Shown: one piece after another, positions 1-64,000 of the stretch
How positions within the stretch are numbered: the first letter of the stretch is position 1
How the letters are laid out: each line of letters begins with the position of its first letter
NCBI GenBank assembly: GCA_035379625.1
Contig: DAOSVM010000006.1
Span: 11,485 to 75,484, forward strand
From: Ignavibacteriales bacterium
GTDB taxonomy: Bacteria > Bacteroidota > Ignavibacteria > Ignavibacteriales > DAOSCP01
Length of the DNA: 64,000 bases
Direction of reading: 5' to 3'
The notes under the pieces: generated by a model
What the model was told of the DNA's origin: nothing
What the model saw: the letters and a program-made list of their open reading frames with translations, nothing else
Database searches by the model: none
Program-made: the position numbers and the translations under genes

Positions 1-895
1 AAATTTGGAATTTTTGTAGAATGTTATAATTTTTTGTAGTTGGTATATCAATAAAATTATCATTATTTCTATCAATTTTCATATTACGAATATTTGTATT
101 GATGAAAGTAATACCACTAAATTCATGTGATAATTCATATTTATAAGAAGTATTAAATTCAAATCTTTCGTCAGAATCTGCATAAATATTTAAGTATAAG
201 TCTTTTCGATCGTGATCGTGCGAAGGGAGTAATTCGAAATCGATACTACCGGTCAAAGCTTCAAAACCATTTATTACGGAACCAACATCTTTTGAATAAC
301 TTATGGATTTTAACCAAGGGCCCGGAATGTATAAAAGACCGAGATTTGTTAATAAACCACGCAAATATGGAATATTTTCTTTGTTCGTTTGTATATTGGA
401 GCCTGTAAATCCCATAAATTCAATTTGCTTAATACCTGTAATAGCATCGGTGAAACTAACATCAATGGTGGGATTAGTTTCGAAACTTTCCGATAAATTA
501 CAACAAGCAGCTTTTTTAAGTTCTTTCTCTGATATTACTGCTTTTCGATGAACAGCATTAAAATCGTTGTATTCACCAAATCTTGATGAGGTAACTGTAA
601 TTTGTTTTAAATTAATAGTATTTGGCTGTAAACCTAATGAAAAATTATTTTCGATTTTGTAAAGAGTATCAGTGATAAAACCAACAGCATAAACGATAAG
701 AGGTTTATTGAGTTTTTGTATAGAAAATTTGCCGTTGTTATCTGATGTAGTTCCAATTTTCGAACCTAAATAATAAATTGCTGCTCCGGCAATTGGTTCT
801 TTGGTTTCGAAATTGTAAATAATACCATTTATAAATTGGTTTTGTCCAAATGCCAGAAAATTTAGTAGTAGTAATATTATTATTTGTATTTTCAT
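1..895 (-). CDS. TonB-dependent receptor, N-terminal part (partial; continues past the left window edge)
   Basis: Absent from the ORF track because there is no stop in the window. My minus-strand translation from ATG at 895 is open to position 1: MKIQIIILLLLNFLAFGQNQFINGIIYNFETKEPIAGAAIYYLGSKIGTTSDNNGKFSI.. (signal peptide plus carboxypeptidase-regulatory-like domain), then plug-like ..AACCNLSESFETNPTIDVSFTDAITGIKQIEFMG.. Confidence 0.7.
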   Translation of the reverse strand, partial: MKIQIIILLLLNFLAFGQNQFINGIIYNFETKEPIAGAAIYYLGSKIGTTSDNNGKFSIQKLNKPLIVYAVGFITDTLYKIENNFSLGLQPNTINLKQITVTSSRFGEYNDFNAVHRKAVISEKELKKAACCNLSESFETNPTIDVSFTDAITGIKQIEFMGFTGSNIQTNKENIPYLRGLLTNLGLLYIPGPWLKSISYSKDVGSVINGFEALTGSIDFELLPSHDHDRKDLYLNIYADSDERFEFNTSYKYELSHEFSGITFINTNIRNMKIDRNNDNFIDIPTTKNYNILQKFQI

Positions 896-915
896 GGATT
901 TAGTCCCTATTTTTA

Positions 916-1260
916 TTAATGAGTATTAGAGTTGTTTCTGTAAAGACAGCATTCAGGTAAAGTATTATAAATATTATCAGGAGCTTTATAATTTTCAGTA
1001 TCGTGGCCTGCAGCTGAAATTCTTTTTTCTAAGGAATCAAGTGATATTGAGTTAGAATAAATAATTTTTAATAACTTGGTTCTTTTATTCCATTTTGCAT
1101 ATTTTACTTCTGGAATTTTCAATGCTTCTTCAATTCTATTTTTACACATATTACAATTTCCAAAAACTTTAATAGTTTTTTCAATTTCATCGTTGTTTAA
1201 TGCAAAAAGTGTTAATGAAGTAATGACGATAAATAAAATGCTTTTCATGGCTATCCTCAA
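916..1260 (-). CDS. Heavy-metal-associated (HMA)-like small secreted protein
   Basis: 114 aa with a signal peptide. Has ..FGNCNMCKNRIEEALK.. and ..AAGHDTE.., resembling the HMA fold with a Cys pair. The start is more likely the second Met (1248). Lies directly downstream of the TonB-dependent receptor. Confidence 0.55.
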   Translation of the reverse strand: MRIAMKSILFIVITSLTLFALNNDEIEKTIKVFGNCNMCKNRIEEALKIPEVKYAKWNKRTKLLKIIYSNSISLDSLEKRISAAGHDTENYKAPDNIYNTLPECCLYRNNSNTH

Positions 1261-1313
1261 ATGTTTAATGAATGAATGAAATTAATAAAAAAGTTGATGG
1301 TAAATATTAAGGT

Positions 1314-1739
1314 CTAAATCAGAAGTGAGGAGTTTTTGATATATATTGGGTGTTTATGATTTGCTATTAAAAAATTAATATGCTTAAATGAGAAAAACTC
1401 AAATTGTAAGGTTGTTAAGAAAATAATACTTAATAAAGCTGGTAAGAAAAATATGTTTGATGAATTTTTGATTTGGGAATCATCAATTTTGTAATATTTA
1501 ACTATGTTTTCGCAACAATTAGATTGGGAATTAAATACTGTGGTGGAATTTTCGTTATTAATATTGTTAAGATCCAATTTACAATTGTGTTGACAATCGC
1601 AGTTTATATTTGATGAATTTATGGAGATTAAATGTTTAGTATTATGGCATATATGATCAATTTCTGTAAAACCGATAAAAGAAATTAAATAACTTAATAA
1701 AAGGATAGTATTAATTATTTTGATGTTTTTGTTGTTCAT
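1314..1739 (-). CDS. Cys/His-rich small membrane protein (possibly the HYC_CC_PP-type family found next to TonB receptor + HMA genes)
   Basis: 141 aa. N-terminal TM segment, DHICHNTKH, CDCQHNC and NCCEN motifs, second hydrophobic segment. The family name is recalled from memory and was not searched. Confidence 0.35.
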   Translation of the reverse strand: MNNKNIKIINTILLLSYLISFIGFTEIDHICHNTKHLISINSSNINCDCQHNCKLDLNNINNENSTTVFNSQSNCCENIVKYYKIDDSQIKNSSNIFFLPALLSIIFLTTLQFEFFSFKHINFLIANHKHPIYIKNSSLLI

Positions 1740-1866
1740 AACAAAAATATAATATTAATTTTATCAAAAAGCAAGAGCCTGTAAAATTTTTATATAAATG
1801 GTATAACATTATTATTTAGTAGTATAAAAATATCGTTTCAAAAATATAGTATATACAATATATATG

Positions 1867-1882
1867 TATCGTATATACGATA
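1867..1882. promoter_or_regulatory. Perfect 16-bp palindrome TATCGTATATACGATA (operator-like), ~110 bp upstream of the thrA ATG
   Basis: Read directly: the sequence equals its own reverse complement. It is flanked at 1831-1862 by further copies of the GTAWWTACRATATA motif that also builds the arrays inside the repeat elements. Confidence 0.5.
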
Positions 1883-1992
1883 TTAATTTTGTTTAAAGAA
1901 TTTTATTGAAATGTTTAAATGAATTTAATATTAAAGATTGATTTTTTTAATATAAATGTATACATTTAAACAAAATACTATTGGAGTAAAAT

Positions 1993-4440
1993 ATGAAAGT
2001 AATGAAATTTGGTGGATCTTCTGTAGGAAATCCTGAAAGAATAAAAAATGTAATAAAAATTATAAACGATAGTTTATTTACAAACAATATATTGATAGTT
2101 GTATTTTCAGCATTTCAAGGTGTAACGGATGAATTAATTAAATTAGGGAACAAGGCAACATCTGGAGTTTTCCCAGAGGATGATTTTAATACTTTAACAA
2201 AAAGACATATGGACGCAATTACAGAATTAGTTGCGATAAAATATAGAAGTAAAGCAATAGCTGATGTTAAAATAATTCTGAATGAGATAGAAGATATATT
2301 AAAAGGTATATCTTACATAAAAGATTTAACACGTAAGACATCAGATGTATTATTAAGTTATGGAGAAAGATTATCTGCCTATATTATTTACAACTCAATG
2401 AAACAATATGAAGATAACGTATATTATCTTGATAGTAGGGATGTGATCAAAACAGATTCTAACTATGGAATGGCAAATGTAAATTTTGAAATAACGAATA
2501 AATTAATACAAAATAGAATTAACAAGCAAGGGCTATATATAACAACAGGTTTTATAGCATCTGATGAGCAAGGGAACACAACAACTTTAGGAAGAGGTGG
2601 TTCTGATTATACTGCTTCTATATTTGGAGCGGCATTAGGTGTAGAAGTTATTGAAATATGGACAGATGTTGATGGTATTTTGACTGCAGATCCACGTTAT
2701 GTCCCATCAGCATTTTCTTTGAAGGATTTAAGTTATGATGAAGCAATGGAACTTTCTCATTTTGGAGCAAAAGTGATTTACCCGCCTACAATGCGCCCAG
2801 CGATGATTAAAAAAATTCCTATATTAGTTAAAAATTCTTTTAATCCAGAATTTCCGGGCACTAAAATTTGTATTAAGCCAACAAAAAATATTTATGATAT
2901 TAAAGGAATATCTAGCTTAAATGACGTTTGTTTGGTTCGTGTGCAAGGAAGTGGTATGATTGGGGTTAGTGGTATTGCTGGAAGGATATTTTCGGCTTTA
3001 GCAAAATCTAATATTAATGTTATTTTGATAACCCAGGCCTCAAGTGAGCATTCTATTTGTTTTGCAATTTTGCCAGAATATGAAAATCAAGCTTTAAAAG
3101 CTTTAAAACAAGAACTGAAATTAGAGATTGCAAATGGTATTGTAAATGAAATTTTGATAGATAAAAATTTATCAATTGTTGCTGTGGTTGGAGAAAATAT
3201 GAGGCATCGTGTTGGTTTAGCAGCTAAGGTTTTTAATTCATTGGGAAAATATGGCGTAAATATTGTTGCTATTGCTCAGGGTTCAACAGAATTAAATATA
3301 TCAGCTGTTATTTCTAAAAATGATGTAGCAAAAGCTCAAAATGCTATACATAATGCATTCTTTTTTGCAAATAGGAAAGAAGTTAATTTATTTATTGTAG
3401 GTTTAGGATTGATTGGTAAAACATTTTTAAAACAAATTAATGAGCGAATTGATTATTTGGTTGAATACCATAATATTCAGCCCAAAATTGTTGGTATTGC
3501 TAATTCTAAAAAAATGCTTATTGATGAGAATGGTATCGATATTTCGCAGATTGATGAAAAATTAATTGATGGTAAAAAAACTGATTTAACTATTTTTACT
3601 CAAAAAATGCAAGATTTAGCTATTCCAAATAAGATTTTTATAGATTGTACAGCTAGTGAAGAGCCTATTAATTTTTATCCTGAAATATTAAATAATAGAA
3701 TATTTATTGTTACACCGAATAAAAAAGCAAATTCTTCAAATATTAAATTTTATCATAAAATTCATTCGGCTGCTAAAGAAAATTATGCTGGTTTTTATTA
3801 CGAAGCTAATGTAGGAGCAGGTTTACCAATTATTAATACAATTAAAGATTTAATTGCATCCGGTGATGAAATTATTAAAATTGAAGGTGTACTATCTGGT
3901 ACTATAAGTTATTTATTTAATAATTTAAAAGGGAATAAAAAATTTAGTGATATTTTAACAGAGATTAAGGGTAAAGGTTTCCTTGAACCAGATCCAAGAG
4001 ATGATTTAAGTGGGATGGATGTTGCCCGTAAAATTCTAATTCTTGCAAGAGAAGCAGGTAGCTTAATTGATTTAAATAAAGTAAATGTTGAAAATTTAAT
4101 TCCTAAACATATTAATATAGTAAGCGTTGAAAATTTTTGGAATAAAATTTACTTATTGGATGATTATTACGAAAAATTAATCGAAAAAGCTGATAAATCT
4201 AATACAGTTTTGAGATATATTGCTACATATAACAAAATTGAGGATAAAGCAAATGCTAAGATTAACTTTATTCCTAAGGAACATCCATTTTTCAATTTAA
4301 GAAATAGTGAAAATATAGTCGCAATTTATACAAATAGATATTTGGAGTTGCCGTTAATTGTTAAAGGACCAGGAGCCGGCGCAGAAGTAACTGCAGGGGG
4401 CGTTTTTGCTGATTTCTTAAAAGCTGCTAAAGTAATTTAA
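1993..4440 (+). CDS. thrA: Bifunctional aspartokinase / homoserine dehydrogenase
   Basis: 815 aa. N-terminal aspartokinase (MKFGGSSVG..), central ACT-like regions, C-terminal homoserine dehydrogenase (..GAGLPII.., ..EPDPRDDLSG.DVARK..). Followed by thrB. Confidence 0.93.
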   Translation: MKVMKFGGSSVGNPERIKNVIKIINDSLFTNNILIVVFSAFQGVTDELIKLGNKATSGVFPEDDFNTLTKRHMDAITELVAIKYRSKAIADVKIILNEIEDILKGISYIKDLTRKTSDVLLSYGERLSAYIIYNSMKQYEDNVYYLDSRDVIKTDSNYGMANVNFEITNKLIQNRINKQGLYITTGFIASDEQGNTTTLGRGGSDYTASIFGAALGVEVIEIWTDVDGILTADPRYVPSAFSLKDLSYDEAMELSHFGAKVIYPPTMRPAMIKKIPILVKNSFNPEFPGTKICIKPTKNIYDIKGISSLNDVCLVRVQGSGMIGVSGIAGRIFSALAKSNINVILITQASSEHSICFAILPEYENQALKALKQELKLEIANGIVNEILIDKNLSIVAVVGENMRHRVGLAAKVFNSLGKYGVNIVAIAQGSTELNISAVISKNDVAKAQNAIHNAFFFANRKEVNLFIVGLGLIGKTFLKQINERIDYLVEYHNIQPKIVGIANSKKMLIDENGIDISQIDEKLIDGKKTDLTIFTQKMQDLAIPNKIFIDCTASEEPINFYPEILNNRIFIVTPNKKANSSNIKFYHKIHSAAKENYAGFYYEANVGAGLPIINTIKDLIASGDEIIKIEGVLSGTISYLFNNLKGNKKFSDILTEIKGKGFLEPDPRDDLSGMDVARKILILAREAGSLIDLNKVNVENLIPKHINIVSVENFWNKIYLLDDYYEKLIEKADKSNTVLRYIATYNKIEDKANAKINFIPKEHPFFNLRNSENIVAIYTNRYLELPLIVKGPGAGAEVTAGGVFADFLKAAKVI

Positions 4441-4449
4441 GGGTTTAAG

Positions 4450-5391
4450 ATGTTAAAAAAAAATTATATTAAAGTATTTTCTCCCGCTACAATAGCTAAT
4501 TTTACTTGTGGTTTTGATATTTTCGGTGTTGCATTGGAAAATCCTGGTGATGTTGTAGAAATAGAAATTAACAATAATTCAAATGGAATAAAAATTTTGG
4601 AAATTACTGGCGATAATGGATTGTTACCTTATGAAATAGAAAAGAACACAGTAACAATATCTTTATTAAAGTTTTTGAATGATTTTGATTTAAAAGTTGG
4701 TTTAAATATTAAAATACATAAAAAAATGCCATTTGGTAGTGGCTTGGGATCAAGTGCTGCAAGTAGTGTAGCTGGCGTATATGCGTTAAATCAGATGTTA
4801 GAAAATCCTTTGCCTAAAGATAAATTATTGGAATATGTTTTAGAAGGCGAAAAAAAAGTAAGTGGTTCTATTCACGCTGATAATGTTGCTGCTTGTTTGT
4901 ATGGTGGATTTATTATTGTTAAGCAATATCCGAAATTGGAAATTATAAAATTAAATGTGAAAAAAAATTATTATTTCTCAATAATACATCCGCATATCGA
5001 AGTAAAAACCGAAGATGCTAGAAAGATTTTGCGAAAGGATATTAAATTAGAACTTGTAACTAAACAATGGGGTAATATTGCTACAACAGTAATTGCTTTG
5101 CAAAATGGTGATGACGAATTGTTGAAAAATTCTTTGATTGATATAATAATTGAGCCTGTCAGATCAATATTTATTCCGGAATTTACCACCATTAAAAATA
5201 TTGCTTATGAAAATGGTGCACTTGCTGCAAGCATTTCTGGTTCCGGCCCATCAGTTTTTTCTGTTTTTAATGATAAATCATTGGCTGAAATTTCGCTAAA
5301 TTTACAAGCTGAGGCACTTAAAAAAATTGGAATTTCATCGGATCTTTATATTAGCCAGATGAATTTTGAAGGTGTAAAGGTAATTCCTTGA
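4450..5391 (+). CDS. thrB: Homoserine kinase
   Basis: 313 aa GHMP kinase with motif PFGSGLGSSAAS. Lies 9 bp downstream of thrA. Confidence 0.9.
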   Translation: MLKKNYIKVFSPATIANFTCGFDIFGVALENPGDVVEIEINNNSNGIKILEITGDNGLLPYEIEKNTVTISLLKFLNDFDLKVGLNIKIHKKMPFGSGLGSSAASSVAGVYALNQMLENPLPKDKLLEYVLEGEKKVSGSIHADNVAACLYGGFIIVKQYPKLEIIKLNVKKNYYFSIIHPHIEVKTEDARKILRKDIKLELVTKQWGNIATTVIALQNGDDELLKNSLIDIIIEPVRSIFIPEFTTIKNIAYENGALAASISGSGPSVFSVFNDKSLAEISLNLQAEALKKIGISSDLYISQMNFEGVKVIP

Positions 5392-5431
5392 TTATTTTAA
5401 ATTTATAGATATTGAAGAGAATCTTTATATT

Positions 5432-6021
5432 TAGCTCGGACGGTGTAGGCTTAAGCCCGTGCGCTGTGCGCACGGGCGGGCTGAAGCCCAAAATATTCGA
5501 TTTACTACGCTATATACAACCTTTTATCAATTGCTTCCAATAATTATATATTTACCATATAGATTTAACATAAATATTTTAATTTGGTTGCAAATTTTAA
5601 AAGCCTGATAATATTTTCGTAAAAATGATATAATTGTATTTACGATATATTAACAAAATTCAGAAATATATTTGTATTTACAATATAATTGTATATACGA
5701 TATATTAGTAATTTTCGATGACATATTTGTAAATACGATATAATAGCTTTTACGATATAATTGTAAATGCAATTATATTATAAAAAAACATCGCATCAAA
5801 TGTAAAAATTTGCAAAATTACATATTAGCTTCGTTAAAAGCTTAATTTTTATCTAACACTTTACGGGTTGCCTGGTATTTTGGAAAGATATGAGTATAAA
5901 GGCTCAAAGCACTACACTTTGTTAGGTGTCAAAGAAAAGATTTTTAGCGGGCCGGAACTGCCCGCTGCCCCTTGCGGCTTGTCACAAGCCGCAAGGGGCT
6001 TAAGCTTACACCGTCTGAGTA
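5432..6021 (+). mobile_element. Non-coding TIR-bounded repeat element, copy 1 (A end to B end on the + strand), 590 bp
   Basis: Left end TA|GCTCGGACGGTGTAGGCTTA; right end TAAGCTTACACCGTCTGAG|TA. Hairpins at 5455-5477 (10-bp stem), 5478-5489, 5946-5966 and 5968-5998 (13-bp perfect stem). AT-rich core holds the 17-bp repeat array. Homologous to the copies at 37503, 54943, 58506 and 25056. Confidence 0.85.
5616..5777 (+). repeat. Tandem array of nine ~17-bp units (consensus WTTGTAWWTACRATATA) organised as 3 x 55-bp higher-order repeats
   Basis: Units read directly: ttcgtaaaaatgatata / attgtatttacgatata / ttaacaaaattcagaaatata / tttgtatttacaatata / attgtatatacgatata / ttagtaattttcgatgacata / tttgtaaatacgatata / atagcttttacgatata / attgtaaatgcaattata. 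Lengths 17+17+21 three times (last unit 18) total 162 bp. Confidence 0.85.
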
Positions 6022-6046
6022 ATATAATAAAAAAAATGAAGATATT

Positions 6047-7291
6047 TTATTTATTTGTGTTAGGAACTATTTTATAGATTTGTAAATTTCGTCGTAGTGG
6101 TTTATCAATTTTAAATGTTATTATATCACCTTTTTTTGCGTTATCGACAAATTGCTCGTTACACATTATATTTTCTAATTGATATTCATAAGTTCCGAAA
6201 TCGTTTCCGATTATTAGTATTTTGGAATTTTTTTCAATTGTACCAGTTTCAATTTTGATTTCGGCTATATTTGTTTTTTTGAAGAAATTTGTGACTTTGC
6301 CAATATATTCTTTTTTAGTGGTAGCAATGGAGCCATAGGCTTTGGTGAATTCATTAGTTCCGGGCTCACCGAAATAAAATCCAGAAGAAAAACCGCGATT
6401 GTACACTTCGTTTAATTCATTTAAGAATTGTTGTTTAATAGTAGGGGTATATTTCCCATCTAGAATTAAATCAATTGCTTTTTTATATATAGAAACGGTT
6501 TTGCTAACATATTCAGGAGAGCGTTTGCGGCCTTCAATTTTTAAGGAATCTATGCCAATTTCTATGATTTGATCGAGAAATTCAATAGAACATAAGTCTT
6601 TTGGAGAAAGGACATAATCAGTGCCTAAAATAAGGCTTTTGTTTGTAGCATTATCAACAATTTCGTATTCTTTAACGGTGAAATCTCTGCGGCAAGGTTG
6701 AATACATTCGCCGCGGTTGGCGCTTTTACCGAACATATCGTGGCTGAGGAAACATCTTCCACTAATTGAGATACACATTGCGCCGTGGACGAATACTTCA
6801 ATTTCAGCTTTTGTTTTTTTTCTAATTTGTTTGATTTGTTCTAGAGTACATTCTCTTGCAAGTACAACTCTGCTAGCACCTATTTTTTCATAAAAATTAG
6901 CAGCTGAAGAGTTTGAAATAGATGCTTGTGTGGAAATTGCAAATTTTACATCGTATTTTTGGCAAAGATTAATAACAGCAAAATCCCAGCAAATTATCAT
7001 ATCTACGCCAGCTTTTTTGGCTTTTTTAACAATTTTTTCAGCTAATTTTAATTCATCTTCATAAACAATTGTATTGAGAGTTAAATAAGCTTTAACGTTG
7101 TTTTTATGAGCAATTTTGACTAATTTATTCATTTCATCAAAGCCAAAATTTTTGGCTTTAGCTCTCATATTTAATTCATCAACACCAAAATATACTGCAT
7201 CGGCGCCAGCATTTATTGCAGCATAGAAGGAAATCCAATCTCCTGCCGGTGCCATTAGTTCGGGGCGTTTTATTTTTACGTTTTTCCTCAT
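6047..7291 (-). CDS. Peptidase U32 family protein
   Basis: 414 aa. N-terminus ..PELMAPAGDW..AAINAGADAVYFG.., ..KIEGRKRSPEYV.. and a Cys-rich centre, typical of U32 collagenase-like proteins. Confidence 0.85.
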   Translation of the reverse strand: MRKNVKIKRPELMAPAGDWISFYAAINAGADAVYFGVDELNMRAKAKNFGFDEMNKLVKIAHKNNVKAYLTLNTIVYEDELKLAEKIVKKAKKAGVDMIICWDFAVINLCQKYDVKFAISTQASISNSSAANFYEKIGASRVVLARECTLEQIKQIRKKTKAEIEVFVHGAMCISISGRCFLSHDMFGKSANRGECIQPCRRDFTVKEYEIVDNATNKSLILGTDYVLSPKDLCSIEFLDQIIEIGIDSLKIEGRKRSPEYVSKTVSIYKKAIDLILDGKYTPTIKQQFLNELNEVYNRGFSSGFYFGEPGTNEFTKAYGSIATTKKEYIGKVTNFFKKTNIAEIKIETGTIEKNSKILIIGNDFGTYEYQLENIMCNEQFVDNAKKGDIITFKIDKPLRRNLQIYKIVPNTNK

Positions 7292-7381
7292 TTATTTGAG
7301 CCTTTCGCTTTTTGATTAGAATTTAATTATTATTAAATTTACAAAAATAAATAATTATTTTGAAATAATAAAAGGTAATAA

Positions 7382-8530
7382 ATGGATTCTAAAACTCTGC
7401 ATAAACAGATGATTTTGTGCATACTTGGAATATCAACTGTTGGTATATCTTTAGGTTTACTTGGTCCTGTGACTGTAATTCTTTTAGAAAAAAATCATAT
7501 GCCTACTTGGATTAATGGATTATTTGTTACAATGTCTTATCTAACAATTTTTATTTTTTCATTTATTACAGGGAAATTAATTAATCATTATGGTATAAAA
7601 AAAATATTTATTACTGGTATGGTTTTGATGCTGATTGGCTCAATTGGCTTACCGATGATATTTAATATACCAATTTTGTTTATTTCGCGTGCAATAATGG
7701 GTATAGGAATTACTTTTGGTTTCGTCTCTACTGAGGTTTTAATTAATGTTCTATCAACTGAAGAGAAAAGGAATAAAAATATAACATTATATATTATGAT
7801 ATTTTCTTTAGGTATAGCTATTGGGAGTGCATTAATATGGACTGTAAATGTAAATATTATTTTACCTTATGCAATTGCTACTATTATTATACTTGTTGTA
7901 TTAATAATTTCCTATCTTAAATTATTAGATTGTAAGCTACCAAAAGGTGGGGAGGAAGAACATAAAAATTTAAATATTAAAAATTTACCATTAATTGGAA
8001 TAATTTCAGCGATTTTATATGGTTTTTTTGAATCATCTATTACAGTTGTATTACCAATTTATGGACTAAGAACAGGTTTTAATCAAAACGAAACATCTGT
8101 TTTAATAACAGCTTTTGTTTTAGGTGGAATTGTTGTATATTATTATTTGTCAAAAGTATTTGATGAAACAAACTATCTTAAATACATAAAATTAACATTA
8201 TTGCTATTGGTAATATTCTTATCTTTTCCTATTTATATTGATAATTTAATTGTTCAATCAATAATATTTTTTCTTTTGGGTGGTTTAGTTCCTGAATTAT
8301 ATTCTTTAGGTTTATCTTACACAATGGCAAAAATTGAGAAACAACATACAGCAGAGGCTAATGGATATTATTCATCATCTTATGGATTTGGTACATTAGT
8401 AGGGCCGCTTGTTAGTTCAGAATTATTAGATATAGATGCCAAAGTGGCTTATTGGATTACAGCAACAATTTTAACAATTATTGTATTAAGCATTACATTA
8501 GGAGTAAAAAATGGAACTAATAAAAATTAA
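7382..8530 (+). CDS. MFS transporter
   Basis: 382 aa, about 11-12 hydrophobic helices, two-halves architecture with a charged central loop (..KLPKGGEEEHKN..). Confidence 0.7.
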   Translation: MDSKTLHKQMILCILGISTVGISLGLLGPVTVILLEKNHMPTWINGLFVTMSYLTIFIFSFITGKLINHYGIKKIFITGMVLMLIGSIGLPMIFNIPILFISRAIMGIGITFGFVSTEVLINVLSTEEKRNKNITLYIMIFSLGIAIGSALIWTVNVNIILPYAIATIIILVVLIISYLKLLDCKLPKGGEEEHKNLNIKNLPLIGIISAILYGFFESSITVVLPIYGLRTGFNQNETSVLITAFVLGGIVVYYYLSKVFDETNYLKYIKLTLLLLVIFLSFPIYIDNLIVQSIIFFLLGGLVPELYSLGLSYTMAKIEKQHTAEANGYYSSSYGFGTLVGPLVSSELLDIDAKVAYWITATILTIIVLSITLGVKNGTNKN

Positions 8531-9467
8531 AAATAGTGATTTAGAAATTTCAAGGGTAATATATGGTTGTATGAGAATTGGAGGGCAATGGGATGCGGAA
8601 AATTATGAGGATGAACATAAAAATTATATTTTTAAGTTATTAGATAATGTGATTGAAAAGGGAATAAATATTTTTGATCACGCTGATATATATTCAATGG
8701 GGAAATCTGAAAAAATATTTGGTGAATATATAAAAGAGCGTTCAATAAAGCGAGAAAATATAATTATTCAAACAAAATGTGGCATTAGAAGGAAAGATGA
8801 TCCAGAATATGGAATTGTTGGGAGATATGATTTTAGTTATGAGCATATAGTAAATTCAGTTGAAAATAGTTTGAAAAGATTACAAACAGATTACATAGAT
8901 ATATTATTGCTGCACCGTCCTGATATTTTATGTGAACCTGAGGAGGTTGCAAAAGCATTTGAAAAATTAAAAAATGATGGTAAAGTAAAATATTTTGGTG
9001 TAAGTAACCATTCCCCATTTCAATTAGAATTATTACAAAAGTATACAGATGAAAAATTGCTTTTTAATCAAATAGAAATTAATTTACAAAATTATGGTGT
9101 TTTTGAAGAAGAAGTAACCTTTAATAATTTAAATTTTAAACCATTTAATGCACAAAATATACTAAATTACAGTAGAATTAATGATATAACTATACAAGCT
9201 TGGTCGCCATTAGGGAAAGGTTTTATAAATAATACAGAAAATTATGAATTAAGGGAATATCTCAAATTTTTAGCGATGAAATATGAAACAACAATAGAAG
9301 GAATACAAATATTATTTTTGTTAACGCATCCTGCAAAGATATTACCTGTTTTGGGTTCTATAAATTTAGAAAGATTAAATAGTATGATAGATGTTGTAGG
9401 CAAAAAGTTGACGAGAGAAGAATGGTATAAAATTCTTGTTTTAGCTCGTGGTAATGCATTACCATAA
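8511..9467 (+). CDS. Aldo/keto reductase
   Basis: 318 aa with ..FDHADIY.., ..DILLLHRPD.., ..YFGVSNH... Overlaps the end of the MFS gene by 20 nt. Confidence 0.85.
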   Translation: MELIKIKNSDLEISRVIYGCMRIGGQWDAENYEDEHKNYIFKLLDNVIEKGINIFDHADIYSMGKSEKIFGEYIKERSIKRENIIIQTKCGIRRKDDPEYGIVGRYDFSYEHIVNSVENSLKRLQTDYIDILLLHRPDILCEPEEVAKAFEKLKNDGKVKYFGVSNHSPFQLELLQKYTDEKLLFNQIEINLQNYGVFEEEVTFNNLNFKPFNAQNILNYSRINDITIQAWSPLGKGFINNTENYELREYLKFLAMKYETTIEGIQILFLLTHPAKILPVLGSINLERLNSMIDVVGKKLTREEWYKILVLARGNALP

Positions 9468-9474
9468 AAAAAAA

Positions 9475-9546
9475 GGGCTACACAGCAATCATCCTTACCG
9501 TTGCTGCCTTCCGGCCCTGGCGGGGTTGGGGACTATGCTGTTAGCC
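9475..9546 (-). ncRNA. ffs: Signal recognition particle RNA (small 4.5S type)
   Basis: Minus-strand RNA: GGCUAACAGCAUAGUCCCCAACCCCGCCAGGGCCGGAAGGCAGCAACGGUAAGGAUGAUUGCUGUGUAGCCC followed by U9. It contains the SRP domain IV signature CAGG-CCGGAAGG-AGCA with a GGAA tetraloop. The 5' GGCUAACAGCA pairs with the 3' UGCUGUGUAGCC. Exact ends are uncertain. Confidence 0.7.
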
Positions 9547-9550
9547 AATG

Positions 9551-9582
9551 CAAATATAATAAAATATTATTTAATTTGCAAA
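9551..9582 (-). promoter_or_regulatory. Bacteroidetes-type promoter (-33 TTTG, 20-nt spacer, -7 TATATTTG) for the SRP RNA
   Basis: The minus strand reads TTTGcaaattaaataatattttatTATATTTGcatt immediately before GGCUAAC. This matches the TTTG / TAnnTTTG consensus described for Bacteroides sigma-A. Confidence 0.5.
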
Positions 9583-9800
9583 AAGTAAATTATTTAATTA
9601 TATTAAAAAAGAAAAGCGACTAAATTGGGATTAAAGATATAAATAGCATTAATGATAAGTATCATCTATGTTAAATTAAAATGTAAAATATATTAAAATA
9701 ATATTAAATTAGATATAATAATAATCACAATCTTGACATTAAAAAAAGAAATGGTTATTTTGTAACCAAGAAAAACAAAACCTATAAAATGGAGGCAAAG

Positions 9801-10364
9801 ATGAAAAAATTATTTGTAATCTTATCAATATTGGCAATTTCGTTATTGTATGTTGGTTGTGGCGGTTCTAAACATAATTTACCAGCAACAACAGAAGGTG
9901 ATGAGCCAGAATGGTATACTAATGTGCCTGAAGATCCAAACATTTTATTCGCTGCTAAAACAGCTACATCAAGAGATAAACAACTTGCTGTTGATAAAGC
10001 AGTACAAGATGCAAGAGCTGAAATAGCTAAACAATTAGAAGTTAAAGTTCAAGGGTTGGAAAAGAGATTTACTGAAGAAACGGGAATTGGCGAAGATTCT
10101 CAATTACTAGATCAATTTACAAAAGCTAACAAAACAATAGTAAATCAAAGCTTAATTGGTAGTAAAATTGAAAAACAAAAAACATTAAAAGATGGTAATA
10201 CTTATAGAGCTTATGTATTAGTTAAATTACCATTAGGTGCAGCAAAAGAAGCTTTACTAAAGCAAATTAAACAAAATGAACAAATTTATACAAAAGTTAG
10301 AGCTTCACAAACTTTCCAAGAATTAGATAAAGAAATTGAAAAAATGGAAGGTGGAAATAAATAA
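9801..10364 (+). CDS. LPP20-like lipoprotein
   Basis: Lipobox ..LLYVGCGG... ..PEWY.. then ..AAKTATSRDKQLAVDKAVQDARAEIAKQLEVKV.. resembles the LPP20 fold. The ATG at 9801 is preceded by GGAGG; the ORF track starts 12 nt earlier. Confidence 0.5.
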   Translation: MKKLFVILSILAISLLYVGCGGSKHNLPATTEGDEPEWYTNVPEDPNILFAAKTATSRDKQLAVDKAVQDARAEIAKQLEVKVQGLEKRFTEETGIGEDSQLLDQFTKANKTIVNQSLIGSKIEKQKTLKDGNTYRAYVLVKLPLGAAKEALLKQIKQNEQIYTKVRASQTFQELDKEIEKMEGGNK

Positions 10365-11099
10365 TTGAATAGAGTAATAAAAATATTTTTATTACTATCA
10401 GAGTTTCATTTATTTGCACAAAGTCAACCAGTACCAAGATGGTTTATTGAGCAAGGGCAAGTTCCTTGCTCAAATTTTGTTGTACAATTCTCTAGGCCTT
10501 ATTACAAAGATTCGATTAAGCCATACGTAAGATATTTTGCTTCAAAAAAATACGCTTCTTCAAAATCAATGACAATCTTTGGTGCTAATTTAAATTGGAA
10601 AACAGAAGCAGGTAATTATGCGGTTTCAGGTTATGAAAAAATAGCATTCGATACTAACGCTTTTTTTGAAATTTATAAATCTAATAATTTTAAAATTAAT
10701 GATTGGTTTGTTACTCCGAATAATTCATTTTTTGCTTTAGTTACAATGGAAGATTGTGATATTCCAAAATCTTTGTTGCAAAAAGAAAGGTTTAGTAAAA
10801 AAGCACCAAAGTGGTTGGAAAATTTGCCTGAAGAAAAAGGCTATGAGTACTGTATAGGCTCATGTGATCAATATTATTATGATTATAGAACTTGGGAAGA
10901 AGCGGAAAAACATGCTATCAAGCAACTTGCGATTATGAAATATTCAAAAAATTCAGCTCTTATGAAAACAGAGGATAATGTAGGAGATGAAATCCAGGAT
11001 CAAACTTTCCAGGCTACAATAACAAATTATCAAGTCATATCTCGATGGGCAGACTTAAAAAATGGAATTTACTACGTCCTTGTTAGGATAAAATCTTAA
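10365..11099 (+). CDS. Hypothetical secreted protein (second LPP20-like module near the C-terminus)
   Basis: 244 aa, TTG start abutting the upstream stop, N-terminal signal-like segment. ..WEEAEKHAIKQLAIMKYS.. resembles the LPP20 helix. Confidence 0.4.
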   Translation: MNRVIKIFLLLSEFHLFAQSQPVPRWFIEQGQVPCSNFVVQFSRPYYKDSIKPYVRYFASKKYASSKSMTIFGANLNWKTEAGNYAVSGYEKIAFDTNAFFEIYKSNNFKINDWFVTPNNSFFALVTMEDCDIPKSLLQKERFSKKAPKWLENLPEEKGYEYCIGSCDQYYYDYRTWEEAEKHAIKQLAIMKYSKNSALMKTEDNVGDEIQDQTFQATITNYQVISRWADLKNGIYYVLVRIKS

Positions 11100-11178
11100 T
11101 ATTTACCAACCTATCATTTTAAAATTTAAAAAAAAATTGTATATTTAATTTTTCATTAGGATTTATTGGAGGGGTAAA

Positions 11179-11667
11179 ATGAAAAAATTAGTTTTATCAT
11201 TAGCAGTTGGAATATTATTTTTTGGATGTTCATCTAATAAAGTATTAAAAGTAAATACAGATTTAGGGGAAGTTGAAGTTAATCCTAAAAATGAAGTATT
11301 AGTTAGTAAAACAATAAACTCTAAATTTGTTTTCAAAGCTAAGGAAGATGCAGCTATAAAATATTATAGAGAACATGTTGATATAATCCAAAATATAATT
11401 AAGAATGATTTTGCAAATTTTATGATCAAAAATAATAATGGATTGAGTGAAGATAAATTAGAAAAAATTTCTAAAGATGCAGTTAAAACCTATAACTATA
11501 ATTTCAATCCATCTAAAACTAAAATTGATACTTTGAAAACGGGATTTGCTTACTATGTAGTTTATAAAATTGATAAAAATGAACTAAAAAGTCACATTTA
11601 CAAGACGATTCAAGAAAAACATAAAGAAATTTTAGATGCAAAAGTTGAAGAGTTCTTTAAAAATTAG
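11179..11667 (+). CDS. Hypothetical lipoprotein
   Basis: 162 aa with lipobox ..ILFFGCSS.. and an upstream GGAGG RBS. Confidence 0.5.
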   Translation: MKKLVLSLAVGILFFGCSSNKVLKVNTDLGEVEVNPKNEVLVSKTINSKFVFKAKEDAAIKYYREHVDIIQNIIKNDFANFMIKNNNGLSEDKLEKISKDAVKTYNYNFNPSKTKIDTLKTGFAYYVVYKIDKNELKSHIYKTIQEKHKEILDAKVEEFFKN

Positions 11668-11708
11668 TGGCATAAAAATTGTATAACTTTCATTAAAAAA
11701 ATATATTT

Positions 11709-13142
11709 ATGGCAAATGAAAATTTAAATGAAATTGTTAATTTGATAGAAATTAAGGATTTTGATTCAGCAGAAGAAAAATTAAAAAGTATTATTTTTTT
11801 CGAATCAAAAAATACCAAAGCTTTGGAACTTTTAGCCTATGTTTATAACGAAAAAGGGAATTATGATTTCGCATTGAATTTGTTGGAGCGTATTGCTATA
11901 ATGGAACCTGAGAATAGCGCTGTACTCAATCTTGCAGGTGTAATTTTAGGGAAGCAAAACAAACATAGTGAAGCAGAAAAATACTTTAGAAGAGCTTTAA
12001 AATTAGCTCCTAATTCAAAGGATATTATTAAAAATTTAGCTTTAGCTTTACAGTCACAAAATAAGATTGATGAAGCAGTAGAAAAATATAAACAATTATT
12101 AACAGAATTTCCTTCCGATCCAATTGTTTACAATGATTTTGGATATTTATTACAAAATATTTGCTTATATGATGATGCAAAAGAATGTTTTAGAAGGGCG
12201 ATTCTTCTTAAAGAAGATTTTGCATTAGCGCATTGGAATTTGGCAACAATACTTTTACGAGAAAAAGATTTAGAAAATGGTTTTGAAGAGTATGAGTGGG
12301 GGTTTCTAGCCAAACAAAGAACAGATAGAAGATTTTCAAAGCCTAAATGGGATGGTAAATATATTGAGAAAAATAAGAAATTACTTGTTTCTCATGAGCA
12401 GGGATTTGGAGATTCTATTTTCTTTTCTCGCTATTTACAATATTTAATTGAAAAAGAAATTAATTTTATTTTAGAAGTACCACAAGAACTGTATTTTTTA
12501 TACAAAAATATTGATGGAATAGATGATGTTATTGTAATGGATAAATCCGGGAAAGAACCGCTTATTGACTACGATTATTATATCCCAATTGGATCTTTGC
12601 CATATGTTTTAAAGAAGTTTAGTACTCAAGATATTCCACAACCACTAAAATTTAATTTTCAGCAAGATGATAATAAAGAAGAATATAAAGCTGGAATATG
12701 TTGGAAAGGGAGTGAAAAACATAGGGCTGATTTGTATCGTTCTATATCAATAGAAAAATTTGAAGACTTTTTTAATCAAAAAACAATACAATTCGTAGCA
12801 TTATCTAAAAATATAAGTCAAGAAGAAGGAATTTATTTATTCAAGCATAGGGTTAATACAGATATACAGCTTTCCAAAGATTTCTTATCTACTGCATATA
12901 TTTTGCAAGAACTAGATTTAATTATTACCGTAGATACAGCTGTTGCACACTTAGCAGCATCGATGGGTAAGGCAGTTTGGTTACTTTTGCAATATAATTC
13001 GGATTGGCGATGGTTTAATGATGAAAGAATTACCCCATGGTATAATAATTGTAAAATTTATAAACAAAAATTATTTGAACCATGGGAACAAGTACTTGAT
13101 AGAGTATACAACGATTTCAAAAAAATATTTGGTATTGTATGA
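11709..13142 (+). CDS. TPR-repeat protein with C-terminal glycosyltransferase family 9-like domain
   Basis: 477 aa. The N-terminal ~190 aa are TPR-like repeats. The C-terminal ..HEQGFGDSIFFSRY.. and ..ITVDTAVAHLAASMGK.. are typical of heptosyltransferase-like GT9 folds. Confidence 0.6.
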   Translation: MANENLNEIVNLIEIKDFDSAEEKLKSIIFFESKNTKALELLAYVYNEKGNYDFALNLLERIAIMEPENSAVLNLAGVILGKQNKHSEAEKYFRRALKLAPNSKDIIKNLALALQSQNKIDEAVEKYKQLLTEFPSDPIVYNDFGYLLQNICLYDDAKECFRRAILLKEDFALAHWNLATILLREKDLENGFEEYEWGFLAKQRTDRRFSKPKWDGKYIEKNKKLLVSHEQGFGDSIFFSRYLQYLIEKEINFILEVPQELYFLYKNIDGIDDVIVMDKSGKEPLIDYDYYIPIGSLPYVLKKFSTQDIPQPLKFNFQQDDNKEEYKAGICWKGSEKHRADLYRSISIEKFEDFFNQKTIQFVALSKNISQEEGIYLFKHRVNTDIQLSKDFLSTAYILQELDLIITVDTAVAHLAASMGKAVWLLLQYNSDWRWFNDERITPWYNNCKIYKQKLFEPWEQVLDRVYNDFKKIFGIV

Positions 13143-14230
13143 GTGATACTGAAAAAAATATGAACAATAATGAAGGGCAAGCAAATCAGAAAAACAGTCA
13201 CGCTAATGATAAAAAAAAGAATTTCAAAAGATATTATCGCCCAAAAACAAATAACATCCAAAATAAAAATTATAATTCATTAAAAAATAATAAAAATATT
13301 TCTATCTCGATTGTAATCCCATTATTTAATGAAGAAGAATCTCTAGAACCATTACATAAATCGATTTATGACGTTGTAACAAGAAATAAATATAATTATG
13401 AAATAATATTTGTTGATGATGGAAGTACAGATAGATCACTACAAATTATTAAAAGATTAGCTTACAGAGATAAAAATGTAAAATATATATCATTTAGACA
13501 AAATTATGGTAAATCTGCAGCTTTGAACGAAGGTTTTAAAATAGCAAATGGTGATATAGTAATTACAATGGATGCTGATTTACAAGATAATCCTGAGGAA
13601 ATACCTAATTTAATCAACAAGATTAACGAAGGTTATGATATTGTAAGTGGTTGGAAAAAAGATAGAAAAGATTCATTTGTAAAAAATCAGACATCAAAAA
13701 TATATAATTTTGTTACTAGATTAGTTAGTGGAATAAAACTTCATGATATGAATTGTGGTTTAAAAGCTTACAGAAAAGATGTTGTAAAAAGTATTGAAAT
13801 TTATGGTGAATTTCATAGATATATACCTGTTTTAGCTAAATGGCATGGTTTTAAGAAAATAACCGAAATTCCAGTTAAGCACCAACCAAGACAATATGGA
13901 GTTTCAAAATTTGGATTATCAAGATTTTATAAAGGATTTGTTGATTTAATAACTGTAACATTTATAACACGTTATGTAACTAGACCAATGCATTTATTTG
14001 GACTTTGGGGAGCAATAATTGCATTTATTGGTTTTATGATTGAGTTTTATTTGACATATGAAAAATTAATTCATAATAGAGGATTAGAGAATAGACCACT
14101 TTTATTTTTAGGAATATTAATGATTTTATTTGGTGGTCAATTATTTTCAACTGGATTAATTGGAGAGTTAATAGTACACAATTCAAATAAAGATAAAGAA
14201 TATACAATTCGAGAAAAAAAAGTTGAATAG
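13139..14230 (+). CDS. Glycosyltransferase family 2 (polyprenol-phosphate glycosyltransferase-like) with two C-terminal TM helices
   Basis: 363 aa with ..SIVIPLFNEEESL.., ..FVDDGSTD.. and ..ITMDADLQD... Has an unusual ~55-aa Asn/Lys-rich N-terminal extension. Confidence 0.8.
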   Translation: MSDTEKNMNNNEGQANQKNSHANDKKKNFKRYYRPKTNNIQNKNYNSLKNNKNISISIVIPLFNEEESLEPLHKSIYDVVTRNKYNYEIIFVDDGSTDRSLQIIKRLAYRDKNVKYISFRQNYGKSAALNEGFKIANGDIVITMDADLQDNPEEIPNLINKINEGYDIVSGWKKDRKDSFVKNQTSKIYNFVTRLVSGIKLHDMNCGLKAYRKDVVKSIEIYGEFHRYIPVLAKWHGFKKITEIPVKHQPRQYGVSKFGLSRFYKGFVDLITVTFITRYVTRPMHLFGLWGAIIAFIGFMIEFYLTYEKLIHNRGLENRPLLFLGILMILFGGQLFSTGLIGELIVHNSNKDKEYTIREKKVE

Positions 14231-14237
14231 GTAGCTT

Positions 14238-15527
14238 GTGCGAGTATTAGTTATTTCATATTTTTGGCCGCCCGCTGTAAGAGCATCTATGCACTGGCAA
14301 TTTGCAATGGTCAAAAATTTCCGCAAATTTGGAATTGAGCCCATAGTTCTTACCGTTGAAGAAGAAACATTTGATACAAAAAAAGATTATACTTTACTTG
14401 AAGATTTCCCATCCGATATTGAAGTTATAAAAACAAAGACATTTGAGCCATTCAATATATATCGCAAGTTCAATAAAATTGAACCGAATAGGCAATTAGT
14501 TTCATCTGAGACAATATCTAAAAAGAATAAAAAATTATCGCATCGGATTTCTATTTGGATAAGAATGAATTTATTTATTCCTGATGCACGAGTAGGATGG
14601 TATTTTTATGCCGTAAAGAAAATGAAAGAATATTTAAAAAAAGAGAAAGTAGATGCAATACTTTCAGTTGGCCCGCCACATTCATCACACCTAATAGGAT
14701 TAAAGCTAGCCAAAAAGTATAACATACCATATTTCCCTGTATTTGAAGATCCATGGATGGATATTGTTTATTATAGAGATTTTAAGAGAAGTAAATTAAC
14801 CTTGTTGATAGATGGTTATTTCGAAAGTGAAGTTTTAAAAAATGCTACAAATACAATATTTGTTACAAAAAGTATGGAAGAAGATTATTTGAAAAAATAT
14901 CCATTCCTACAAGGGAAAAGTAAGGTTTTGTATTGGGGTTATAACGAAAGTGGATTTACCAATATCAAAATGCCAGAAAAGCAAGAAGGAGAATTTTGGA
15001 TTGTCCACACGGGAAACATATTTGATTATCAAAATCCCAAAAATTTTTGGAAGACAATAAGTAAAAAGATTAACGAAGGGCTTAATATTAAATTAAAATT
15101 TTCTGGAACAGTTTCGCCAGTGATTAAAGAAGAGATACATAAAAATGGTTTGGATGATAGAGTTGAATATCTTGGATTTTTGAATTACAATGAAATGTTA
15201 GGATATTTATTGCAAGGTGATTTGTTGTTGGTATGTCCAACTGAAAAGAGGCATGTGCCGGGAAAGTTATTTGAATATTTACGTTCTGGGAGAACTATAG
15301 TGGCATTTGGCGATGATAATGAAGAAGTGGCTAAAATAATAACAGATTGCAATGCAGGTAAATTGTATAATTACGATGATACAGCTGAAGATATATTTGA
15401 AAGATTTAAAGATTTTTCAACAGATCTAATCAAAGTTAAAGAATTTTCCAGAGAGAAGATTTGTGAAAATTTATCAAAGATAATAGAAACACAAGTTAAA
15501 GAAAATAAATTTAAAAAGCAAGCATAA
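14238..15527 (+). CDS. Glycosyltransferase (GT4/GT1-like)
   Basis: 429 aa, GTG start. N-terminus MRVLVISYFWPP..; C-terminal half with ..PGKLFEYL.. resembles the GT-B E-x7-E region. Confidence 0.55.
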   Translation: MRVLVISYFWPPAVRASMHWQFAMVKNFRKFGIEPIVLTVEEETFDTKKDYTLLEDFPSDIEVIKTKTFEPFNIYRKFNKIEPNRQLVSSETISKKNKKLSHRISIWIRMNLFIPDARVGWYFYAVKKMKEYLKKEKVDAILSVGPPHSSHLIGLKLAKKYNIPYFPVFEDPWMDIVYYRDFKRSKLTLLIDGYFESEVLKNATNTIFVTKSMEEDYLKKYPFLQGKSKVLYWGYNESGFTNIKMPEKQEGEFWIVHTGNIFDYQNPKNFWKTISKKINEGLNIKLKFSGTVSPVIKEEIHKNGLDDRVEYLGFLNYNEMLGYLLQGDLLLVCPTEKRHVPGKLFEYLRSGRTIVAFGDDNEEVAKIITDCNAGKLYNYDDTAEDIFERFKDFSTDLIKVKEFSREKICENLSKIIETQVKENKFKKQA

Positions 15528-15758
15528 TTTATATTAATTTTTTAATTGAAATTTTCTATTTTAAGAGGGTAAAAATTATAAAAAAATGCGTTTGGATGTA
15601 TTAAAACAATATTTTTGTAAAAATAATTAAAAAAGAAAATATGTGATGACAAGCACGTAGTATTAAGATTATGGGAATTTATCGTTCTTCACATCTTTAA
15701 TTTTACTCAATCGGGGCAGCAAAGTAAATAATATATTATCCATTAAGGAGTTATAATT

Positions 15759-18700
15759 ATGTATGGTAAAAAATTACTTCCTTTATTGGTTATCCTTATG
15801 CTATCGAGTTATTTGTTAGCAGGGGGTGGCAAACTAACAGGTTATGTTAAAACGTCAACAGGCGAACCTGTTATTGGCGCTACAATTAAAGTAATGCCAA
15901 ACTTGTTGGAGTATGATTTAGAAGATTTACTATCTGGAAAAGTGAAAGCTGAAGCAAAGGCGGGGACACAGTCGAGAAAAGATGGTTATTATGTAATAGT
16001 TAATATTACACCAGGTACCTATAATATTGAGGTTACAGCTATAGGTTACGATAAAGTTACGATTTCTGATGTAAGGATTAATTCTGATCTTACTACAGAA
16101 TTAGATATTACGTTAAATGAAACTGGTATACAAATGAAAGAAGTTGTTGTACAAGCTAAAGTTCCAGTTATTCAAAAAGATAGAGTGAATTCATCAGCTA
16201 ACTTGAATGCTGAAGAAATTAAAAACAGACCAGTAACATCAGTTGCAACATTAGTAGCACAAGAAGCTGGTATTGATGGCTCAAGTATTCGTGGCGGTGG
16301 TGCTACTGAGACAGTATATATGGTTAATGGTCTTTCAATGAAGGATGAAAGAACTAATACTTCAATTTCAAATTTTGCTTTAACATCTGTTCAAGAAATA
16401 CAAATACAAACCGGTGGTTTTAATGCCGAATACGGTGATATTAGATCTGGTGTTGTAAATGTTGTGACAAAAGAAGGTGATAAACAAAAATATAATTTTT
16501 CAATGGTTGCAAGAATAAAGCCACCTTCAAAAAAATATCAAGTAGGCCCGGGCCCTACTGATCCTAATTATTTTTATTTAAGACCATATTTAGATCCTAA
16601 AGTATGTTGGACAGGGACAACATCACTTGATGCGAACGGAATACCAAATTGGAGCCCAGAATAACAAGCACAATATCCATCATTTGAAGGATGGAATAAA
16701 GTTTCTGAAAAATTATTAACTGATAATGATCCAACTAATGATTTAACTCCGCTTGGAGCACAAAAATTATTCTTATATCAACATCGTAAAAACTTAGGTA
16801 TTAAAAATCCTGATATAGATTTAGATGCTACAATTAGCGGACCAGTTCCAGGTGGTGAAGCATTAGGTAATATGCGCTTTATGGCTTCCTTCATTGGAAA
16901 TAAGACAATGTTGTTAATTCCTTTAACAACAAAAGATTATACAAATTATACAACACAATTTAAATTAACATCAGATTTATCATCTACAGAAAAAATTTCT
17001 CTTGAAGGTGTATATCAGAGATTAGATGGAACATCAGCTTCAAGGAGCGGTTCATTTGATTATTTTGCAACACCGCAAGGAGTAGCTAGTGCTATTTCAA
17101 CAGTTTCTTTTGGCGGAGTAGGGATTTATACTGATAATTACTGGTGTCCAACTACAATGCAAAGATATGTTGGGGGTATCAAATATGTTTCTGCTCCTAC
17201 AGCAACATCTTATTTAGAAGGAGTATTTCAAATAAATGCTTCAAAATATAGTACAAATCCCGGTAAGTCACGTGATGGTGTAGTTTATACGTACGAAAAT
17301 GGAAAATTAGTTGGAAAAATAAATCCATATTATGATGTTTTAGGTGATGGAAGCTATTTAACAGATGGTGCGCCATTAGGTTATGTATTTAATGTTGGAG
17401 GTTTTTATACAAACAAAACTGGAATTGGTGGAAATTTGAGAATGGCTGATGGTATGAGTAATGCACGTGATACTTCTAGAACAATAGCTTACATATTCAA
17501 ATTTGATTATGCAACACAGTTAGATAAATTAAATTATATAAAAGCAGGTATACAATTTAAATATACTGATAATAATGTTAATTATGGACAATATGATGTT
17601 TATTTGCCTTCAGCAAATACAAGAACAGTTTGGCAGAAATATCCAATATTAGCAAGTGCTTATATACAAGATAAGTTAGAACTTGAAGGAATGATTGCGA
17701 ATATAGGATTAAGAGCTGACTTCTATACTGCGAATACAAAATGGTATGAAGTTGTAAATCCTTTTGATGATGTATTTAAACCAAGTCAAGGACAGAAAAT
17801 AAATACTTTACCTACAAAGCCAACAAAAAAGATATTTACATTAAGTCCTAGATTAGGTGTTGCTTTTCCAATAACAGTAACAAGTAAATTATTTTTTAAC
17901 TATGGACATTTTAGACAATTACCAACACCTGAAAACTTATATTTAGTAAGAATACCTACTTACACAAACCAAGTAGATTTTCTTGCAAATCCAAATTTAA
18001 CAATGCCAAAAACAGTAGCATATGAGATAGGTTATGAGCAAAGCTTAGCGGACCAATATTTGATAAGAATTAATGGTTATTATAAAGATTACAGTAATGA
18101 AATATTATCATTCTATTATTATAACTCAAAAGGAATTGAATATAATACACCTGTAACAAATGGTTATAAAGATGTTAGAGGTTTTGAAATTACATTTAAA
18201 AAGGATAGAGGTGATTGGGTACAAGGATTTATCAACTATACTTATCAAGTAACTTCAAGTGGTAGATTTGGTTTACCATGGCAATATCAAGAAGCAAATA
18301 ATCAGCAATTAAATGAAGAAAATTACTATAAAAATAATTATCATTTACCTACAACACCAAAGCCAAGCCCATATGCAAGATTAAATTTAGATTTCTTTAC
18401 ACCGACAAAAAATTTTGGTCCAGAGATTGCAGGTATAGGAATTTTAACAGATTGGAGATTAAATATTACTGCTGGTTGGAGAGCAGGTGATTATATAACA
18501 TGGACTGGCTCATACGGACAACAGATACCAGTGGAAAATGGTAAGATAATAAAAGAGAATTTCCAATGGAAAGATTCATATTATGCAAATATGAGGTTTA
18601 GTAAAGGCTTTAATTTCGGCAAAATTAAATTACAAATATTTGCTGATATAAATAACGTATTTAATTTCAAACAAATGAGTTTATATTATGGATTTACAGA

Positions 18701-19082
18701 TACAAAAGATCGTGATGCATATTTTAAATCCTTACATTTACCAATAAGCGAAGAATATTCGCAGAAATATTTTAAATACACAAATATTCCAGGTAATGAT
18801 AAACCAGGTGATTATAATATGGGTAATGAATTTACACCTATTGTACCTGCAGTTTCTACTACATCATTATCAATTTATCATCCAGATGTAATTTATTATA
18901 TACAAGGGCAATATATGCAAAGTTCAACAGGAAAACCAGAAGATTTGCAACCTGTTTCCTATGAAAAGATGAAAAAAATACTTGATACTAAATCTTACAT
19001 TGATATGCCTAATCAAAAATGGTTGAGCTTCTTAAATCCAAGATATATTTTCTGGGGTGTAAGATTAACAGTTGATTTTTAA
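15759..19082 (+). pseudogene. TonB-dependent-receptor-like outer-membrane protein interrupted by one in-frame TAA (16662-16664)
   Basis: ORFs 15759-16664 and 16872-19082 are in the same frame. The 207 nt between them are open (QAQYPSFEGWNKVSEKLLTDNDPTNDLTPLGAQKLF..). Signal peptide, carboxypeptidase-regulatory-like domain, plug-like region (..IRGGGATETVYMVNG..), and a C-terminal ..VRLTVDF barrel end. Confidence 0.75.
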
Positions 19083-19110
19083 TTTAAAGAAAATCTAAGA
19101 GGAAATAAAT

Positions 19111-21195
19111 ATGTTTGAAAAAGTATTAAGAATATCATCATTGTTAATATTGATGATAATATTACAACAAAATCTATATTCTCAAAGTGCTGAATTTCGC
19201 TGGATTTCTGTTGGTTCATTGCATAATTGGTATTCTAATTATGGTTCAGAAATTGAAGAAGGTTTTGGCCAAGAACAACAGTATGGTTTAAGGTGGCCAG
19301 CGATGTATCCAAGGCAGGATGTTCAAGCTGCTAAGGCTTTTTGGATTGGATATGATGATAATGGACAAGCAAAAGTTGTTCATGTCGGACCTAGAGTAAG
19401 TGGACAAAATGAATTTTTCCCTGTATTTTTTAAATCTTATAGGAAACGAGATGTTCCAAAATTGGATGTTAACGGAAATTCAAGTTTGCTAGGCTCTATT
19501 GAAGATCCGGATAATATCGACCCAAATATACCTTTTGATCAAATGATTGTGAATACTGTTCATACCAAAATTGGTATTACAATGACCAGAAAAATTGGAC
19601 AATTTGCTTCAGAAGGGCATGATAATTACATAATACATGATTATACATTTAAATATACAGGCATTGTTGATGGTAATGGAACAACTATTGCAAATCCGCC
19701 AACGTTAAATGGCGTATATTTCTTTTATATTTTTAGGTTATCTTGTACCAATCAAGCGAGATATGGAATAGGTAATGCAACAGGGTGGGGTATGGCTCAA
19801 ACAAATGATGCTGTAGGTGACGGTAATCCAGATTACCCACAAACAGGCTTGACTATACCTTCATACTTGAGAGCACAATATGGATGGCAAGGTAAATTTC
19901 CAGCTTTTACAACTTATGATAATGTTGGTGGTATGGTTATTGACGGTAATTTTAAAAACGGAGATAAAAATGATACTACTGGTCGTCTAGCAGCTCCACA
20001 ATTTGCGGGTGTAGTTCATTTATTTGCAAGCAAAGTTCCTAATGATTTTACCAACGATGATCCACAACAACCCAAAACTACACTTATTATAGATTCTGAT
20101 CATCAAACTATGTCTGCAAATAGTATAGACAATAAAGCAAAATGTAATTTAGAGTATGATTTAATGAAAAGTGGGCATTCTCAAAGACATTTAGCAAAAA
20201 TTGGTGAGCCAAGTACTTATTTCCAAGATGCTAAACCAACAAAAGATCCCGCACAAGGTTCGCAAGGTGGTTATTCATTTTGCAATGGTTATGGACCATA
20301 TACATTAAATCCTGGTGATAGTGTCAGAATTGTTTGGGCTGAAGCTGTAGATGGACTTTCAAGAAAAGAGGCTATTGAAGTTGGTAAAAAATATAAAAGT
20401 TATGGACCAGCTGGAATGTTAACTGATGCTGCTATTAAAGAAAAAAATACAGCATTCTTTAAGGGAAGAATTAGATTAATACAAACTTTTGATAGAGCTT
20501 ATAAAAATTTCCAAAATAATTATCAAGATGCAAAAAATGCTTATGTGCCTTCTTTAAAAGAATTTAAGGCTGTGCCACGAAATGGTGCGAATAGATTAAT
20601 GTGGGAATACTATGAAAACGAGCTACCAGACTCGATTTATATTTACAGAACAGAACAATATTATTATAACGAATTAAATTATAAGTTAGTTACTGCATTA
20701 AAAGCTGAACCAAATAAAAAACAATACGATGATACATCAGCTACAACAGGTATAGCATCTTATTATTACGCAATTTGTAAGAAAAATGGTAAAGCATCAG
20801 TTAGAACTAATAATCAATTATTATTAGAGGTTACTAAAAAACCACAAATTAATTATACACCTGATGAACAATCAGCTGTTGATAATTTAGATAAAGTAAG
20901 AGTTGTACCTAACCCATATATTATTACTGGCGATGCAAACACGCATTTATGGGGTTCAGCTAAACCTAATACAATTTATTTTAGAGGACTACCAGCAAGA
21001 GCAAAAGTTGATATTTATACAGAAATAGGTGAACATATTTACTCTTTTGAAACAAGTCCTGAGGATATTACTGAAAAAAGCTGGAATTGCCAAACAAAAT
21101 ATAATCAAACTGTAGTAACAGGTGTATACATTGCCGTAGTTAAAAATTTAGATAACGGTAAAACTAAAATTGTAAAATTTGTAGTTGTAAGATAG
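19111..21195 (+). CDS. Hypothetical secreted protein (694 aa) with a C-terminal Ig-like/T9SS-CTD-like beta-sandwich
   Basis: Signal peptide. C-terminus ..VRVVPNPYIITGD...AKVDIYTEIGEHIY...GVYIAVVKN.. resembles FlgD-Ig/T9SS-type sorting domains. The N-terminal ~550 aa are not recognisable. Confidence 0.4.
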   Translation: MFEKVLRISSLLILMIILQQNLYSQSAEFRWISVGSLHNWYSNYGSEIEEGFGQEQQYGLRWPAMYPRQDVQAAKAFWIGYDDNGQAKVVHVGPRVSGQNEFFPVFFKSYRKRDVPKLDVNGNSSLLGSIEDPDNIDPNIPFDQMIVNTVHTKIGITMTRKIGQFASEGHDNYIIHDYTFKYTGIVDGNGTTIANPPTLNGVYFFYIFRLSCTNQARYGIGNATGWGMAQTNDAVGDGNPDYPQTGLTIPSYLRAQYGWQGKFPAFTTYDNVGGMVIDGNFKNGDKNDTTGRLAAPQFAGVVHLFASKVPNDFTNDDPQQPKTTLIIDSDHQTMSANSIDNKAKCNLEYDLMKSGHSQRHLAKIGEPSTYFQDAKPTKDPAQGSQGGYSFCNGYGPYTLNPGDSVRIVWAEAVDGLSRKEAIEVGKKYKSYGPAGMLTDAAIKEKNTAFFKGRIRLIQTFDRAYKNFQNNYQDAKNAYVPSLKEFKAVPRNGANRLMWEYYENELPDSIYIYRTEQYYYNELNYKLVTALKAEPNKKQYDDTSATTGIASYYYAICKKNGKASVRTNNQLLLEVTKKPQINYTPDEQSAVDNLDKVRVVPNPYIITGDANTHLWGSAKPNTIYFRGLPARAKVDIYTEIGEHIYSFETSPEDITEKSWNCQTKYNQTVVTGVYIAVVKNLDNGKTKIVKFVVVR

Positions 21196-21231
21196 TATCT
21201 TATTTAATCAAATAAGTAATGTGAGAAAAAA

Positions 21232-22224
21232 ATGAAAGTAATAAAACTTATAATAATAACAGTAATGCTAACGCTAACAATTTTTGCTCAGCAAAAGTTA
21301 GCACAAACAGGTTTTAAATTTTTGCAAGTATCTACTGATGCAAAAATAGCAGCGATGGCAGATGCTGTAACAGCATTAGAAGGTAATTCGTCTTCTGTGT
21401 TTGCTAATCCTGCCTCTATGGCTAGGATTAGTTCACTTTTTGACGCTAATTTCGGTAATATAAAATACATAGCAGATATAAATTATTATTACGGTGTCGT
21501 TGCTTTTGCTCCAGAAATGAATAATTATGGTGTAATTGCTTTGTCGGCTGTTTATGTCGATTACGGAGAAATGATAAGAACAGTTCCTAATTCTAATGAT
21601 ATTAAATTCCCTTATACTGATTTAGGTACTTTTAAACCTTATGGACTTTCTTTAGGACTTTCTTACGCTAAAGCTTTAAGTGATAAATTCTCTATTGGTG
21701 GTAACTTAAAGTATGTAAAAATGGATTATGGGGATGCTGCTATTGCTATGTCATCTGGTTCACCAGTTTATAAAAAATTTAGTGCTAGTTCTGTTGTATT
21801 TGATTTTGGTATGTTATACCATACTGGATTTCAAAGTTTAGATTTTGCTGCATCTTTTAAGAATTTTTCTCCTGATATACAAGTTGAAAGAGAATCTTTC
21901 CAAGCACCTTTAACATTAACTATAGGATTTGCTTATAACTTAAGTGATCTTTTCGAGTTAAAAAAGGATGAACATTCATTACAAATGACATTAGATTTTA
22001 GAAAACCAAGAGACTATAAAGAGCAAGTTAATGTTGGTTTAGATTATAATATTTATAAAATGGTATCACTTAGATTAGGTTATTCTTCTCCTAATGATGA
22101 ACATTGGTTTACTTATGGTTTAGGTTTGAAATATAATGGTTTTGAAATTAACTATTCATATATACCATGGAATAATAAAGCATTCACTGATGTACAACAA
22201 TTATCTGTTAATGTAGCTTTTTAA
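21232..22224 (+). CDS. PorV/PorQ-like outer-membrane beta-barrel protein
   Basis: 330 aa with a signal peptide. Has the ..GFKFLQVSTDAKIAAMADAVTA....FANPASMA.. motif characteristic (from memory) of the PorV/PorQ family. Ends ..VNVAF. Confidence 0.55.
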   Translation: MKVIKLIIITVMLTLTIFAQQKLAQTGFKFLQVSTDAKIAAMADAVTALEGNSSSVFANPASMARISSLFDANFGNIKYIADINYYYGVVAFAPEMNNYGVIALSAVYVDYGEMIRTVPNSNDIKFPYTDLGTFKPYGLSLGLSYAKALSDKFSIGGNLKYVKMDYGDAAIAMSSGSPVYKKFSASSVVFDFGMLYHTGFQSLDFAASFKNFSPDIQVERESFQAPLTLTIGFAYNLSDLFELKKDEHSLQMTLDFRKPRDYKEQVNVGLDYNIYKMVSLRLGYSSPNDEHWFTYGLGLKYNGFEINYSYIPWNNKAFTDVQQLSVNVAF

Positions 22225-22243
22225 AAAAAATACGAGTGAAAAA

Positions 22244-23539
22244 ATGAAAAGAATAATATTATTATTCAGTATAATTTTAACAACAGTAATTATTACTGGT
22301 TGTAATCCAGAAGACGATACAACTTCTTTATGGGGCCCTGTTACATATGATTCTACTAAACATACTATAACTAATGTCGAAATAGTGAACACGGGTAGCG
22401 AACATATAGAAGGCGTTACTACTTTGAAAATAACTGGGACAAACTTCCCTAATGATTATAGAAATTTGAAAGTGTGGGTATCCCTAACAAAAGCTTACTT
22501 AGCATCAATCGATCCAGCAACTTATAAAACAACAGAATTTTATATAAAAATTCCTACAGTTTATGATCCACTTAAAGATGCTGAAAGGATTGATACATTA
22601 ACTATAAAACTTGAAAAAAATGGTGTTCCTGTATATGCAACTAGTAAATTGAACGGTGTTAAAAGAGGTGTTATTGTTCCTATTAAAATAGCAGATATTG
22701 ATAAACCAGTTAACGCTATTACATTGGATAAATCAAATAATCTTTATTTTTGCTTGACACAAAATGGAACATCAAAAGGTATTTTCAAGGGTATTATTGC
22801 AAGTAATGAATATAGCCAATTTTTGAATTTTAATGGTTTATTTAACGGATTAAAATATGGTCCAGGCGATACTCTTTATGCTGTAGGTTTTAATTATTTA
22901 GTTTCGTGTGATGGGAAAAATTTGACAAAAATCAACCAATTTGCAAATATAAATACTGCTAATGATTTAGATTTTGATGATAAATTAAATGTTTGGGTAG
23001 TTACAAAAACTGCAAAAATTATTGCATTAGTTACAAGGTCAAGTAAATATAAAAATAATGTTAAGTTTACAATAAATGATGCTGATATATATGAAATGAG
23101 AAGTTGCAAGTTTGTAAAATTAAATAATAATGCATATCTTTATGTTGCAGGTGCTGATAAAAATGGTGTTGAAAAAATTGTAAGATTTAAAATAACTAAT
23201 GATGTACTTGATACAACTCCTGAAGTTATTTTTACACTTAGTTCAGGGAAAATTTATTCTTTTGCTCTTTCAAAAGATGGTGATATTTATGTTGGAACTA
23301 ATGGCTCTATTCCTTTAATTTGGATTAAGCCAGACGGAACATACGAAAATATGTTATACTACAATAACTTGACTTCAACCTGTGTAATACAACCTAATAT
23401 TATTGCAATTGCTTATGGTATTGATAAATGTATATATGTGATAAGAGAAACTCCTGATAAGCAAACATATAAACAAACAATATTTAAAATTTATACGGGG
23501 AAAGACACTGCACCATATTATGGCAGAGGAGACAATTAA
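22244..23539 (+). CDS. Lipoprotein with IPT/TIG-like domain and beta-propeller-like repeats
   Basis: 431 aa with lipobox ..VIITGCN... ..TTLKITGTNFPND.. is IPT/TIG-like. The rest shows repetitive beta-strand patterns. Confidence 0.4.
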   Translation: MKRIILLFSIILTTVIITGCNPEDDTTSLWGPVTYDSTKHTITNVEIVNTGSEHIEGVTTLKITGTNFPNDYRNLKVWVSLTKAYLASIDPATYKTTEFYIKIPTVYDPLKDAERIDTLTIKLEKNGVPVYATSKLNGVKRGVIVPIKIADIDKPVNAITLDKSNNLYFCLTQNGTSKGIFKGIIASNEYSQFLNFNGLFNGLKYGPGDTLYAVGFNYLVSCDGKNLTKINQFANINTANDLDFDDKLNVWVVTKTAKIIALVTRSSKYKNNVKFTINDADIYEMRSCKFVKLNNNAYLYVAGADKNGVEKIVRFKITNDVLDTTPEVIFTLSSGKIYSFALSKDGDIYVGTNGSIPLIWIKPDGTYENMLYYNNLTSTCVIQPNIIAIAYGIDKCIYVIRETPDKQTYKQTIFKIYTGKDTAPYYGRGDN

Positions 23540-23570
23540 ATAAACTCAACAAAATAATTAGGGGGTCCCA

Positions 23571-24971
23571 ATGAAAAAATTACTTTAAGTAGTTCTTTTT
23601 GCTGTATTATTGAGCACAGCATTTGCCCAAAACTGGCAATACGCTGGAATTTTCCCAGATACTACAGGCGGGAAAATTAAAACATCGTTGTATTTCTTAA
23701 TGCGTGGTATGCATGGTATAGCTGTTGATAAAGATGGTAAAATATGGATGATGCCTTATTATGCAACAGATTCTATTGCTGTGTATATACCCGGTACACA
23801 GACACTTGTTGGCGGTAAAAAACAGTTAACAAGAGTATTATATTGCTTTAACCCAGATGGAACACAAGCTTCATTTTCACCTATCTTTACTGTTACTACT
23901 AAAGGTGGCGTAGTTGATACATTAGGTGAAACACTTATTACAGATAAAGGGGCTTATACATGGTCAGGTAATACTGGTAGAGGTTTAGGTTTAGATAAAG
24001 ATGGAAATATTTTAGCATCCTATTATGACCAACTTATACGAATTGATTACAAAACAGGGCAAGGTATAGATAAAGCAAAGCCAGTACCTAATGCTGCATT
24101 AACAGCTTGCTGGGGAAATGAAGAAGGTATTTTTACAGCTCAAGTTGTTGGTGGTAATCCAATGAAATTGTATGATAATGAGATGAATTATGTTAAAGAC
24201 GTGTTCCCTGCTACAAAAGGTTTTTCTCGTTCTTTTGCTGTAAAACAAATCAATGGTGAAACATACATTTTCTGGGCTGGATATTCAAATAATCAAATAA
24301 TAATTTACAAATACGGTGGTGTATTTGGTTCTACAGATTCAGTTGCAACAATACCAGGTGTATGTTCAGAATCTTTTGCTTGGCAACCTAATACTGGTTG
24401 GTTATGGGTAGGTGCAGGTTCTAAAACCGATATGCCTAATAGATTTCCTGGTGTAACTACAGCTTATAGCCCTTCTGCTTGGTATGCTTTTGATGTATCT
24501 GATCCATTACATCCTGTTTTGAAAGATAGTATTGCATGGTTCACAATGAAAAGAAATCCTTTAGAAGATGTAAGACCAAGAGGTATGGGATTTAGCCCTG
24601 ATGGAAAAACTGCATATGTATGTATCTTCAATACAGATAGACCATGTGTGGAAAAACATGTATTTGTAGGTGAGGCATTAGGAACAGATGATAAAGCTAC
24701 AAAAATTAATGGTTATATGCTAGGACAAAACTATCCAAACCCATTTAACCCAACAACAAAAATAGGTTTTACAATTCCAAAAGCTGGACATGTTACACTT
24801 AAAGTTTACAATATGTTAGGCCAAGAAGTTGCAACACTTGTTAACTCCAATATGAGTGCTGGTACACATACTGTTGATTTCAAAGCTGATAACTTGAATT
24901 CAGGTACATATGTATATCAATTAAAAGCTAACAATGTAGTAATCACAAAGAAGATGATGTTAGTAAAATAA
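23571..24971 (+). pseudogene. T9SS C-terminal-sorting-domain protein whose signal peptide carries an in-frame TAA (23586-23588)
   Basis: GGGGGT RBS, then ATG 23571: MKKLL*VVLFAVLLSTAFAQNW.., in frame with track ORF 23610-24971. C-terminus ..LGQNYPNPFNPTTKIGFTIP...GTYVYQLKAN.. is a classical T9SS CTD. Confidence 0.75.
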
Positions 24972-24988
24972 TAAATCAAGTATTATTA

Positions 24989-25016
24989 AGGCTGCTCGAA
25001 AGAGCGGCCTTTTTTT
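24989..25016 (+). terminator. Rho-independent terminator
   Basis: aggctgctc-gaaa-gagcggcct (9-bp stem with one G-U pair) followed by T7. Confidence 0.75.
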
Positions 25017-25055
25017 ATAAAGACAAAATAATTATGAATAAAGAAATAAATTATT

Positions 25056-25116
25056 TAGCTCGGACAGTGTAAGCTTATCCCGCGCATTAGCGCGGGTAGC
25101 TATCGCTAAAAATATA
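25056..25116 (+). mobile_element. Truncated copy of the repeat element (A end only)
   Basis: TA|GCTCGGACAGTGTAAGCTTA, hairpin cccgcgc-atta-gcgcggg, mini-hairpin tagc-tatc-gcta, then AAAAATAT. There is weak similarity to the element interior up to about 25250 (..attttaccataaaatattt..). No repeat array, B end or second TIR. Confidence 0.7.
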
Positions 25117-25343
25117 GAAATGAATTAAATCCATATTTTATATTTCAAATTGTCAAAATTATTTTACCATAAAATATTTATATACTAGTATTTGTAAAAT
25201 TGCTTTATCATTTGCATTTGACTTGCCTAAATAAATATTCCTCTTTAAAATTTCTTTTAATTTAAAACAAAATTAAAAAATTGTAAAATATTTTGAAAAA
25301 AAAGTTTTTATTTGTTAATTTTAAGAAAAAAATAAGGTTTGTT

Positions 25344-26243
25344 ATGGGAATATTAAATAATATGCTTGTTTATGGTATTCAAATTATGCCAAAACCACTT
25401 GTTAAACAGTTCGCAAAAAACTATATTGCAGGCGACTCATTAAATGATGCTATAAGTGTTATCAATAAACTGTGGGAAAATAATTATTTTTCGACTATTG
25501 ATTTATTAGGCGAGTTTGTTGATGGAAGATTCTTGGCTATAAAAGCAAAAAATGATATCATTGATGATATTTTGACAATCAGAAGATTAAACTTACCTAC
25601 ATATCACTCATTAAAATTAACACAATTAGGAATTGATGTAGATAAAGAGTTATGCATAGAGAACTTAAAAGAAATTTTGACTGTAGCGAAACAGGAAAAT
25701 GTATTTGTTAGAATTGATATGGAAAATACTCCTTATACTACAATAACATTAGATATTTATAAGGAGATGAGAAAATATTTTGATAATTTTGGGATTGTTT
25801 TGCAGGCATATTTGTATAGAACTGAACAAGATATTGAAGAATTAAAAGATTATAAACCAAATGTAAGATTAGTAAAAGGAATTTATATAGAAGATAAAAA
25901 ATATGCAATAAAAGACAAACAAGGTATAAGAAATAATTATATGAAATTATTGGAAAAAATGATTGATTATGGATATTACGTAGCAATTGCAACTCACGAT
26001 GATTATTTAACGAATAAAGCTATTGAAATGATTAATCAAAAAGGGATTACAAAAGATAAATTTGAATTTCAAATGCTTTTGGGCGTTCGCGAAAAATTAA
26101 GAGAAGAGATTAAAAATCAAGGCTATAAAGTTACAGTATATGTACCTTATGGAATGGATTGGTATGGGTACTCTATAAGAAGATTTAAAGAAAATCCATC
26201 TGTAGCGATGCACGTTGCTAAAAGTATATTTCATATAACATAA
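25344..26243 (+). CDS. Proline dehydrogenase
   Basis: About 299 aa from ATG 25344 (the track's TTG at 25293 is unlikely). Has ..IDLLGEFV.., ..VRIDMEN.., ..LVKGIY.., ..ATHD.. and ..FEFQMLLGVR.., typical of monofunctional PutA-type proline dehydrogenase. Confidence 0.8.
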   Translation: MGILNNMLVYGIQIMPKPLVKQFAKNYIAGDSLNDAISVINKLWENNYFSTIDLLGEFVDGRFLAIKAKNDIIDDILTIRRLNLPTYHSLKLTQLGIDVDKELCIENLKEILTVAKQENVFVRIDMENTPYTTITLDIYKEMRKYFDNFGIVLQAYLYRTEQDIEELKDYKPNVRLVKGIYIEDKKYAIKDKQGIRNNYMKLLEKMIDYGYYVAIATHDDYLTNKAIEMINQKGITKDKFEFQMLLGVREKLREEIKNQGYKVTVYVPYGMDWYGYSIRRFKENPSVAMHVAKSIFHIT

Positions 26244-26244
26244 A

Positions 26245-27267
26245 CTATTTGATGTAGTCAATAAAGTAATCAGAAAAGAAGGAAGGGAAAGCTTTGTAGT
26301 TAAGAGAAAAAGTTTTCCCTTCTTTATATATATTATAAGCACGATATGCTATCATAGCAGCATTATCACCACAATAGGATAAATCTGGGAAAACGTATTG
26401 TTTATTTATGTTTTCTGCAATAGTTCTTATTTCTTGACGTAATAAAGAATTTGCAGCAACTCCACCAACAACGGCTATGCTATTAAATTTAAATTCTTTT
26501 GAAGCTAATTCAATTTTTTTTGTTAGTGATTTTACAATAGTATATTCAAATGAAGCACAAATATCATAGAGATCATTATCTGGAATTGGAGTAGCAGGGA
26601 AATTATCTCTAACGTAATATAAAACAGATGTTTTAATTCCACTGTAAGAAAAATTGTATGGATTAGGAAGATTAGCAATAGGAAATTTTATTGCAAATTT
26701 ATTACCATTTTGAGCAGCTCGAGAAAGTTTAGGCCCGCCGGGATAACCTAAACCTAATAATTTAGCTACTTTATCAAATGCTTCGCCAGCGGCATCGTCT
26801 ATAGTTGAACCTAATTTAATAATTTTGTAATGGCTTTCAACAAGAAGTAGCATAGTATGTCCACCAGAGACGACTAAAGTTAAAACAGGAAATTCAGGTT
26901 GTGGGCTCATTAAAAAACTGGAAAAAATATGTCCTTCTATATGATTAACAGGAATAAATGGCTTTTGTAAAGAGAATGCCAATCCTTTTGCAAAAGTTAA
27001 TCCAACAAGCAAAGCTCCAATTAATCCAGGACCTGCTGTTGCACCAATTACATCAATATCAGAAAGATTTAGGTTAGTTGATTTTAATGCTTCAGTTAAT
27101 AAAGGTTTTATGGTTTGTAAATGTGCACGACTGGAAAGTTCTGGAACTACTCCACCGTAAATTTTATGAAAATCTTGTGAATAAATTAAATTTACTAAAA
27201 CTTTTTCATCTTCTAAAATAGCAACGGAGGTTTCGTCGCAGGATGTTTCTATTCCTAATACTTTCAT
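26245..27267 (-). CDS. tsaD: tRNA N6-adenosine threonylcarbamoyltransferase
   Basis: 340 aa with MKVLGIETSCDETSVAI.., ..HIEGHI.. and ..VVSGGHT.. Confidence 0.92.
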   Translation of the reverse strand: MKVLGIETSCDETSVAILEDEKVLVNLIYSQDFHKIYGGVVPELSSRAHLQTIKPLLTEALKSTNLNLSDIDVIGATAGPGLIGALLVGLTFAKGLAFSLQKPFIPVNHIEGHIFSSFLMSPQPEFPVLTLVVSGGHTMLLLVESHYKIIKLGSTIDDAAGEAFDKVAKLLGLGYPGGPKLSRAAQNGNKFAIKFPIANLPNPYNFSYSGIKTSVLYYVRDNFPATPIPDNDLYDICASFEYTIVKSLTKKIELASKEFKFNSIAVVGGVAANSLLRQEIRTIAENINKQYVFPDLSYCGDNAAMIAYRAYNIYKEGKTFSLNYKAFPSFFSDYFIDYIK

Positions 27268-27394
27268 ATTTTGTAAAATTAATTAAACAAAAATACACAA
27301 AAAAAACTTAATTTTAAATTGTTATTTTTGATGGGTTGTCGATTGAATAAACTAAAATATTTAAATTTGTGTTAAATATAAAAAAGGTTGCAAT

Positions 27395-29011
27395 ATGATA
27401 AAAGATGAAATATTAAAAAAAATAGGTATAATAATCAATATTTTGAAATATTATGATGAAAATAAATTCAAAATTTTAGCTTATGAGAAAGTTATTGATA
27501 TTATTGAAAAAATTAATGAAAATGAATTGATTTCGTTACTTCAAGAGAAAAGAATAACAGAAGTTGAAGGAATTGGAAAGGGTATTAGTGAAGTTTTATA
27601 TGAAATTTATGAAAATGGCAATGCAAAAATAATTAATGAATTTGTAGAAAATTATGGCGAGGAATTTTTAGATTTGTTTAAGATTAAAGGTTTAGGCGTA
27701 AAAAATATAAAAAAACTTTTTGATTTGTATGGTGTTAATTCATTTGATAAGTTGGATGAATTGTTGGCAAGTGGTGTAAAATTAAAAGAACCTAAATTGA
27801 AAGAAAGTTTAATAAAGAATATAAGAGAACAAATTCCATTTTTGAAAGAAAGTAAGTATAAGTATATATATCCAATAGCCTTGCGAAAAGCTGAGAGGAT
27901 GAAAAAAGTATTAGAAGAAATAGAGGGCGTTGAAATAGTAGAGTTTACGGGTGAAATAGAACGATACGCAGAAGTAGTAAATTTTATAGAGATGGTAGTG
28001 TTATGTAATGGGGATTTATTTAATGAATTGGTGAAAAATTTTGGAAATGTAGAACAAAGAAAAATAAAATTATTTGATTTAGAGCTTGATATCTATCTAA
28101 TTTATTATGATGGGGCACATTATAAGTTATACCACGTTTACGGAAAAAATGATTTAGGGAAAGTTATCAAGTTGACGCGGGCAACGCTTATACTGTCCGA
28201 GCCAATAAAAGATTTAAAAATATTTGAAAAATTTATACCAGAGATGTGGGAAATTGAGAATATAGGGAAAGAGGTTGAAAATGAAAAAATAGTAAAGTAT
28301 GAAGATATTGTTAGTGTTTTGCATTTTCATACGAATTGGAGTGATGGTAGTAATACATTGGAAGAGATGTTTGATGGGATAGAAAAGAGTAAATTTGAGA
28401 TTGCTGGGGTGTGCGATCACAGTAAATCGTCGTTTTGGGCTAACGGATTGAGTGAGGAGGAGGTTTTACAGCAGCATAAAGTTATTGAAGAGTTGCAAAA
28501 AAAGTATAGGATTAAGTTATTAAAAGGCATAGAGTGCGATATACATAAAGATGGTAGTTTGGATTATGGAGATGGTTTTTTGAAAGAGTTTGATTTTGTG
28601 GTAGCTGCTATTCATCAATTTACAGATGATGATGAGGAATTTTATACAAAGAGGATGATAAAAGCAATTGAGAATCAATATGTTAATATAATAGCTCATC
28701 CAACAGGTCGACTATTACTAACAAGGCTGCCGTATCCGATAGATATTTATAAGGTTATAGATGCTTGTGCAAGTAATAATGTAGCAATTGAAATAAACTC
28801 TACTCCATCTAGAATGGATTTAAGTTGGAAGTATTTGGATTATGCGATGAATAGAGGGGCGAGATTTGCTATTAATCCTGATGCGCATTCGACACAGGAA
28901 ATTTTTAATATTGAATATGGTGTTAAATCTGCAAGAAAGGCAGGTGTTTATAAAGAATATGTTATAAATACATATAAATTGGATGAGTTGTTAAGGTGGT
29001 TTAATAAGTAA
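27395..29011 (+). CDS. PolX-like protein (HhH/pol-beta-like N-terminal region + C-terminal PHP phosphoesterase domain)
   Basis: 538 aa. Has ..VEGIGKGISE.. and ..IKGLGVKNIKKL.. HhH motifs, and a PHP domain from ..LHFHTNWSDGS... The middle (28186-28206) contains a sequence resembling the repeat-element terminus. Confidence 0.65.
   Translation: MIKDEILKKIGIIINILKYYDENKFKILAYEKVIDIIEKINENELISLLQEKRITEVEGIGKGISEVLYEIYENGNAKIINEFVENYGEEFLDLFKIKGLGVKNIKKLFDLYGVNSFDKLDELLASGVKLKEPKLKESLIKNIREQIPFLKESKYKYIYPIALRKAERMKKVLEEIEGVEIVEFTGEIERYAEVVNFIEMVVLCNGDLFNELVKNFGNVEQRKIKLFDLELDIYLIYYDGAHYKLYHVYGKNDLGKVIKLTRATLILSEPIKDLKIFEKFIPEMWEIENIGKEVENEKIVKYEDIVSVLHFHTNWSDGSNTLEEMFDGIEKSKFEIAGVCDHSKSSFWANGLSEEEVLQQHKVIEELQKKYRIKLLKGIECDIHKDGSLDYGDGFLKEFDFVVAAIHQFTDDDEEFYTKRMIKAIENQYVNIIAHPTGRLLLTRLPYPIDIYKVIDACASNNVAIEINSTPSRMDLSWKYLDYAMNRGARFAINPDAHSTQEIFNIEYGVKSARKAGVYKEYVINTYKLDELLRWFNK
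28186..28206 (+). repeat. Solo TIR-like remnant of the repeat element inside the PolX-like ORF
   Basis: cgcttatactgtccgagccaat (28185-28206) versus the copy-5 terminus agcttacactgtccgagctaat gives 19/22 identities, same polarity as a right end. It is preceded by a GC-rich mini-palindrome gcgggcaacgc. Confidence 0.5.
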
Positions 29012-29069
29012 ATTTGGAATACAAAAAAAATATAATTAATTTTAATGTTCTATAATCAAATTTTAAGTT

Positions 29070-30038
29070 ATGGGAAATATATTAATCGAAATTCAAGATA
29101 AGTTAGTTGAAGAATATAAAAATTTCGATAAGCAAATCAAAAAGGATATAAGCAGTAATGTTTTTTTGGTTGAGCTTATAACAAGATATCTTTTGCATAC
29201 AAAAGGGAAACAGATAAGGCCGTTATTGGTGATGTTATCGGCGAAGATTTGTGGTGGTGTTAATGAGAGGACTTATAGGGGTGCATCATTAGTAGAGATA
29301 TTGCATACTGCAACTCTTGTTCACGATGATGTAGTTGATGGTGCAGATTTGAGAAGAGGTTATCCATCGCTTTATAGGATATGGAGAAGTAAAGTAGCTG
29401 TTTTGATGGGTGATTATTTGCTTTCGAAGGGTTTGTTGGTTGCGGTTGATAATAAAGATTATGATTTTTTACAATCTATTACGCACACTGTAAGAAGGAT
29501 GTCGGAAGGTGAATTATTGCAGATAGGGAAGGCGAAAAAGCTCGATCTTGACATTGATACATATTATAAAATAATATCAGATAAAACTGCATCGTTAATT
29601 TCTACTTGTTGTGAAATTGGAGCGATGAGCAGTACTAATAATGAAGAAATACAAAAAAAGTTGAAGGAAATAGGAGAAAATATAGGGATTGCATTTCAGA
29701 TAAAGGATGATATATTGGATTTTGTAGGAAGTAAATCAGGTAAGAATAAAGGGGCGGATTTAAAGGAAAAGAAATTTACATTGCCATTATTATATGCTTT
29801 AACTAAAGCTGAAAAAGATGAAGCCAAAAAGATAAAATATTTAATTAATAAGAAGAATATTGATTCTTTTGATACAACTTTGGATTTTATAAATAAGTAT
29901 CAAGGTTTAGAATACGCACAGAATAAAGCTAATGAATATGCTGAAAGGGCTAAGAAAATGATTTTTGAAGTTTCAACAAATGAATATGCTGAGTTATTTG
30001 CAAAGTTAATAGATTTTATAGTAACAAGAAATAAATAA
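29070..30038 (+). CDS. Polyprenyl diphosphate synthase (IspB-like)
   Basis: 322 aa. First DDxxD region ..LVHDDVVDGADLRRG.., second ..FQIKDDILD.. Confidence 0.88.
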   Translation: MGNILIEIQDKLVEEYKNFDKQIKKDISSNVFLVELITRYLLHTKGKQIRPLLVMLSAKICGGVNERTYRGASLVEILHTATLVHDDVVDGADLRRGYPSLYRIWRSKVAVLMGDYLLSKGLLVAVDNKDYDFLQSITHTVRRMSEGELLQIGKAKKLDLDIDTYYKIISDKTASLISTCCEIGAMSSTNNEEIQKKLKEIGENIGIAFQIKDDILDFVGSKSGKNKGADLKEKKFTLPLLYALTKAEKDEAKKIKYLINKKNIDSFDTTLDFINKYQGLEYAQNKANEYAERAKKMIFEVSTNEYAELFAKLIDFIVTRNK

Positions 30039-30781
30039 TGCAAACTACAATTAAATGTAGAATTTGTGGTTATGATAACCAATTCTACAGTTTAAAATGC
30101 AATAAATGTAATAATTACCTGCGAGAAAAAGTTCCGAATATTGATTTTTGGTCTACTCTTTGGGGCTTAATTATTGAGCCTAGTGAAACTTTTCAAAAAA
30201 TTATTTTTGCAGAGCATAAAAATTTTAGTTTATTGTTTAATATATTGTTTTGCTTAAAGATATTTGTCTTATCAATAATTTTTTCGAATTTTTTTATAAA
30301 GCCTACCAATCATTTCGAGTTTAGTTTTATAGAATACAATTTATTGTTTTTATTATTTTTAACAATTCTATTTGTTAATATTATTATATTATCGATATAT
30401 TCTGTCAATCGATATATATTAAAAAGGGCTAATTTGCAATTAAGATTTAGAGATCATTTTGCAATATCATATTTCGCTAATTTTCCAATAATTGTAGGCA
30501 TGGTAATATTATTACCAATAGAAGTATCTACATTAGGTTCTACCATGTTTTATTGGTATCCAAATCCTTATTTTTACAAACCAATTATTACAATTGTATT
30601 CATTGCTCTTGAAGTTTTTTTTTATTTTTATAATTTGATACACAATTATATTGGTTATAAAATATTATTTAAAAATAGAAAGATTGTAATAATTAATATT
30701 GTTGTATTACAAATTTTATATACAATCTATATATTGTTTGGGAATAGTATAATAATAACAATTTATAAAAATTTTAGGTAA
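30038..30781 (+). CDS. Membrane protein with N-terminal zinc-ribbon (Yip1-like?)
   Basis: 247 aa. CRICGYDN..CNKCNNY zinc ribbon followed by about 5 hydrophobic helices. Confidence 0.35.
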   Translation: MQTTIKCRICGYDNQFYSLKCNKCNNYLREKVPNIDFWSTLWGLIIEPSETFQKIIFAEHKNFSLLFNILFCLKIFVLSIIFSNFFIKPTNHFEFSFIEYNLLFLLFLTILFVNIIILSIYSVNRYILKRANLQLRFRDHFAISYFANFPIIVGMVILLPIEVSTLGSTMFYWYPNPYFYKPIITIVFIALEVFFYFYNLIHNYIGYKILFKNRKIVIINIVVLQILYTIYILFGNSIIITIYKNFR

Positions 30782-30786
30782 CCAAA

Positions 30787-32403
30787 ATGATAAAAAAAAC
30801 GGATGTATTAGTAATAGGTTCAGGAATTGCGGGATTATTTGCAGCATTAAAATGTGCGAATTTTGCACAGGTTACAATAGTTACAAAAAAACAAATGACA
30901 GAATCGAATACAAATTATGCACAAGGTGGAATAGCAGGTGTGATGGATCCGAAGGATAGTTATGAAAAACATATTGAGGATACAATTATAGCAGGAGCGA
31001 ATTTAGGTAACAGAAAAATGATTGAGATATTAGTAAAAGAAGGCCCAGATAGGATAAAAGAATTAATGGAGCTTGGGGCTCGTTTTACAAAAAAGGATGG
31101 TAAATTGGATTTGGCAAGAGAAAGTGGTCATTCGATGAATAGGATTGTGCATGCAGATGATTTAACAGGAGCAGAGGTGGAAAGAGCATTAATGGAAAAT
31201 GTTTTGGCGCATCCAAATATCGAATTGTATGAAAATCATTTTACAATAGATTTGATAACAGAGCATAATATAAAAGAAAAGAGGAATGCTCCTATAGAAA
31301 ACAGGAATTGTTGGGGGGCATACGTTCTTGATGCGACGAAAAATCAAGTGATAACAATTTTGTCTAAGGTAACAATATTGGCTTCTGGTGGTGCAGGGCA
31401 AGTTTATCAGCATACAACAAATCCCAGAATTGCAACTGGTGATGGTTTTGCTATGGCCTACAGAGCAGGTGCAAAAATTGGGAATATGGAATTTATTCAG
31501 TTTCATCCAACAGCTTTCTATTCTCCAATAAAGGAGTCGATATTTTCTAATGCTTTTTTAATTTCTGAAGCAGTAAGAGGGTTTGGAGCAAAGTTGATAA
31601 ATCAAAGTGGCGAAGAATTTATGTATAAATATGATGATAGAAAAGAATTAGCGCCACGGGATATTGTAGCAAGAGCAATTGATAGTGAATTGAAAAGAAC
31701 GGGGGATAATTGTGTTTATTTGAGTCTTGCGCATAAAAACAAAGATGAAATAATTGAACATTTCCCAAATATATATCAAAGCTGTTTACAAAAAGGTGTT
31801 GATATTACAAAAGATTTAATACCGGTAGTTCCAGCAGCACATTATACCTGTGGCGGGGTAGTTGTTGATGAAAATAGTAAAACATCGTTGGAAAATTTAT
31901 ATGCTTGTGGTGAAGTTTCTATGACTGGTGTACACGGAGCAAATAGATTGGCGTCAAATTCATTGCTTGAAGCGATAGTTTTTTCTCATAGAGCAGCTTT
32001 GGATATAAGAGACAAGATAAAGAATAAAACAATTTGTAAGGATGATGTTCCAGCCTGGGATGAATCGGAAACGATTAGTGCAGATGAAAAGGTATTAGTA
32101 ACACATTCGATTAATGAAGTTAAGCAAGTTATGTGGGATTATGTAGGAATAGTGAGATCTAATTTAAGGTTAGAAAGAGCATTTACAAGAATACATAATT
32201 TATATGTAGAAAATGAAGAGTTGTATAAAAAGACAAAAATATTTGAAGAGTTGTTGGAGTTAAGGAATTTAACAGCAGTTGCTCATATGATTATCAAATG
32301 TGCAAGGATGAGAAAGGAAAGTAGAGGTTTACATTATAATATAGATTATGGTAAAGAGATATTAGAACCAAAGGATACAATAATAGTAAACAGGAATTAT
32401 TAA
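30787..32403 (+). CDS. nadB: L-aspartate oxidase
   Basis: 538 aa with ..DVLVIGSGIAGL.., ..AQGGIA.. and ..HYTCGGV.. FAD flavoprotein motifs of the NadB/fumarate reductase family. Confidence 0.9.
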   Translation: MIKKTDVLVIGSGIAGLFAALKCANFAQVTIVTKKQMTESNTNYAQGGIAGVMDPKDSYEKHIEDTIIAGANLGNRKMIEILVKEGPDRIKELMELGARFTKKDGKLDLARESGHSMNRIVHADDLTGAEVERALMENVLAHPNIELYENHFTIDLITEHNIKEKRNAPIENRNCWGAYVLDATKNQVITILSKVTILASGGAGQVYQHTTNPRIATGDGFAMAYRAGAKIGNMEFIQFHPTAFYSPIKESIFSNAFLISEAVRGFGAKLINQSGEEFMYKYDDRKELAPRDIVARAIDSELKRTGDNCVYLSLAHKNKDEIIEHFPNIYQSCLQKGVDITKDLIPVVPAAHYTCGGVVVDENSKTSLENLYACGEVSMTGVHGANRLASNSLLEAIVFSHRAALDIRDKIKNKTICKDDVPAWDESETISADEKVLVTHSINEVKQVMWDYVGIVRSNLRLERAFTRIHNLYVENEELYKKTKIFEELLELRNLTAVAHMIIKCARMRKESRGLHYNIDYGKEILEPKDTIIVNRNY

Positions 32404-32491
32404 TAATTTTGTAAAAAATCAAAAAAAAATTTTTTTATTAAAAAATTAATATTAATTTAATAGCCCAAATTAGTAACAATAGGTGAAAACT

Positions 32492-35400
32492 ATGAAAATT
32501 TTATTCCGTACAGTTATTTTACTTCTTGTGAGTAAGATGCTTTTTGCACAAACGTATACCATAACTGGAAAAGTTACATCAATTGAAGAAGATATGCCTT
32601 TACAGGCAGCAAATGTTCAATTGGTAAAAACAAGATTTGGTGATGCAACAGATGCAAAAGGTGTTTATAAAATTGTCAATGTACCTGCCGGGAAATATAC
32701 TATTAAAGTTAGTATAGTGGGCTATAAACCAGTAACAAAGGAAATAGAAGTTAGAGGAAATATTAAAGATTTAAATTTTGAGTTAGAAACAACATCTATA
32801 GTAACAAAAGAGGCGGTAGTTGAGGCATCAAGAGCAAAGGAAAGAGAAACTCCAGTATCCTTTACAAATATTGGTAAAGAGCAATTAGATGAAAAGCAAG
32901 CTGGGCAGGATGCACCGCTTTTAATAAAAGGTACGGCTGGGGTATTTGCCACACCAACCGATGGTTCCGGTAACGGTGAATCACAAGTATATTTGAGAGG
33001 TTTCTCGCAAGAGTATGTACAAGTTATGGTAAACGGTATTCCAACTAATGATCCAGAATCAAATAAAGTATATTGGTCAAACTGGGGGTCTGTATCATCA
33101 AACGTATCAAATATACAAGTACAAAGAGGTGCAGGTTCATCGATGTATGGTTCTGGTTCCTTTGGGGGATCCTTTAATATGGTTACAGATGAAGCTGATG
33201 CAAAATTACAATTGAGAGGGCAAGTTAACGTAGGGTCAAACTATAACCAACTTTATGCTATAAGATTTAACTCGGGCTTATTATTTGATGATAAGTTCGC
33301 ATTTAAATTAAATTTACGTCGTAAGATGAGTGAAGGAGCTAGAAGAGCAGCAAGATTTGAAAGTTATGATTATTATTTTACATCGTCTTATTTCCCTGAT
33401 GAAAATCATCAATTAAAATTAACTTTAAGTGGAGCACCACAAAGACACGGATATTCTTATAGTAATCATGTTGCATATTTTAAACAATTTGGTATGGATG
33501 CTAACTCAGCAGGGTATTTACCCAAAAGTTTAGTGAATCAATTAAAAGGCGTTAAAAATCCAAGCAATGGTAAAGAAGCATTTGGTTTATTAGATGATAC
33601 AAGAGAGATAGTAAGTGATGATTATGTAAATCTTGCGTATAATTTTTATCACAAACCACAAATTGAGTTAAGCTATAACTGGGAAATACAACCTAATGTT
33701 TCATCTTTATCATTAACATCATTTTATTCTTTAGGTCGTGGGGCTGGGGTAAGTTTAACAAAGGCTGGAAGAGTATTCGATATGAGTGTATATAACAAAT
33801 TATATCCAGCTTTGCCAGGTTATACAAATTATTATGTTCCTATGACTGGTATAATTGGTAAATCATATGCTGATGCAAATACTCAACCAGGTTGGTTTTA
33901 CAATGATAAAGGCTATATTGATGATTCAACAATTGCAAGATATTATTTGAAAGGTGCATATCAATCAGCATCGTATTCCTTCCATCAACAAATGGGTGTT
34001 ATTTTATCATTTAACAGAAAATTTTCTGATATTTTTGTAGATAATTTACATTTGAATTTGAATTTTGGTGCTGAATATAGATATTGGAAAGCAGATCATC
34101 CAGGACATTATGCAAATGTATTTGCTGATAGCGTAACTAATGGATATCCATTTATTCAATATCCTGGTTCAACTACTAAACAATATTTATACCAACAATA
34201 TATGTTTGTCGATCAGAATGGAAATATTGTAAAGGATGCAAATGGAAGTGTTGTAAGATTTAATAGATATGTAAAGCAAGGAGATTTAAAACATCCTTCC
34301 AATGATTTAGGAAATATTTTTGAATGGGATTTAGCTGGTAGTAGCGATAGAACTTATGTAACACAATATAGAAATTATGTTGGTAAAGTGCCACAATATA
34401 CATTATTTGTACAAGGTAACTGGCTTTATGAAAAGTTTAACATTATGACTTCTGTACAATATGTGCATTATGATTATACTTTAGAAGAAAATATGCCAAG
34501 TGAAAATGGGACAGGAAAACAGTTGCATGATTCAACAGCAAATAAATTAGGTTTACCTAATGCTGCTGATCCTACATCAAATACAACAGTTGCTAACTAT
34601 GAAGGTAGATACGGTAATAAATTTTATATGTTAGGACAAAATGGAACTGCATGGAATTGGTATGAATTCAATTTAGTTAATGCAACACGTTCAAGAGGTT
34701 TCTGGCAACCAAAATTTGGTATTAACTACAACGTTACAAAAAATTTCAACGTATTTGCCAATTTTGCTCACACCGAAAGAAGAGTGGATTTAGGAGTTTA
34801 TTATAATCAAGGTATTTTACAACCACAAGCAAAAGATGAAAAATCTAACCAATATGAATTAAGTTTTGGTTGGAAAGATAAATTTCAAAACTTAAAATTA
34901 AATACATTCTATATTACATGGGATAATAAGTCAGCAAGAATCAGGGACGTATCACGAGCTGGCGAACCGGGATTTGATAGAGACGGTAATAGAACAGAAC
35001 TTATTGGTACATCAAGAAATATGGGTATAGAATTCGAAGGTGAATGGAAATTAGATAAAATAACTAAAGAATTAAAAGGTTTCAGATTATCAAGCTCATT
35101 TACATATATGGATAACAGATGGATAAAAATTCTTGATGAAGCAAAATATTTAAGAAATGCTGATGGTAGCATTAGAGAAGTAAGAGTATTTAATAGTGAT
35201 GCATATATGGCTGATGGTTCAAAAGGTGTTGTTTATTTTAAAGATTTAAAAGATAAGCATACAGCAAGTGGGCCACAAACTATTTTTAATATTACATTAT
35301 CTTATAAATATCAAGGATTTTCTGCTAATTTTTCAGGTCATTATTTCGCAAGAAATTACTTCCTTGATGGTGAAGGTTATTTACCTGTTGATGGTTATTG

Positions 35401-35662
35401 GTATGATGGTTATTATGTATATAATGGCCAGCTCAAACAAGGAAAAATTTTCAAAGCTACAATTAAAAATACTTTACCAGAAGTTATGACATTTGATTTA
35501 GGTTTAGGTTATTACACAAAAATTGCTAATGATTATTTTGTTTCATTAAGATTAAACATTGATAATATTTTTGATAAAGAATATTTTACATCTGCTGATA
35601 GATTTGGTGTAATACCAGGTCAACCAAGAACATTCAGATTTAATGTAAGCTTTGGAATTTAA
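32492..35662 (+). CDS. TonB-dependent receptor (carboxypeptidase-regulatory-like N-domain)
   Basis: About 1056 aa from ATG 32492. Signal peptide, ..TITGKVTS..PLQAANV.., plug (..VQVMVNGIPTND..) and a long barrel. Confidence 0.8.
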   Translation: MKILFRTVILLLVSKMLFAQTYTITGKVTSIEEDMPLQAANVQLVKTRFGDATDAKGVYKIVNVPAGKYTIKVSIVGYKPVTKEIEVRGNIKDLNFELETTSIVTKEAVVEASRAKERETPVSFTNIGKEQLDEKQAGQDAPLLIKGTAGVFATPTDGSGNGESQVYLRGFSQEYVQVMVNGIPTNDPESNKVYWSNWGSVSSNVSNIQVQRGAGSSMYGSGSFGGSFNMVTDEADAKLQLRGQVNVGSNYNQLYAIRFNSGLLFDDKFAFKLNLRRKMSEGARRAARFESYDYYFTSSYFPDENHQLKLTLSGAPQRHGYSYSNHVAYFKQFGMDANSAGYLPKSLVNQLKGVKNPSNGKEAFGLLDDTREIVSDDYVNLAYNFYHKPQIELSYNWEIQPNVSSLSLTSFYSLGRGAGVSLTKAGRVFDMSVYNKLYPALPGYTNYYVPMTGIIGKSYADANTQPGWFYNDKGYIDDSTIARYYLKGAYQSASYSFHQQMGVILSFNRKFSDIFVDNLHLNLNFGAEYRYWKADHPGHYANVFADSVTNGYPFIQYPGSTTKQYLYQQYMFVDQNGNIVKDANGSVVRFNRYVKQGDLKHPSNDLGNIFEWDLAGSSDRTYVTQYRNYVGKVPQYTLFVQGNWLYEKFNIMTSVQYVHYDYTLEENMPSENGTGKQLHDSTANKLGLPNAADPTSNTTVANYEGRYGNKFYMLGQNGTAWNWYEFNLVNATRSRGFWQPKFGINYNVTKNFNVFANFAHTERRVDLGVYYNQGILQPQAKDEKSNQYELSFGWKDKFQNLKLNTFYITWDNKSARIRDVSRAGEPGFDRDGNRTELIGTSRNMGIEFEGEWKLDKITKELKGFRLSSSFTYMDNRWIKILDEAKYLRNADGSIREVRVFNSDAYMADGSKGVVYFKDLKDKHTASGPQTIFNITLSYKYQGFSANFSGHYFARNYFLDGEGYLPVDGYWYDGYYVYNGQLKQGKIFKATIKNTLPEVMTFDLGLGYYTKIANDYFVSLRLNIDNIFDKEYFTSADRFGVIPGQPRTFRFNVSFGI

Positions 35663-35681
35663 TAATTATTTAATATACAAG

Positions 35682-35708
35682 ACGCCCTTTTTAAGGGCGT
35701 TTTTTTTT
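35682..35708 (+). terminator. Rho-independent terminator
   Basis: acgccctt-ttt-aagggcgt followed by T8. Confidence 0.8.
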
Positions 35709-35783
35709 ATTCTTATTTGATTTTGATAAAATTTGTATTAACTTATTATGGTTATTTTAGGAATTAAAATATTGAGGTTGAGC

Positions 35784-37433
35784 ATGAAAAAATATTTATT
35801 TCTAATACTGTGTTTAACAATGATAATAGCTGCTCAGGAAGGCAGGTATTATAGAAAAACTATTACTTCATTAGGTGGAGTTTTATTTGCTTCTAAACCT
35901 AATGATGAAATTGCAGCAATGATTAATAACAGAATTAAACAGCATATTCATATTGAAAGGTTTGATTACTTAGTTTTAAGTAACGAATACTTAAAAGATT
36001 TTTATTCAACTGTAAATAAAACAAATTTTACGCCGGATGAAATAATAAAAGCACTTGAAAACACTGTACTTAGTGAACTAAAATTAAAACTTGATGAAGT
36101 AAAGGAAATAAGAGCAGCTGCAAATCTAACTGAAGAGCAAAAAGCCCGTGCTATAGTTGATAAAATGAAACAATCAGGAATTGATGAAAAAGATATTTTA
36201 GCCGTTTATAATGCTTCATATTTATATTTACCTGTGATCTTAAGCTTCGATGAAAAGGAAAAAGATAACAATTATACATTTACTATTACAGGTTTTATTC
36301 TTTGGTTTAAAGTTAATACTAAAGATGCTAATAATTTTTCAATAACATTAGTTAATAAAACTCCAATAGCACAAATGGGAATGGAGACGGCTGAACCAAA
36401 TAACACATATCCTATAAAAAATAGGAGTATTGATGGTAAAACTTATGCAAAACTAATGGCTTGTAATACATTAGTTAGAAACTGGGCGGTTGATATGAAA
36501 AAAATTCCAGAATTTTCATTAGCTGGCCAAATAGTTAATGTTGACAAACAAATAGAGGCTAATATAGGTACAAAAGAAGGTGTAGGATTGGATGATGGTT
36601 ATACAGTTTTAGATTATTTTGAAAACGATAATGGTGAAATTGTTAAAAAAGAAGTTGGATTTGTAAGAGCAAATAAAATTGGTGATAATACAAAGGAAGG
36701 TTATAATCCTACCTACTTTAAACCATATATTGGTAAAAATTTTGAAAGAGGCCAATATTTGAGCGAAAGGCCTAATTTAGGTATTGATGTAGGGTTTAGG
36801 CTAAAGTGGGCTGGATTAAATATTTCATCTCAAGATTTTCCTTTTTTGAAAGATGATGTAAAGGGGAGTTTTGGTGCAGATATTTTATTTTCATATAATT
36901 TAGCAAAAAAGACTGGAATTAGCCAATTTTTTGTAAATTTGGAAGCTTATGCTGGCCTTTTAGCAGCTGATGTGAAAAATGATGCTTTATATTCGAATTC
37001 TGATATTAGCAATTTTTATACTTATTCAATTTATCTTTCATTTTCAAAGAAATTTTGGATGGGTAGAAATAACTTAGAACTTGGTGCAGGCTATGGATAC
37101 AATGCAGTATCTTTCAAATATAGCTACGATTATCTACTCATTTCCAATGAATATGAATATGATTTTAAAGCATTAGGATTAAAGTTTGATGTTTCATATA
37201 ATTATTTAGTAAATCCAGAATTACAAATTGGTCTATATGCAGGTTATAAACTAACAACAAATATTACAGAAGCTGATATAAAAGATAAAGACGGCAATAA
37301 ATCTACTTTTGCAATTCACGATTCACATACAAATTTTAAGGGATTAAGTTTTGGTCTACAATTGAATTATGCTGTACCGACATTGCCAATCGATCCATTT
37401 TCAGTTATGACAGCGCAAGATATTAATTATTAA
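35784..37433 (+). CDS. Hypothetical outer-membrane protein (N-terminal soluble domain + C-terminal beta-barrel-like region)
   Basis: Likely start MKKYLFLILCLTMIIAAQ.. (35784). The C-terminal third has alternating amphipathic beta patterns. Confidence 0.45.
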   Translation: MKKYLFLILCLTMIIAAQEGRYYRKTITSLGGVLFASKPNDEIAAMINNRIKQHIHIERFDYLVLSNEYLKDFYSTVNKTNFTPDEIIKALENTVLSELKLKLDEVKEIRAAANLTEEQKARAIVDKMKQSGIDEKDILAVYNASYLYLPVILSFDEKEKDNNYTFTITGFILWFKVNTKDANNFSITLVNKTPIAQMGMETAEPNNTYPIKNRSIDGKTYAKLMACNTLVRNWAVDMKKIPEFSLAGQIVNVDKQIEANIGTKEGVGLDDGYTVLDYFENDNGEIVKKEVGFVRANKIGDNTKEGYNPTYFKPYIGKNFERGQYLSERPNLGIDVGFRLKWAGLNISSQDFPFLKDDVKGSFGADILFSYNLAKKTGISQFFVNLEAYAGLLAADVKNDALYSNSDISNFYTYSIYLSFSKKFWMGRNNLELGAGYGYNAVSFKYSYDYLLISNEYEYDFKALGLKFDVSYNYLVNPELQIGLYAGYKLTTNITEADIKDKDGNKSTFAIHDSHTNFKGLSFGLQLNYAVPTLPIDPFSVMTAQDINY

Positions 37434-37451
37434 GCTTATTTATAAATTAAG

Positions 37452-37483
37452 AGCAAGGAAGCTTTAGCGACCTTGCTTTTTTT
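37452..37483 (+). terminator. Rho-independent terminator
   Basis: agcaagg..(loop)..ccttgct followed by a T-run. Confidence 0.6.
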
Positions 37484-37502
37484 ATTTTAAAAGAATCATA
37501 AT

Positions 37503-37992
37503 TAGCTCGGACGGTATAAGCTTAGCCCCCGTGCGCACGCAGGCGCACGGGGGCAGCGGGCCGGAACGGCCCGCAAAAATGATAAATCTTACGAAGCCGC
37601 TGTGTAATATTATAAATTTATTAATTTGATGTGTTTTTTATATAATTGTATTGACGATTATATTGTAAAAACAATAATATAGTAAATGCGAATATATTTT
37701 TAAAAGTTGTAATAATATCGTATATGCAATTATATCGTAATAGCGAATATATTTTAAAAATTGTTTAAATATCGTAAATGCAAATATATTGTATATACGA
37801 ATATATTATAAGACTTTTGCATTTGCCAGTAATATTTAAAATTTTTCGAATATTTTAATATGGTAAATAATGTAAATGTTGTAAGTAGTTGATAATATTA
37901 TAGATAAGTAGGCATAATTGGAATAATTTTTGGCGTCAGCCTGCCCGTGCGCCTTCGTGCGCACGGGCTTTATGCTTACACTGTCTGAGCTA
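37503..37992 (-). mobile_element. Non-coding TIR-bounded repeat element, copy 3 (B end first on the + strand), 490 bp
   Basis: TA|GCTCGGACGGTATAAGCTTA ... TATGCTTACACTGTCTGAGC|TA. B-end hairpins at 37526-37553 and gcgggccg-gaa-cggcccgc; A-end hairpin cccgtgcgc..gcgcacggg at about 37945-37967. 17-bp array at about 37641-37805. Confidence 0.85.
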
Positions 37993-38010
37993 ATGGAGAT
38001 TTTTATTGCT

Positions 38011-39255
38011 TTATTTTTTATTGTAGATTAATTCGCCTTTTTTGAATACTTTTGATATTAAATTGTTGCCCATGTTATAGATAATTTCATTGTAATTTGT
38101 AGTATCGAAAATTGCAAAATCTGCAAACTTATTTGGTTCTATGCTACCGAATTTGTCTGATATATCTAAAGCTTTAGCTGCGTTGATAGTCCAAGCATTT
38201 AAGATTTGTTCGGGGGTTAAATTCATTTTAATAGCAGCAATGCCCATTAACATTGAAATGTTATTGATGTGGTTTGATCCTGGATTATAGTCTGATGCGA
38301 TTGCAAGTATACCATTATTTTCAATTATTTTTTTTGCTGGTGCAAAATCATAATTGAGGAAGAAAGAGCAGCCTGGTAAAACCACAGCCACTGTATTTGA
38401 AGAAGCTAATTTTTGGATATTCTGCTCTGTGATTACCTCTAAATGGTCTATTGAATGCACGTTGTGTTTAAGACCTATATCAAGGCCACCAATCGAATTA
38501 AATTGCTCTGAGTGCATTTTTAATTTAAATGGTGTATTATGAAGATTTGAAAATATGTAATCAACTTCGTCGGGGGAAAATGCCGTTTGTTCGCAAAAAA
38601 TATCGAAAAAGGTTGCTAATTTATTGTTGATGATAAATGGAGTTAAGTTACTTAAAAGAATTTCTATATATTTTTTGTGGTCATTTTTGTATTCTTTTGG
38701 GTAGGTATGAGCGCCAAGAAAAGTTGGAATAATATCTATAGGAAGAGTTTGATTGAGGTTACGGATAACATTTAAAATTTTAATTTCATTGTCGAATGAT
38801 AAACCGTATCCACTTTTAATTTCAAGAGTAGTGATGCCTTGTGAAATAAAATATTTTACCCTATCAAGAGAAATGTTGTAAAGGTCGGCCGGGGTGATAT
38901 TTTCTATAGCGTTAACAGTGGAAAGAATACCACCACCTTTTTGTGCAATATCTTCATATGATTTGCCTTGTAATTTCATTATAAATTCATCAGCTCTACT
39001 GCCAGCATAAACCATGTGGGTGTGGCAATCAATGAGTCCGGGCATTAGAATTTTGTTTCTTAAATCGTATATGATATCATATTTTGATAAAATTATGCTG
39101 TTGTTGGGAATAATATCTTTGATTAACTCATCTTCAACAACTATACTATGATGATACAAAGGTGAGATTTCATTAATTTCTGAGCCACGTTTAAAGTTTT
39201 TGCCGTTTGTATTCATTGTAAGAATTTGTGAAGGATTATAAAATAGTTTAATCAT
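38011..39255 (-). CDS. hutI: Imidazolonepropionase
   Basis: 414 aa amidohydrolase with ..GLIDCHTHMVYAGSRADEF.. and ..IASDYNPGS.., typical of HutI. No other hut genes are adjacent. Confidence 0.8.
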   Translation of the reverse strand: MIKLFYNPSQILTMNTNGKNFKRGSEINEISPLYHHSIVVEDELIKDIIPNNSIILSKYDIIYDLRNKILMPGLIDCHTHMVYAGSRADEFIMKLQGKSYEDIAQKGGGILSTVNAIENITPADLYNISLDRVKYFISQGITTLEIKSGYGLSFDNEIKILNVIRNLNQTLPIDIIPTFLGAHTYPKEYKNDHKKYIEILLSNLTPFIINNKLATFFDIFCEQTAFSPDEVDYIFSNLHNTPFKLKMHSEQFNSIGGLDIGLKHNVHSIDHLEVITEQNIQKLASSNTVAVVLPGCSFFLNYDFAPAKKIIENNGILAIASDYNPGSNHINNISMLMGIAAIKMNLTPEQILNAWTINAAKALDISDKFGSIEPNKFADFAIFDTTNYNEIIYNMGNNLISKVFKKGELIYNKK

Positions 39256-39326
39256 AATTAATCCATAAGTTATTTTTTGAAAATTAAAGATTAAATATTA
39301 AATTTACAAATAAAAAGGGAGTAAAA

Positions 39327-39671
39327 ATGGCACATACAATTTTTGAGAAGATAATTAAAAAAGAAATTCCAGCTGATATAGTATATGAAACAGAAAATGT
39401 ATTAGCATTTAAAGATATTAATCCAAAGGCGCCAGTTCATATTTTAATCATACCAAAAATAACAGAAATTGAGAAGTTAACGGATATAAAAGGCTCAGAG
39501 CATTCAAAATTATTGGGGGAATTATTTGATGCAGTAAATGAAGTTGCGAAGATTATGGGAGTTTATGAAAGTGGTTTTAGAATAGTTATAAATTGTGGAC
39601 CTGATGGAGGTCAAGAAGTTTATCATTTACATTTGCATCTTTTAGGTGGGGCAAAGTTACCATTTAAGTAA
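39327..39671 (+). CDS. HIT-family (histidine triad) protein
   Basis: 114 aa with ..VYHLHLHLLGG.. Confidence 0.9.
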   Translation: MAHTIFEKIIKKEIPADIVYETENVLAFKDINPKAPVHILIIPKITEIEKLTDIKGSEHSKLLGELFDAVNEVAKIMGVYESGFRIVINCGPDGGQEVYHLHLHLLGGAKLPFK

Positions 39672-39686
39672 TATTTATAGCATAAT

Positions 39687-40613
39687 ATGAGTAAAAATCA
39701 AGTTATATTTGACTATTTAATGCTTACCTTTGGCACAATGTTGATGGCATTAGGGATATCGGTTTTTTTGTTGGATGCGAGGGTTGTGCCTGGTGGAGCA
39801 AGTGGCCTTTCAATGGCATTACATTATTTATCATCCCAAAAAATTCCCGTTGGTGTTTTAAGTTGGTGTATTAACTTACCTTTATTTATTTGGGGATTGA
39901 AAGAATTAGGGAATAGGTTTGCTGTACGCACTTTTTATTGTTTTACAATGAATTCCATTTTTATTGATGTATTTAGAGGGCAATTTCCGTTATTTAAAAC
40001 CTATAATTTAGCTGAGCATCCTGTTATAAGGTCTTTTGCTCAAAGTGATTTTTTCTTTATGGTTTTAGTTGGTGCAGTGTTGTTAGGTATAGGATTGGGA
40101 ATAATTTTTAAATTTAAGGGTACAACCGCAGGTTCTGATATAATAGCATCGATATTATCAAAGAGATATGGGTTAAAACCTGGGCAGGTTTTACTTATAA
40201 TTGATTTTCTTGTTATAGCTTTTGCGGGATATATTATTGATATTAAAGGTTTGGCAATTGGAAGACCGGCATTGGTGTTAACATTTTATGCATTATTATT
40301 GTTATTTGTATATAGTCGTTTGATTGATACAATTATGGATGGATTAGATTATGCTAGAATGGTTTTAATAATTTCTGAGAATAAAATAGATGAAATTCGA
40401 GAGTTGATATTATATAAGATAAAACGTGGTGGAACTTTAATTGATGCAAAAGGGTTATATAATAACAATAAAAAAGATTTAGTAATGGTTGTAGTATCAA
40501 CAAAACAGTTATCGGATTTAACAGATTCAGTAAAAAAAATAGATCCTGCTGCATTTATTGTTGTTGCGGAAGCTTATGAAGTTTTAGGAAAAGGTTTTAG
40601 GAGGAGGGTTTAA
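39687..40613 (+). CDS. YitT-family membrane protein (with C-terminal DUF2179-like domain)
   Basis: 308 aa, about 5 TM helices, then a soluble C-terminal domain ..GGTLIDAKG...VVVS.... Confidence 0.7.
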   Translation: MSKNQVIFDYLMLTFGTMLMALGISVFLLDARVVPGGASGLSMALHYLSSQKIPVGVLSWCINLPLFIWGLKELGNRFAVRTFYCFTMNSIFIDVFRGQFPLFKTYNLAEHPVIRSFAQSDFFFMVLVGAVLLGIGLGIIFKFKGTTAGSDIIASILSKRYGLKPGQVLLIIDFLVIAFAGYIIDIKGLAIGRPALVLTFYALLLLFVYSRLIDTIMDGLDYARMVLIISENKIDEIRELILYKIKRGGTLIDAKGLYNNNKKDLVMVVVSTKQLSDLTDSVKKIDPAAFIVVAEAYEVLGKGFRRRV

Positions 40614-40616
40614 AAA

Positions 40617-41411
40617 ATGGATTTAGGGATTAAGGATAAAATTGCATTGGTAACTGGGGCTTCAAGAGGAATTGGTAAAGGTATAGCGGAAACTCTTTTG
40701 AAAGAAGGCGCAAAGGTTATCATATCTTCAAGTAATGTAGAAAAATTAGGTCGGACATATGAAGAATTTGTAGAACATTACGGTAAGCAAAATATAATTG
40801 CAATAAAATGTGATTTGAATAATGAACTTGAAATAATAGAATTAAACAGTAAAATTATTGAAAAATTTGGTTCATTAGATATTTTAGTTATAAATTATGG
40901 CGGTCCAAAACCGGGATTTTATAACGAATTTGATGAAGTTGATTGGGATAATGCTTATAGTCAATTATTTAAAAGTGTTGTTAAATTAACCAATTTAGTT
41001 TTACCTTATATGATTGAGCATCGATGGGGCAGAATTCTTACCGTAACATCATCAGCAGTAAAACAACCAATAGATAATTTGATATTGTCAAATTCATTTA
41101 GAGCGGCAGTAACGGCCTATGTGAGAACAGTTGCTAATCAAGTAGCAAAATATGGTGTTACTATGAATAACGTTGCTCCAGGTTATATTATGACAGAGAG
41201 AATTGAAAATTTAATTACAAATAGGATGAAAGTTGAAAATAAAACTTATGATGAAATATTAAAATCAATAACAAATGATATTCCAATGGGAAGAATTGGA
41301 AGAGTCGAAGAAATAGCTGAATTTTCTGCTTTCATTTGTTCTGAAAAAGCATCATACATCACTGGCCAAACACTATTGGTGGATGGCGGAAGAATTAAAA
41401 CATTATTATAA
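40617..41411 (+). CDS. SDR-family oxidoreductase
   Basis: 264 aa with ..VTGASRGIGKG.. and a catalytic S...Y/A..K-like region. Confidence 0.85.
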   Translation: MDLGIKDKIALVTGASRGIGKGIAETLLKEGAKVIISSSNVEKLGRTYEEFVEHYGKQNIIAIKCDLNNELEIIELNSKIIEKFGSLDILVINYGGPKPGFYNEFDEVDWDNAYSQLFKSVVKLTNLVLPYMIEHRWGRILTVTSSAVKQPIDNLILSNSFRAAVTAYVRTVANQVAKYGVTMNNVAPGYIMTERIENLITNRMKVENKTYDEILKSITNDIPMGRIGRVEEIAEFSAFICSEKASYITGQTLLVDGGRIKTLL

Positions 41412-41435
41412 AACAAAAACTCTTTGGAGGAAGAA

Positions 41436-41972
41436 ATGAAAATTATAGATTGTGAATTGAGCCCTAATCCTAATGCTCTTAAATTTATCATTGATGAAAT
41501 GTTGCTTGAAAAAGAAACAAGATTTTATAAGACAAAAGAAGCAGCATTAGAAGATCCATTAGCTAAAGGTTTGATGGATATAAATGGGGTAAAAACTGTC
41601 TTTTATATGAATAAATTTATTACAGTTGAAAAAGAACCTAATTACCAATGGAAAGATATTCAAAAGCAAATTATTCAATTTGTTAATAATTTTGATAAAA
41701 AATTAATACCAATAGAAAATCCTGAAAAGAATAAAATTGATGAGGATGAATTATTAAGACAAATTAGGAATGTAATAGAAGAATCTGTTATCCCAGCGCT
41801 TGCAAATGATGGAGGAAGCTTAGAAATAGTTAATTTAGAAGGTTATAATTTACATATTAAATATTTAGGCGCTTGTGGAAATTGTCCTAGTTCTATAAGA
41901 GGAACATTGACAGCAATTCAGAATTTATTACAAAAAGAAGTTAATCCATTAATTACAGTTTTACCAGTTTAA
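41436..41972 (+). CDS. NifU/Nfu-type Fe-S cluster scaffold protein
   Basis: ATG 41436 is preceded by GGAGGA. Nfu N-terminal-like domain plus C-terminal ..GACGNCPSS.. Confidence 0.8.
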   Translation: MKIIDCELSPNPNALKFIIDEMLLEKETRFYKTKEAALEDPLAKGLMDINGVKTVFYMNKFITVEKEPNYQWKDIQKQIIQFVNNFDKKLIPIENPEKNKIDEDELLRQIRNVIEESVIPALANDGGSLEIVNLEGYNLHIKYLGACGNCPSSIRGTLTAIQNLLQKEVNPLITVLPV

Positions 41973-41973
41973 T

Positions 41974-43524
41974 ATGAAAAATATTGATTTAGTTCTTTTA
42001 CCTGAAGAATATGGTAATAGAGATTTATTAAAAACGATAGTATTAAAAAAAGTTGGTGTTTCTGAAAACGATAAAATAATAATACAAGAAGTTAAAAGAT
42101 CGATTGATGCTAGAGGCAAGAGTCCAGTATATAGATTGAATTTGAATGTATTTATTAATGAACCAGTTGAAAGTAACGATTATATAATAAATTATCAGAA
42201 TGTAGAAAAATCTCAAAAAAGTGTAATAATTGTTGGATTTGGTCCTGCCGGAATTTTTGCAGCTTTAAGAGCACTTGAGTTAGGGATAAAGCCGATTGTT
42301 TTTGAAAGGGGCAAGAATGTTAGAGAAAGACGAAAAGATTTACGTAATATAATGCTTTTTAATAAAGTTGATGAAAATTCCAACTATTGTTTTGGTGAAG
42401 GTGGTGCAGGTACGTATAGTGATGGTAAACTTTATACTAGATCCAATAAACGTGGTGATGTTAAGAAAATACTTCAAATTTTTGTAAATCACGGTGCTTC
42501 CGAAGATATAAAAATTAATACAAGGCCGCATATTGGAACAGATAAATTACCAAAAATTATAGAAAATATTAGAAATTTCATTATTGAAAATGGTGGTGAA
42601 ATCCATTTCAATGAGCGGGTAATTGAATTTGAGGTAAAAGATACAAAAATAAAATCTGTTATAACTACACAAGGAGAATATCAAGCTGATGCTGTAATTA
42701 TTGCAACAGGGCATTCTGCTAGAGATATTTATTATCTATTAGAAAAAAGAGGAATTAAGTTATCGCCAAAAGATTTTGCTATTGGAGTTAGAATAGAGCA
42801 TCCACAAATTTTGATAGATAAAATACAGTATCATTGTGATATACGTAGCGATTATCTACCACCTGCGTATTATAGTTATGTGCTTAAGACTACAGATAGG
42901 TCAGTATTTTCATTTTGTATGTGCCCTGGTGGTATTATAATACCTGCATCAACTTCGCAAGAAGAGCTTGTATTGAATGGTATGTCGCCATCAAGAAGAA
43001 ATTATAAATTTGCAAATTCAGGTTTTGTTACTGAAATTAAGGAAAGTGATTGGCAAAAATATTCAAAATATGGAGTTTTTGCCGCATTAGAATACCAAAA
43101 AAATATTGAAAAAATAATGTGGGAGTTTACTAGAACTCAACAAGCACCAGCAATTAGGATAGTTGATTTTTATAATAAAAAAATAAGTACAAAATTAAAT
43201 CCTACATCATACATCCCTGGGATAAAATCCGCACCATTGTATGAGTTATTCCCAATTGAAATAACAAGAGCTTTGACAGAAGCATTGGGGCAGTTAAAAA
43301 GGAAGATGCCTATGTATTTTACAAACGAAGGAACATTGTTGGCACCTGAGAGTAGAACGAGTTCGCCTATCAGGATAGAAAGAGATAGAGAAAGTTATCA
43401 ATCGAGCATTGAAAATTTATTCCCAAGTGGTGAAGGGGCTGGTTTTGCTGGTGGAATTGTATCAGCAGCAATTGATGGAGAAAATTGTATGAATGCTGTA
43501 TCAAAGTATTTGTCATTAAATTGA
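41974..43524 (+). CDS. FAD-dependent oxidoreductase (COG2509-like)
   Basis: 516 aa with ..VIIVGFGPAGIFAA.. and ..GEGGAGTYSDGKL.. Confidence 0.7.
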   Translation: MKNIDLVLLPEEYGNRDLLKTIVLKKVGVSENDKIIIQEVKRSIDARGKSPVYRLNLNVFINEPVESNDYIINYQNVEKSQKSVIIVGFGPAGIFAALRALELGIKPIVFERGKNVRERRKDLRNIMLFNKVDENSNYCFGEGGAGTYSDGKLYTRSNKRGDVKKILQIFVNHGASEDIKINTRPHIGTDKLPKIIENIRNFIIENGGEIHFNERVIEFEVKDTKIKSVITTQGEYQADAVIIATGHSARDIYYLLEKRGIKLSPKDFAIGVRIEHPQILIDKIQYHCDIRSDYLPPAYYSYVLKTTDRSVFSFCMCPGGIIIPASTSQEELVLNGMSPSRRNYKFANSGFVTEIKESDWQKYSKYGVFAALEYQKNIEKIMWEFTRTQQAPAIRIVDFYNKKISTKLNPTSYIPGIKSAPLYELFPIEITRALTEALGQLKRKMPMYFTNEGTLLAPESRTSSPIRIERDRESYQSSIENLFPSGEGAGFAGGIVSAAIDGENCMNAVSKYLSLN

Positions 43525-43658
43525 ATGATCGCTCAAAATATTAGAATTCTTTTAAAAAAAATAATTTGTTTTTTTTCTAAAAATTTATGTATTTAAAAGG
43601 CAAAATTTTTGTTTTTTTGAAAAAATAAAATTTTTATGTATATTTTAAAACTAGTTTT

Positions 43659-44150
43659 ATGAAAATTAATATAAAAAAAATACAAAACGGAACTTATAAT
43701 TATTCTGAAACTCATGAATTTAAAGCTGTTGAAATAAATGATTATAAAGGTTCTTATATAGTTTGGATTGAGTTAACAAAAACAGATGAGCAAATACATA
43801 TCAAAAATAAAGTAGAAACTAAATATTTAGCAGCTTGCGATAGATGTTTAGAAGAATTTGAAAACGAGACTGAGAGTGAGTTTGAGCTTATTTTTATATT
43901 TGGAACTAATAAGCAGAAATTAGAAGATGACAATACAAAATTTATAGATCAGGAAACAGAATATATTGATATTACACAAGATATTAGGGATTATGTGATT
44001 TTAAGCTTTCCCATGCAGCACATTTGTAAAGAAGATTGTAAAGGTCTATGTCCGAGATGTGGGAAAGATAAGAATAAAGAAAAATGTACGTGCGAAGAAG
44101 AAGTATATAATCCATTATGGGATAAATTAAAAGATATAAAATTATCATAA
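43659..44150 (+). CDS. yceD: YceD/DUF177 family protein
   Basis: 163 aa. C-terminal Cys cluster ..[17 protein letters not shown]... Conserved position directly upstream of rpmF. Confidence 0.8.
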
Positions 44151-44172
44151 ACATAATATAAGGAAAGATAAG

Positions 44173-44352
44173 ATGCCAAATCCAAAAAGAAGATGGTCTA
44201 AGTCAAGAAGGGACAAAAGAAGAACACATTACAAAGCAGTTGCTCCAACGTTGAGTGTTTGTCCTAACTGTGGAGAACCAGTATTAGCACACAGAGCATG
44301 TGTAGCTTGTGGGTATTACGCTGGTAAATTTGTAATGATACCAAAAGTATAA
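44173..44352 (+). CDS. rpmF: 50S ribosomal protein L32
   Basis: 59 aa, below the track cutoff, translated by hand: [59 protein letters not shown]. It lies under the spurious antisense ORF 44264-44857. Confidence 0.92.
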
Positions 44353-44366
44353 CATTAAGTCGAGAT

Positions 44367-45386
44367 ATGCCAGAGAATAAATGCATAATAGCTGTTGATG
44401 CAATGGGGGGAGATCTTGCTCCCCGCAATGTTGTTTTAGGGGCGGTTGAAGCATGCAAAGAAAATTCTAATATAGAAGTACTATTAGTTGGTAAAAAAGA
44501 AGAAATACTGCAACAGTTAGGGAAAATAAAAAACCATAATTTCCCCTTAGAAAATATAGTTGATACTCGTGAAGTTATAGAAATGCATGATAAACCAGCT
44601 GATGCAGTAAAAAATAAAAAGGATTCATCTATTGTAGTAGGATTGAATTTAGTAAAAGAAAAAAAATCTAATGCATTTGTAAGTGCTGGCAATACTGGTG
44701 CTGTAATGGCAGCTTCTACTTTGATACTAGGTAGAGTGAAAGGATGTTCACGGCCTACAATTGGTACATATATGCCAAGTGAAAATGGTGTTACTACAGT
44801 TTTTGATGTGGGGGCAAATGTCGATTGTAAGCCTATAAATCTTTTAGAGTTTGCCATTATGGGTTCTATTTACGTGAAAGAAATATATAATATAGATAAA
44901 CCAACTGTTGGGTTGCTAAGTGTAGGTGAAGAAGATACAAAAGGAAATGATGTTTCCAAAACAGCTTTTTCAATGTTAAAGGATGCAAATATCAATTTCT
45001 TTGGTAATGTTGAAGGAAGAGATATTACCAAAGGAACTGTAAATGTGGTTGTTTGTGATGGTTTTGTCGGGAATATAGTGTTGAAATTTGGTGAAGGTAT
45101 ATATGCTCTTCTTAAATCAATGTTTAGTAAGGCTGCTAAATCAAATCCATTATTGATACCGGCTCTCTTGTTAGTCAAATTTTTTGTACGTAAAGAGTAT
45201 AAGAAGTTTGATTATCAAACTTACGGTGGTGTTCCACTTTTGGGAGTCAATGGCGTGTCAATAATTGGGCATGGTTCTAGTAGTGCTAAAGCTATTAAAA
45301 ACATGATTTTAAGAGCATATGAAATGTATCAGAAAGATATAACTGGTAAAATTGAAAAAGGCTTAATGGAATATATTAACAAATAA
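44367..45386 (+). CDS. plsX: Phosphate acyltransferase
   Basis: 339 aa with ..IAVDAMGGD.. and ..VSAGNTGA.. Confidence 0.92.
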   Translation: MPENKCIIAVDAMGGDLAPRNVVLGAVEACKENSNIEVLLVGKKEEILQQLGKIKNHNFPLENIVDTREVIEMHDKPADAVKNKKDSSIVVGLNLVKEKKSNAFVSAGNTGAVMAASTLILGRVKGCSRPTIGTYMPSENGVTTVFDVGANVDCKPINLLEFAIMGSIYVKEIYNIDKPTVGLLSVGEEDTKGNDVSKTAFSMLKDANINFFGNVEGRDITKGTVNVVVCDGFVGNIVLKFGEGIYALLKSMFSKAAKSNPLLIPALLLVKFFVRKEYKKFDYQTYGGVPLLGVNGVSIIGHGSSSAKAIKNMILRAYEMYQKDITGKIEKGLMEYINK

Positions 45387-45397
45387 GGAGTTTTCCT

Positions 45398-46411
45398 TTG
45401 ACTTCACCTAATACTATTAAAGCAGCCATTACTGGGTTAGGGTTTTATGTCCCTGATAAAGTATTGGATAACAAATATTTTGAAAGTATCGTTGATACAT
45501 CTGATGATTGGATAGTTACTAGAACAGGAATTAAAGAAAGACGAATATTAGAAAATGGTGCAGCAAGTGATTTGGGGGCTAAAGCTGCATTAGATCTTTT
45601 TAACAAACATAATGTTTCACCAGAAGATATACAGGCTATTATTTGCACTACAGTTACACCTGATATGTTTTTCCCTAACACAGCATGTCTTATAGCTGAC
45701 AAAAGTGGGGCAAAAAACGCTTTTGCCTTTGATTTAAATGCAGCTTGTTCAGGATTTCTGTATGGACTTCAAGTAGCTTCATCATTTATTGAAAGTGGTA
45801 AATTTACTAAAGTTTTACTCGTTAATGCTGAAAAAATGTCAGCAATTACCAATTATGAAGATAGAAATACCTGTATCTTATTTGGTGATGCTGGAACTGC
45901 AGTATTATTAGAGCCATCTAATGATCCAGAAATTGGAGTAATTGATATAATTTTAAAAGCTGATGGCTCAGGAAAAGATTTTCTTTATATGCCAGGAGGT
46001 GGAAGTTTAAATCCCGCTTCTCATGAAACAGTTGATAAAAAAATGCATTATGTCCATCAAGATGGGCAAAATGTGTTTAAAATTGCAGTAACTGCTATGG
46101 CTGATATTTCTGTAGAAATATTAGAAAAAAATAATCTTAAATCCGAAGATATAGCTTATCTTGTCCCACATCAAGCAAATAAAAGAATTATAGATGCTAC
46201 CGCAAATAGAATGAAATTATCTCATGATAAGGTTATGCTCAATATACATAAATACGGTAATACTATATCTGCTACTATTCCTTCGTGCTTATACGAATAT
46301 TATCATGATGGTAAGCTTAAGAAAGGAGATAAATTGATTTTAGCTGCTTTCGGAGCCGGCTATACATGGGGTTCAGCATATATAGTATGGGGGCTAGAGA
46401 AAAATGGGTAA
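45398..46411 (+). CDS. fabH: 3-oxoacyl-ACP synthase III
   Basis: 337 aa, TTG start 6 nt after AAGGAG. Has ..AACSGF.., ..VPHQANKRI.. and ..GNTISATIP.. Confidence 0.92.
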   Translation: MTSPNTIKAAITGLGFYVPDKVLDNKYFESIVDTSDDWIVTRTGIKERRILENGAASDLGAKAALDLFNKHNVSPEDIQAIICTTVTPDMFFPNTACLIADKSGAKNAFAFDLNAACSGFLYGLQVASSFIESGKFTKVLLVNAEKMSAITNYEDRNTCILFGDAGTAVLLEPSNDPEIGVIDIILKADGSGKDFLYMPGGGSLNPASHETVDKKMHYVHQDGQNVFKIAVTAMADISVEILEKNNLKSEDIAYLVPHQANKRIIDATANRMKLSHDKVMLNIHKYGNTISATIPSCLYEYYHDGKLKKGDKLILAAFGAGYTWGSAYIVWGLEKNG

Positions 46412-47318
46412 AATAGCATTTGTTTTTCCGGGCCAAGGTTCACAATATGTTGGTATGGCCAAAGACCTATACGAAAATTCAGATATAGCTCGAAATCTGA
46501 TTGACCGAGCTAATGAAGTTTTAGGTATTGACTTAAAAAAAATTATGTTTGAAGGTCCTGAAGAAACATTAAAGCAAACTGAATATACTCAACCTGCTAT
46601 TTTTTTACATTCAGTAGTTCTGAACAGACTTATTTCTAAAGTTAAACCAGAAGCTACAGCTGGGCATTCGTTAGGTGAATATTCTGCATTGGTAGCAGCT
46701 GAAGCTATAGATTTTGATGATGCTATTAAATTGGTAAGATATCGTGGCCAAGCGATGCAAAAGGCTGGTGTTGAAAATCCTGGTACTATGGCAGCGGTTG
46801 TTGGACTTACTGTTGAACAATGTGAAAAAGTTGTAGAAGAAGCAAAAAGTGCTGGAATTGTACAATGTGCTAATTTTAATTCACAAATTCAAACAGTTGT
46901 TTCTGGTTCTGTTGATGGTGTAAGAAAAGCGATGGAAATTGCTAAAGCTAATGGTGCTAAAATTGTAAAAGAATTACCAGTTAGTGGTGCTTTCCATTCT
47001 CCATTGATGCAAAGTGCAAAGGACACGTTATTAGAAAAATTATCTTTAGCCACTTTTAATGATGCAAAAATACCTGTTTATGCTAACGTAACTGCTAAAC
47101 CTGTAACAAAAAATAACGAAATAAAAGATTTACTTTATCAACAAGTTACAGCCCCAGTGTTGTGGGTCGATACTATTTTAAATTTATATAAAGATGGGTT
47201 TACAGAATTTTATGAAATTGGGCCTGGTAAGGTATTAACAGGTTTAATTAAAAAAATTGTTCCTGATGCAAATTGTTATAATATTGATAAATATGAAGAA
47301 TTAAAAAAATATATTTAA
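46404..47318 (+). CDS. fabD: Malonyl-CoA:ACP transacylase
   Basis: 304 aa with ..FVFPGQGSQ.. and ..GHSLGEYSAL.. Confidence 0.93.
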   Translation: MGKIAFVFPGQGSQYVGMAKDLYENSDIARNLIDRANEVLGIDLKKIMFEGPEETLKQTEYTQPAIFLHSVVLNRLISKVKPEATAGHSLGEYSALVAAEAIDFDDAIKLVRYRGQAMQKAGVENPGTMAAVVGLTVEQCEKVVEEAKSAGIVQCANFNSQIQTVVSGSVDGVRKAMEIAKANGAKIVKELPVSGAFHSPLMQSAKDTLLEKLSLATFNDAKIPVYANVTAKPVTKNNEIKDLLYQQVTAPVLWVDTILNLYKDGFTEFYEIGPGKVLTGLIKKIVPDANCYNIDKYEELKKYI

Positions 47319-47860
47319 TGTACAAAGAAATATACAGCAACCACTTTAAAGAATTAAAGGTTGAACAGGGTATAAGTAAAATTGACTTTCCTATTAGGTG
47401 CGATTTGTTAATTTGTGGTGGTAAATGTTGTTATTATGGTGTGATGCTTGATAAAAAAGAAATGCAAAATATTATATCTTATTCTGAGCAAATTCTTGAT
47501 GTAATGGACGAAACGCAATGCAAAGATGTTGATAAATGGTTTGATGAATTAGAAAAAGATGCGTCTTTCCCTTCTGGAGAGGCAACAGGTACACAAGTAT
47601 ATCAAAAAAAGTGTGTTTTCCTAAATAAGGCGTCAATATGTTCATTGCAAATTGTAAGTGAAAAAGTTGGAAAAGATATAAAACCTTTTTATTGTAAAAT
47701 TTTTCCTTTTACAATAGAAGAGAATACAATAACTATTGATACATTCCACATCCAAAGGATAGGTGGTTGTGTCAATTCTAAAATTAAATCTGATAAAGTA
47801 ACAAATAGTTGCCAATTAGAAAAGCAAATAATTGAGCAAATAACTAATATAAAAATCTAA
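47318..47860 (+). CDS. Cys-rich hypothetical protein (possible YkgJ/DUF3109-like metal-binding protein)
   Basis: 180 aa with ..CDLLICGGKCCYYG.., ..KKCVFL.., ..CSLQ.. and ..FYCKIFP... ATG overlaps the fabD stop (TAATG). Confidence 0.35.
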   Translation: MYKEIYSNHFKELKVEQGISKIDFPIRCDLLICGGKCCYYGVMLDKKEMQNIISYSEQILDVMDETQCKDVDKWFDELEKDASFPSGEATGTQVYQKKCVFLNKASICSLQIVSEKVGKDIKPFYCKIFPFTIEENTITIDTFHIQRIGGCVNSKIKSDKVTNSCQLEKQIIEQITNIKI

Positions 47861-47870
47861 GAGTAGAAAT

Positions 47871-48614
47871 ATGGACTTAAAAGGTAAAAGAGCAATAGTA
47901 ACTGGTGGAACAAGAGGAATTGGAAGGGCTATTGTTTTAGAGCTTGCAAAACATGGTTGTAATGTATTGTTTACATATAGAAAATCAAGTAATGAATCCA
48001 AAGATTTAGAAAGAGAAGTTAAAAATTACGGTGTAAATGTTTTCTCAATGCAAGCTGATGCAGCTTCATATAAAGATGCTGAAAAAGTTGCTAAAGCAGC
48101 TATTGAAAAACTTGGCGGAATTGATATTTTAGTTAACAATGCTGGAATGACAAAAGATAACTTGTTATTAAGAATGAGTGAAAGTGATTTTGATGATGTT
48201 ATTGATACAAACTTAAAAAGCGTTTATAACTATACAAAGGTTTGTATTCAACCAATGATGAGACAAAGTTTTGGTAGAATTATCAATATTACCTCTGTAG
48301 TAGGATTGTTTGGTAATCCTGGGCAAGCTAATTATTGTGCATCAAAAGCTGGAGTGATTGGGTTTACAAAATCAGTTGCTAAAGAACTTGCCTCAAGAAA
48401 TATAACAGCAAATTGTATTGCACCAGGTTACATTGTAACAGATATGACGGAAGCATTGCCTGATAAAGTAAAAGAAGATATATTAAATAAAGTCCCATTA
48501 AAAAGACCTGGCAAACCATCAGATGTTGCAAAGGCTGTAGTATTCTTGTGCTCTGAATATGCAGATTATATTACAGGCCAAACTATAGCTGTGGATGGTG
48601 GTATGTCAATGTAA
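47871..48614 (+). CDS. fabG: 3-oxoacyl-ACP reductase
   Basis: 247 aa with ..VTGGTRGIG.., ..NNAG.. and ..YCASKAG.. Confidence 0.92.
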   Translation: MDLKGKRAIVTGGTRGIGRAIVLELAKHGCNVLFTYRKSSNESKDLEREVKNYGVNVFSMQADAASYKDAEKVAKAAIEKLGGIDILVNNAGMTKDNLLLRMSESDFDDVIDTNLKSVYNYTKVCIQPMMRQSFGRIINITSVVGLFGNPGQANYCASKAGVIGFTKSVAKELASRNITANCIAPGYIVTDMTEALPDKVKEDILNKVPLKRPGKPSDVAKAVVFLCSEYADYITGQTIAVDGGMSM

Positions 48615-48653
48615 AAAAAAGAATTTTCAAAAACAAATTATAGGAGTGCTACA

Positions 48654-48887
48654 ATGGACGTAGAAGCAAAAGTAAAAGAAATTATCATGGACAAATTAGG
48701 AGTTGAAGAATCACAAATTACTCCTGAAGCTTCTTTTACAAATGATTTAGGTGCTGATTCTTTAGATGTTGTTGAATTAGTAATGGCTTTTGAAAACGAA
48801 TTCAACATCAAAATAGATGAAGCAGATCAAGAAAAAGTCCTAACAGTAGGTTCAGCAGTTGAATATATTAAAAGCAAGTTAGGATAA
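48654..48887 (+). CDS. acpP: Acyl carrier protein
   Basis: 77 aa with ..[16 protein letters not shown].. Confidence 0.95.
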
Positions 48888-48896
48888 TTTTATTAA

Positions 48897-48924
48897 ACTG
48901 CAGGGTTAACCTGCAGTTATTTTA
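48897..48924 (+). terminator. Hairpin + U-rich tail between acpP and fabF (terminator/attenuator)
   Basis: ctgcagg-gttaa-cctgcag followed by ttatttt. Confidence 0.55.
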
Positions 48925-48945
48925 AACAACAATAAGGTTATTTAC

Positions 48946-50187
48946 ATGAAAAGAAGAGTAGTCGTAACTGGTTTAGGTGCTATAACACCAATAGGGAATA
49001 ACGTTAATGAATATTGGGAAAATTTATGTAAAGGAATTAGCGGGGTAGATACAATAACCAGATTCGATCCTAAAGATGTGAAAACAAAATTTGCAGCTGA
49101 AGTAAAAAATTATAAACCAGAAGACCATTTTGATAGAAAAGAAGTTAGAACGCTCGATTTATTTTCTCAATTTGCGCTTATTGCAGCTGATGAAGCTGTA
49201 AAAGATAGTCAATTAGATTTGAATAATATTGATAAAGATAGAGTTGGGGTTGTATTTGGTAGTGGTATCGGTGGATTGAAAACAAGTGAAGAACAACATG
49301 AAGTTTTCTTTAAACAAGGTCCACAAAGAATTAGCCCTTTTTATATTCCGATGTTAATTTCTGATATAGCTGCGGGTCACATTTCAATAAAATATGGTTT
49401 TACTGGACCAAATTTTGCAACAACTTCTGCTTGTGCAACTTCAGCCCACGCTTTGGCTAATGCATTGTACCTCATACAAAGAGGAAATGCTGATGTTATA
49501 GTTGCAGGCGGTTCAGAAGCTGTTATTACTCCTATGGCTGTTGGTGGATTTAATTCATTAAGAGCTATATCTACATGGAATGATAGGCCTAAAGAAGCTT
49601 CAAGGCCTTTTGATAAGGAAAGAAATGGTTTTGTTATGGGTGAAGGTGGAGCAATCCTTATATTGGAAGAGTATGAACACGCAAAGAAACGTGGTGCTAA
49701 AATATATGCTGAAATTGTTGGTGCTGGTTTAAGTGCTGATGCCTATCACATAACTGCGCCTGCTCCTGGTGGAGTTGGACAAGCTAAATCTATGAAATGG
49801 GCTCTTGAAGATGGTAATGTTAAACCTGAAGAAGTTGAATATATTAATGCGCATGGTACATCAACACCATTGAATGATGCTTCAGAAACCGCTGCTATTA
49901 AATCAGTATTCGGTGAGCATGCTTATAAATTACTTATTTCATCTAATAAGTCTATGATTGGGCATTTACTTGGTGCTGCAGCTGCAGTTGAAGCAATAGC
50001 TACTGTACTAACCTTGAAAAATGGTTTAATTCCTCCAACAATTAATCTTACTGTACCTGATCCTGAATGTGATTTAAATTATTGTCCTAATACAGCTGTC
50101 AAAGCTGATGTAAATTATGCATTAAGTAATAGTTTTGGTTTTGGTGGTCATAATGTCTCTCTTCTCTTTAAAAAATATTCTGAATAA
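48946..50187 (+). CDS. fabF: 3-oxoacyl-ACP synthase II
   Basis: 413 aa with ..TTSACATS.., ..INAHGTSTP.. and ..NSFGFGGHN.. Confidence 0.93.
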   Translation: MKRRVVVTGLGAITPIGNNVNEYWENLCKGISGVDTITRFDPKDVKTKFAAEVKNYKPEDHFDRKEVRTLDLFSQFALIAADEAVKDSQLDLNNIDKDRVGVVFGSGIGGLKTSEEQHEVFFKQGPQRISPFYIPMLISDIAAGHISIKYGFTGPNFATTSACATSAHALANALYLIQRGNADVIVAGGSEAVITPMAVGGFNSLRAISTWNDRPKEASRPFDKERNGFVMGEGGAILILEEYEHAKKRGAKIYAEIVGAGLSADAYHITAPAPGGVGQAKSMKWALEDGNVKPEEVEYINAHGTSTPLNDASETAAIKSVFGEHAYKLLISSNKSMIGHLLGAAAAVEAIATVLTLKNGLIPPTINLTVPDPECDLNYCPNTAVKADVNYALSNSFGFGGHNVSLLFKKYSE

Positions 50188-50932
50188 TTTTTTTAATCTT
50201 TTCCGGGGAAGCTCTCACATATCCACAAAAACCCGGAAAAGAATTATTGTTTTTATTGAACAATTATTAAATCATAAAATACGCAATGAAAATATTTACA
50301 TCGAGGCATTTACTCATAAATCATATGCTGACTTGAGAAAAAATGTCAATTCAAATCAAAGACTTGAATTTTTAGGAGATGCTGTTTTAGATTTGGTGAT
50401 TGCTGATGCCCTTTTTAAAAAGTACCCTGATATTCACGAAGGCTTACTTACTAAATATAGAGCCAGAATTGTAAACAAATATTTCCTCTATGAAATTGCC
50501 AATTCGCTAAATTTTGTTGATTATATAATTATAAACAAAAATGCGTTTTCCTCCTCTAATTTTTCATTAGAAAATATCCTACCAGATACATTGGAAGCAG
50601 TTATTGGAGCTATTTATCTAGATTTAGGATATGATCAAGCCTATCAATTTGTATTGCATAAAATTATGTTTAAAGCGCTTGAAAGCAATATTCATCTACA
50701 AGATAACGATTATAAAAGTAAATTACTTGAAATTGTAAACGCTCGAAAATTACCAGCTCCTCAATATGATACATTCGAAAATACCGATGTTAATAACAAC
50801 AAATCTTTTGAAGTACATCTTTATATTGGTGATAAAAAATATGGTACTGGTATAGGGAAATCTAAAAAAATTGCTCAGCAAAATGCAGCTCAACAAGCTA
50901 TTGAAAACCTAAAAAGAGAAAATTTAATTTAA
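50153..50932 (+). CDS. rnc: Ribonuclease III
   Basis: ..EAFTHKSY.., the RNase III signature ..QRLEFLGDAVLD.., and a C-terminal dsRBD (..GKSKKIAQQNAAQQA..). The start is uncertain: ATG 50153 overlaps fabF by 35 nt, and the track uses TTG 50135. Confidence 0.85.
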   Translation: MSLFSLKNILNNFFNLFRGSSHISTKTRKRIIVFIEQLLNHKIRNENIYIEAFTHKSYADLRKNVNSNQRLEFLGDAVLDLVIADALFKKYPDIHEGLLTKYRARIVNKYFLYEIANSLNFVDYIIINKNAFSSSNFSLENILPDTLEAVIGAIYLDLGYDQAYQFVLHKIMFKALESNIHLQDNDYKSKLLEIVNARKLPAPQYDTFENTDVNNNKSFEVHLYIGDKKYGTGIGKSKKIAQQNAAQQAIENLKRENLI

Positions 50933-50977
50933 CTTTTTTTATTTATTTTTTTTCCATATATTATTAATAAAAAAACT

Positions 50978-51643
50978 ATGAATATCGTTTTTGATATCGA
51001 AACACTAGCTTTGCCTTTCGAAAGCCTTAGCCCTTCGCAGCAAGAGTACATACAAAGATATGCTAATAAGATTGAAGATGAAAATGAAAGGTTGAAAAAA
51101 ATGGAAGAGAATATAAAATATCTTCCATTGTATCCTTTTACAGCAAAAATTATTGCTGTTGGGATGTATGAGATTAAATCTAAAAAGGGAATTGTTTTAT
51201 ATGAATCTTCATTAGAAAATGAGTTATGGAAAAGTGTAGATGAAACTTTTAAATTCCAGCCTGCTGATGAAAAATATATGATTGATTATTTTTGGTCTAA
51301 AATTGTTAAAGCTAAACAAATAATAAGTTTTAATGGTAAAAATTTTGATATCCCTTTCTTAAAGATTAGATCTGCAATAAATCAAATTAAAGTCCCTAAA
51401 ATGAATAACATTTTGCATACTGATCTCTTAGATGAGTTAACATTTTATGGTAAAATTAGAAAATTTAATTTGGATTTTTATTGTCATGCTTTTGGTATAG
51501 AAACTCCCAAAACTGATTTTGCTAATGGTTTAGAAGTTAGCAATTTATATCAAGCACAAAGATATAAAGAAATTGCTGAATATTGTTCACGTGATTTAAT
51601 TGCTACTGCAAAACTTTTCGAAATATTTCAGAATTATTTATGA
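50978..51643 (+). CDS. RNase H-like / 3'-5' exonuclease-fold protein
   Basis: 221 aa. MNIVFDIET.. (ExoI-like DxE), ..SFNGKNFDIPFL.. and ..YCSRDL.. resemble a DEDD-type exonuclease domain. Confidence 0.5.
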   Translation: MNIVFDIETLALPFESLSPSQQEYIQRYANKIEDENERLKKMEENIKYLPLYPFTAKIIAVGMYEIKSKKGIVLYESSLENELWKSVDETFKFQPADEKYMIDYFWSKIVKAKQIISFNGKNFDIPFLKIRSAINQIKVPKMNNILHTDLLDELTFYGKIRKFNLDFYCHAFGIETPKTDFANGLEVSNLYQAQRYKEIAEYCSRDLIATAKLFEIFQNYL

Positions 51644-52512
51644 TTGATAAATTAAAAATATTATTTAAGTCTTTGAATTATTATTTTAATGGAATTTATC
51701 AATTAATTGACGATGAGAATTTATTCCTTATGTCCAGTGCTATTACTTTTAACCTTATTACGTGCATAATTCCATTAATACTGATTATATTTTCCGTTAT
51801 TGGAAATATTTTGACATATGATGCAATACAAAATAAAATTTATAATTTTATTGAAAATACTATTCCTTATCCTTCAACTGCAAGATATATTGAAATTATT
51901 ATTGAAGATAGAGTAAACGAATTTATTGCATTTAAAAATTCTGCAGGGTTTTTAGGAGCAATTGGTTTGTTTATTACTGCAAGTAGTCTTTTCAATTCTC
52001 TAAGTGTAATCCTAAATAAAATTTATGAAATTAATAAGAGAACAAATTTTATTTTAGCAAAATTACGAGATATTGGGCTAATCATAATAACTATTCTTTT
52101 ACTTTCTTTATACATTTTAATTGTTCCTTTATTAGAACTATTTATAAAACTGATTAAATACCTCCCATTTTTAAATATAGTTATTTTCCCAACTGTCAAT
52201 TACCTATTTGTGAATATAATTTCATTTGTAATTGTATTTTTGATTTTCTATTTAATTTATACCATATTGCCATATAAATTACTAAAAAATGAAATTCGTA
52301 TTGTAAGTGCTTTTACATCATCAATATTGTGGACAATAGCTAAATTAGTTTTTGGATACTATTTAATAAAATTTGCATCTTTTAATAAAATTTATGGAAC
52401 TTATGCAGTATTTGTTATTGTTGTATTTTGGGTTTATTATACTTCCATGATTTTAGTAATTGGTGCCTCAATAGGGCATCTTTATGATAAAAAACATAAC
52501 AATAATTTATAG
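51640..52512 (+). CDS. YihY/BrkB-family membrane protein
   Basis: 290 aa, about 6 TM helices, with the family-typical length and hydrophobic pattern. Confidence 0.6.
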   Translation: MIDKLKILFKSLNYYFNGIYQLIDDENLFLMSSAITFNLITCIIPLILIIFSVIGNILTYDAIQNKIYNFIENTIPYPSTARYIEIIIEDRVNEFIAFKNSAGFLGAIGLFITASSLFNSLSVILNKIYEINKRTNFILAKLRDIGLIIITILLLSLYILIVPLLELFIKLIKYLPFLNIVIFPTVNYLFVNIISFVIVFLIFYLIYTILPYKLLKNEIRIVSAFTSSILWTIAKLVFGYYLIKFASFNKIYGTYAVFVIVVFWVYYTSMILVIGASIGHLYDKKHNNNL

Positions 52513-52521
52513 GAGAAACTT

Positions 52522-53851
52522 ATGGATGTCTTATTACTCTCCCGAATCCAATTTGCAATTACTGTAGGGTTTCATTTTTTGTATCCTCCAATGAGTATTG
52601 GGCTTGCTGCTTTAATCGTTTTTTTGGAGGGTATGTATTTAAAAACAAAAGACAAAATGTATGAAGAATTAGTAAAATTTTGGATCAAAATTTTTGCTGC
52701 AACATTTGCTGTAGGAGTAGCAACAGGCATAGTAATGGAATTTGAGTTTGGTACTAATTGGTCTAAATATTCTCGTTTTGTTGGGGATGTTTTTGGTAGT
52801 CCTCTTGCTGCCGAAGGCGTTTTCGCTTTCTTCCTTGAATCTACTTTCTTAGGAGTATTACTTTTCGGTTGGAAAAAAGTTAGTCCCAAAATGCATTTTT
52901 TCTCTGCTTTAATGGTAGCTATAGGTTCAATATTAAGTGCTTTTTGGATTTTAGTTGCTAACTCTTGGCAACAAACACCACAAGGTTATCATATTGTCAA
53001 TAATAATGGAGTTTTAAGAGCTGAAATTGTTGATTTTTGGGCAATGGTTTTTCAATCCATCAACTGTTGATAGATTAATTCATACAATATTAGCTTCCTT
53101 TATGACAGGTGGTTTTTTTATGCTAAGTATAGCAGCCTATTATTTATTAAAGAAAGTTCACGTTGAACATGCAAAAAAAATGTTTAAAGTTGCTATTATT
53201 TTTACAGCTGTAGTATCACTACTTGAGTTAGCATCAGGACATAGTAATTCCCAAATGATTGCAAAACATCAACCAGCTAAACTTGCTGCTGCTGAAGCAC
53301 ATTATGACTCTTTATCAAAAGCTACACTTTATTTATTCGGTTGGGTTGACGAAAAAGAACAAAAAGTTTACGGAATTGGCATCCCTGGTATGTTAAGCTT
53401 CCTAATTTCGGGTGATTTTAATTATCCTGTTAAAGGTTTAAATGCTTTCAAAAAAGATGAAATTCCACCAGTCAATTTTGTCTTCCAAAGCTATCATATT
53501 ATGGTTGCACTTGGAATGTTAATGATCGCATTAAGTTTATTCGGCGTTTACCTTCTGTGGAAAAATAAAATTGATGCCTATCCATGGTTTCTCAAAATCC
53601 TTTTAATATCATTTATTTTCCCTCAACTTGCAAATCAGTTTGGTTGGATTACTGCTGAAGTCGGTAGGCAACCTTGGGTGGTTTATGGATTAATGAAAAC
53701 CAAAGATGCTTTTTCTCCTATATTAGATGCCGGGCAAGTATTATTTTCTATAATTCTATTTTCTTCTATCTATTTGTTATTGTTAGCTTTATTTGTTTTT
53801 GTCGTAGTTAAAAAAGTTAAAGCTGGCCCAGTAGAACTTAATAAAAATTAG
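52522..53851 (+). pseudogene. cydA: Cytochrome bd ubiquinol oxidase subunit I, split by a +1 frameshift at the T5 run 53048-53052
   Basis: ORF 52522-53070 (..[16 protein letters not shown].., ..[14 protein letters not shown]..) and ORF 53027-53851 (..[11 protein letters not shown].., ..GRQPWVVYG..) together make one CydA. Removing one base in atggTTTTTcaat restores ..[15 protein letters not shown].. Confidence 0.85.
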
Positions 53852-53871
53852 TAATATAGGAGATAATTACC

Positions 53872-54888
53872 ATGGAACTCAATATAATTTGGTTTATTTT
53901 AATAGCAGTTCTTCTAACCGGATATGTTATTCTAGATGGATTTGATTTAGGAATTGGTTTTGTTAGTTTTTTTGCAAAAAATGATACCGATAAAAGAATA
54001 TTGCTTAATTCGATAGCTCCCGTTTGGGACGGTAATGAAGTTTGGCTTTTAACAGGTGGTGGCGCATTATTTGCTGCGTTCCCAGATGTTTATGCTACTA
54101 TCTTTTCAGGATTTTATATGGCTTTAATGCTTGTTCTTGCAATGCTTATTTTCAGGGCAACAGCACTCGAGTTTAGAAGCAAAAGCGAAAATCCAACTTG
54201 GCGAAAAATTTTCGATAACTTATTTGCCATATCTTCAACAATAGCTGCTTTATTATTCGGGGTTGCTTTAGGAAACGTTGCTAACGGAATATACCTAGAT
54301 GCTAATAAAGAATATGTTGGTACATTTTGGAATCTACTCAATCCATATTCATTAGTTGTAGGCCTTACAGGTTTAGCCCTAATTATAGTACACGGCTTCA
54401 ATTATGCTTTCTACAGAACAGAAAATGAATTACAAAAACTTTTAAAAAGTAAATATAATATATTCTACTATCTATACTTTGCACTATTTGTTATATTAAA
54501 CCTTTTTACAATAATTGCAAAACCACATTTATTACAAAATTATAATTCAAATCCTGTATTATACTTATTACCGTTAGTTAACTTAATTGTTATACTTTTG
54601 ATGTATAAATATCATAAATCCAACTTCCATTTGAAAACATTTTTTATGTCATCCTTATCGATTTTGCTAAATATGCTCACTTTCGCTATTGCAATGTTTC
54701 CAAATTTCGCATATTCTTTAACAGATCCAAAATTAAATTTAACAATTTACAACTCGGCATCATCCCAAAAAACTTTAACAGTTATGCTAATAATTGCCCT
54801 TATTGGAATGCCATTGGTTATAACATATACTATTGTTGTTTACAGAATATTCCGTGGAAAGACTGTATTGAATGAAAATAGTTATTAA
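53872..54888 (+). CDS. cydB: Cytochrome bd ubiquinol oxidase subunit II
   Basis: 338 aa with ..ILDGFDLGIG.., ..WDGNEVWLL.. and about 8 TM helices. Confidence 0.9.
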   Translation: MELNIIWFILIAVLLTGYVILDGFDLGIGFVSFFAKNDTDKRILLNSIAPVWDGNEVWLLTGGGALFAAFPDVYATIFSGFYMALMLVLAMLIFRATALEFRSKSENPTWRKIFDNLFAISSTIAALLFGVALGNVANGIYLDANKEYVGTFWNLLNPYSLVVGLTGLALIIVHGFNYAFYRTENELQKLLKSKYNIFYYLYFALFVILNLFTIIAKPHLLQNYNSNPVLYLLPLVNLIVILLMYKYHKSNFHLKTFFMSSLSILLNMLTFAIAMFPNFAYSLTDPKLNLTIYNSASSQKTLTVMLIIALIGMPLVITYTIVVYRIFRGKTVLNENSY

Positions 54889-54910
54889 TAAACAACACTA
54901 AATTAATTAC

Positions 54911-54939
54911 AAAGCTCTCCTAAAAGAGAGCTTTTTTTT
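54911..54939 (+). terminator. Rho-independent terminator of the cyd operon
   Basis: aaagctctc-ctaaaa-gagagcttt, with the T-run continuing to 54939. Confidence 0.8.
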
Positions 54940-54942
54940 ATA

Positions 54943-55507
54943 TAGCTCAGACAGTGTAAGCTTAAAGCCCGTGCGCCGTGCGGCGCACGGGCAGGCTAAC
55001 GCCCAAAATTTTTCCCCAATACATTCCAATTAATTTTACCAATTTATTTTAATATTTTTACATTTAGCAAAATAACTAAATATTGTTTAATTATTCTTTT
55101 GTATGCTTAATGATAAATACAAAATTAAACATAATATCGTTATAATTATACATCAGATATTACAATAAAATTGCGTTTAAGATATATTATTAATTTTCAA
55201 TAATATATATACAAAAACAATATAATTGCTTATACGATATAATTGTAAATACAATCATATTATATAGAAATCAGAAATAAATATAAAAATATGCAAGATT
55301 ACATATTAGATTTAACAAAAAAAATCAGTCAAACATACAATCTGCACTGCATTTTGACGCTGCATTATAAGAGATGTGGAATTATGAAACTGTTAAGCTA
55401 CACTTTGTAAGGTGATAATGAAAAGATTTTTAGCGGGCCGTTCCGGCCCGCTGCCCCTTGCAGCTTTCCACAAGCTGCAAGGGGCTATACCTATACTGTC
55501 TGAGCTA
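54943..55507 (+). mobile_element. Non-coding TIR-bounded repeat element, copy 4 (A end to B end on the + strand), 565 bp
   Basis: TA|GCTCAGACAGTGTAAGCTTA ... TATACCTATACTGTCTGAGC|TA. A hairpin 54967-54992 (11-bp stem). B hairpins are agcgggccg-ttc-cggcccgct and 55454-55484 (13-bp perfect stem). The 17-bp array at about 55130-55262 is more degenerate. Confidence 0.85.
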
Positions 55508-55675
55508 TATTATTCCTGTATCTTATCAAAAATGTAAAAAAAATATTAATAATATTGTAAAATTGCTGCTATAAAAAATTAGTAGCAAAATTAATAATAA
55601 TTTAATACTGTAATGAGAAAATTGATAATAATTATGATTATATTACATTAAAACAAATCATTTATAAGGAATCAA

Positions 55676-57130
55676 ATGAAAAAAATCATACTTTTATTGT
55701 TTACTACTATTATTATTTTTTCACAAGAACTAAGAGTAACCGATATGAATGGTTATTCTGTAGAAAAACCACAAATGGCTATACATAATGGCTTAGTGCA
55801 TCTAACCTACGCTACAAATTATAGGTATTATCAGTTTCCTTTAACTGGACCAATCGCCCCTATTTCAAATCCAAAAAATATTTTTCCTTACCAATGGGGA
55901 CCAACAAACGTTTCAATTGCAGCTGGTGGTAATTATGTATCTTCTTTGATTATTGATTACTTAAGCACTTCAGGAAAATTTATCCTATACAATTTTTTTT
56001 CAAATGATATTGGCAATAATTGGTCGATTGAACAACTTGTTGATACTGTTGAAATTTCAAGCTCTTTGACTTTAAGAAGTGATCTTCCAAAAGTTTTAAG
56101 TACTCATGATGGTAATTTTTACTATTTATGGTTCAATTTTCATAAACAAAATGCAAATTCTCAATTAATGTTTAGTAATAACTTTGGTTATATTAAAAAA
56201 GAAATTGGTGACACAAATTACGAAGATGTAGTTAATATGACAGTTCGTAAAATTATTAATCAGGATTATATTGCAATAACCTATGCTTATAATTCAATTG
56301 GTAAAACTAATGCATATTTTGTGATATCCACTGACGGTGGCAATACTTTTAGCCAACCTAAAATATTTTTTAGTGATACTAATAGTATGGGATATACTAA
56401 TGTCGAGCAAACTTGGGTTAAAATTATGCCCGATTTAAGCATATTTACAGCAATCTCTTATTCTAAAATGACATTTGGTCAGCCTGGACAACACGAATGG
56501 CAGGGTGGTACATATTTATTTAAATCTACTAATTTAGGAAATTCGTGGGAACCATATTTACAAATTGATACTGTTTATGAATATTATCATTCAATATTTG
56601 ATATGACAGATGAAAAAGTTATTGTTAAACTTTGCAGATATGATAACATGTACTTAAAAACAACAATAGATTGTCAAAATTGGTCTGTTTCAGATAACCT
56701 ACTTTCTATTGATAGCTTGCAAATATACAGTCCTACGATGATATTAGATAATAATAAAGCAGCAACCGCATGGATTGATTATAGAACAGGTCATCCAGAA
56801 ATTTATTACAGATATGTAGATATTCCGCAAGCGCCTGTATCTGTAATTTCAAGTAATAATAAGATTGAAAACTTTATACTATATCAAAATTATCCAAATC
56901 CATTTAACCCAAGTACTATCATAAAATTTGTTAACAATAAAAGTCAGAACATCAAAATATCTGTTTATGATATAATGGGAAAAAAAGTTGCTAATTTATT
57001 AGATAAACATTTTAGTGCAGGCTCATATGAAATTAATTTTATCCCAAATAATTTAAATTCAGGAGTATATTTTGCAGTCGTTGAAACACCAAATTTTAAA
57101 AAGTCTATAAAAATGGTTTATTTGAAATAA
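55676..57130 (+). CDS. BNR/Asp-box repeat protein with T9SS C-terminal sorting domain
   Basis: 484 aa with a signal peptide. Asp-boxes ..STDGGNTFS.. and ..STNLGNSWE... C-terminus ..LYQNYPNPFNPSTIIKF...GVYFAVVET.. Confidence 0.7.
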   Translation: MKKIILLLFTTIIIFSQELRVTDMNGYSVEKPQMAIHNGLVHLTYATNYRYYQFPLTGPIAPISNPKNIFPYQWGPTNVSIAAGGNYVSSLIIDYLSTSGKFILYNFFSNDIGNNWSIEQLVDTVEISSSLTLRSDLPKVLSTHDGNFYYLWFNFHKQNANSQLMFSNNFGYIKKEIGDTNYEDVVNMTVRKIINQDYIAITYAYNSIGKTNAYFVISTDGGNTFSQPKIFFSDTNSMGYTNVEQTWVKIMPDLSIFTAISYSKMTFGQPGQHEWQGGTYLFKSTNLGNSWEPYLQIDTVYEYYHSIFDMTDEKVIVKLCRYDNMYLKTTIDCQNWSVSDNLLSIDSLQIYSPTMILDNNKAATAWIDYRTGHPEIYYRYVDIPQAPVSVISSNNKIENFILYQNYPNPFNPSTIIKFVNNKSQNIKISVYDIMGKKVANLLDKHFSAGSYEINFIPNNLNSGVYFAVVETPNFKKSIKMVYLK

Positions 57131-57150
57131 TTAAAAAAAAATAAATATAA

Positions 57151-57178
57151 AAAAGCTGCCTTCAAGGCAGCTTTTTTA
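57151..57178 (+). terminator. Rho-independent terminator
   Basis: aaaagctgcc-ttca(a)-ggcagctttttt. Confidence 0.8.
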
Positions 57179-57285
57179 ATGTAATTTAAATTATTGTTAT
57201 TCATATGTTAAGTAATGTTAAAATTTATTTTTATATTTAAAATAAAATATTTATATTGTGATATATAAACAATAAAAGGTAGTAT

Positions 57286-58629
57286 ATGTTACCCCAAAAA
57301 AATGACACATTTTGGAGAAACCTTGTTACAGGTAAAATCGAACATGAATTTAATTTTATGGTTGCTAGTCTACTTGTAAAAAGATTAAATTTAACTACTT
57401 ATTTCGACCCTTCTGAAGAAACCATAAGTAAATGTATTGATGAAGTATATGATTTTTTTACAAAGTATCAAAAATTTTTAAATAAAGATATAATTCCATT
57501 GCTTGGTATTCCAAGTATTATGCAACTTATGACAGTTGAGCAGGCAAAAGAAGAAATTAAAAAGGGAAAAAATTTAATTATTGCCGGAAATGAAAAAATA
57601 CTATCTGCTTTACCAGCCGGTAATTGGATAGCTGGTACAAGTAATTCTTTCATTGATAAAAACTCGTGTATAACAACTGATGATTTATTGTTTGTAAATG
57701 AACTACCATACTACATTGAAAATATAAAAATTGAAGAATTTACAGAAAATAATATTCAAAATATAAATAGAAATTCCTACGATAATGGCTTTACAATATT
57801 AATTTTACCATTTGAAAGTAAAATACATATTAAATATGCAAAAAATGCAGCGTTCTTTGAAAGTATTTATACATCACCTATAATAGGTTGGATAGCTGGA
57901 GATATTGATAATTCCCGAGCAAAAATATTTAATGGTAAAGAGCTTACATCATCATCTCATAAAGGCATTGCAATGTATTGCGAACTACCCAAAGATAAAA
58001 CTGCAAAATTAAGTATAATAAATTTGTTTAAACCAAATTTAAATTATAAAATTGAATTTTTAGAAGATAGTTTCTACATTAATGAAGCCTTAGTAAACGG
58101 TAAAAAAGTTAAATTTTTAGAATTTTTAAAAAGCATGAATTACGATATAAAAAACCCGCTTACAGCAAATTTGTATGGTTCCTTCATAAATGTAAGCTTT
58201 AAAGAAATTATTAATGACAATATTTATATGTACGCCCCTGTTTTCAAAGGAACTGAATACCATTTATCGATACCTATAAGTAATTACGTAGATGAATTTA
58301 ATTCAATAGAACAAATAAACGCTAACCCAGTATTTAGTTGTCATTGTATATTAAATTATAAATATTCGGAGTTAGAAGGGAAAAAATTAAATAATTTTTA
58401 TGGACCGTCTACATATGGAGAAATAGGCTATATTTTACTAAATCAGACAGTAGCATATTTAGAAATATTAAAAAAAAGCTGTCTTGTAAGGCAGCTTATT
58501 TTATTTAGCTCAGACAGTATAGGCATAGCCTCTTGCGGCTTGTGCCAAGCCGCAAGAGGCAGCGGGCCGGAACGGCCCGCTAAAACTCTTTCTTTATCAC
58601 CTTACAAAGAGCGGTGCTTTATGGCCTAA
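57286..58629 (+). CDS. Hypothetical cytoplasmic protein; the last ~41 codons are read from a terminator and repeat-element copy 5
   Basis: 447-aa ORF with no recognisable motif. From about 58476 the frame passes through a terminator hairpin and then the element B end (..FSSDSIGIASCGLCQAARGSGPERPAK..). Confidence 0.5.
   Translation: MLPQKNDTFWRNLVTGKIEHEFNFMVASLLVKRLNLTTYFDPSEETISKCIDEVYDFFTKYQKFLNKDIIPLLGIPSIMQLMTVEQAKEEIKKGKNLIIAGNEKILSALPAGNWIAGTSNSFIDKNSCITTDDLLFVNELPYYIENIKIEEFTENNIQNINRNSYDNGFTILILPFESKIHIKYAKNAAFFESIYTSPIIGWIAGDIDNSRAKIFNGKELTSSSHKGIAMYCELPKDKTAKLSIINLFKPNLNYKIEFLEDSFYINEALVNGKKVKFLEFLKSMNYDIKNPLTANLYGSFINVSFKEIINDNIYMYAPVFKGTEYHLSIPISNYVDEFNSIEQINANPVFSCHCILNYKYSELEGKKLNNFYGPSTYGEIGYILLNQTVAYLEILKKSCLVRQLILFSSDSIGIASCGLCQAARGSGPERPAKTLSLSPYKERCFMA
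58476..58505 (+). terminator. Rho-independent terminator-like hairpin (inside the 3' end of ORF 57286-58629)
   Basis: aagctgtc-ttgtaa-ggcagctt followed by attttattt. The sequence is related to the terminator at 57151. Confidence 0.6.
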
Positions 58630-59035
58630 ATATTCAAATCTTTCCAAAATACGCGGCAGCTTACAATTGATGCGATTTTTTTTTATAATATAACTGCATT
58701 CCCAATTATATCGTAAAATCAATTATATTGTATTTACAAATATATTATTAAAAATTACTAATATATCGTATATACAATTATATTACAAATACAAATATAT
58801 TTTTAAAAAAAAGAATATATCGAAAATACAATTATATCGTAATTACGAAAATATTTTAATATTTTTAAAGTTTGGTATTACTTTGGAAAATTTTTAATCA
58901 ATAGTTATATTGGTAGATGTATAAATGTTGTATATGGTTGATATTATGTAAGATATGGTTTAATTAGTGAAATATATTTTGGGCGTTAGCCCGCCCGTGC
59001 GGCGCACGGGCTTTAAGCTTACACTGTCCGAGCTA
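58506..59035 (-). mobile_element. Non-coding TIR-bounded repeat element, copy 5 (B end first on the + strand), 530 bp
   Basis: TA|GCTCAGACAGTATAGGCATA ... TTAAGCTTACACTGTCCGAGC|TA. B hairpins are 58529-58559 (13-bp perfect stem) and gcgggccg-gaa-cggcccgc. A hairpin is cccgtgc-ggc-gcacggg near 58994-59010. The interior aligns well with the reverse complement of copy 1. Confidence 0.85.
58689..58849 (-). repeat. Tandem array of nine ~17-bp units (reverse-complement form TATATYGTAWWTACAAW), 3 x ~55 bp
   Basis: Units: tataactgcattcccaat / tatatcgtaaaatcaat / tatattgtatttacaaa / tatattattaaaaattactaa / tatatcgtatatacaat / tatattacaaatacaaa / tatatttttaaaaaaaagaa / tatatcgaaaatacaat / tatatcgtaattacgaa. 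Confidence 0.85.
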
Positions 59036-59043
59036 ATGAAGTA

Positions 59044-60240
59044 CTATAAAACTAACTTTGCTTTTTCTAAACCATTATTCAAATCTTCTAGTAAATCATT
59101 AATATCTTCAATCCCAACTGATATTCTAATTAAACCATCTGTTATTCCACTTTTTAGCCTTTGTTCTACAGGGACACTCGCATGCGTCATGCTGGCAGGG
59201 TGTTGAATTAAAGATTCGACGCCACCTAAACTAACAGCTAATTGAAATAAATTCAAATTATTCATAAGTTCAACACCTGTTCTAAGACCACCTTTAATTT
59301 CACATGAAATTACGGCGCCTGGACCTTTAGCTTGTTTATCGTGGATATTTTTATTAGGATGATTTGGTAAACCTGGAAAATAAACCTTTTCAATTAATGG
59401 ATGATTAGCTAAAAATTCTGCAACTTTTTGAGCATTAAAATTATGTTTTTCCATTCTGACAGATAATGTTTTAACACCACGATGGATTAGAAATGAATTG
59501 AACGGGTCAATAACTCCACCAGTTTGATTTAAAGTTTTACGCATTAAAGTGTACATATCTTGATCTTTAACAACTACAATTCCAGCAATAACATCAGCAT
59601 GGCCATTTATATATTTTGACATACTATGTAAAACAACATCTGCTCCTAATAATAATGGTTTTTGTAAAGCCGGACTCATAAAAGCATTATCAACTACAAG
59701 TAAAGCACCATATTGGTGAGCCAATTTTGCCAATTCTTCTATATCGCTAATATCTAAAGTTGGGTTCCCAGGAGTTTCTATATAGACTAATTTAGTATTC
59801 TTTCTTTTTAATGAATTTTCAACAATATTTAAATCGCTTGTATTAATGAAAGTAGATTCAATGTTAAATTTAGCAAAAATAGTATCAAGAAGAGTAATGG
59901 TAGGTCCATATAAACTATGCGAAGCAACGACATGATCACCAGTCTTTAATAATGAAGCAAAAACAGTATGAATAGCAGCCATACCACTAGCGCAACCAAG
60001 AGCTTTATAACCGCCTTCCAAAGATGCAATCGAATTTTCCATAGCTTCAATTGTTGGATTATTAAGCCTTGTGTAATTATAACCTTTAATCTTTCCAGCA
60101 AAAATATTTGCTCCTTGTTCAGCATTATCGAAACGAAAAGTAGATGTTTGATAAATTGGTGGGACTACCGGGCCAAATTCGTAATCTTCTATCCCTGCGT
60201 GGATACATAGAGTATCAAAATTTTTGAAATTGTTTGACAT
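59044..60240 (-). CDS. Cys/Met-metabolism PLP-dependent enzyme (methionine gamma-lyase / cystathionine gamma-synthase family)
   Basis: 398 aa with ..YTRLNNPT.. and ..HSMSKYINGHADVIAG.. (PLP-lysine motif). Confidence 0.85.
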   Translation of the reverse strand: MSNNFKNFDTLCIHAGIEDYEFGPVVPPIYQTSTFRFDNAEQGANIFAGKIKGYNYTRLNNPTIEAMENSIASLEGGYKALGCASGMAAIHTVFASLLKTGDHVVASHSLYGPTITLLDTIFAKFNIESTFINTSDLNIVENSLKRKNTKLVYIETPGNPTLDISDIEELAKLAHQYGALLVVDNAFMSPALQKPLLLGADVVLHSMSKYINGHADVIAGIVVVKDQDMYTLMRKTLNQTGGVIDPFNSFLIHRGVKTLSVRMEKHNFNAQKVAEFLANHPLIEKVYFPGLPNHPNKNIHDKQAKGPGAVISCEIKGGLRTGVELMNNLNLFQLAVSLGGVESLIQHPASMTHASVPVEQRLKSGITDGLIRISVGIEDINDLLEDLNNGLEKAKLVL

Positions 60241-60389
60241 TAAAAAACTCCTAATATTTTTTTTATTTGAAATTAATATAAATATATTTTAATTTTCTTT
60301 AAATTTATTTTTGAAATAAATTTATATTGCATAATTAAACAATTATTTTTATCTTTTTTATATTTCAATAATAACTTATTGAGTGGGTT

Positions 60390-63300
60390 ATGGGGACATC
60401 TGGTAAAAAATTAAATAAAATTTATCTAATATTTGCTCTTACAACGTTTATAATTGTTAGTATGCATATATATTTTATTAGGCTAAGGCAAAACGAAGAG
60501 GTTAAAACACTTATTAATGAAAAAAACAAAGAATTAGAATTAAAATTAAATAATTATTTAAACAATATAAATAAGTTTTCCATAAAATTTACTAATACCG
60601 ATTATGTTAGAAATATAGTTTTTAAAAATAAAGAAGATAAGATAATTGATGTTGCAACAACAGTTGATGGAATATTTATTATTAACGCTAAAAATAAATT
60701 GTTATTAAGTTATTTAGGTAAAGAAATTAAAAATACTCCTACTAACGAAAATAAAATTTTAAAACAAATAACCGAAATTCAAAATTCTTTACAAATAAAA
60801 GATAATAAGAATTTTTACAGTTTTTTTTATGAACTTAACGGCAAACCAATATATTATACATTTAATAGACTAAATGATGAGAATAATAAATTAAGTGCTT
60901 TTGTTATTACCGCTAAAATAATTGATGATTTTAATAAAATAATTGACCTTGATACTTTTAGCTATTATAAAACTTCAAAAAATCTTTATGAACAATTAAG
61001 TCAAGATAATGAAATTATTGGGAATAAATATACTCTCTACTATCCTTTCTATTCTTATGGAAGGAATGATTCGTTAATTTTTGTTAAAGCAGTTTTTGAG
61101 TATAATAATAAAGATTACAACCCATATAAAAATTATATTGTTATTTTAGCAAATATTATAATTTTAGTAATATTACTTTATTTGATTTATACAATAATAC
61201 ATCGCACTTTTAATAAAGATATAAAAAAATTATCGGATAAAATTGAAAAATTTAACAGCGATCATATTTATGATCCTTTTGAATTAGAAAATGATAATTT
61301 ATTAAAAAAATTATCTGAAGTTGTTAATATTTTAATGCGAAATTACAATACTATAAATTTGGAGTGTAGAGAAAATAAATCAATTCTAGAAGCTATAAAA
61401 ATTCAAAAATATATAGGGTTTGCTATTTTTGATAAAGAAACTGGTAAAATTATAGACTACAACGAAGCATTCCCATCAATATTAAAGTTACATAGTAATA
61501 TTATAGAAATAAAAACCATTTATGATATTTTACAGATCAATGAACCATCATCTAGTTTTTTAGTTAATTTATTTATTGGACAAAAGGAGATAAAAACTGA
61601 TAATGACAATAAAATAAATGTTCTATCTTTTGCTAAAGAAATTGAAAATAGCAATTTATGTGTTATTTCAATTATTGATAATACAGAAAACATAAAAACA
61701 CAATATGAATTGGAAAATTTGAGAAATGATTATAATAGATTTTTAGCAATAACTCATGTTTTACTTAAAACAAATAATATTTTTGAACTTCAAGCAGCAA
61801 TAAAAGATGAAATTGCTCAATATTTAAATTGTGATGGTATTGAGATATATCAAGTCATGGAAAGTCATAAATCTATTACTATATTAAATAATGCTATTAA
61901 TGGTGAGTTAAGCAATGATATCTCTTATAGTATACTCGAAATTTTCCAAGAACTTAATACAAATCACATCACTTTAATTAATGGGGAATATAATTCCTCC
62001 AAATTTTTGGGAACAAATTATAAATATACAGAACTGTTTGCTATTGTTGTTAATGATAAAGTTATGCTCCTTATAGGATTATTTAATCATGATTCAAATA
62101 TTGATAATGTAGAGTTGTTTAATGAAATAGTGAGTCTTATCGGTATTGTTATCGAAATAGCCGTTTATCATTATAAAAATCAAGGAGAGCTTAAAGAACA
62201 AAGTCTATTGAATTTGAAATTAGAAAAAGAAATTGATGTTAAAATAAAGGAATTAGAAAATGTTAACAAGCAGTTGCAAGAAGAAATAAATAATAGAAAA
62301 ACTTATGAAAAGCTCCAAGATGCTTTATTTAAAATTTCAGATAGTTTTACATATTCTAAAACAATAACAGAATTATTTCAAAATCTTCATCAGATTTTAT
62401 CAGATTTGATGTATGCAAAGAATTTTTATATAGCTTTTTATGATGAAAGTACAAACTTCTTATCTTATCCTTATTTTGTTGATGAATACGATGATCCACC
62501 TGCACCAGAACCATTAGGGAAAGGGTTAACGGCGTATACTTTAAGACAAAAAGAAATGGTACACGTTAATGAAAGTGAGATTTATACTTTAGCTGAAAAA
62601 AATGAAATAGAAATATTAGGGAGTGTATCTAAAGATTGGGTCGGTGTACCTCTAATTGTAGATGGTAAAGCCGAAGGGGCACTAGTTATTCAAATTTACA
62701 CTGATGATTACAAGTATACAAAAAATGATGAATATATTTTAAATTACATAGCGCAAAATATATCAAAGTCATTAAAAAGTTTATATGATGCGCAAAAGTT
62801 AAGAGATTCTGAATTATTATTTAGAACTATATGGGATAATTCTGCTGATGGAATGCGACTAACTGATGCAAGGGGATATATAGTAGATGTTAATGAAGCT
62901 TTTTGTAAAATAACAGGCATACCTAAAAATGAATTGTTAGGCAAATTATTTGAAGATATTTATGATAATGAAGACAATCGTCGTAATGAAAGCTTAAAAA
63001 GATATTGTGAGAGATTTGCAAAAAGAGAAATTAAAAACTTATTTGATGTTAAAGTAAAATTCAAATCTGGTAAAGAATTATTTCTTGAAATATCAAACTC
63101 TTTTATTACACATCCAAATGGAGAAACATTATTACTTTCAATTTTTAGAGATGTAACCGCAAAAGTTTTAAGTAATGAGCAAAATAAATTGTTATCCCAA
63201 ACATTGCAGAGTATTAGTGAAGCTGTTACTATTTGTGACGAAAACGATAATTTGATATTTGTTAATGAAGCTTTTGAAAAACTATATGGATATAGAAAAG

Positions 63301-64000
63301 ACGAGGTAGTAGGCAAAAATATTTCAATTTTGAGACCTAATGATTTGAAGGAATTCAAAGAAGTAAAAATTCAAACTGAGCATGGAAGTTGGCGTGGAGT
63401 TCTTTATAACGTTAAAAAAGATGGGACTGTTTTTCCAATAAGATTATCAACTTCGACGGTAAAAGATCAGACTGGTAAAATAATTGCATTAATAGGTATT
63501 GCAGAAGATATTACCGAAGAAATTAAATTACAAGAAAGAGAAAGAGAATTACAACATAAAAAAGAAAAGTTGCAGCATTGTATTAGTGATATAACGAAAC
63601 TAGACTTTACAAACTATCAAAAATCTGTTGAAAAAATACTTATTCTTTCAAGTGGAACTTTGGGAGTTGATAGAGCTAAAATTTGGCTTTTAGAAGATGA
63701 TTTGCAAGGAGTTTGTAACTTTGATTGGGATAATATTTCAAAGAAATTTTTATCCCCTGATACTATAAATTTCAATCATTTTAAAGATTTTTTGAAATTT
63801 TTAAATGAAAAGCAATATGTAGATCATGATATTATTAAAAATGAGACTAAATTAAAAAATGTAAATTTACCTTACAAATACGAAAAATCATTTATTGATA
63901 TCCCGATTTTTAGCGCAAATAAAATTATTGCAATTTTAAGATTTATAAATTACTCAGAAAAGGATTTTATTCCTGATGAATATGAATTTGCTCAAAATGT
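60390..64000 (+). CDS. Large multi-sensor signalling protein (TM - periplasmic-like domain - TM - GAF/PAS/PAS/GAF ...), partial; continues past the right window edge
   Basis: Absent from the track because there is no stop in the window. Hand translation from ATG 60390 is open to 64000: MGTSGKKLNKIYLIFALTTFIIVSMHIYF.., second TM ..IVILANIIILVILLYLIY... GAF-like ..NFYIAFYDESTNFLSYPYFVDEYD..GKGLTAYTLR..WVGVPL... PAS ..FRTIWDNSADGMRLTD.. and ..LQSISEAVTICDENDNLIFVNEAFEKLYGYRKDEVVGKN... No output domain is reached. Confidence 0.75.
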   Translation, partial: MGTSGKKLNKIYLIFALTTFIIVSMHIYFIRLRQNEEVKTLINEKNKELELKLNNYLNNINKFSIKFTNTDYVRNIVFKNKEDKIIDVATTVDGIFIINAKNKLLLSYLGKEIKNTPTNENKILKQITEIQNSLQIKDNKNFYSFFYELNGKPIYYTFNRLNDENNKLSAFVITAKIIDDFNKIIDLDTFSYYKTSKNLYEQLSQDNEIIGNKYTLYYPFYSYGRNDSLIFVKAVFEYNNKDYNPYKNYIVILANIIILVILLYLIYTIIHRTFNKDIKKLSDKIEKFNSDHIYDPFELENDNLLKKLSEVVNILMRNYNTINLECRENKSILEAIKIQKYIGFAIFDKETGKIIDYNEAFPSILKLHSNIIEIKTIYDILQINEPSSSFLVNLFIGQKEIKTDNDNKINVLSFAKEIENSNLCVISIIDNTENIKTQYELENLRNDYNRFLAITHVLLKTNNIFELQAAIKDEIAQYLNCDGIEIYQVMESHKSITILNNAINGELSNDISYSILEIFQELNTNHITLINGEYNSSKFLGTNYKYTELFAIVVNDKVMLLIGLFNHDSNIDNVELFNEIVSLIGIVIEIAVYHYKNQGELKEQSLLNLKLEKEIDVKIKELENVNKQLQEEINNRKTYEKLQDALFKISDSFTYSKTITELFQNLHQILSDLMYAKNFYIAFYDESTNFLSYPYFVDEYDDPPAPEPLGKGLTAYTLRQKEMVHVNESEIYTLAEKNEIEILGSVSKDWVGVPLIVDGKAEGALVIQIYTDDYKYTKNDEYILNYIAQNISKSLKSLYDAQKLRDSELLFRTIWDNSADGMRLTDARGYIVDVNEAFCKITGIPKNELLGKLFEDIYDNEDNRRNESLKRYCERFAKREIKNLFDVKVKFKSGKELFLEISNSFITHPNGETLLLSIFRDVTAKVLSNEQNKLLSQTLQSISEAVTICDENDNLIFVNEAFEKLYGYRKDEVVGKNISILRPNDLKEFKEVKIQTEHGSWRGVLYNVKKDGTVFPIRLSTSTVKDQTGKIIALIGIAEDITEEIKLQERERELQHKKEKLQHCISDITKLDFTNYQKSVEKILILSSGTLGVDRAKIWLLEDDLQGVCNFDWDNISKKFLSPDTINFNHFKDFLKFLNEKQYVDHDIIKNETKLKNVNLPYKYEKSFIDIPIFSANKIIAILRFINYSEKDFIPDEYEFAQN

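Follow-up and report, generated by a model that had tools for sequence, protein, structure and literature searches.

The stretch of DNA analysed here (the window, 64,000 nucleotides) belongs to an uncultured digester Ignavibacteriales, referred to below as species A, whose ThrA protein is 99.9% identical to the MAG protein HOP49599.1. The thrA gene (1993-4440, + strand, ATG at 1993) codes for a bifunctional aspartokinase/homoserine dehydrogenase of 815 amino acids with the Pfam domains AA_kinase, ACT and Homoserine_dh, and is followed 9 nt further, in the same orientation, by thrB (4450-5391, + strand), encoding a homoserine kinase (GHMP kinase). On the other side lies the divergent DUF8199 gene (1314-1739, − strand), which heads an operon with the genes of an HMA-like protein and a TonB-dependent receptor. 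The segment under study, 1827-1886 (aaaatatcgtttcaaaaatatagtatatacaatatatatgtatcgtatatacgatattaa), is located 107-166 nt upstream of the thrA start, with the start of the DUF8199 gene 128 nt to the left of the dyads. It contains two dyads and a half-site, in agreement with the earlier note, which had placed the motif copies about 110-165 bp before thrA. Dyad 2 (1867-1882, no strand) is the perfect 16-bp palindrome reported in that note, TATCGTATATACGATA, symmetric at 16 of 16 positions, and its core is the 14-bp dyad ATCGTA-TA-TACGAT. Dyad 1 (1845-1860, no strand), TATAGTATATACAATA, is symmetric at 14 of 16 positions and its centre is found 22 bp upstream of that of dyad 2. The half-site ATATCGTTT (1830-1838, + strand) forms the left boundary of a conserved, gap-free block of 147 bp (1830-1976, + strand), which comprises the half-site, the two dyads, a spacer and a core promoter. 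The dyad consensus at thrA is ATYGTA-WW-TACRAT, with 14-16 bp per site; the GC content of the dyad region is 25% and no GC stem is visible in the sequence.

The conservation of this region was examined in the lineages whose ThrA is more than 55% identical to that of the window. Only two were found: species B (locus L082, with the five strain variants L156-L160), whose ThrA is 76% identical to that of the window, and species C (locus L083), with a ThrA 76% identical to that of the window and 81% to that of species B. Among A, B and C, the block 1830-1976 displays a pairwise identity of 65-66% with zero gaps; intergenic DNA outside the block is 46-51% identical with many gaps, and the best ungapped match of shuffled sequences reaches 54%. 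Dyad 2, TATCGTATATACGATA in species A, corresponds to TATTGTATTTACAATT in C and TATCGCATCAACAATA in B. Dyad 1 (TATAGTATATACAATA in A) is represented by TATAGTATATGCAATA in C and has decayed in B, and the upstream half-site ATATCGTTT is identical in B and replaced by a TTTACAAT half-site in C. The dyad arms are retained in C (ATTGTA-TT-TACAAT) and, in part, in B. The conserved dyad positions are G and C residues (TATYG...CRATA) amid AT-rich surroundings. The 15-kb locus of species B contains the pattern TATYG-N6-CRATA a single time, at the orthologous site, where species C harbors a copy with one mismatch. The comparison of orthologous thrA upstream regions suggested in the earlier note therefore reveals a dyad kept in place in both relatives. 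The six strains of species B share identical dyads and an identical promoter and show one substitution, upstream of the block; this identity across dyads and promoter makes the strains uninformative on conservation. Among the matches listed, no dyad was found upstream of thrA in relatives with a ThrA identity of 47% or less.

The right end of the block reads TTGACT-N17-TACATT in species B and TTGATT-N17-TACATT in the other two. In the window, the −35-like hexamer TTGATT of the putative thrA core promoter is located at 1938-1943 (+ strand) and the −10-like hexamer TACATT, which could alternatively be read as the Bacteroidetes-type −7 box TACATTTA and is kept in all three species, at 1961-1966 (+ strand). 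Conservation stops a few nucleotides after the −10 box, and the remaining stretch to the ATG measures 24, 54 and 79 nt. On account of this end of conservation and of the variable distance to the ATG, a pattern to be expected if transcription starts there and a 5' untranslated region follows, we infer that TTGAYT-N17-TACATT is the core promoter of thrA. A second perfect 16-bp palindrome, TAAATGTATACATTTA (1953-1968, no strand), overlaps the −10 box; its symmetry is absent from the species B and C counterparts. The ATGTAT within it forms one end of the 92-bp deletion of strain L086 described below. Another candidate promoter, TAATTTTG (1884-1891), is a perfect Bacteroidetes-type −7 box and adjoins the palindrome of dyad 2. 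It is partly kept in B and absent in C, and the downstream TTGAYT-N17-TACATT, kept in all three species, is the preferred candidate. Exactly 78 nt separate the end of dyad 2 from TACATT in each of the three species, which would situate the dyad centres near −100 and −122 from the presumed transcription start. Since the 22 bp between these centres amount to about two helical turns, both dyads should be exposed on one face of the DNA.

The gene order of species B indicates to which of the two divergent transcription units the block belongs. In this species, the DUF8199 operon is parted from thrA by an M6 peptidase gene that has a terminator of its own; the block remains beside thrA, and the DUF8199 upstream region carries neither block nor dyad. 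These results are in agreement with a module belonging to thrA and not to the DUF8199 operon. The location in a divergent promoter region between thrA and the metal-cluster gene, as originally described, is correct for species A, but the site is that of thrA. Variation within species A was also observed. In strain L086 (159-kb contig), a 92-bp deletion between the ATGTAT repeats 1864-1869 and 1956-1961 has removed most of dyad 2 and the −35 box, so that dyad 1 is now beside the −10 box; either dyad 2 is dispensable or L086 is deregulated. The palindrome is intact in two further species A strains; in one of these, dyad 1 carries a T-to-C change.

The dyad motif is also that of a family of mobile elements, of which the window contains four, at a density of one per 10-15 kb. 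They measure about 500-590 bp and each possesses the terminal repeat TAGCTCRGACRGTGTA, GC-rich hairpins and an internal array of 17-bp units. Element E1 (5432-6024, + strand) is bounded by the inverted terminal repeat TAGCTCRGACRGTGTA and bears, besides its GC hairpins, an array (5607-5765) of 17-bp units WTYGTAWWTACRATATAATT. Elements E2 (37499-37992, − strand) and E3 (58503-59035, − strand) harbor arrays at 37660-37811 and 58703-58859, respectively, and E4 (54943-55509, + strand) a degenerate one at 55162-55270. That these elements carry the thrA motif in arrays, as previously noticed, was confirmed: each has 5-8 motif copies, and such arrays occur in at least two or three species. Within the elements, the core spacings are 17, 34, 38 and 55 bp, with a super-period of 55 bp. 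A metagenome scan with the right-end hairpin pattern yielded 41 loci totalling 392 kb, the majority of them from a single digester sample; they contain 57 element matches, including 32 distinct near full-length copies. The source of these loci, population D, belongs to the sample series that also yielded species B. It is distinguished from species A because no D locus overlaps the window, and from species C because a shared gene is only 77% identical in nucleotides. The array logo of population D is WTYGTAWWTACRATATAATT, as in the window, and its units are spaced by 17 bp in 71 cases and by 38 bp in 33. Species B possesses an element subtype of its own, likewise with arrays, located 2.5 kb downstream of thrB; the 19 kb of species C sequence yielded no element. 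Scans of viral contigs with the array and hairpin patterns returned isolated single matches, with no match to the element model and no second pattern copy, and a literature search on MITEs in Ignavibacteria found no report.

The significance of the palindrome and that of the motif match were assessed separately. Seven perfect palindromes of at least 16 bp are present in the window; dinucleotide shuffles predict 3.5, and at least one is found in 97% of them. Palindrome perfection was accordingly discarded as evidence; the perfect palindrome stressed in the earlier note does exist, but it is statistically unremarkable and its perfection is restricted to species A. The consensus given in the same note, GTAWWTACRATATA, has 14 window matches with at most one mismatch for 1.1 expected. 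Three are at thrA (1849(+), 1865(−) and 1871(+)) and the remaining ones are in the arrays of three of the four elements, with the exception of a stray one-mismatch match at 54449. With a weight matrix built from the element arrays, the four best non-element scores in 61 kb (19.7, 16.1, 15.9 and 15.6) are all found at 1840-1887 and no other non-element match reaches 13; the null maximum has a mean of 13.2 and a 95th percentile of 16.6, and occasionally attains 20-21. The thrA segment thus resembles the array unit over 17-20 bp with scores of 15-20. A matrix derived from 145 array units of population D alone led to the same outcome for the window. The thrA dyads are the top non-element position in the loci of species A (61 kb), C (18.8 kb) and B (17 kb), although the score of dyad 2 in species B (13.4) lies within the range of the null at that locus size. 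In the window, dyad 2 ranks first or second among the non-element matches of these matrices. The similarity of the thrA dyads to the element motif exceeds chance, whereas palindromicity itself does not.

To this similarity does not correspond an element copy at thrA. With a whole-element nhmmer model, neither the inverted terminal repeat TAGCTCRGACRGTGTARGC nor a GC hairpin was detected in window 1-5431, and no match to the hairpin ends (model positions 1-90 and 497-596) was obtained near thrA. The sole match of this model in the vicinity covers 48 nt at 1835-1883 and is non-significant (E = 7.2). The same model detects solo element ends elsewhere, for example at 25056-25115 with E = 7e-6, indicating that it is sensitive enough. 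The array layout of at least five units spaced by 17 or 38 bp is replaced at thrA by two dyads and a half-site, with 22 bp between the dyads. Counted between the 8-bp cores G[TC]AWWT[AG]C, the 22-bp spacing is found at thrA alone, in species A and C, and in none of about 90 within-element core pairs, so the thrA pair is not simply a piece of array. The statement that the site is not another element copy therefore holds, both for the missing terminal repeat and hairpin and for the spacing. A simple, neutrally eroded core of an old insertion, one of the two readings initially put forward, is contradicted by the cross-species conservation of the block, which makes such neutral decay implausible.

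A relationship of smaller extent was nevertheless observed. The thrA segment AAAAATATA-GTATATACAATATATAT-[GTATC]-GTATATACGATAT parallels the element sequence AAATATATTTGTATTTACAATATAATTGTATATACGATAT, that is, one sub-unit made of a spacer and two motifs, with a 5-bp insertion. With a profile of the 60-bp array sub-unit, the highest-ranking non-element matches are the thrA sites of species C and A and the site at the M6 peptidase gene of population D, with E-values of only 0.02-0.05; after composition correction, the thrA block is marginal or non-significant (0.04-0.1). Local alignment of the thrA intergenic region to E1 gave z = 7.4. Homology of the whole intergenic region to E1 was rejected, as this score is due mostly to the motif pair of about 50 bp, the other 95 bp contributing about 14 score units by hand re-scoring, and the profile searches support about 48 nt at most. 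Since the similarity extends over one sub-unit, common descent of a piece of about 50 bp at thrA and in the arrays is plausible.

The distribution of the motif outside the elements was determined in 469 kb. The exact 14-bp dyad ATYGTAWWTACRAT occurs three times for 0.15 expected, that is, with an over-representation of about 20-fold in non-element DNA. All three sites are intergenic and lie upstream of thrA in A, of thrA in C and of an M6 peptidase gene in D. When one mismatch is allowed, 16 dyads are counted for 5 expected, of which 6-7 are intergenic; besides the sites already cited, they include one upstream of glmS, one flanked by the genes of a GH94 enzyme and of a histidine kinase, and a cluster between genes for a GWxTD-domain protein and a phosphoesterase. 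In these partial genomes (about 0.5 Mb), the genes beside the non-element dyads are functionally unrelated and make up no obvious regulon, and at least two of these dyads have retained the 17-bp spacing of the arrays and resemble relics of an array. The sites other than thrA are, for these two reasons, only suggestive. The scan for motif-like palindromes in promoters, proposed together with the operator reading, thus showed an excess of exact dyads in intergenic DNA, with unrelated targets and possible relics among the sites. Concerning the regulator, no DNA-binding domain was found in 20 regulator-sized ORFs of the window, and no helix-turn-helix regulator among these ORFs or among the genes beside the solo sites examined; no GntR-family gene was found near thrA or in the window, and no Lrp gene was identified.

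RNA- and peptide-based explanations of the conserved block were also considered. An RNA element was rejected, as the three-species consensus fold amounts to −2.7 kcal/mol without meaningful covariation and an Rfam search of 1200-6200 gave no match even at E up to 1. The hairpin that the DNA of the thrA region could form is unremarkable (z = −1.4). A hidden small ORF behind the gap-free conservation was likewise dismissed, no ORF of at least 20 amino acids extending across 1810-1946. At thrA of A, B and C, no Thr-leader attenuator was detected, either as a leader ORF, a terminator or an Rfam match. The nearest outgroup, L162 (Ignavibacteriaceae-like, ThrA 54% identical), does possess a Thr-leader attenuator before thrA, in which an 11-pair terminator comes after the leader peptide MSTTTTTTGMPGG. 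Its match to the Rfam Thr_leader model is full-length but weak (24 bits for a gathering score of 55), and a second outgroup contig, L161, displays the same terminator. The operon order in the outgroup is thrA-asd-thrB-thrC. The dyad module lies in the same place as the thrL attenuator (RF00506) and presumably serves the same job, feedback control of thrA; the Thr-/Ile-rich leader and the intrinsic terminator are missing in A, B and C. From this comparison of loci, the module appears to have taken over the place of the attenuator in the A/B/C clade.

Several explanations of these data were weighed. The one that we favour, with slightly better than even confidence, is that thrA-thrB has a lineage-specific cis-regulatory module, of which the segment forms the upstream half, and that this module is bound by a dimeric protein which would also recognise the element arrays. 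The symmetry of the dyads, their conservation at orthologous positions and their fixed phasing relative to the promoter are consistent with an operator of a dimeric factor. As regards the operator reading of the earlier note, the conserved dyads and the constant promoter distance in B and C support it, but not as an operator of the metal-cluster operon. The latter attribution, in which the dyads would serve the DUF8199/HMA-like/TonB-receptor metal uptake operon, for example as the site of a metal-responsive repressor, must be regarded as very improbable. It has in its favour that, in A and C, the dyads are within the shared divergent region, 128 nt from the DUF8199 start codon, and that repressor control is common for TonB-receptor operons. 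In species B, however, the M6 peptidase gene and the terminator part the two operons and leave the block on the thrA side; the block is, moreover, gap-free and in fixed register with the thrA promoter, and the sequence on its DUF8199 side is not conserved. Mere coincidence, in which the block would be AT-rich promoter DNA, kept for its curvature, as an UP-like element or as the site of an unrelated factor, and would share with the arrays the limited vocabulary of 29%-GC sequence, is improbable, to a lesser degree. Perfect 16-bp palindromes are indeed expected by chance in the window, the profile E-values are marginal or non-significant after bias correction and the null maximum of the weight matrix sometimes reaches 20-21. 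Against coincidence stand the four best non-element scores of 61 kb, which fall within 50 bp of each other, the top match at the orthologous site in the loci of three species, even with the matrix of another species, the conservation of the G/C positions of the dyads in an AT-rich background and the excess of about 20-fold of the exact 14-mer outside elements.

A further explanation agrees with the favoured one on function and differs on origin only. It supposes that the block is a domesticated array fragment: a piece of element or array would have been inserted before thrA in the common ancestor of the three species and have lost its ends, and the two-motif piece would have been retained as regulatory DNA, possibly when the ancestral attenuator was lost. 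We consider this origin rather unlikely, while giving it more weight than coincidence. The likeness goes beyond one dyad and spans a whole array sub-unit; the local alignment to E1 has z = 7.4; the elements are present at least in species A, species B and population D, which points to an old family; other intergenic solo sites, with their 17-bp spacing, resemble array relics; and the outgroup attenuator testifies to a different ancestral control of thrA. Against it, the only trace of the element model is the non-significant match over 48 nt, without terminal repeat, hairpin or any other internal element segment, most of the alignment score originates from the motif pair, the 22-bp spacing is foreign to the elements, and the 19 kb of species C sequence contain no element.

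According to the favoured explanation, a thrA-thrB module recognised by a dimeric protein, two dimers of a helix-turn-helix type protein would occupy both dyads cooperatively. From their fixed phase, these dimers could control the initiation of thrA transcription, through upstream activation or architectural repression, and the module would perform in the A/B/C clade the job of the Thr-leader attenuator of the outgroup. The same protein might also recognise the element arrays, with their 5-8 motif copies spaced by 17 or 38 bp.

Comparison with known systems provides partial parallels. The Correia elements (CREE) of Neisseria are described as small and non-coding, with inverted terminal repeats, many intergenic copies and an IHF site, and as able to influence neighbouring genes (PMC2649163). 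The window elements resemble CREE and MITEs in being small, repeat-bounded and multi-copy with a candidate host-factor site. They differ from CREE in having 5-8 dyads in a regular 17-/38-bp array instead of a single IHF site, and in that their dyad is also present, as a conserved and differently spaced pair, in a housekeeping promoter outside the elements. MITEs with host-factor sites are known; what is new here is the regular multi-copy arrays and their differently phased counterpart in a biosynthetic promoter. Transposable elements of eukaryotes multiply transcription-factor motifs that also serve as host regulatory sites. The present case differs from them in being bacterial and in consisting of arrays and not of single sites, the effect on host genes being putative. 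Plasmid-type iterons are sets of several direct repeats of 17-22 bp next to a replication initiator gene or an origin; at thrA, there are two dyads only. The neighbourhood comprises thrA, thrB, the DUF8199 gene and the TonB-dependent receptor gene, with no rep gene among them.

As for the protein, two families invite comparison. TreR is a member of the GntR/HutC family. Its box in the Bacillus trehalose operon, TTGTATATACAA / ATGTATATACAA (PMC11356801), is nearly identical to the dyads, which read ATTGTATATACAAT in the elements and TAGTATATACAAT at thrA. The likeness concerns the GT-N4-AC core, the AT-rich centre and the palindrome of about 12 bp (TAGTATATACAAT and TCGTATATACGA versus TTGTATATACAA), and two boxes per promoter are also typical of this family; it is a resemblance and not an assignment to the family, and the proposed thrA positions near −100/−122 would be unusual for one of its repressors. 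The optimal site of the archaeal Lrp-family protein TvFL3 is TACGA[AAT/ATT]TCGTA (PMC2715240). Like the thrA dyads, Lrp/AsnC boxes are AT-centred palindromes with 5-bp arms, and the TACGA/TCGTA arms are common to the TvFL3 site and thrA. Proteins of this family bind cooperatively to several regularly phased boxes and control amino-acid metabolism. At thrA, however, the arm order is inverted (TCGTA-TA-TACGA) and the centre measures 2 bp versus 3-5; the Lrp-like 5-5-5 layout is encountered only in the element arrays, in another register (TACRA-TATAA-TYGTA), so that here too the term resemblance, and not membership, applies.

Altogether, the thrA module is a well-supported lead of comparative genomics rather than a mechanism, as befits uncultured organisms and a putative regulator. 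Within one order, the control of thrA seems to have been swapped between a Thr-leader attenuator, in the outgroup, and a protein-operator-like module, in the A/B/C clade. A bolder scenario, for which our confidence is low, would be that the clade-specific operator replaced the attenuator and has been captured and amplified by the MITE family. If this were true, the genome would contain hundreds to thousands of decoy sites that titrate the regulator or subject additional genes to it, and these bacteria would provide an example of regulator sites being spread by transposons and coupled to amino-acid biosynthesis. The titration of regulators by sites in mobile DNA has been discussed mostly for eukaryotes. 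If one protein binds both the thrA dyads and the arrays, these bacteria would offer a tractable model for mobile DNA that spreads or soaks up regulator sites.

Upstream of thrA (ATG at window position 1993), a second perfect 16-bp palindrome, TAAATGTATACATTTA, was found at 1953-1968, 71 bp past the first palindrome (1867-1882), and it overlaps the inferred thrA -10 box (1961-1966). At the equivalent position in the related species B and C, palindromy is absent. In a strain of the same species as the window (locus L086, from a 159-kb contig of JGI sample 3300038505), this region carries a 92-bp deletion (L086 9840-10000, corresponding to window 1864-1961), bounded by two direct repeats of ATGTAT. 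The deletion takes out the first palindrome together with the -35 box (1938-1943) and joins the upstream dyad (1845-1860) to the -10 box.

The ends of the four MITE-like elements E1-E4 were also analyzed. All four can be read as TA/GCTCRGAC...GTCYGAGC/TA, with left and right boundaries at 5430-5433 and 6020-6026 (E1), 37497-37500 and 37990-37994 (E2), 54941-54944 and 55508-55511 (E4), and 58501-58504 and 59034-59037 (E3). This TA-flanked reading implies a putative TA target duplication, as in IS630/Tc1-mariner-type MITEs. Two solo ends are present in the window, the remaining element being absent in each case: a left-end match comprising terminal repeat and hairpin (25056-25115, E = 7e-6) and a right-end match (28168-28205, E = 0.011). 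The insertion of E1 past thrB is fixed in the species A strain contigs reaching beyond that gene (3/3) and absent from species B, in which a divergent element subtype lies 2.5 kb 3' of thrB (L156 15960-16570); its ends are identical in type to those of the other elements, whereas its interior is different and its TACGATA arrays are looser. Another type of element, sharing the terminal repeat (TTAGCTCAGACGGTGTAAGC), was detected at locus L125 (5830-5990), where a long hairpin, GGTGGCAATTATAT/ATATAATTGCCACC, holds the dyad ATCGTATATACAAT in its loop. In the elements of the window, the right-hand third (5860-6000 in E1, with equivalents in E3 and E4) is GC-rich and kept between copies (...CACTTTGTWAGGTGWYAAAGAAAAGATTTTTAGCGGGCCG...). 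A structured RNA may be encoded there, although this third gave no Rfam match.

Elsewhere in the window, cydA, coding for cytochrome bd subunit I, occupies two overlapping ORFs (52522-53070 and 53027-53851, together 52522-53851), and this split reflects a frameshift, pseudogene formation or misassembly. A 2.7-kb stretch of about 22% GC (60241-62959) contains several tandem repeats and lacks ORFs of 110 aa or more. The bacterial small SRP RNA is encoded on the minus strand at 9469-9550 (Rfam RF00169, 53.9 bits).

In the nearest outgroup to the window species, of which ThrA is 54% identical and the operon order is thrA-asd-thrB-thrC, thrA is immediately preceded by the Thr-leader peptide MSTTTTTTGMPGG together with an intrinsic terminator (584-625 and 663-691 of contig L162; 10-50 of contig L161). 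Because this leader scores just 24 bits against Rfam Thr_leader, an unrecognised variant of Thr_leader may be present in Ignavibacteria.

Follow-up and report, generated by a model that had tools for sequence, protein, structure and literature searches.

The 64,000-nt stretch of Ignavibacteriales DNA analysed here (the window) most probably holds four copies of a lineage-specific, non-autonomous mobile family bounded by terminal inverted repeats (TIRs), a reading to which we assign a probability of about 60%. The short members would be MITE-like, the longer ones with passenger genes would resemble mobile insertion cassettes (MICs), and both would be moved in trans. The closest known kind is the bacterial MITE for the non-coding copies and the mobile insertion cassette for the cargo-carrying relatives. 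The family is marked by a 20-bp TIR together with subterminal GC hairpins, while the interior is modular, exchangeable and far less conserved, and its units are spread over many unrelated loci in several related species. Compared with Rfam, plasmids, phages, IMG/VR and the literature, it appears to be a previously uncatalogued, high-copy and, for a MITE, unusually elaborate repeat family of uncultured Ignavibacteriales.

Using the 20-bp TIR GCTCRGACRGTRTARGYWTA as the pattern and allowing up to 3 mismatches, we found 10 matches in the window (GC ~29%), against 0.09 expected by chance. Eight of these are the ends of the four full copies, and the other two are a solo end at 25058 and a remnant at 28183-28202. 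The full copies are all type-1 elements: copy 1 (5434..6020, + strand), copy 2 (37505..37990, -), which is devoid of the semi-conserved block described below, copy 3 (54945..55505, +), whose A end lies 5 nt past the T-run of the terminator downstream of a cydB-like gene (53872-54888), and copy 4 (58508..59033, -). The solo end (25058..25113, +) is of the A type and consists of a TIR, the hairpin CCCGCGC-ATTA-GCGCGGG, a mini-hairpin and AAAAT. The remnant (28183..28202, -, 2 mismatches) lies within the PolX coding sequence and was absent from the earlier list, which came from a sequence-only reading of the window. That reading had ascribed one architecture to five loci, and the same layout is indeed read at the four full loci, which align end to end with 73% mean column identity. 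The TIR matches and the alignment, in which no ORF is conserved, also agree with its description of a non-coding, multi-copy, TIR-bounded and MITE-like element present in both orientations.

Copy 1 shows the plan of a full type-1 element, read from A end to B end. Following a TA at 5432-5433, it opens with a TIR free of mismatches (5434..5453, +), A-end hairpin 1, GCCCGTGCGC-TGT-GCGCACGGGC (5455..5477, +), and the mini-hairpin GGGCTGAAGCCC with AAAAT (5478..5494, +), which is kept in a consensus of 46 copies. The core array (5607..5765, +) comprises 2.8 units of 55 bp, each with two 17-18-bp TACRATATAATTGTA sub-repeats, and is promoter-like toward the B end. TRF reported a period of 55 bp in 2.8 copies with a 17-bp sub-period, and the 17-bp tandem repeat described earlier is this sub-period inside the 55-bp period. 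The array is followed by the semi-conserved block (5868..5945, +; ending ...TTTGTWAGGTGWYAAAGAAAAGATTTTT), which has no conserved RNA fold or ORF, and then by B-end hairpin 2 of the AGCGGGCCG-loop-CGGCCCGCT type (5946..5966, +), invariant in sequence family-wide, B-end hairpin 1, GCCCCTTGCGGC...GCCGCAAGGGGC (5967..5999, +), whose stem co-varies family-wide, and a TIR with 1 mismatch (6001..6020, -). On the right, this copy is flanked by AA, a reading that changes only if the TIR is taken to have lost 1 nt. The GC-rich hairpins at the ends are present as originally described. The A and B ends had been called different, and they are different modules, but they share a common plan of TIR, hairpin 1, hairpin 2 and A-run. 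The remark that copy 1 occupies the thrC position after thrA-thrB has no bearing on the element; the locus downstream of thrB in L017, which is related to the copy 1 site, is rearranged and was set aside as uninformative.

The type-1 consensus built from the 46-copy alignment is 535 bp long. Its A side contains, in order, the TIR, hairpin 1 (GCCCGTGCGCC...), the mini-hairpin GGGCTAACGCCC, an A-run and a spacer of ~130 bp; the middle holds three 55-bp units with two TACRATATAATTGTA sub-repeats apiece, followed by the semi-conserved block; and the B side is formed by the hairpin AGCGGGCCG..CGGCCCGCT, the hairpin GCCCCTTGCRGC.. and the TIR. In type-1 units the array always points from the A end toward the B end. 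Among the 46 copies, pairwise identity is 90-93% in the TIRs, 85% in the hairpins, 76% in the array, 61-62% in the spacer and block and 51-52% in the flanks. The overall median is 72%, which, with the ends so tight, points to an old family with strongly constrained ends; given this age, mobility is not claimed for the present day.

The hairpins themselves differ in what is conserved. A perfect stem of at least 6 bp is present in 170 of 200 distinct ends, drawn from a handful of stem types. In 81 B ends, the stem column pair 33/48 is GC in 41, AU in 37 and UA in 1, and 96% of the cells examined for this stem are paired overall, compared with 25-36% in slid controls. In hairpin 1 the structure is kept while the stem sequence varies, whereas B-end hairpin 2 is invariant in sequence. 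The semi-conserved block has no conserved fold beyond the end hairpins and no conserved ORF. There is also a third end type, in which the TIR is followed by a true terminator hairpin with a T-run and then by TTGCAATTCTTGCAA. Separately, a second, unrelated palindrome (for example CCCCTAAATCCCCCCTTACTAAGGGGGGATTTAGGGG and CCCCCTT..AAGGGGGA) occurs in intergenic DNA and beside some B ends (L017 9120-9165, elements L039 and L088).

A metagenome scan with the TIR pattern returned at least 106 matching stretches. Among the listed metagenome loci and the window, there are at least 90 paired units of 147-2363 bp, at least 82 of them distinct, and at least 55 solo ends; the distinct ends number at least 200. 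Further copies elsewhere, which the sequence-only reading had proposed to look for, are thus provided by at least 82 distinct TIR-bounded units. These units have TIRs and are non-coding, multi-copy and dispersed over different loci, as expected of a MITE, but the 535-bp consensus, within a size range of 147-2363 bp, exceeds the MITE limit of ~200-300 bp. The family is carried by at least four related species-level lineages: the window species, L017, whose flanking genes are ~74% identical to those of the window, the Ga0116168 population, and MAG AMR_MDS_1854, the flanks of the last two being 77% identical to each other. In a scan of a genome collection, the motif and the hairpin architecture occurred together in an Ignavibacteriales MAG only. 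The matches outside Ignavibacteriales (L004-L012) were rejected as chance, since they lie in high-GC or coding contexts and are devoid of the hairpin architecture.

The family had no match in the collections searched. At the gathering threshold, Rfam gave no match to the element in the window, and at E-values up to 1 it gave chance-level matches only across 54900-59100, which spans copies 3 and 4; the catalogue match that could have removed the novelty was thus absent from Rfam. BLAST of the element against plasmids and phages returned only AT-rich chance matches, an IMG/VR scan with the TIR pattern gave 0 matches, and a literature search gave 0 matches for the TIR strings and nothing relevant for Ignavibacteria combined with transposable elements. 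The only Rfam family reaching threshold in the window is the bacterial small SRP RNA, located away from the element at 9469-9550 (-) with 53.9 bits against a gathering score of 40. A tRNA scan of the window found none.

We then compared the insertion sites. For the 36 elements with genes on both sides, the context is convergent in 19, tandem in 16 and divergent in 1, and element orientation in the tandem contexts is unbiased (4 versus 5). In 28 of 39 terminator-preceded cases the TIR starts 13-27 nt from the start of the T-run, with a mode of 15 nt. The results demonstrate a strong bias, of insertion or of retention, toward 3' gene ends just downstream of intrinsic terminators. The earlier claim that every copy sits behind a gene 3' end holds for the four full copies, but the solo end at 25058 is placed upstream of a gene instead. 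A similar site preference is seen in class C bacterial group II introns, which integrate a short and rather constant distance past the hairpins of intrinsic terminators. Unlike these introns, the present units are DNA elements bounded by TIRs, and they lack both an intron RNA structure and a reverse transcriptase.

One terminator hairpin, the T-module, stands out in this context. Its sequence runs GCA(A/G)G.(G/A)AGC, GNRA-like loop, GC(G/A)A.CTTGC and T7, with tandem G.A mismatches, and the T7 is followed by ATTTTAAAA. It is found in the window outside the B end of copy 2 (37453..37502, +), as the hairpin GCAAGGAAGC-TTTA-GCGACCTTGC, T7 and ATTTTAAAAGAATCATAAT, where it doubles as the terminator of the gene at 35748-37433, as well as in L117 (-) at about 977 and at many other places. 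An element TIR follows this hairpin, which lies outside the TIR, in 18 of 21 distinct occurrences, and one unoccupied example exists. Such a tight association means either that targeting is very specific or that some elements do not truly end at the TIR; the T-module may be a preferred target or an optional outer module.

The flanking dinucleotides are less informative. TA flanks had been reported for each copy: A ends nearly always carry TA, but B ends carry TA, TG or GG. Both sides carry TA in 37 of 74 units, a share that shuffled partners also reach, and the two flanks do not co-vary. No direct repeat of 3-9 bp was detected at any offset in the flanks of the 74 units, and nested insertions able to reveal a target-site duplication (TSD) were absent among the longer copies. 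The proposal that TA is a target-site duplication gains no support from these flanks, in which TA/TA stays at the shuffled-partner level and a longer duplication is absent.

Evidence for past mobility comes from comparison between species. In L122, the orthologs of the met-gamma-lyase and DUF6976 genes are convergent and 36 nt apart, with one bidirectional terminator and no element, and the corresponding intergenic site in the window is occupied by copy 4. An empty orthologous site had been named as a useful check, and this related-species locus provides one; the filled/empty case is single, and its orthologs are 82% (met-gamma-lyase) and 65% (DUF6976) identical to the window genes. No precise empty site and no strain-level empty site was found: all same-strain contigs carry the copies, and searches with joined flanks gave internal length polymorphism only. 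An 890-bp half-element (the right part of an hsdS-carrying unit, extending 13 nt past the TIR) shares 98.8% identity across two species, against 77% for the flanks and the left part. The two stretches are L033 4843-5734 and L103 451-1346, and the 98.8% identity covers the second TRD of an orphan hsdS and the A end of the element. At the level of sequence, this indicates a recent exchange of a restriction-specificity module between the L033 and L103 species.

Contigs often end inside copies. In one pair of loci (L049 2146 and L102 9942), the inner sequences match at 99% identity, and the adjacent end module (hairpin type) and outer flank differ. This pair suggests ectopic recombination between copies, which would act as rearrangement breakpoints.

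Copies also enter coding sequence. A 147-bp TIR-to-TIR mini-copy (49 codons; L049 4288-4434, also in L074 and L102) lies in frame in a 1213-aa PLD-SNF2 helicase, within a 69-aa insertion that is absent from 7 homologs, an RPE-like invasion of coding sequence. In the window, the DUF6976 gene (57286-58629) encodes 447 aa compared with 396 aa for its L122 ortholog; it has no stop at the ortholog's stop, reads through its own terminator hairpin and then runs into copy 4, where ~41 codons fall in the B end. The ORFs at the element ends had been dismissed as mere translations of the GC-rich ends, and it is true that none is conserved, but the ORF at 57286-58629 is more than an end, its ortholog stopping 51 codons earlier. 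In the PolX gene (27395-29011), the TIR remnant at 28183-28202 has a short palindrome after it, and its translation reads ...TRATLILSEP.... PolX residues ~202-298, which hold the remnant, do not align to solved PolX structures, and the remnant may be an old in-frame insertion.

The enzyme that would have moved these units was sought in the window and in related loci. Pfam annotations of the whole window contain no transposase or recombinase, as the sequence-only reading had stated, and PF01797 is likewise absent. When all ORFs in the related loci, 1.1 Mb in total, were clustered, no multi-copy protein family emerged that could be the cognate transposase, and no other IS-like inverted-repeat pairs were found there. 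Widely spaced TIR pairs were considered as an autonomous partner and rejected, as they held hsdS, a restriction-modification pair, or host genes between two separate elements. The longer element with the same TIR and a transposase that had been anticipated is thus absent from the 1.1 Mb, where the long units hold hsdS or a methylase instead. The mobile-family reading is weakened by these negative searches, by the lack of a demonstrable TSD or a strain-level empty site, by the high share of solo ends and by the T-module outside the TIR. In this reading, a transposase encoded elsewhere in the genome, or since lost, would bind the TIR and move the unit in trans, with insertion into AT-rich DNA, mostly at TA. 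The foremost candidate for the mobiliser, still unproven, is a DDE enzyme of the IS630/Tc1 type that targets TA.

A different enzyme would be implied if the family were REP/REPIN-like, with the 20-mer and hairpin forming an end module that is recognised as folded ssDNA by a single-copy Y1-HUH (RAYT-like) protein, and with full elements being inverted doublets around captured DNA. In REP, BIME and REPIN-RAYT systems, GC-rich hairpins lie outside genes and close to their 3' ends, arranged in inverted pairs, and many units stand alone. The present family resembles them in that its hairpin structure is kept by compensatory changes while the stem sequence varies, many end modules of ~70 nt are solo, and the location is extragenic and terminator-adjacent; no TSD can be demonstrated, and no DDE transposase was found in the window and the 1.1 Mb of loci. 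However, the best-conserved part is a non-palindromic 20-mer that lies outside the hairpin and is arranged as a true TIR, a GTAG-type tetranucleotide is absent, and the unit is not a 20-40-nt imperfect palindrome. The paired ends are ~500 bp apart around a conserved polar core, compared with ~100 bp in REPINs, and no Y1_Tnp (RAYT) gene is seen in the window annotations. The likeness to REP/RAYT raised by the sequence-only reading thus fails on the defining features (the 20-mer, GTAG and PF01797 in the window), and we regard this explanation as unlikely. About equally doubtful is the idea that the TIR and hairpin modules are the portable boundaries of an undescribed mobilisation system, perhaps guided by hairpins or structure and run by an HUH enzyme or another recombinase, that would home to GNRA-looped terminators with G.A mismatches and shuttle insulated promoter cassettes and restriction-modification genes among Ignavibacteriales.

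The core had been called iteron-like, and a promoter-like array is the better reading: in larger relatives the array precedes the cargo gene and points the same way. Copy 4 has three TTAAAA/TTAATA-N17-18-TATAAT sites at 55-bp intervals on the A-to-B strand. Among the 46 copies, the A-to-B strand carries a mean of 5.1 promoter-like matches per copy and the opposite strand 3.2, compared with 1.9 per strand once the copies are shuffled. In the hsdS units L033 and L058, the 17-mer array lies upstream of the gene in the same orientation. Based on the phased sigma-70-like sites, the strand bias and the position before the cargo gene, we infer that the core is probably a tandem, phased promoter region of the sigma-70 type. 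The 55-bp repeat core would have been handed down from cargo-carrying ancestors as such a region, and the GC hairpins, with the U-rich inner portion of the TIR that comes after them, would shield the promoter from its neighbours and stop read-through.

The interior is exchangeable. Units with the same ends carry differing cores, one of which is an array of GGTGGCA...TGCCACC palindromes, and in longer type-1 copies the stretch that leads from the array to the B end is replaced. A type-2 element sampled twice at one locus measures 379 bp in L092 (12100-12478) and 317 bp in L094 (9796-10112), a difference of one ~62-bp repeat unit in its GGTGGCA/TGCCACC palindrome array. Cargo consists of an N6_N4_Mtase with a RAMA domain plus a 289-aa ORF (L061 2259-4621), a two-domain hsdS (L033 3754-5721), or a one-domain, half-length hsdS (L058 1573-2982, and likewise in L103). 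TIRs enclosing passenger genes without a transposase, the arrangement that defines a MIC, are accordingly found in the relatives L061, L033 and L058, all of which are outside the window. The MIC231/IS231 system of Bacillus cereus shows the same arrangement, with IS-type TIRs enclosing passenger genes but no transposase. Both are modular families in which the same ends hold different contents. They differ in that the passengers here are restriction-modification components, most copies are geneless, and a cognate IS was not found.

An inverted repeat of 20 bp around ~500 bp with promoter-like repeats would also fit host-serving invertible promoter cassettes of a regulatory kind, in which the TIRs would be the crossover sites for a global invertase that flips the array. 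The FCB group, including Ignavibacteria, is known for global invertases, and the orientation of the array relative to the B end is opposite in hsdS-carrying and type-1 units. However, an inverted segment was seen in 0 of 35 overlapping contig pairs from independent assemblies (these being consensus assemblies and not reads), the 19 of 36 elements between convergent genes have nothing to drive, the 4 versus 5 split in tandem contexts gives no preferred direction, and no recombinase is encoded nearby. We therefore consider this explanation very improbable. Least credible is a multicopy small-RNA or type I toxin-antitoxin family in which the array promotes an RNA of ~170 nt ending at the B-end hairpins: the promoter-like sites are aimed at the semi-conserved block and then at two strong hairpins, and the size is similar to that of the E. 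coli LDR repeats, but apart from the two end hairpins the block shows neither a conserved fold nor covariation, no conserved small ORF or Rfam match was found, the block is missing or replaced in copy 2 and many other copies, and the TIRs and cargo-carrying variants are left unexplained.

Returning to the mobile-family reading, we compared the units with the bacterial MITEs, including the Correia/NEMIS elements of Neisseria, RUP, ERIC and RPE, which have been reviewed (PMC2229807). The likeness to Correia elements and other MITEs lies in the non-coding, high-copy, AT-rich nature, in TIRs of ~20-26 bp and in 5'-TA-3' termini; it extends to internal promoter-like or protein-binding motifs, to the stable stem-loop transcripts of the known systems and to occasional in-frame gene insertion as in RPE (PMC2229807). 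In contrast, the present family is ~535 bp long and theirs are <200 bp (PMC2229807). Each end here has two discrete GC hairpins rather than one long TIR stem, and the A and B ends are polar. Exchangeable cores, cargo-carrying relatives and a strong terminator association further set the family apart, and no sequence similarity was found. MITEs derived from IS630/Tc1-mariner elements, such as RUP with IS630-Spn1, resemble the family in its TIR of ~20 bp, in a target context that is AT-rich and symmetric, and in the TA that about half of the copies have at both termini, whereas here no TA duplication is demonstrated and no IS630-like partner was found in the window or the 1.1 Mb of loci. The assignment of the family to Correia or IS630 is therefore a lead only.

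The family, with roughly one copy per 13 kb and ~3.5% of the window DNA, has a major part in shaping these genomes. Its copies break assemblies, several contigs ending inside them, and mark rearrangement breakpoints; they extend or invade coding sequences, as in DUF6976, PolX and a helicase, and they carry restriction-modification specificity genes from one species to another. The family also explains the spurious ORFs that annotators of Ignavibacteriales MAGs meet at GC-rich ends. It also offers a well-populated test case for terminator-proximal targeting and for selection on hairpin structure at the ends of a mobile element.

Follow-up and report, generated by a model that had tools for sequence, protein, structure and literature searches.

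Structured hairpin ends of a small mobile DNA element numerous in Ignavibacteriales bacteria

Introduction

Near positions 5946-5998 of a 64,000-nucleotide stretch of an Ignavibacteriales genome (contig DAOSVM010000006.1; the whole stretch is hereafter the window), two GC-rich hairpins stand at the end of a repeated non-coding segment. A preliminary description of this locus proposed that base changes in one arm are matched by complementary changes in the other, and that selection therefore acts on secondary structure rather than on sequence. The locus thus raises two questions: what the repeated segments are, and whether pairing or primary sequence is conserved at their ends. The flagged hairpins belong to the structured ends of a small mobile DNA element, undescribed before, that is numerous in Ignavibacteriales bacteria. 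Pairing is conserved independently of sequence at one of its two ends, B, and the common stem of the other end, A, is conserved as sequence.

Results and Discussion

The element family

The family is best read as a MITE, sometimes with cargo genes, that is abundant in uncultured Ignavibacteriales. An element is approximately 0.55 kb long, non-coding, and bounded by a 22-bp TIR (TAGCTCRGACRGTRTARGCWTA). The TIR pattern has 10 matches in the window with 0.00 expected, and the window holds four complete elements, a solo end, and a remnant TIR within a gene. Among the matches listed from approximately 1 Mb of related metagenome DNA, there are at least 220 TIR matches, at least 206 distinct ends, and at least 77 TIR pairs, originating from several samples and one named Ignavibacteriales MAG. 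The paired TIRs of 77 elements span 151-1036 bp (median about 540). These elements are the only sequence common to the window and the other loci, at 75-93% identity; they occupy 18 convergent, 20 tandem, and 3 divergent intergenic regions, their interiors are non-coding or consist of unrelated cargo, and assemblies break at them.

Neither the viral contig collection nor the plasmid collection contained a match to the element. A full-text literature search for the TIR sequence returned nothing, as did a search for literature pairing Ignavibacteria with MITE or IS terms. The best Rfam 15 match across copy 1, RsaH, scored 27 bits, where 50 is the threshold, and the sole match at the gathering threshold was the SRP RNA at 9469-9550. 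A group II intron, a retron, attC, and a known sRNA were rejected as identities, having no Rfam support. A tRNA-like origin of the segment beginning TAGCTCAG was also rejected, ARAGORN being negative and a complementary D-stem partner being absent.

Copies in the window

Copy 1 (5432-6022, plus strand, 591 bp) is complete, runs A-to-B, and has TIR matches at both ends. Its A-end TIR (5432-5453, 22 bp, plus strand) has no mismatches and is followed on the same strand by hairpin 1, GCCCGTGCGC-TGT-GCGCACGGGC (5455-5477), a member of the sequence-conserved stem class, and by the mini-hairpin GGGC-TGAA-GCCC (5478-5489). The interior contains a tandem array of the operator-like palindrome TACRAT-WTA-ATYGTA, with periods of 17 and 55 nt (5607-5765, plus strand; TRF). 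At the B end, the mini-hairpin AGCGGGCCGGAACTGCCCGCT (5946-5966, plus strand) has its loop in the minority "flipped" orientation and one A·G mismatch, at a pair that is intact in the orthologues at loci L109-L111. The flagged hairpin 1, GCCCCTTGCGGCTTG-TCA-CAAGCCGCAAGGGGC (5967-5999, plus strand), belongs to the covarying class; the outer stem given as 5968-5998 reaches 15 bp once G5967/C5999 is included. The B-end TIR (6001-6022, minus strand) is a TTACTC... tip variant with two mismatches. Copy 1 is 81% identical over its full length to the copies at L098 and L032.

Copy 3 (37503-37992, minus strand, 490 bp) is complete and runs B-to-A on the plus strand. Read on that strand, its B hairpin 1 has an A-like stem, GCCCCCGTGCGC-ACGCAG-GCGCACGGGGGC (37525-37554), that scores 51.7 bits against the B-end model; it is followed by the B-end mini-hairpin GCGGGCCGGAACGGCCCGC (37556-37574), the A-end mini-hairpin (37932-37941), and the A hairpin 1, GCCCGTGCGC-CTTCGT-GCGCACGGGC (37943-37968). 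Copy 4 (54943-55507, plus strand, 565 bp), complete and A-to-B, has TIRs at 54943-54964 and 55486-55507, and on the plus strand an A hairpin at 54967-54992, a B mini-hairpin at 55432-55452, and a B hairpin 1 at 55453-55485. Its orthologue at L124 has one uncompensated change in the A stem. Copy 5 (58506-59035, minus strand, 530 bp), complete and B-to-A on the plus strand, has TIRs at 58506-58527 and 59014-59035, the B hairpin 1 GCCTCTTGC.../...GCAAGAGGC at 58528-58560, a B mini-hairpin at 58561-58581, an A mini-hairpin at 58981-58992, and an A hairpin at 58993-59011. It differs from its L117 orthologue by one substitution and is 93% identical to the L002/L027 copy. The A end at L002 is a hairpin-less copy.

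Copy 2 is a solo A-type end (25056-25108, plus strand) that consists of a TIR (25056-25077), the hairpin CCCGCGC-ATTA-GCGCGGG (25079-25096, plus strand), and the mini-hairpin TAGC-TATC-GCTA (25097-25108, plus strand), the last as first described; its stem class recurs at L067. The TIR remnant is a TIR-like 22-mer with three mismatches, followed by GCCCGCG (28183-28204, minus strand), inside an intact PolX/PHP ORF (27395-29011), in a portion of PolX without alignment to solved structures; the chance expectation for a match with at most four mismatches is 0.03. A reading of copy 2 as a 3.1-kb transposase element (25056-28204) was rejected, since what the interval encodes is housekeeping: proline dehydrogenase, TsaD, and the first part of PolX. 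The ORFs beside copies 1, 3, and 5 (414, 414, and 398 aa) were considered as paralogous transposases and rejected by their identities, which are a U32 peptidase, an imidazolonepropionase-like amidohydrolase, and a Cys/Met PLP enzyme, respectively.

Anatomy of the end modules

Each end module is about 65-80 nt long and comprises the 22-bp TIR, a perfect GC-rich hairpin of 8-16 bp, a smaller second hairpin, and an A run. The interiors between end modules are interchangeable, one B-end module being joined to at least four unrelated interior types. The commonest interior is AT-rich and contains a 3 x 55-bp array built from the operator-like palindrome TACRAT-WTA-ATYGTA, for which we counted 24 matches with 5.4 expected, 20 of the 24 lying inside elements.

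A stem of at least 7 bp adjoins the TIR in 176 of the 203 ends among the matches listed. It is perfect in 147 of these 176 and is built from 49 different arm sequences; stems range from 7 to 16 bp and loops from 3 to 10 nt. In the consensus, conservation is 0.9-1.0 for the TIR and stems, 0.4-0.8 for the interior, and 0.3-0.5 for the loops, which are nearly free, in agreement with the original observation that loops drift. The mini-hairpin loop occurs both ways, as GGAAC and as GTTCC, on different hairpin-1 backgrounds. A consensus fold of 46 sequences retains the two hairpins only, with no conserved pairing beyond them; an AAV-ITR-like three-way junction between the TIR and an interior block, suggested by single-sequence folds, disappears from this consensus and was rejected.

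Perfect palindromes adjoining a conserved 22-mer could also be symmetric duplex binding sites of a dimeric protein, the arms changing together because both half-sites must match. A dimer that reads sequence would fix its half-site, but here 49 arm sequences coexist with stems of 7-16 bp and loops of 3-10 nt, and it is the interior palindrome TACRAT-WTA-ATYGTA that behaves as a sequence-conserved operator-like site, while the stems do not. We consider this explanation highly improbable.

Covariation at the B end

The outer B stems of copies 1, 4, and 5 were found as quoted at 5968-5998, 55454-55484, and 58529-58559, and the paired differences between their arms are real: G-C/A-T between copies 1 and 4, and C-G/T-A in copy 5. 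The test proposed for these changes, covariation over many aligned copies, was carried out on two sets. In 53 B1-type ends aligned with MAFFT, seven pairs changed on both sides, compared with 2.7 in shuffled alignments (0 of 500 shuffles), and the covariation score was 0.085 versus 0.038 shuffled. The second set consisted of 82 B-type ends placed on a covariance model, with a stricter cut-off against reverse-strand echoes of palindromes. Both sides had changed in 11 of 24 pairs; the score was 0.165 versus 0.045 for shuffles (0 of 500) and at most 0.027 for slid controls. A simulation of independent hits, with the rate taken from unpaired cells, predicted 0.05 compensated cells (maximum 2 in 20,000 runs) versus 11 observed, a count that leaves out the common G-C/A-T polymorphism. 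Compensation at the B end thus exceeds the independent-hit expectation more than 200-fold. In the outer hairpin and mini-hairpin of the B end, it is the pairing that is conserved, not the primary sequence.

The same test gave another outcome at the A end. Among 63 copies, helix 1 of the dominant A-end stem, GCCCGTGCGC(C), has no compensated pair, and the covariation score of this stem is 0.023 versus 0.026 shuffled; it is conserved as sequence. The A-end sequences of the preliminary description are present at 5455-5477, 54967-54992, and 25079-25096, but the compensatory behavior attributed to them is limited to minor classes, such as GCCTGC/GCAGGC, GCCAGC/GCTGGC, and the CCCGCGC of copy 2. Because the dominant A-end stem does not covary, conservation of structure only is demonstrated for one end, not both, and the general proposal of selection on pairing over sequence holds for the B outer hairpin and mini-hairpin but not for the common A stem. 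The stem of copy 3 is indeed located at 37526-37553; it had been called unrelated to the others, and is instead an A-like variant, CCCCCGTGCGC being equal to the A-end core CCCGTGCGC. It falls within a graded series of stems: GCCCC-T-TGCGG, GCCCC-CG-TGCGG (L103), GCCC-ACG-TGCGG, and GCC-CG-TGCGC.

Source of the paired changes

Paired changes need not arise as two separate substitutions. In B1-type ends, transversion-type double changes are about as frequent as transition-type ones. Indels and multi-base changes (T to CG, CT to ACG) on one arm are matched on the other, and some stems are chimeric, L103 providing an example. The flipped mini-hairpin loops are reverse complements of each other, and a 3-nt loop replacement separates orthologues that are otherwise ~99% identical. 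Transversion doubles, two-arm indels, chimeric stems, flipped loops, and the loop swap together point to templated or conversion sources of paired changes. Gene conversion of whole palindromes had been named at the outset as an observation that would speak against selection on structure; it applies in part, templated events and copy-to-copy conversion being indicated beside independent double substitutions. One-step creation and repair of stems by template switching has been documented (PMC8794818).

All these observations, together with the identity breakpoints inside the TIR at L037/L106, would also fit an explanation with no structural selection, in which palindromes are kept and changed by mutation alone, through hairpin-templated strand switching at replication, with one arm serving as template for the other, and through ectopic conversion between the more than 100 copies of a genome. 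This scenario leaves unexplained why a hairpin occurs at the same place beside the TIR in every subfamily (A, B, and C ends, with different stems), and why conservation of the stems exceeds that of the interior about ten-fold. Between near-identical strains, orthologous copies show single uncompensated stem changes only; since mismatched intermediates persist in resident copies and strains, correction in place is not fast. The mechanism supplies variants but does not alone prevent their decay, and we regard it as a decidedly unlikely explanation on its own. Template switching is best seen as a mutational source inside the main explanation: many paired changes were probably supplied in one step by template switching or conversion and then retained, and preservation of the structure is most likely a cis requirement for the spread of the element.

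Folded form of the ends

The preliminary description suggested folding as ssDNA or RNA. A strand bias among mismatches was not seen, transition mismatches comprising 8 G·T/T·G versus 11 A·C/C·A, and this measure does not tell the two forms apart; B ends alone give 6:2, which is not significant.

In an RNA role, the hairpins would be outward intrinsic terminators or 3'-end stabilizers of transcripts born in the interior, with pairing kept for termination or stability. Several features agree with such a role. Each 55-nt repeat has a Bacteroidetes-type -7-like box, TATATTTG, directed from A to B, and interiors contain 10 sigma-70-like sites versus 4.9 in shuffles. The stems are GC-rich and perfect, of 8-16 bp with loops of 3-5 nt, their tandem arrangement resembles strong terminators, and the RNA folds are very stable (z = -5.6). 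The consensus A end, read outward, is GGGC-TTTATGCTT, with 5 T in 8, and terminator-like repeat families such as SPRITE are known (PMC3184786). On the other hand, what lies outward of the covarying B end is TTAAGCTT or TATGCCTA, with only 3-4 T in 8, and a terminator scan of copy 1 finds none. Of the two marks of an intrinsic terminator, a GC-rich stem-loop and a U-rich tract right behind it, the first is present, and the second is as counted above for each end. Mismatches lack a bias favoring G·U, and transversion doubles, which pass through no wobble intermediate, are as frequent as the transition type. Resident copies decay uncompensated, and the same end module bounds interiors without the promoter-like array as well as gene cargo of 2-9 kb. 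The RNA role is thus quite unlikely in our estimation. The folded form may be ssDNA, RNA, or a cruciform; we infer DNA, and selection would act via propagation of the element, not via a host function. Selection through spread, not in place, is favored by the single uncompensated stem changes of orthologous copies and by the lack of wobble or strand bias among mismatches.

Mobility and insertion sites

The search of the window for a transposase, an integrase, or an HUH protein was negative, and the 659 ORFs of at least 180 aa in the approximately 1 Mb of related DNA, taken from the matches listed, included no transposase-like family with several copies; a full-length IS with the same ends was found neither in the window nor among these ORFs. 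Mobility is therefore deduced from distribution, not from mechanism. At offsets of 0-3 nt, direct repeats of 4-8 nt flank at most 1 of 76 elements, and direct matches of 1-3 nt occur at the level expected from composition in the same 76. On inspection of the sampled ends, tip variants TGG, GGG, and TTA tend to go with end subtypes; the tips thus appear to belong to the element, which makes a hidden TA duplication ("TAGCTC") unlikely. A junction search across all loci found no empty site, exact-protein look-ups recovered only strains carrying the copies, and relatives at 76-80% protein identity have another synteny and no copies in 21 kb. With no empty site recovered, the exact termini and the absence of duplication are read from 76 occupied sites. 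The A and B flanks share the same weak T-rich, G-poor profile without a fixed motif. Of 39 elements, 28 have their A-to-B direction opposed to the G-rich strand (p = 0.009, uncorrected, with the skew confounded with gene strand), and the elements show neither a bias relative to the direction of neighboring genes (9 of 20) nor a preference for the end that faces the upstream gene (B 35, A 32).

These data bear on the HUH-style recognition that the preliminary description had suggested as one option, in which an HUH/Y1 enzyme (IS200/IS605-type TnpA or RAYT) would move the element as ssDNA by reading subterminal hairpins on one strand, as for PATEs and REPINs. Hairpins are subterminal at each end, some 22 nt inward of the tips, target duplication is absent in 76 elements, and the B end is conserved as structure rather than sequence. 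The orientation bias without a gene-direction bias is the pattern expected of a replication-strand preference, and compensatory changes of this kind are known from REPINs (PMC3116915). Yet the 22-bp tips are inverted, so that on any one strand the two ends are complementary, not identical; both flanks are weakly T-rich alike, with no one-sided target tetranucleotide; and the hairpins are perfect with variable loops, so that a protein would meet no constant irregularity to recognize. The signal in orientation is of modest size and confounded with gene-strand composition, and neither a Y1/HUH gene in the window nor a recurring ORF family in the loci was found. The HUH suggestion was not supported in the window, and we consider such an enzyme unlikely.

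Some TIR pairs enclose restriction-modification and other defence genes, with cargo of 2-9 kb. One slot in the chromosome (L037/L106) is occupied by a 546-bp element in one population and, in a second, by a defence island of 9.4 kb bounded by TIRs. The two share the insertion point and a left flank of ~80% identity, and sequence identity breaks within the TIR. Such a pattern would follow from highly site-specific insertion or from some copies being old and homogenized by conversion; the latter would weaken the view that copies are young and that selection acted in source lineages. A further speculative reading, which we think of as an outside chance comparable to that of the HUH enzyme, is an undescribed transposition or cassette-exchange system. 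Its enzyme would read a 22-nt sequence plus a structure-only hairpin, with a sequence-defined A end and a structure-defined B end. Such a system would leave no target duplication, would often insert just after terminators, and would move or exchange restriction-modification, SNF2/PLD, and Schlafen-like defence genes among the chromosomes of Ignavibacteriales, at fixed slots.

Comparison with known systems

The element resembles MITEs and MICs, such as Correia of Neisseria and MIC231 of Bacillus cereus, in being short, multi-copy, intergenic, and TIR-bounded with no internal transposase, and some MICs likewise carry passenger genes. To our knowledge, no enzyme has been assigned to Correia elements either. 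Unlike these families, the present one lacks a target-site duplication in 76 elements, has no cognate IS found, and possesses two obligatory hairpins by each TIR and an operator-like tandem array inside. With the bcr1 repeats of the Bacillus cereus group it shares mobility, intergenic location, and compensatory changes that maintain a fold (PMC3184786), but bcr1 is ~155 bp long, has 5-bp flanking direct repeats, and folds as a whole, whereas here only the end modules are structured.

RAYT-mobilized REPINs and REP sequences are similar in having two inverted hairpin units per replicative unit, a conserved short sequence by the palindrome, high intergenic copy number, and no duplication, and in REPINs, too, compensatory changes keep pairing (PMC3116915). 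A REPIN is a ~70-110-bp doublet that forms one long hairpin, whereas here the units lie 280-1000 bp apart and enclose modular interiors, sometimes genes. The REP situation is also reversed: the hairpin sequence varies and the flanking 22-mer is conserved.

Like the present element, IS200/IS605 elements and PATEs lack a duplication and have hairpins placed subterminally at each end, some 10-20 nt from the tips; a strand or orientation bias may be shared as well. IS200/IS605 elements insert on the 3' side of a fixed motif of four or five nucleotides, which marks the left end alone, and their ends are recognized on the same strand; they are not known to have TIRs. The present element has 22-bp TIRs, no one-sided target motif, and perfect hairpins without conserved bulges, and TnpA/TnpB were not found. 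Helitron/IS91-type elements share a GC-rich near-end hairpin conserved by structure, the lack of duplication, and capture of neighboring genes, and the asymmetry between sequence conservation of the A stem and structure conservation of the B stem would agree with one end being an origin and the other a terminus. Helitron/IS91-type elements have fixed terminal dinucleotides and are not known to have long inverted terminal repeats; a Rep/Y2 gene was not found for the present element.

Proposed mechanism

In the most likely mechanism, a trans-supplied enzyme requires the end module in cis to copy or move the element. The 22-mer would supply sequence specificity, and the adjacent hairpins would be required as structures, extruded from single-stranded or torsionally stressed DNA during the reaction. 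Under such a structural requirement, spreading lineages would keep perfect stems while the stem sequence drifts, the paired changes often arising in one step via hairpin-templated strand switching or conversion before being retained. Taken as a whole, the reading that positions 5946-5998 of the window are the B end of a non-autonomous mobile family, with hairpins structurally required for spread driven by an enzyme in trans, seems to us somewhat more probable than its negation.

Conclusion

Even if the family were only another MITE, it would be of use in annotation: assemblies break at it, at least one ORF is extended by it, and it leaves remnants of its TIR in genes. If the reading is right, a poorly studied phylum harbors a high-copy mobile family whose ends join a sequence signal to a structure-only signal without target duplication, a combination that the standard classes of bacterial transposons fit poorly. 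The cargo-bearing copies and the slot occupied by either 0.5 or 9.4 kb suggest that the same ends may also mark points of defence-gene exchange. The hundreds of young copies would then provide a natural data set in which selection on pairing can be separated from one-step templated mutation.

Anatomy of the Element Ends

In copy 1 of the element, the interval 5946-5998 singled out by the preliminary description corresponds to two neighboring hairpins, a B-end mini-hairpin AGCGGGCCGGAACTGCCCGCT (5946-5966) and a perfect large hairpin GCCCCTTGCGGCTTG-TCA-CAAGCCGCAAGGGGC (5967-5999), beyond which lies a 22-nt terminal inverted repeat (TIR; 6001-6022), the inverted copy of 5432-5453. The TIR pattern TAGCTCRGACRGTRTARGCWTA has 10 matches in the window at up to 3 mismatches, compared with 0.00 in shuffled sequences; four complete elements are bounded by this pattern (5432-6022, 37503-37992, 54943-55507, and 58506-59035), and a solo end is located at 25056. 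All sequences quoted in the description are present where it had placed them. Read inward, the end module consists of the TIR, a GC-rich hairpin directly adjoining it (hairpin 1), the mini-hairpin, and a run of A. Because the window has only about 29% G+C, these modules are conspicuous by composition. Ends of type A have the stem GCCCGTGCGC(C) together with GGGCTAACGCCC, and ends of type B have GCCCCTTGCRGCTT or GCCCACGTGCGGC together with AGCGGGCCGGAACGGCCCGCT; 55 of the 77 TIR pairs have the A-B composition. A third type, C, with ACCGCACAACT..., is also present.

The usual interior is AT-rich and contains an array of three 55-nt units with a 17-nt sub-period (tandem arrays with both periods at 5607-5765, 37660-37811, 55162-55270, and 58703-58859). 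The array is built from the palindrome TACRAT-WTA-ATYGTA (24 matches vs. 5.4 expected, 20 of them within elements), and these arrays resemble repeated sites of the operator, centromere, or iteron kind. Every 55-nt unit carries a TATATTTG box, and the palindrome is also found in elements with C-type ends (related metagenome loci L041 and L104). Some A ends have kept the TIR and lost both hairpins by deletions between short GCCC repeats (L002 1691-1725, L053 4019, L024 542, and L086 556); the L002 copy is elsewhere 93% identical to copy 5 of the window. The sequence aatCAGACAGTAgCATAt at 58440-58463, 40 nt outside the B-end TIR of copy 5, resembles the TIR core and may be a decayed older end.

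Distribution of the Family

A metagenome scan with the TIR pattern yielded at least 106 stretches. Among the matches listed, about 1 Mb of retrieved loci contain 220 TIR matches, 206 unique ends, and 77 pairs spanning 151-1036 bp. The window and these loci have only the elements in common, at 75-93% identity; thus, the family resides in several distinct genomes. The genome-collection match, among those listed, is an Ignavibacteriales MAG, and the best named relatives of a U32 peptidase encoded beside an element are likewise from Ignavibacteriales. Viral contigs and plasmids yielded no matches, no Rfam family matched the element, and a full-text literature search did not retrieve the TIR sequence. 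The sole curated RNA family in the window is the bacterial small SRP RNA (9469-9550, minus strand; RF00169, 53.9 bits).

Compensated Changes in the Stems

Of 203 ends, 176 have a stem (7 bp or longer) whose first pair lies no more than a few bases from the TIR; 147 of these stems contain no mismatch, 25 contain one, and four contain two, and the perfect arms represent 49 different sequences. In the MAFFT alignment of B1-type ends (n = 53), 94.7% of cells pair, seven pairs are changed on both sides compared with 2.7 in shuffles (0/500), and the covariation score is 0.085 vs. 0.038. The covariance-model alignment of 82 B-type ends, which is fitted to the structure and hence biased towards it, has 11 of 24 pairs changed on both sides and a score of 0.165 vs. 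0.045 (0/500), with slid controls at 0.027 or less. Independent hits, simulated at the rate that the 25 unpaired cells imply, are expected to produce 0.05 compensated cells; we observed 11, in nine distinct pair states and leaving out the common G-C/A-T polymorphism. Compensated variants occur in the mini-hairpin too (GCTGGCC/GGCCAGC and GCGGGTC/GACCCGC). The matched arm changes reported in the preliminary description are confirmed, with B-end covariation well above shuffles in both alignments.

The description had attributed the pattern to selection on structure and the same behavior to the A-end stem, an interpretation that is supported in part. B-end pairing is indeed maintained through compensated change, but the dominant A stem has no compensated pair in 63 copies and a covariation score of 0.023 vs. 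0.026 in shuffles, so that the covariation test proposed for both ends is positive at only one of them. At A ends, compensated variants are confined to the minor classes. The stem of copy 3, previously considered unrelated, is an A-like variant inside a graded series of stems.

Origin of the Paired Changes

Double changes of the transversion type, for which no wobble intermediate exists, occur at about the same frequency as those of the transition type. Indels are compensated on both arms of stems, and a chimeric stem was found in L103. Read from the TIR inward, the mini-hairpin loop is GGAAC in the majority and its reverse complement GTTCC in three copies with differing hairpin-1 backgrounds (copy 1, 5950-5962, and the B ends of L061 and L066). 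Hairpin-templated strand switching can create or repair stems in a single event (PMC8794818). The transversion-type doubles, compensated indels, chimeric stem, and inverted loop bear the marks of such switching and of copy-to-copy conversion. For two compensated states, intermediates with a mismatch are seen (T·G and T·C, each preceding T-A); hence, stepwise change occurs as well.

Conservation is 0.9-1.0 in the TIR and stems, 0.3-0.5 in loops, and 0.4-0.8 in interiors. Four or more unrelated interiors are found with the same B module, and the consensus fold retains the two hairpins only. From stem decay of about 1.2% per site set against interior divergence of 7-25%, we infer that the copies now in place are young and that the divergence between them mostly dates back to the source lineages, in which the ends are under constraint. 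In agreement with this, orthologous copies from near-identical strains differ by single uncompensated stem hits, a 38-bp repeat-array deletion, and one 3-nt loop replacement. Among transition mismatches, neither strand is favored (G·T/T·G, 8; A·C/C·A, 11), so that they distinguish neither the folded strand nor DNA from RNA.

Insertion Context and Possible Exchange of Cargo

Elements are found on the downstream side of genes, in contexts that are convergent (18), tandem (20), or divergent (three), and the neighbor genes identified are housekeeping genes. Approximately 35-40% of ends adjoin an inward-pointing terminator-like hairpin, and B ends are mostly 8-14 nt from its stem. A second repeat, a terminator-like hairpin GCAAGSnnGC...GCnnSCTTGC followed by TTTTTTTATTTTAAAA...CTTCAT, is often found directly outside the TIR (37453-37476 in the window; numerous flanks in the loci, such as those of L011, L054, and L084). 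Perhaps it serves as a favored target, or it forms the outer part of some copies. Contig ends often coincide with an element. No direct duplication was found at the flanks of the 76 elements examined. A TA duplication hidden in the tips is unlikely, since tip variants seem to track end subtypes and the tips thus appear to be part of the element. The A-to-B direction runs against the G-rich flank strand in 28 of 39 elements (p = 0.009, uncorrected) and in 17 of 20 where |skew| > 0.15, a bias that is suggestive only; orientation has no bias relative to the direction of the adjacent gene. No transposase, integrase, or HUH protein was found among the window ORFs scanned against Pfam, and no repeated ORF family among the 659 ORFs of related loci.

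Several TIR-bounded segments carry cargo: an N6/N4 DNA methylase with a RAMA domain and a 289-aa protein (L048 2257-4623), a type I specificity subunit, HsdS (L019 3752-5723), a 75-aa acidic ORF (L030 4650-5496), and a 256-aa repeat protein with no Pfam match (L098 2442-4495). A 9.4-kb island (L037 2144-11525) encodes a PLD-SNF2 helicase, a Schlafen/AlbA_2 protein, a SAM methyltransferase, and a methylase of the Eco57I/MmeI type. In another population, the same chromosomal slot is occupied by a 546-bp A-B element (L106 5184-5729). The right flanks are 99.7% identical, beginning inside the TIR, and the left flanks about 80%, rising to 95% in the final 160 bp. The ends therefore seem to behave also as exchange boundaries, the alternative being highly site-specific insertion.

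Element Sequence within Genes

Within the intact PolX/PHP gene (ORF 27395-29011), in a region that solved PolX structures do not cover in alignment, there is a TIR-like 22-mer remnant (28183-28204, minus strand; three mismatches, with about 0.03 expected by chance), and GCCCGCG comes after it. This remnant and the solo end at 25056, which points towards it from 3.1 kb away, have the rare CCCGCG stem type in common. The second case of TIR sequence in a coding region is a 151-bp TIR-bounded mini-element without hairpins (L037 4286-4436) inside the uninterrupted 1213-aa PLD-SNF2 ORF. The DUF6976 gene (57286-58629, plus strand) has no stop ahead of its own terminator-like hairpin (58468-58500) and runs into copy 5, so that its final ~41 codons are element TIR and hairpins; the Pfam domain stops at residue 394 of 447, and the same gene call is found in L117. 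The gene for cytochrome bd subunit I is split into overlapping ORFs (52522-53070 and 53027-53851) by either a frameshift or a sequencing error; it is a single 442-aa gene in L120, L121, and L123 and is also split in L122.

Relation to Known Systems

In its mode of working the family is comparable to a MITE or MIC, except that no duplication is seen. Derivatives of IS200/IS605 and REPINs (PMC3116915) resemble it in having hairpins near the ends, compensatory change, and no duplication. It differs from them in that its TIRs are long, its interiors are large and modular, and its stems vary instead of being conserved. Repeats that are structured or terminator-like have precedents in bcr1 and SPRITE (PMC3184786). 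Most likely, the element is mobile and non-autonomous, and the hairpins are structural cis elements of its ends, where they may act as ssDNA, RNA, or a cruciform; much of the compensated change at B ends is probably templated. Templated events would supply many of the stem variants, and propagation would then filter for intact stems.

Follow-up and report, generated by a model that had tools for sequence, protein, structure and literature searches.

The AT-rich tandem array at 5616-5778 of the 64,000-nucleotide stretch of DNA analysed here (the window) is non-random and is confined to a dispersed chromosomal element, of which the window holds four full and two partial copies. We tentatively favour, on comparison of the sequences, the view that this is a MITE-like non-autonomous element whose array is a predicted protein-binding module serving the element itself. 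All 46 copies examined contain the array, whereas other stretches of the AT-rich core often give way to unrelated sequence, which fits one option offered by an earlier, sequence-only reading of this DNA, that of a putative binding array connected with mobilisation. The features that the same reading drew from plasmid iterons and centromeres, and the roles it proposed for the host, fared less well and are taken up below.

Structure of the array

The tandem structure is genuine, with a 55-bp repeat present ~2.8 times between 5607 and 5778. Tandem Repeats Finder resolved 5607-5759 at a period of 55 (2.8 copies, 75% matches), and the same interval also scores at a period of 17 (7.7 copies, 61% matches, 10% indels). 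The arrays of the other full copies gave a period of 54 with 2.8 copies at 37660-37811 (copy 3), a period of 55 with only 2.0 copies at 55162-55270 (copy 4), and a period of 54-55 with 2.8 copies at 58707-58859 (copy 5). Because the 55-bp periods are more similar to one another than adjacent 17-mers are, the higher-order description is the correct one.

Each 55-bp period consists of a 17-mer A, a 17-mer B and a 21-bp spacer, so that there are two good 17-bp units per period. The unit, TYGTAWWTACRATATAA, is a 12-bp near-palindrome followed by ATATA, and units follow the pattern TYGTA-WW-TACRA and then ATATA(A). Recognisable 17-mers in copy 1 begin at 5616, 5633, 5671, 5688, 5726, 5743 and 5760 (3, 0, 0, 0, 0, 3 and 4 mismatches, respectively), with start-to-start spacings of 17, 38, 17, 38, 17 and 17 bp. 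The 21-bp stretches at ~5650-5670 and ~5705-5725 have at least six mismatches to the motif, which is the chance level. The array is built of three periods of unit A, unit B and spacer, plus one extra terminal unit. It had been described as nine 17-bp repeats within a 55-bp super-period; the 55-bp period is real, but only six to seven units are recognisable and the 21-bp stretches are spacers. The accompanying remark that equivalent units fall on the same face of the DNA holds only approximately, since 55 bp corresponds to 5.24 turns at 10.5 bp per turn, an offset of ~86 degrees with each period.

Motif counts leave little room for chance. With up to 2 mismatches allowed, the 16-mer TTGTAWWTACRATATA has 22 matches in the window against 2.9 expected, a count of 22 being reached in 0 of 100 shuffles, and 15 of these 22 matches fall in the four arrays. 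Four placements of the motif with up to 2 mismatches lie in 5616-5777 compared with 0.01 in shuffles of the same base composition, and the copy 5 array contains six 17-mers at this threshold. The copy 1 array closes on a 24-bp near-palindrome, ATATAATTGTAAATGCAATTATAT, at 5755-5778, and in the family consensus the 24 bp at this end, ATATAATTGTAAATACAATTATAT, form a perfect palindrome. Judged by their symmetry, the units are near-palindromes of the kind recognised by dimeric DNA-binding proteins. As single-stranded DNA the array folds better than its shuffles (z = -4.15), as is expected of tandem near-palindromes.

Anatomy of the element

A four-copy alignment places all four arrays at the equivalent position of a 490-590 bp non-coding repeat, and the earlier statement that every full copy in the window carries the array is borne out. 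The element begins with a 22-bp terminal inverted repeat, a GC-rich hairpin pair and ~120 bp of AT-rich DNA, which lead to the array; beyond it come a segment of variable sequence, two further GC-rich hairpins and the closing inverted repeat. The terminal inverted repeat, which begins TAGCTCRGACRGTRTAAGC, has 10 matches in the window against 0.12 expected. No conserved open reading frame was found in the element copies, which have no coding capacity, and the whole element folds far better than its shuffles (z = -11.4).

Copy 1 is a full-length, non-coding copy of 590 bp (5432-6021, + strand) between the convergent thrB and U32 peptidase genes, delimited by inverted repeat matches at 5433-5450 (+) and 6004-6021 (-) together with the four-copy alignment. 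Its left terminal inverted repeat, TAGCTCGGACGGTGTAGGCTTA (5432-5453, +), is 95% identical to the consensus across 45 copies. The left GC-rich hairpins at 5456-5489 (+) read CCCGTGCGC-TGT-GCGCACGGG and then GGGCTGAAGCCC, with stems that are conserved and loops that vary over 42 copies. The three 55-bp periods of the array (5616-5778, +) were placed from the 17-mer starts, Tandem Repeats Finder and the consensus periods. Beyond the variable segment, covariation over 43 copies identifies the right GC-rich hairpins at 5947-5999 (+), comprising HP-R1 (GCGGGCC...GCCCGC, 5947-5965) and HP-R2 (5967-5999), and an inverted repeat match marks the right terminal inverted repeat at 6000-6021 (-).

The other three full copies were delimited by alignment, inverted repeats and Tandem Repeats Finder. 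Copy 3 (37503-37992, -) is reversed and lies between convergent genes; copy 4 (54943-55507, +), whose array is cut to two periods, was inserted directly 3' of a terminator T-run; and copy 5 (58506-59035, -) is again reversed. The two partial copies were recognised by inverted repeat matches. One is a solo left end of inverted repeat and hairpin, without array, at 25056-25110 (+), and the other is a 33-nt element-end fragment (GGCTCGGACAGTATAAGCGTTGCCCGCG...) at 28171-28204 (-), in frame within a PolX/PHP gene (27395-29011). The solo end and the fragment bracket three housekeeping genes; the inverted repeat pair 25057/28203 was considered as a transposase-bearing element and rejected, as it encloses proline dehydrogenase, tsaD and PolX. 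The surrounding DNA is chromosomal, with thrAB, tsaD, fab genes, the SRP RNA and type IX secretion cargo, and its nearest named relatives among the matches listed are Ignavibacteriales MAGs.

Confinement and conservation of the array across the family

Scanning metagenome contigs with a right-hand hairpin pattern that contains no array sequence yielded 46 loci, and the element is also present in one Ignavibacteriales MAG. A scan of a genome collection with the inverted-repeat 18-mer was unspecific, most of its at least 27 rows being chance matches. From the loci we extracted 45 distinct copies bounded by inverted repeats, with lengths of 260-745 bp.

The array does not occur apart from these elements at any appreciable rate. 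Across 498 kb of related DNA, 208 of 256 motif matches lie within 650 bp of an element end, and a profile of the array matches 62 times in 806 kb, 61 of them beside an element end; the sole off-element match, inside a hydrolase gene, looks like chance. The motif is confined to the elements and is not simply the commonest AT-rich word, the compositional artefact that the sequence-only reading had allowed for.

Identity to the family consensus over the 45 copies is highest in the 22-bp terminal inverted repeats (0.90-0.95), followed by the hairpin regions (0.87-0.90), the array (0.81), the left AT-rich segment (0.69), and finally the segment that lies right of the array (0.67). In the right hairpin, 95.6% of the cells over 43 copies are paired and 7-8 pairs show changes on both sides; 0 of 500 shuffles reach the observed covariation, and slid controls pair only 32-50%. 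It follows that the stems are maintained, whether through selection on the hairpin or through templated correction of quasi-palindromes, and the compensatory changes could come from such correction instead of selection.

Presence of the individual modules separates the array from the rest of the core. Located by consensus similarity, which makes the count partly circular, the array module could be identified in every one of 46 copies, with a span of at least 129 nt in 42. The left AT-rich segment was detected in 40 of 46 copies and the segment to the right of the array in only 25, with several unrelated sequences substituting for it elsewhere. When copies were paired at random, array segments were significantly alike in 91% of pairs and flanking core segments in 34-40%, figures to be read with the same partial circularity in mind and with the inflation of alignment scores that internal repetition brings. 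In a relative whose ThrB is only 68% identical, the element has 2.5 array periods within a core that is otherwise unrelated, and in a minimal copy of 260 bp one unit survives at the centre of a single 38-bp palindrome.

The position of the array is also constant. It always starts ~130-220 nt from one terminus and points away from that terminus, even in copies with hairpin types swapped between the ends, namely the copy of the relative with 68% identical ThrB and two others. Swaps of this kind, which imply recombination between palindromic end modules, were seen in loci L064, L065/L071 and L081 (12720-13327), and in each of them the array still lies as far from the nearer terminus as elsewhere and points the same way. 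Two further loci (L015 and L073) were considered as a cross-species occupied site and rejected because they come from nearly identical strains. No match to the element was found in Rfam 15, where only the SRP RNA reaches threshold in the window, and a search within copy 1 at E-values up to 5 returned nothing credible. In the literature searched, we found nothing on these sequences or on Ignavibacteria repeats.

Genomic location and a possible route of mobility

The elements sit at the 3' ends of genes. Among 36 copies with callable neighbours, 20 lie between convergent, 15 between tandem and 1 between divergent genes, and the orientation of the array relative to neighbouring genes shows no bias (6 co-oriented, 9 opposed). 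Elements occur at ~one per 15-30 kb, and many solo ends are present among the loci. The flanks are symmetric, T-rich on the left and A-rich on the right, and TTCATT is common in them. Element ends frequently abut or lie within ~50 nt of an intrinsic-terminator T-run, as at 54920-54945, 58470-58506 and 37440-37500 of the window and at two related loci (L052 8150-8180 and L059 8560-8590), which suggests a target preference for terminator tails, or survival only there.

Like MITEs, the elements have terminal inverted repeats (22 bp, 90-95% conserved in 45 copies) and are small (260-745 bp), non-coding, multi-copy and dispersed, with four full and two partial copies in the window and 46 other loci. 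No variable target-site duplication rose above expectation at any offset or length in 45 copies. TA stands at both ends in 27 of the 45 copies, constant and indistinguishable from the element ends; it could belong to the element or represent a fixed duplication. The flanks were also searched for an inverted extension, with none found, and no empty allele appeared among 52 flank pairs, the available relatives differing in gene order at the sites. Within ~0.5 Mb of loci, neither a transposase nor an autonomous partner sharing these inverted repeats was found, an all-against-all comparison of the open reading frames of the loci revealed no multi-copy family, and there is no transposase gene in the window. 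Genes of ~400 aa beside copies 1, 3 and 5 were considered as mobility genes and rejected as unrelated housekeeping genes.

We infer that the element is a non-autonomous DNA transposon of MITE-like type, which would insert a short way 3' of genes at T-rich/A-rich sites, perhaps at TA. Its array would most likely be a cluster of 6-7 predicted sites for a dimeric DNA-binding protein, which could be the mobilising enzyme or an accessory or host factor. Binding there would help to assemble the transposition complex, in the manner of an internal enhancer or of subterminal binding sites. Lineages that are still propagating would retain the array because it serves the element, and a copy would be released from this constraint once inserted and would then decay.

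Age and decay of the array

The periods carry signatures that are common to the copies: A1 reads TCGTA..ACGA, A2 and A3 read TTGTA..ACAA, and the B units have ACGA. The triplication is therefore older than the spread of the family, and each copy has inherited it and none has generated its own. The maximum in any copy is ~3.2 periods. Two loci that share the same insertion, L065 (5173-5740) and L071 (4323-4848), differ by a 49-bp deletion between two array units, which is direct evidence of slippage within the array. This allelic pair also differs by a 7-nt change in a hairpin loop.

Within copies, one-sided changes that break the palindrome are common, symmetric double changes in the units show no excess, giving no palindrome-preserving co-variation, and the best-conserved positions of the unit are those of the ATATA stretch and not of the palindrome arms. 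Since one-sided breaks are common and symmetric double changes are not enriched, inserted copies decay without visible constraint. Such decay is equally what would be seen if the array were a neutral passenger, a reading which we consider rather unlikely but which is the main rival to a module serving the element. Here an ancestral master copy would by chance have carried a triplicated AT-rich 55-bp segment, itself derived from a 17-bp duplication, and passed it to all its descendants, with no function for element or host. Free decay with one-sided palindrome breaks agrees with this, as do the roughly half of copies that no longer score as a 55-bp repeat and the loss of whole or partial periods by slippage (copy 4, and the 49-bp allelic deletion). 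The main-subfamily array, at ~87% to consensus, is moreover hardly better conserved than the right-hand segment at ~84%. Against a passenger, the array has outlasted several independent replacements of the adjoining core segment and is also present, at an unchanged distance from one terminus and in unchanged orientation, in the relative whose ThrB is 68% identical; the minimal 260-bp copy, too, still keeps one palindromic unit.

Transcription and host factors

The SRP RNA gene at 9469-9550 is preceded by TTTG-N20-TATATTTG (9551-9590, - strand), a Bacteroidetes-type -33/-7 promoter, and the organism therefore probably uses this promoter grammar. Each 55-bp period of the array starts with TATATTTG, identical to the -7 box of the SRP RNA promoter. 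The units might thus act as tandem promoter-like sequences, or the element as an RNA gene, with transcription toward the hairpin-capped end giving a structured RNA or read-out into neighbouring genes; we find this improbable. The units contain TATAAT, sigma-70-like pairs number 10 against 4.9 expected, and the strong fold of the whole element would suit a structured RNA. Moreover, the single DNA match in the databases is with nine repeats of 17 bp in front of Borrelia ospD, which have been described as carrying promoter-like hexamers. The -7-like boxes nonetheless have no TTTG at the right distance upstream, so that the -33 spacing is wrong, and the segment downstream of the array, which would be transcribed, is unconserved between subfamilies. 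Nor is there an orientation bias relative to genes, a match in Rfam, or a terminator-like site that scored.

The match to ospD came from a BLAST search of copy 5 against plasmids, which returned only these repeats, on lp38 of Borreliella burgdorferi (L084 2496-2652), at 71.7% identity over ~155 nt. The ospD array comprises nine near-perfect 17-bp repeats, TTGATATTAAAATATAA, and shares with the present one a 17-bp period and the word ATATAATTG in every unit. It is, by contrast, homogeneous (nine copies, 98% matches), associated with one promoter, devoid of a higher-order period and located outside any mobile element, in a phylum unrelated to the Ignavibacteriales. The likeness is probably compositional or convergent.

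The sequence-only reading had proposed the copies as landing pads for a sequence-specific DNA-binding protein, with possible host-level roles in nucleoid organisation, silencing or titration as a decoy. These roles are weakened because copies decay freely, periods have been deleted and array orientation is random with respect to neighbouring genes. A version in which the copies recruit a nucleoid-associated protein or regulator, perhaps a factor that recognises palindromes upstream of thrA, seems to us doubtful at best. It draws on the near-palindromic form of the units and on the density of the elements, and also on similar palindromes, TAGTATATACAA and TCGTATATACGA, in the promoter region at 1843-1884, which are conserved at the orthologous site of a relative showing no elements in 16 kb. 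Set against these points, inserted copies show no purifying selection, the 6 co-oriented and 9 opposed arrays display no consistent relation to genes, the GTAWWTAC core is not enriched outside elements (7 observed, 8.7 expected), and the similarity upstream of thrA is not a unique outlier among AT-rich windows. A host regulon was considered and rejected on these last two results, together with the occurrence of other single sites upstream of unrelated genes.

The thrA-upstream palindromes deserve mention in their own right. They are AT-rich and 22 bp apart, between an operon encoding DUF8199, HMA-like and TonB-receptor proteins and thrA, and resemble the array unit. The pair is kept in a relative with 70% identical ThrB (L083 7321-7362) and may be an operator for a regulator.

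As a long shot, the elements might be portable operator clusters, each bringing 6-7 predicted near-palindromic sites for a dimeric regulator that would also act at native promoters (e.g., 1843-1884), so that a host regulon would be titrated or rewired over the whole Ignavibacteriales chromosome. If true, this would be a bacterial counterpart of the arrays of transcription-factor sites borne by eukaryotic transposons.

Only in its form does the array resemble true iterons or the partition centromere of a plasmid or phage replicon, whether integrated or former: 17-bp direct repeats stand in tandem, with a higher-order period, in an AT-rich setting. This reading is very improbable given the absence of rep, par and transposase genes from the window and surrounding loci, the presence of at least 45 copies dispersed in chromosomal DNA and each bounded by inverted repeats, and a unit spacing of 17/38 bp.

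Comparison with known repeat systems

The iteron and centromere analogy of the sequence-only reading thus fails on context. Plasmid iterons are direct repeats of ~17-22 bp in tandem, for the most part spaced at ~22 bp in helical register, and iteron and sopC arrays are single-copy, lie beside rep or par genes and define the replicon. Both iterons and the sopC locus of F (12 x 43-bp units, each with a palindromic SopB site) resemble the present array in having direct repeats of 17-22 bp, or longer palindrome-containing units, in AT-rich DNA. Here, 17-bp units exist but their starts alternate between spacings of 17 and 38 bp in the 55-bp period, and instead of a replicon origin beside a cognate rep gene there are dozens of copies in a chromosomal housekeeping context with no linked genes. 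Where a partition centromere would stand beside a parAB or parMR operon, one or a few per replicon, the window has four arrays in 64 kb. Viral contigs, scanned for exact patterns (a two-unit array; inverted repeat plus hairpin), gave no matches, BLAST of copy 5 against phages gave nothing, and no homologous plasmid was found.

By analogy of design, the pneumococcal BOX element is the closest counterpart, with end modules and an internal tandem module. BOX of Streptococcus pneumoniae is organised as boxA - tandem boxB - boxC, and its boxB copy number differs greatly from locus to locus and from strain to strain (PMC3049150). Like the element described here, BOX is a modular, non-coding, interspersed repeat with end modules that can pair and an internal tandem array; it likewise lies between genes and resembles a MITE, and it too has neither a clear target duplication nor a proven transposase. 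The variable copy number of BOX is not shared, as the present array is a fixed three-period higher-order repeat (up to ~3.2 periods) that only decays. The Ignavibacteriales elements are also longer, carry GC-rich hairpins beside the inverted repeats, and have no sequence in common with BOX.

Two other groups of repeats share parts of this plan. High copy number, placement between genes, possible TA flanks and terminal inverted repeats of 22-26 bp are features that the present family shares with the Correia/NEMIS elements of Neisseria and with other IS630-type MITEs. Correia elements carry an internal site for the DNA-binding protein IHF. They are, however, only 100-155 bp long and have no tandem array, and their TA duplication is documented, whereas here TA is indistinguishable from the element ends. 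REP/BIME/REPIN sequences resemble the present elements in their GC-rich hairpins at gene 3' ends, compensatory maintenance of stems and lack of a visible target duplication. REP units measure 20-40 nt and are mobilised by RAYTs (REP-associated tyrosine transposases), and no RAYT-like gene was noticed among the annotated genes of the loci; true terminal inverted repeats and a 450-bp AT-rich core with an array set the present element apart.

If the reading of a MITE-like element with a protein-binding module is right, these copies belong to an undescribed family of small mobile repeats in uncultured, AT-rich Ignavibacteriales, one that would fill perhaps 1-3% of the chromosome. Its build is unusual in that, of all the internal parts, only the fixed array of three periods with palindrome-containing 17-mers is retained by every subfamily, and the array would offer a concrete bait for the protein that moves or recognises the elements. 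It would amount to no new class of biology unless a host function of the array were shown. For annotation, the family would account for many long 'empty' intergenic regions and for GC-rich hairpins at gene ends in these MAGs. One gene end in the window, at 58426-58629, appears to bear the mark of an insertion: the DUF6976 gene (57286-58629) has no stop before a terminator-like hairpin and runs 125 nt into element copy 5, whose insertion appears to have replaced the last few DUF6976 codons with a tail of ~40 residues.
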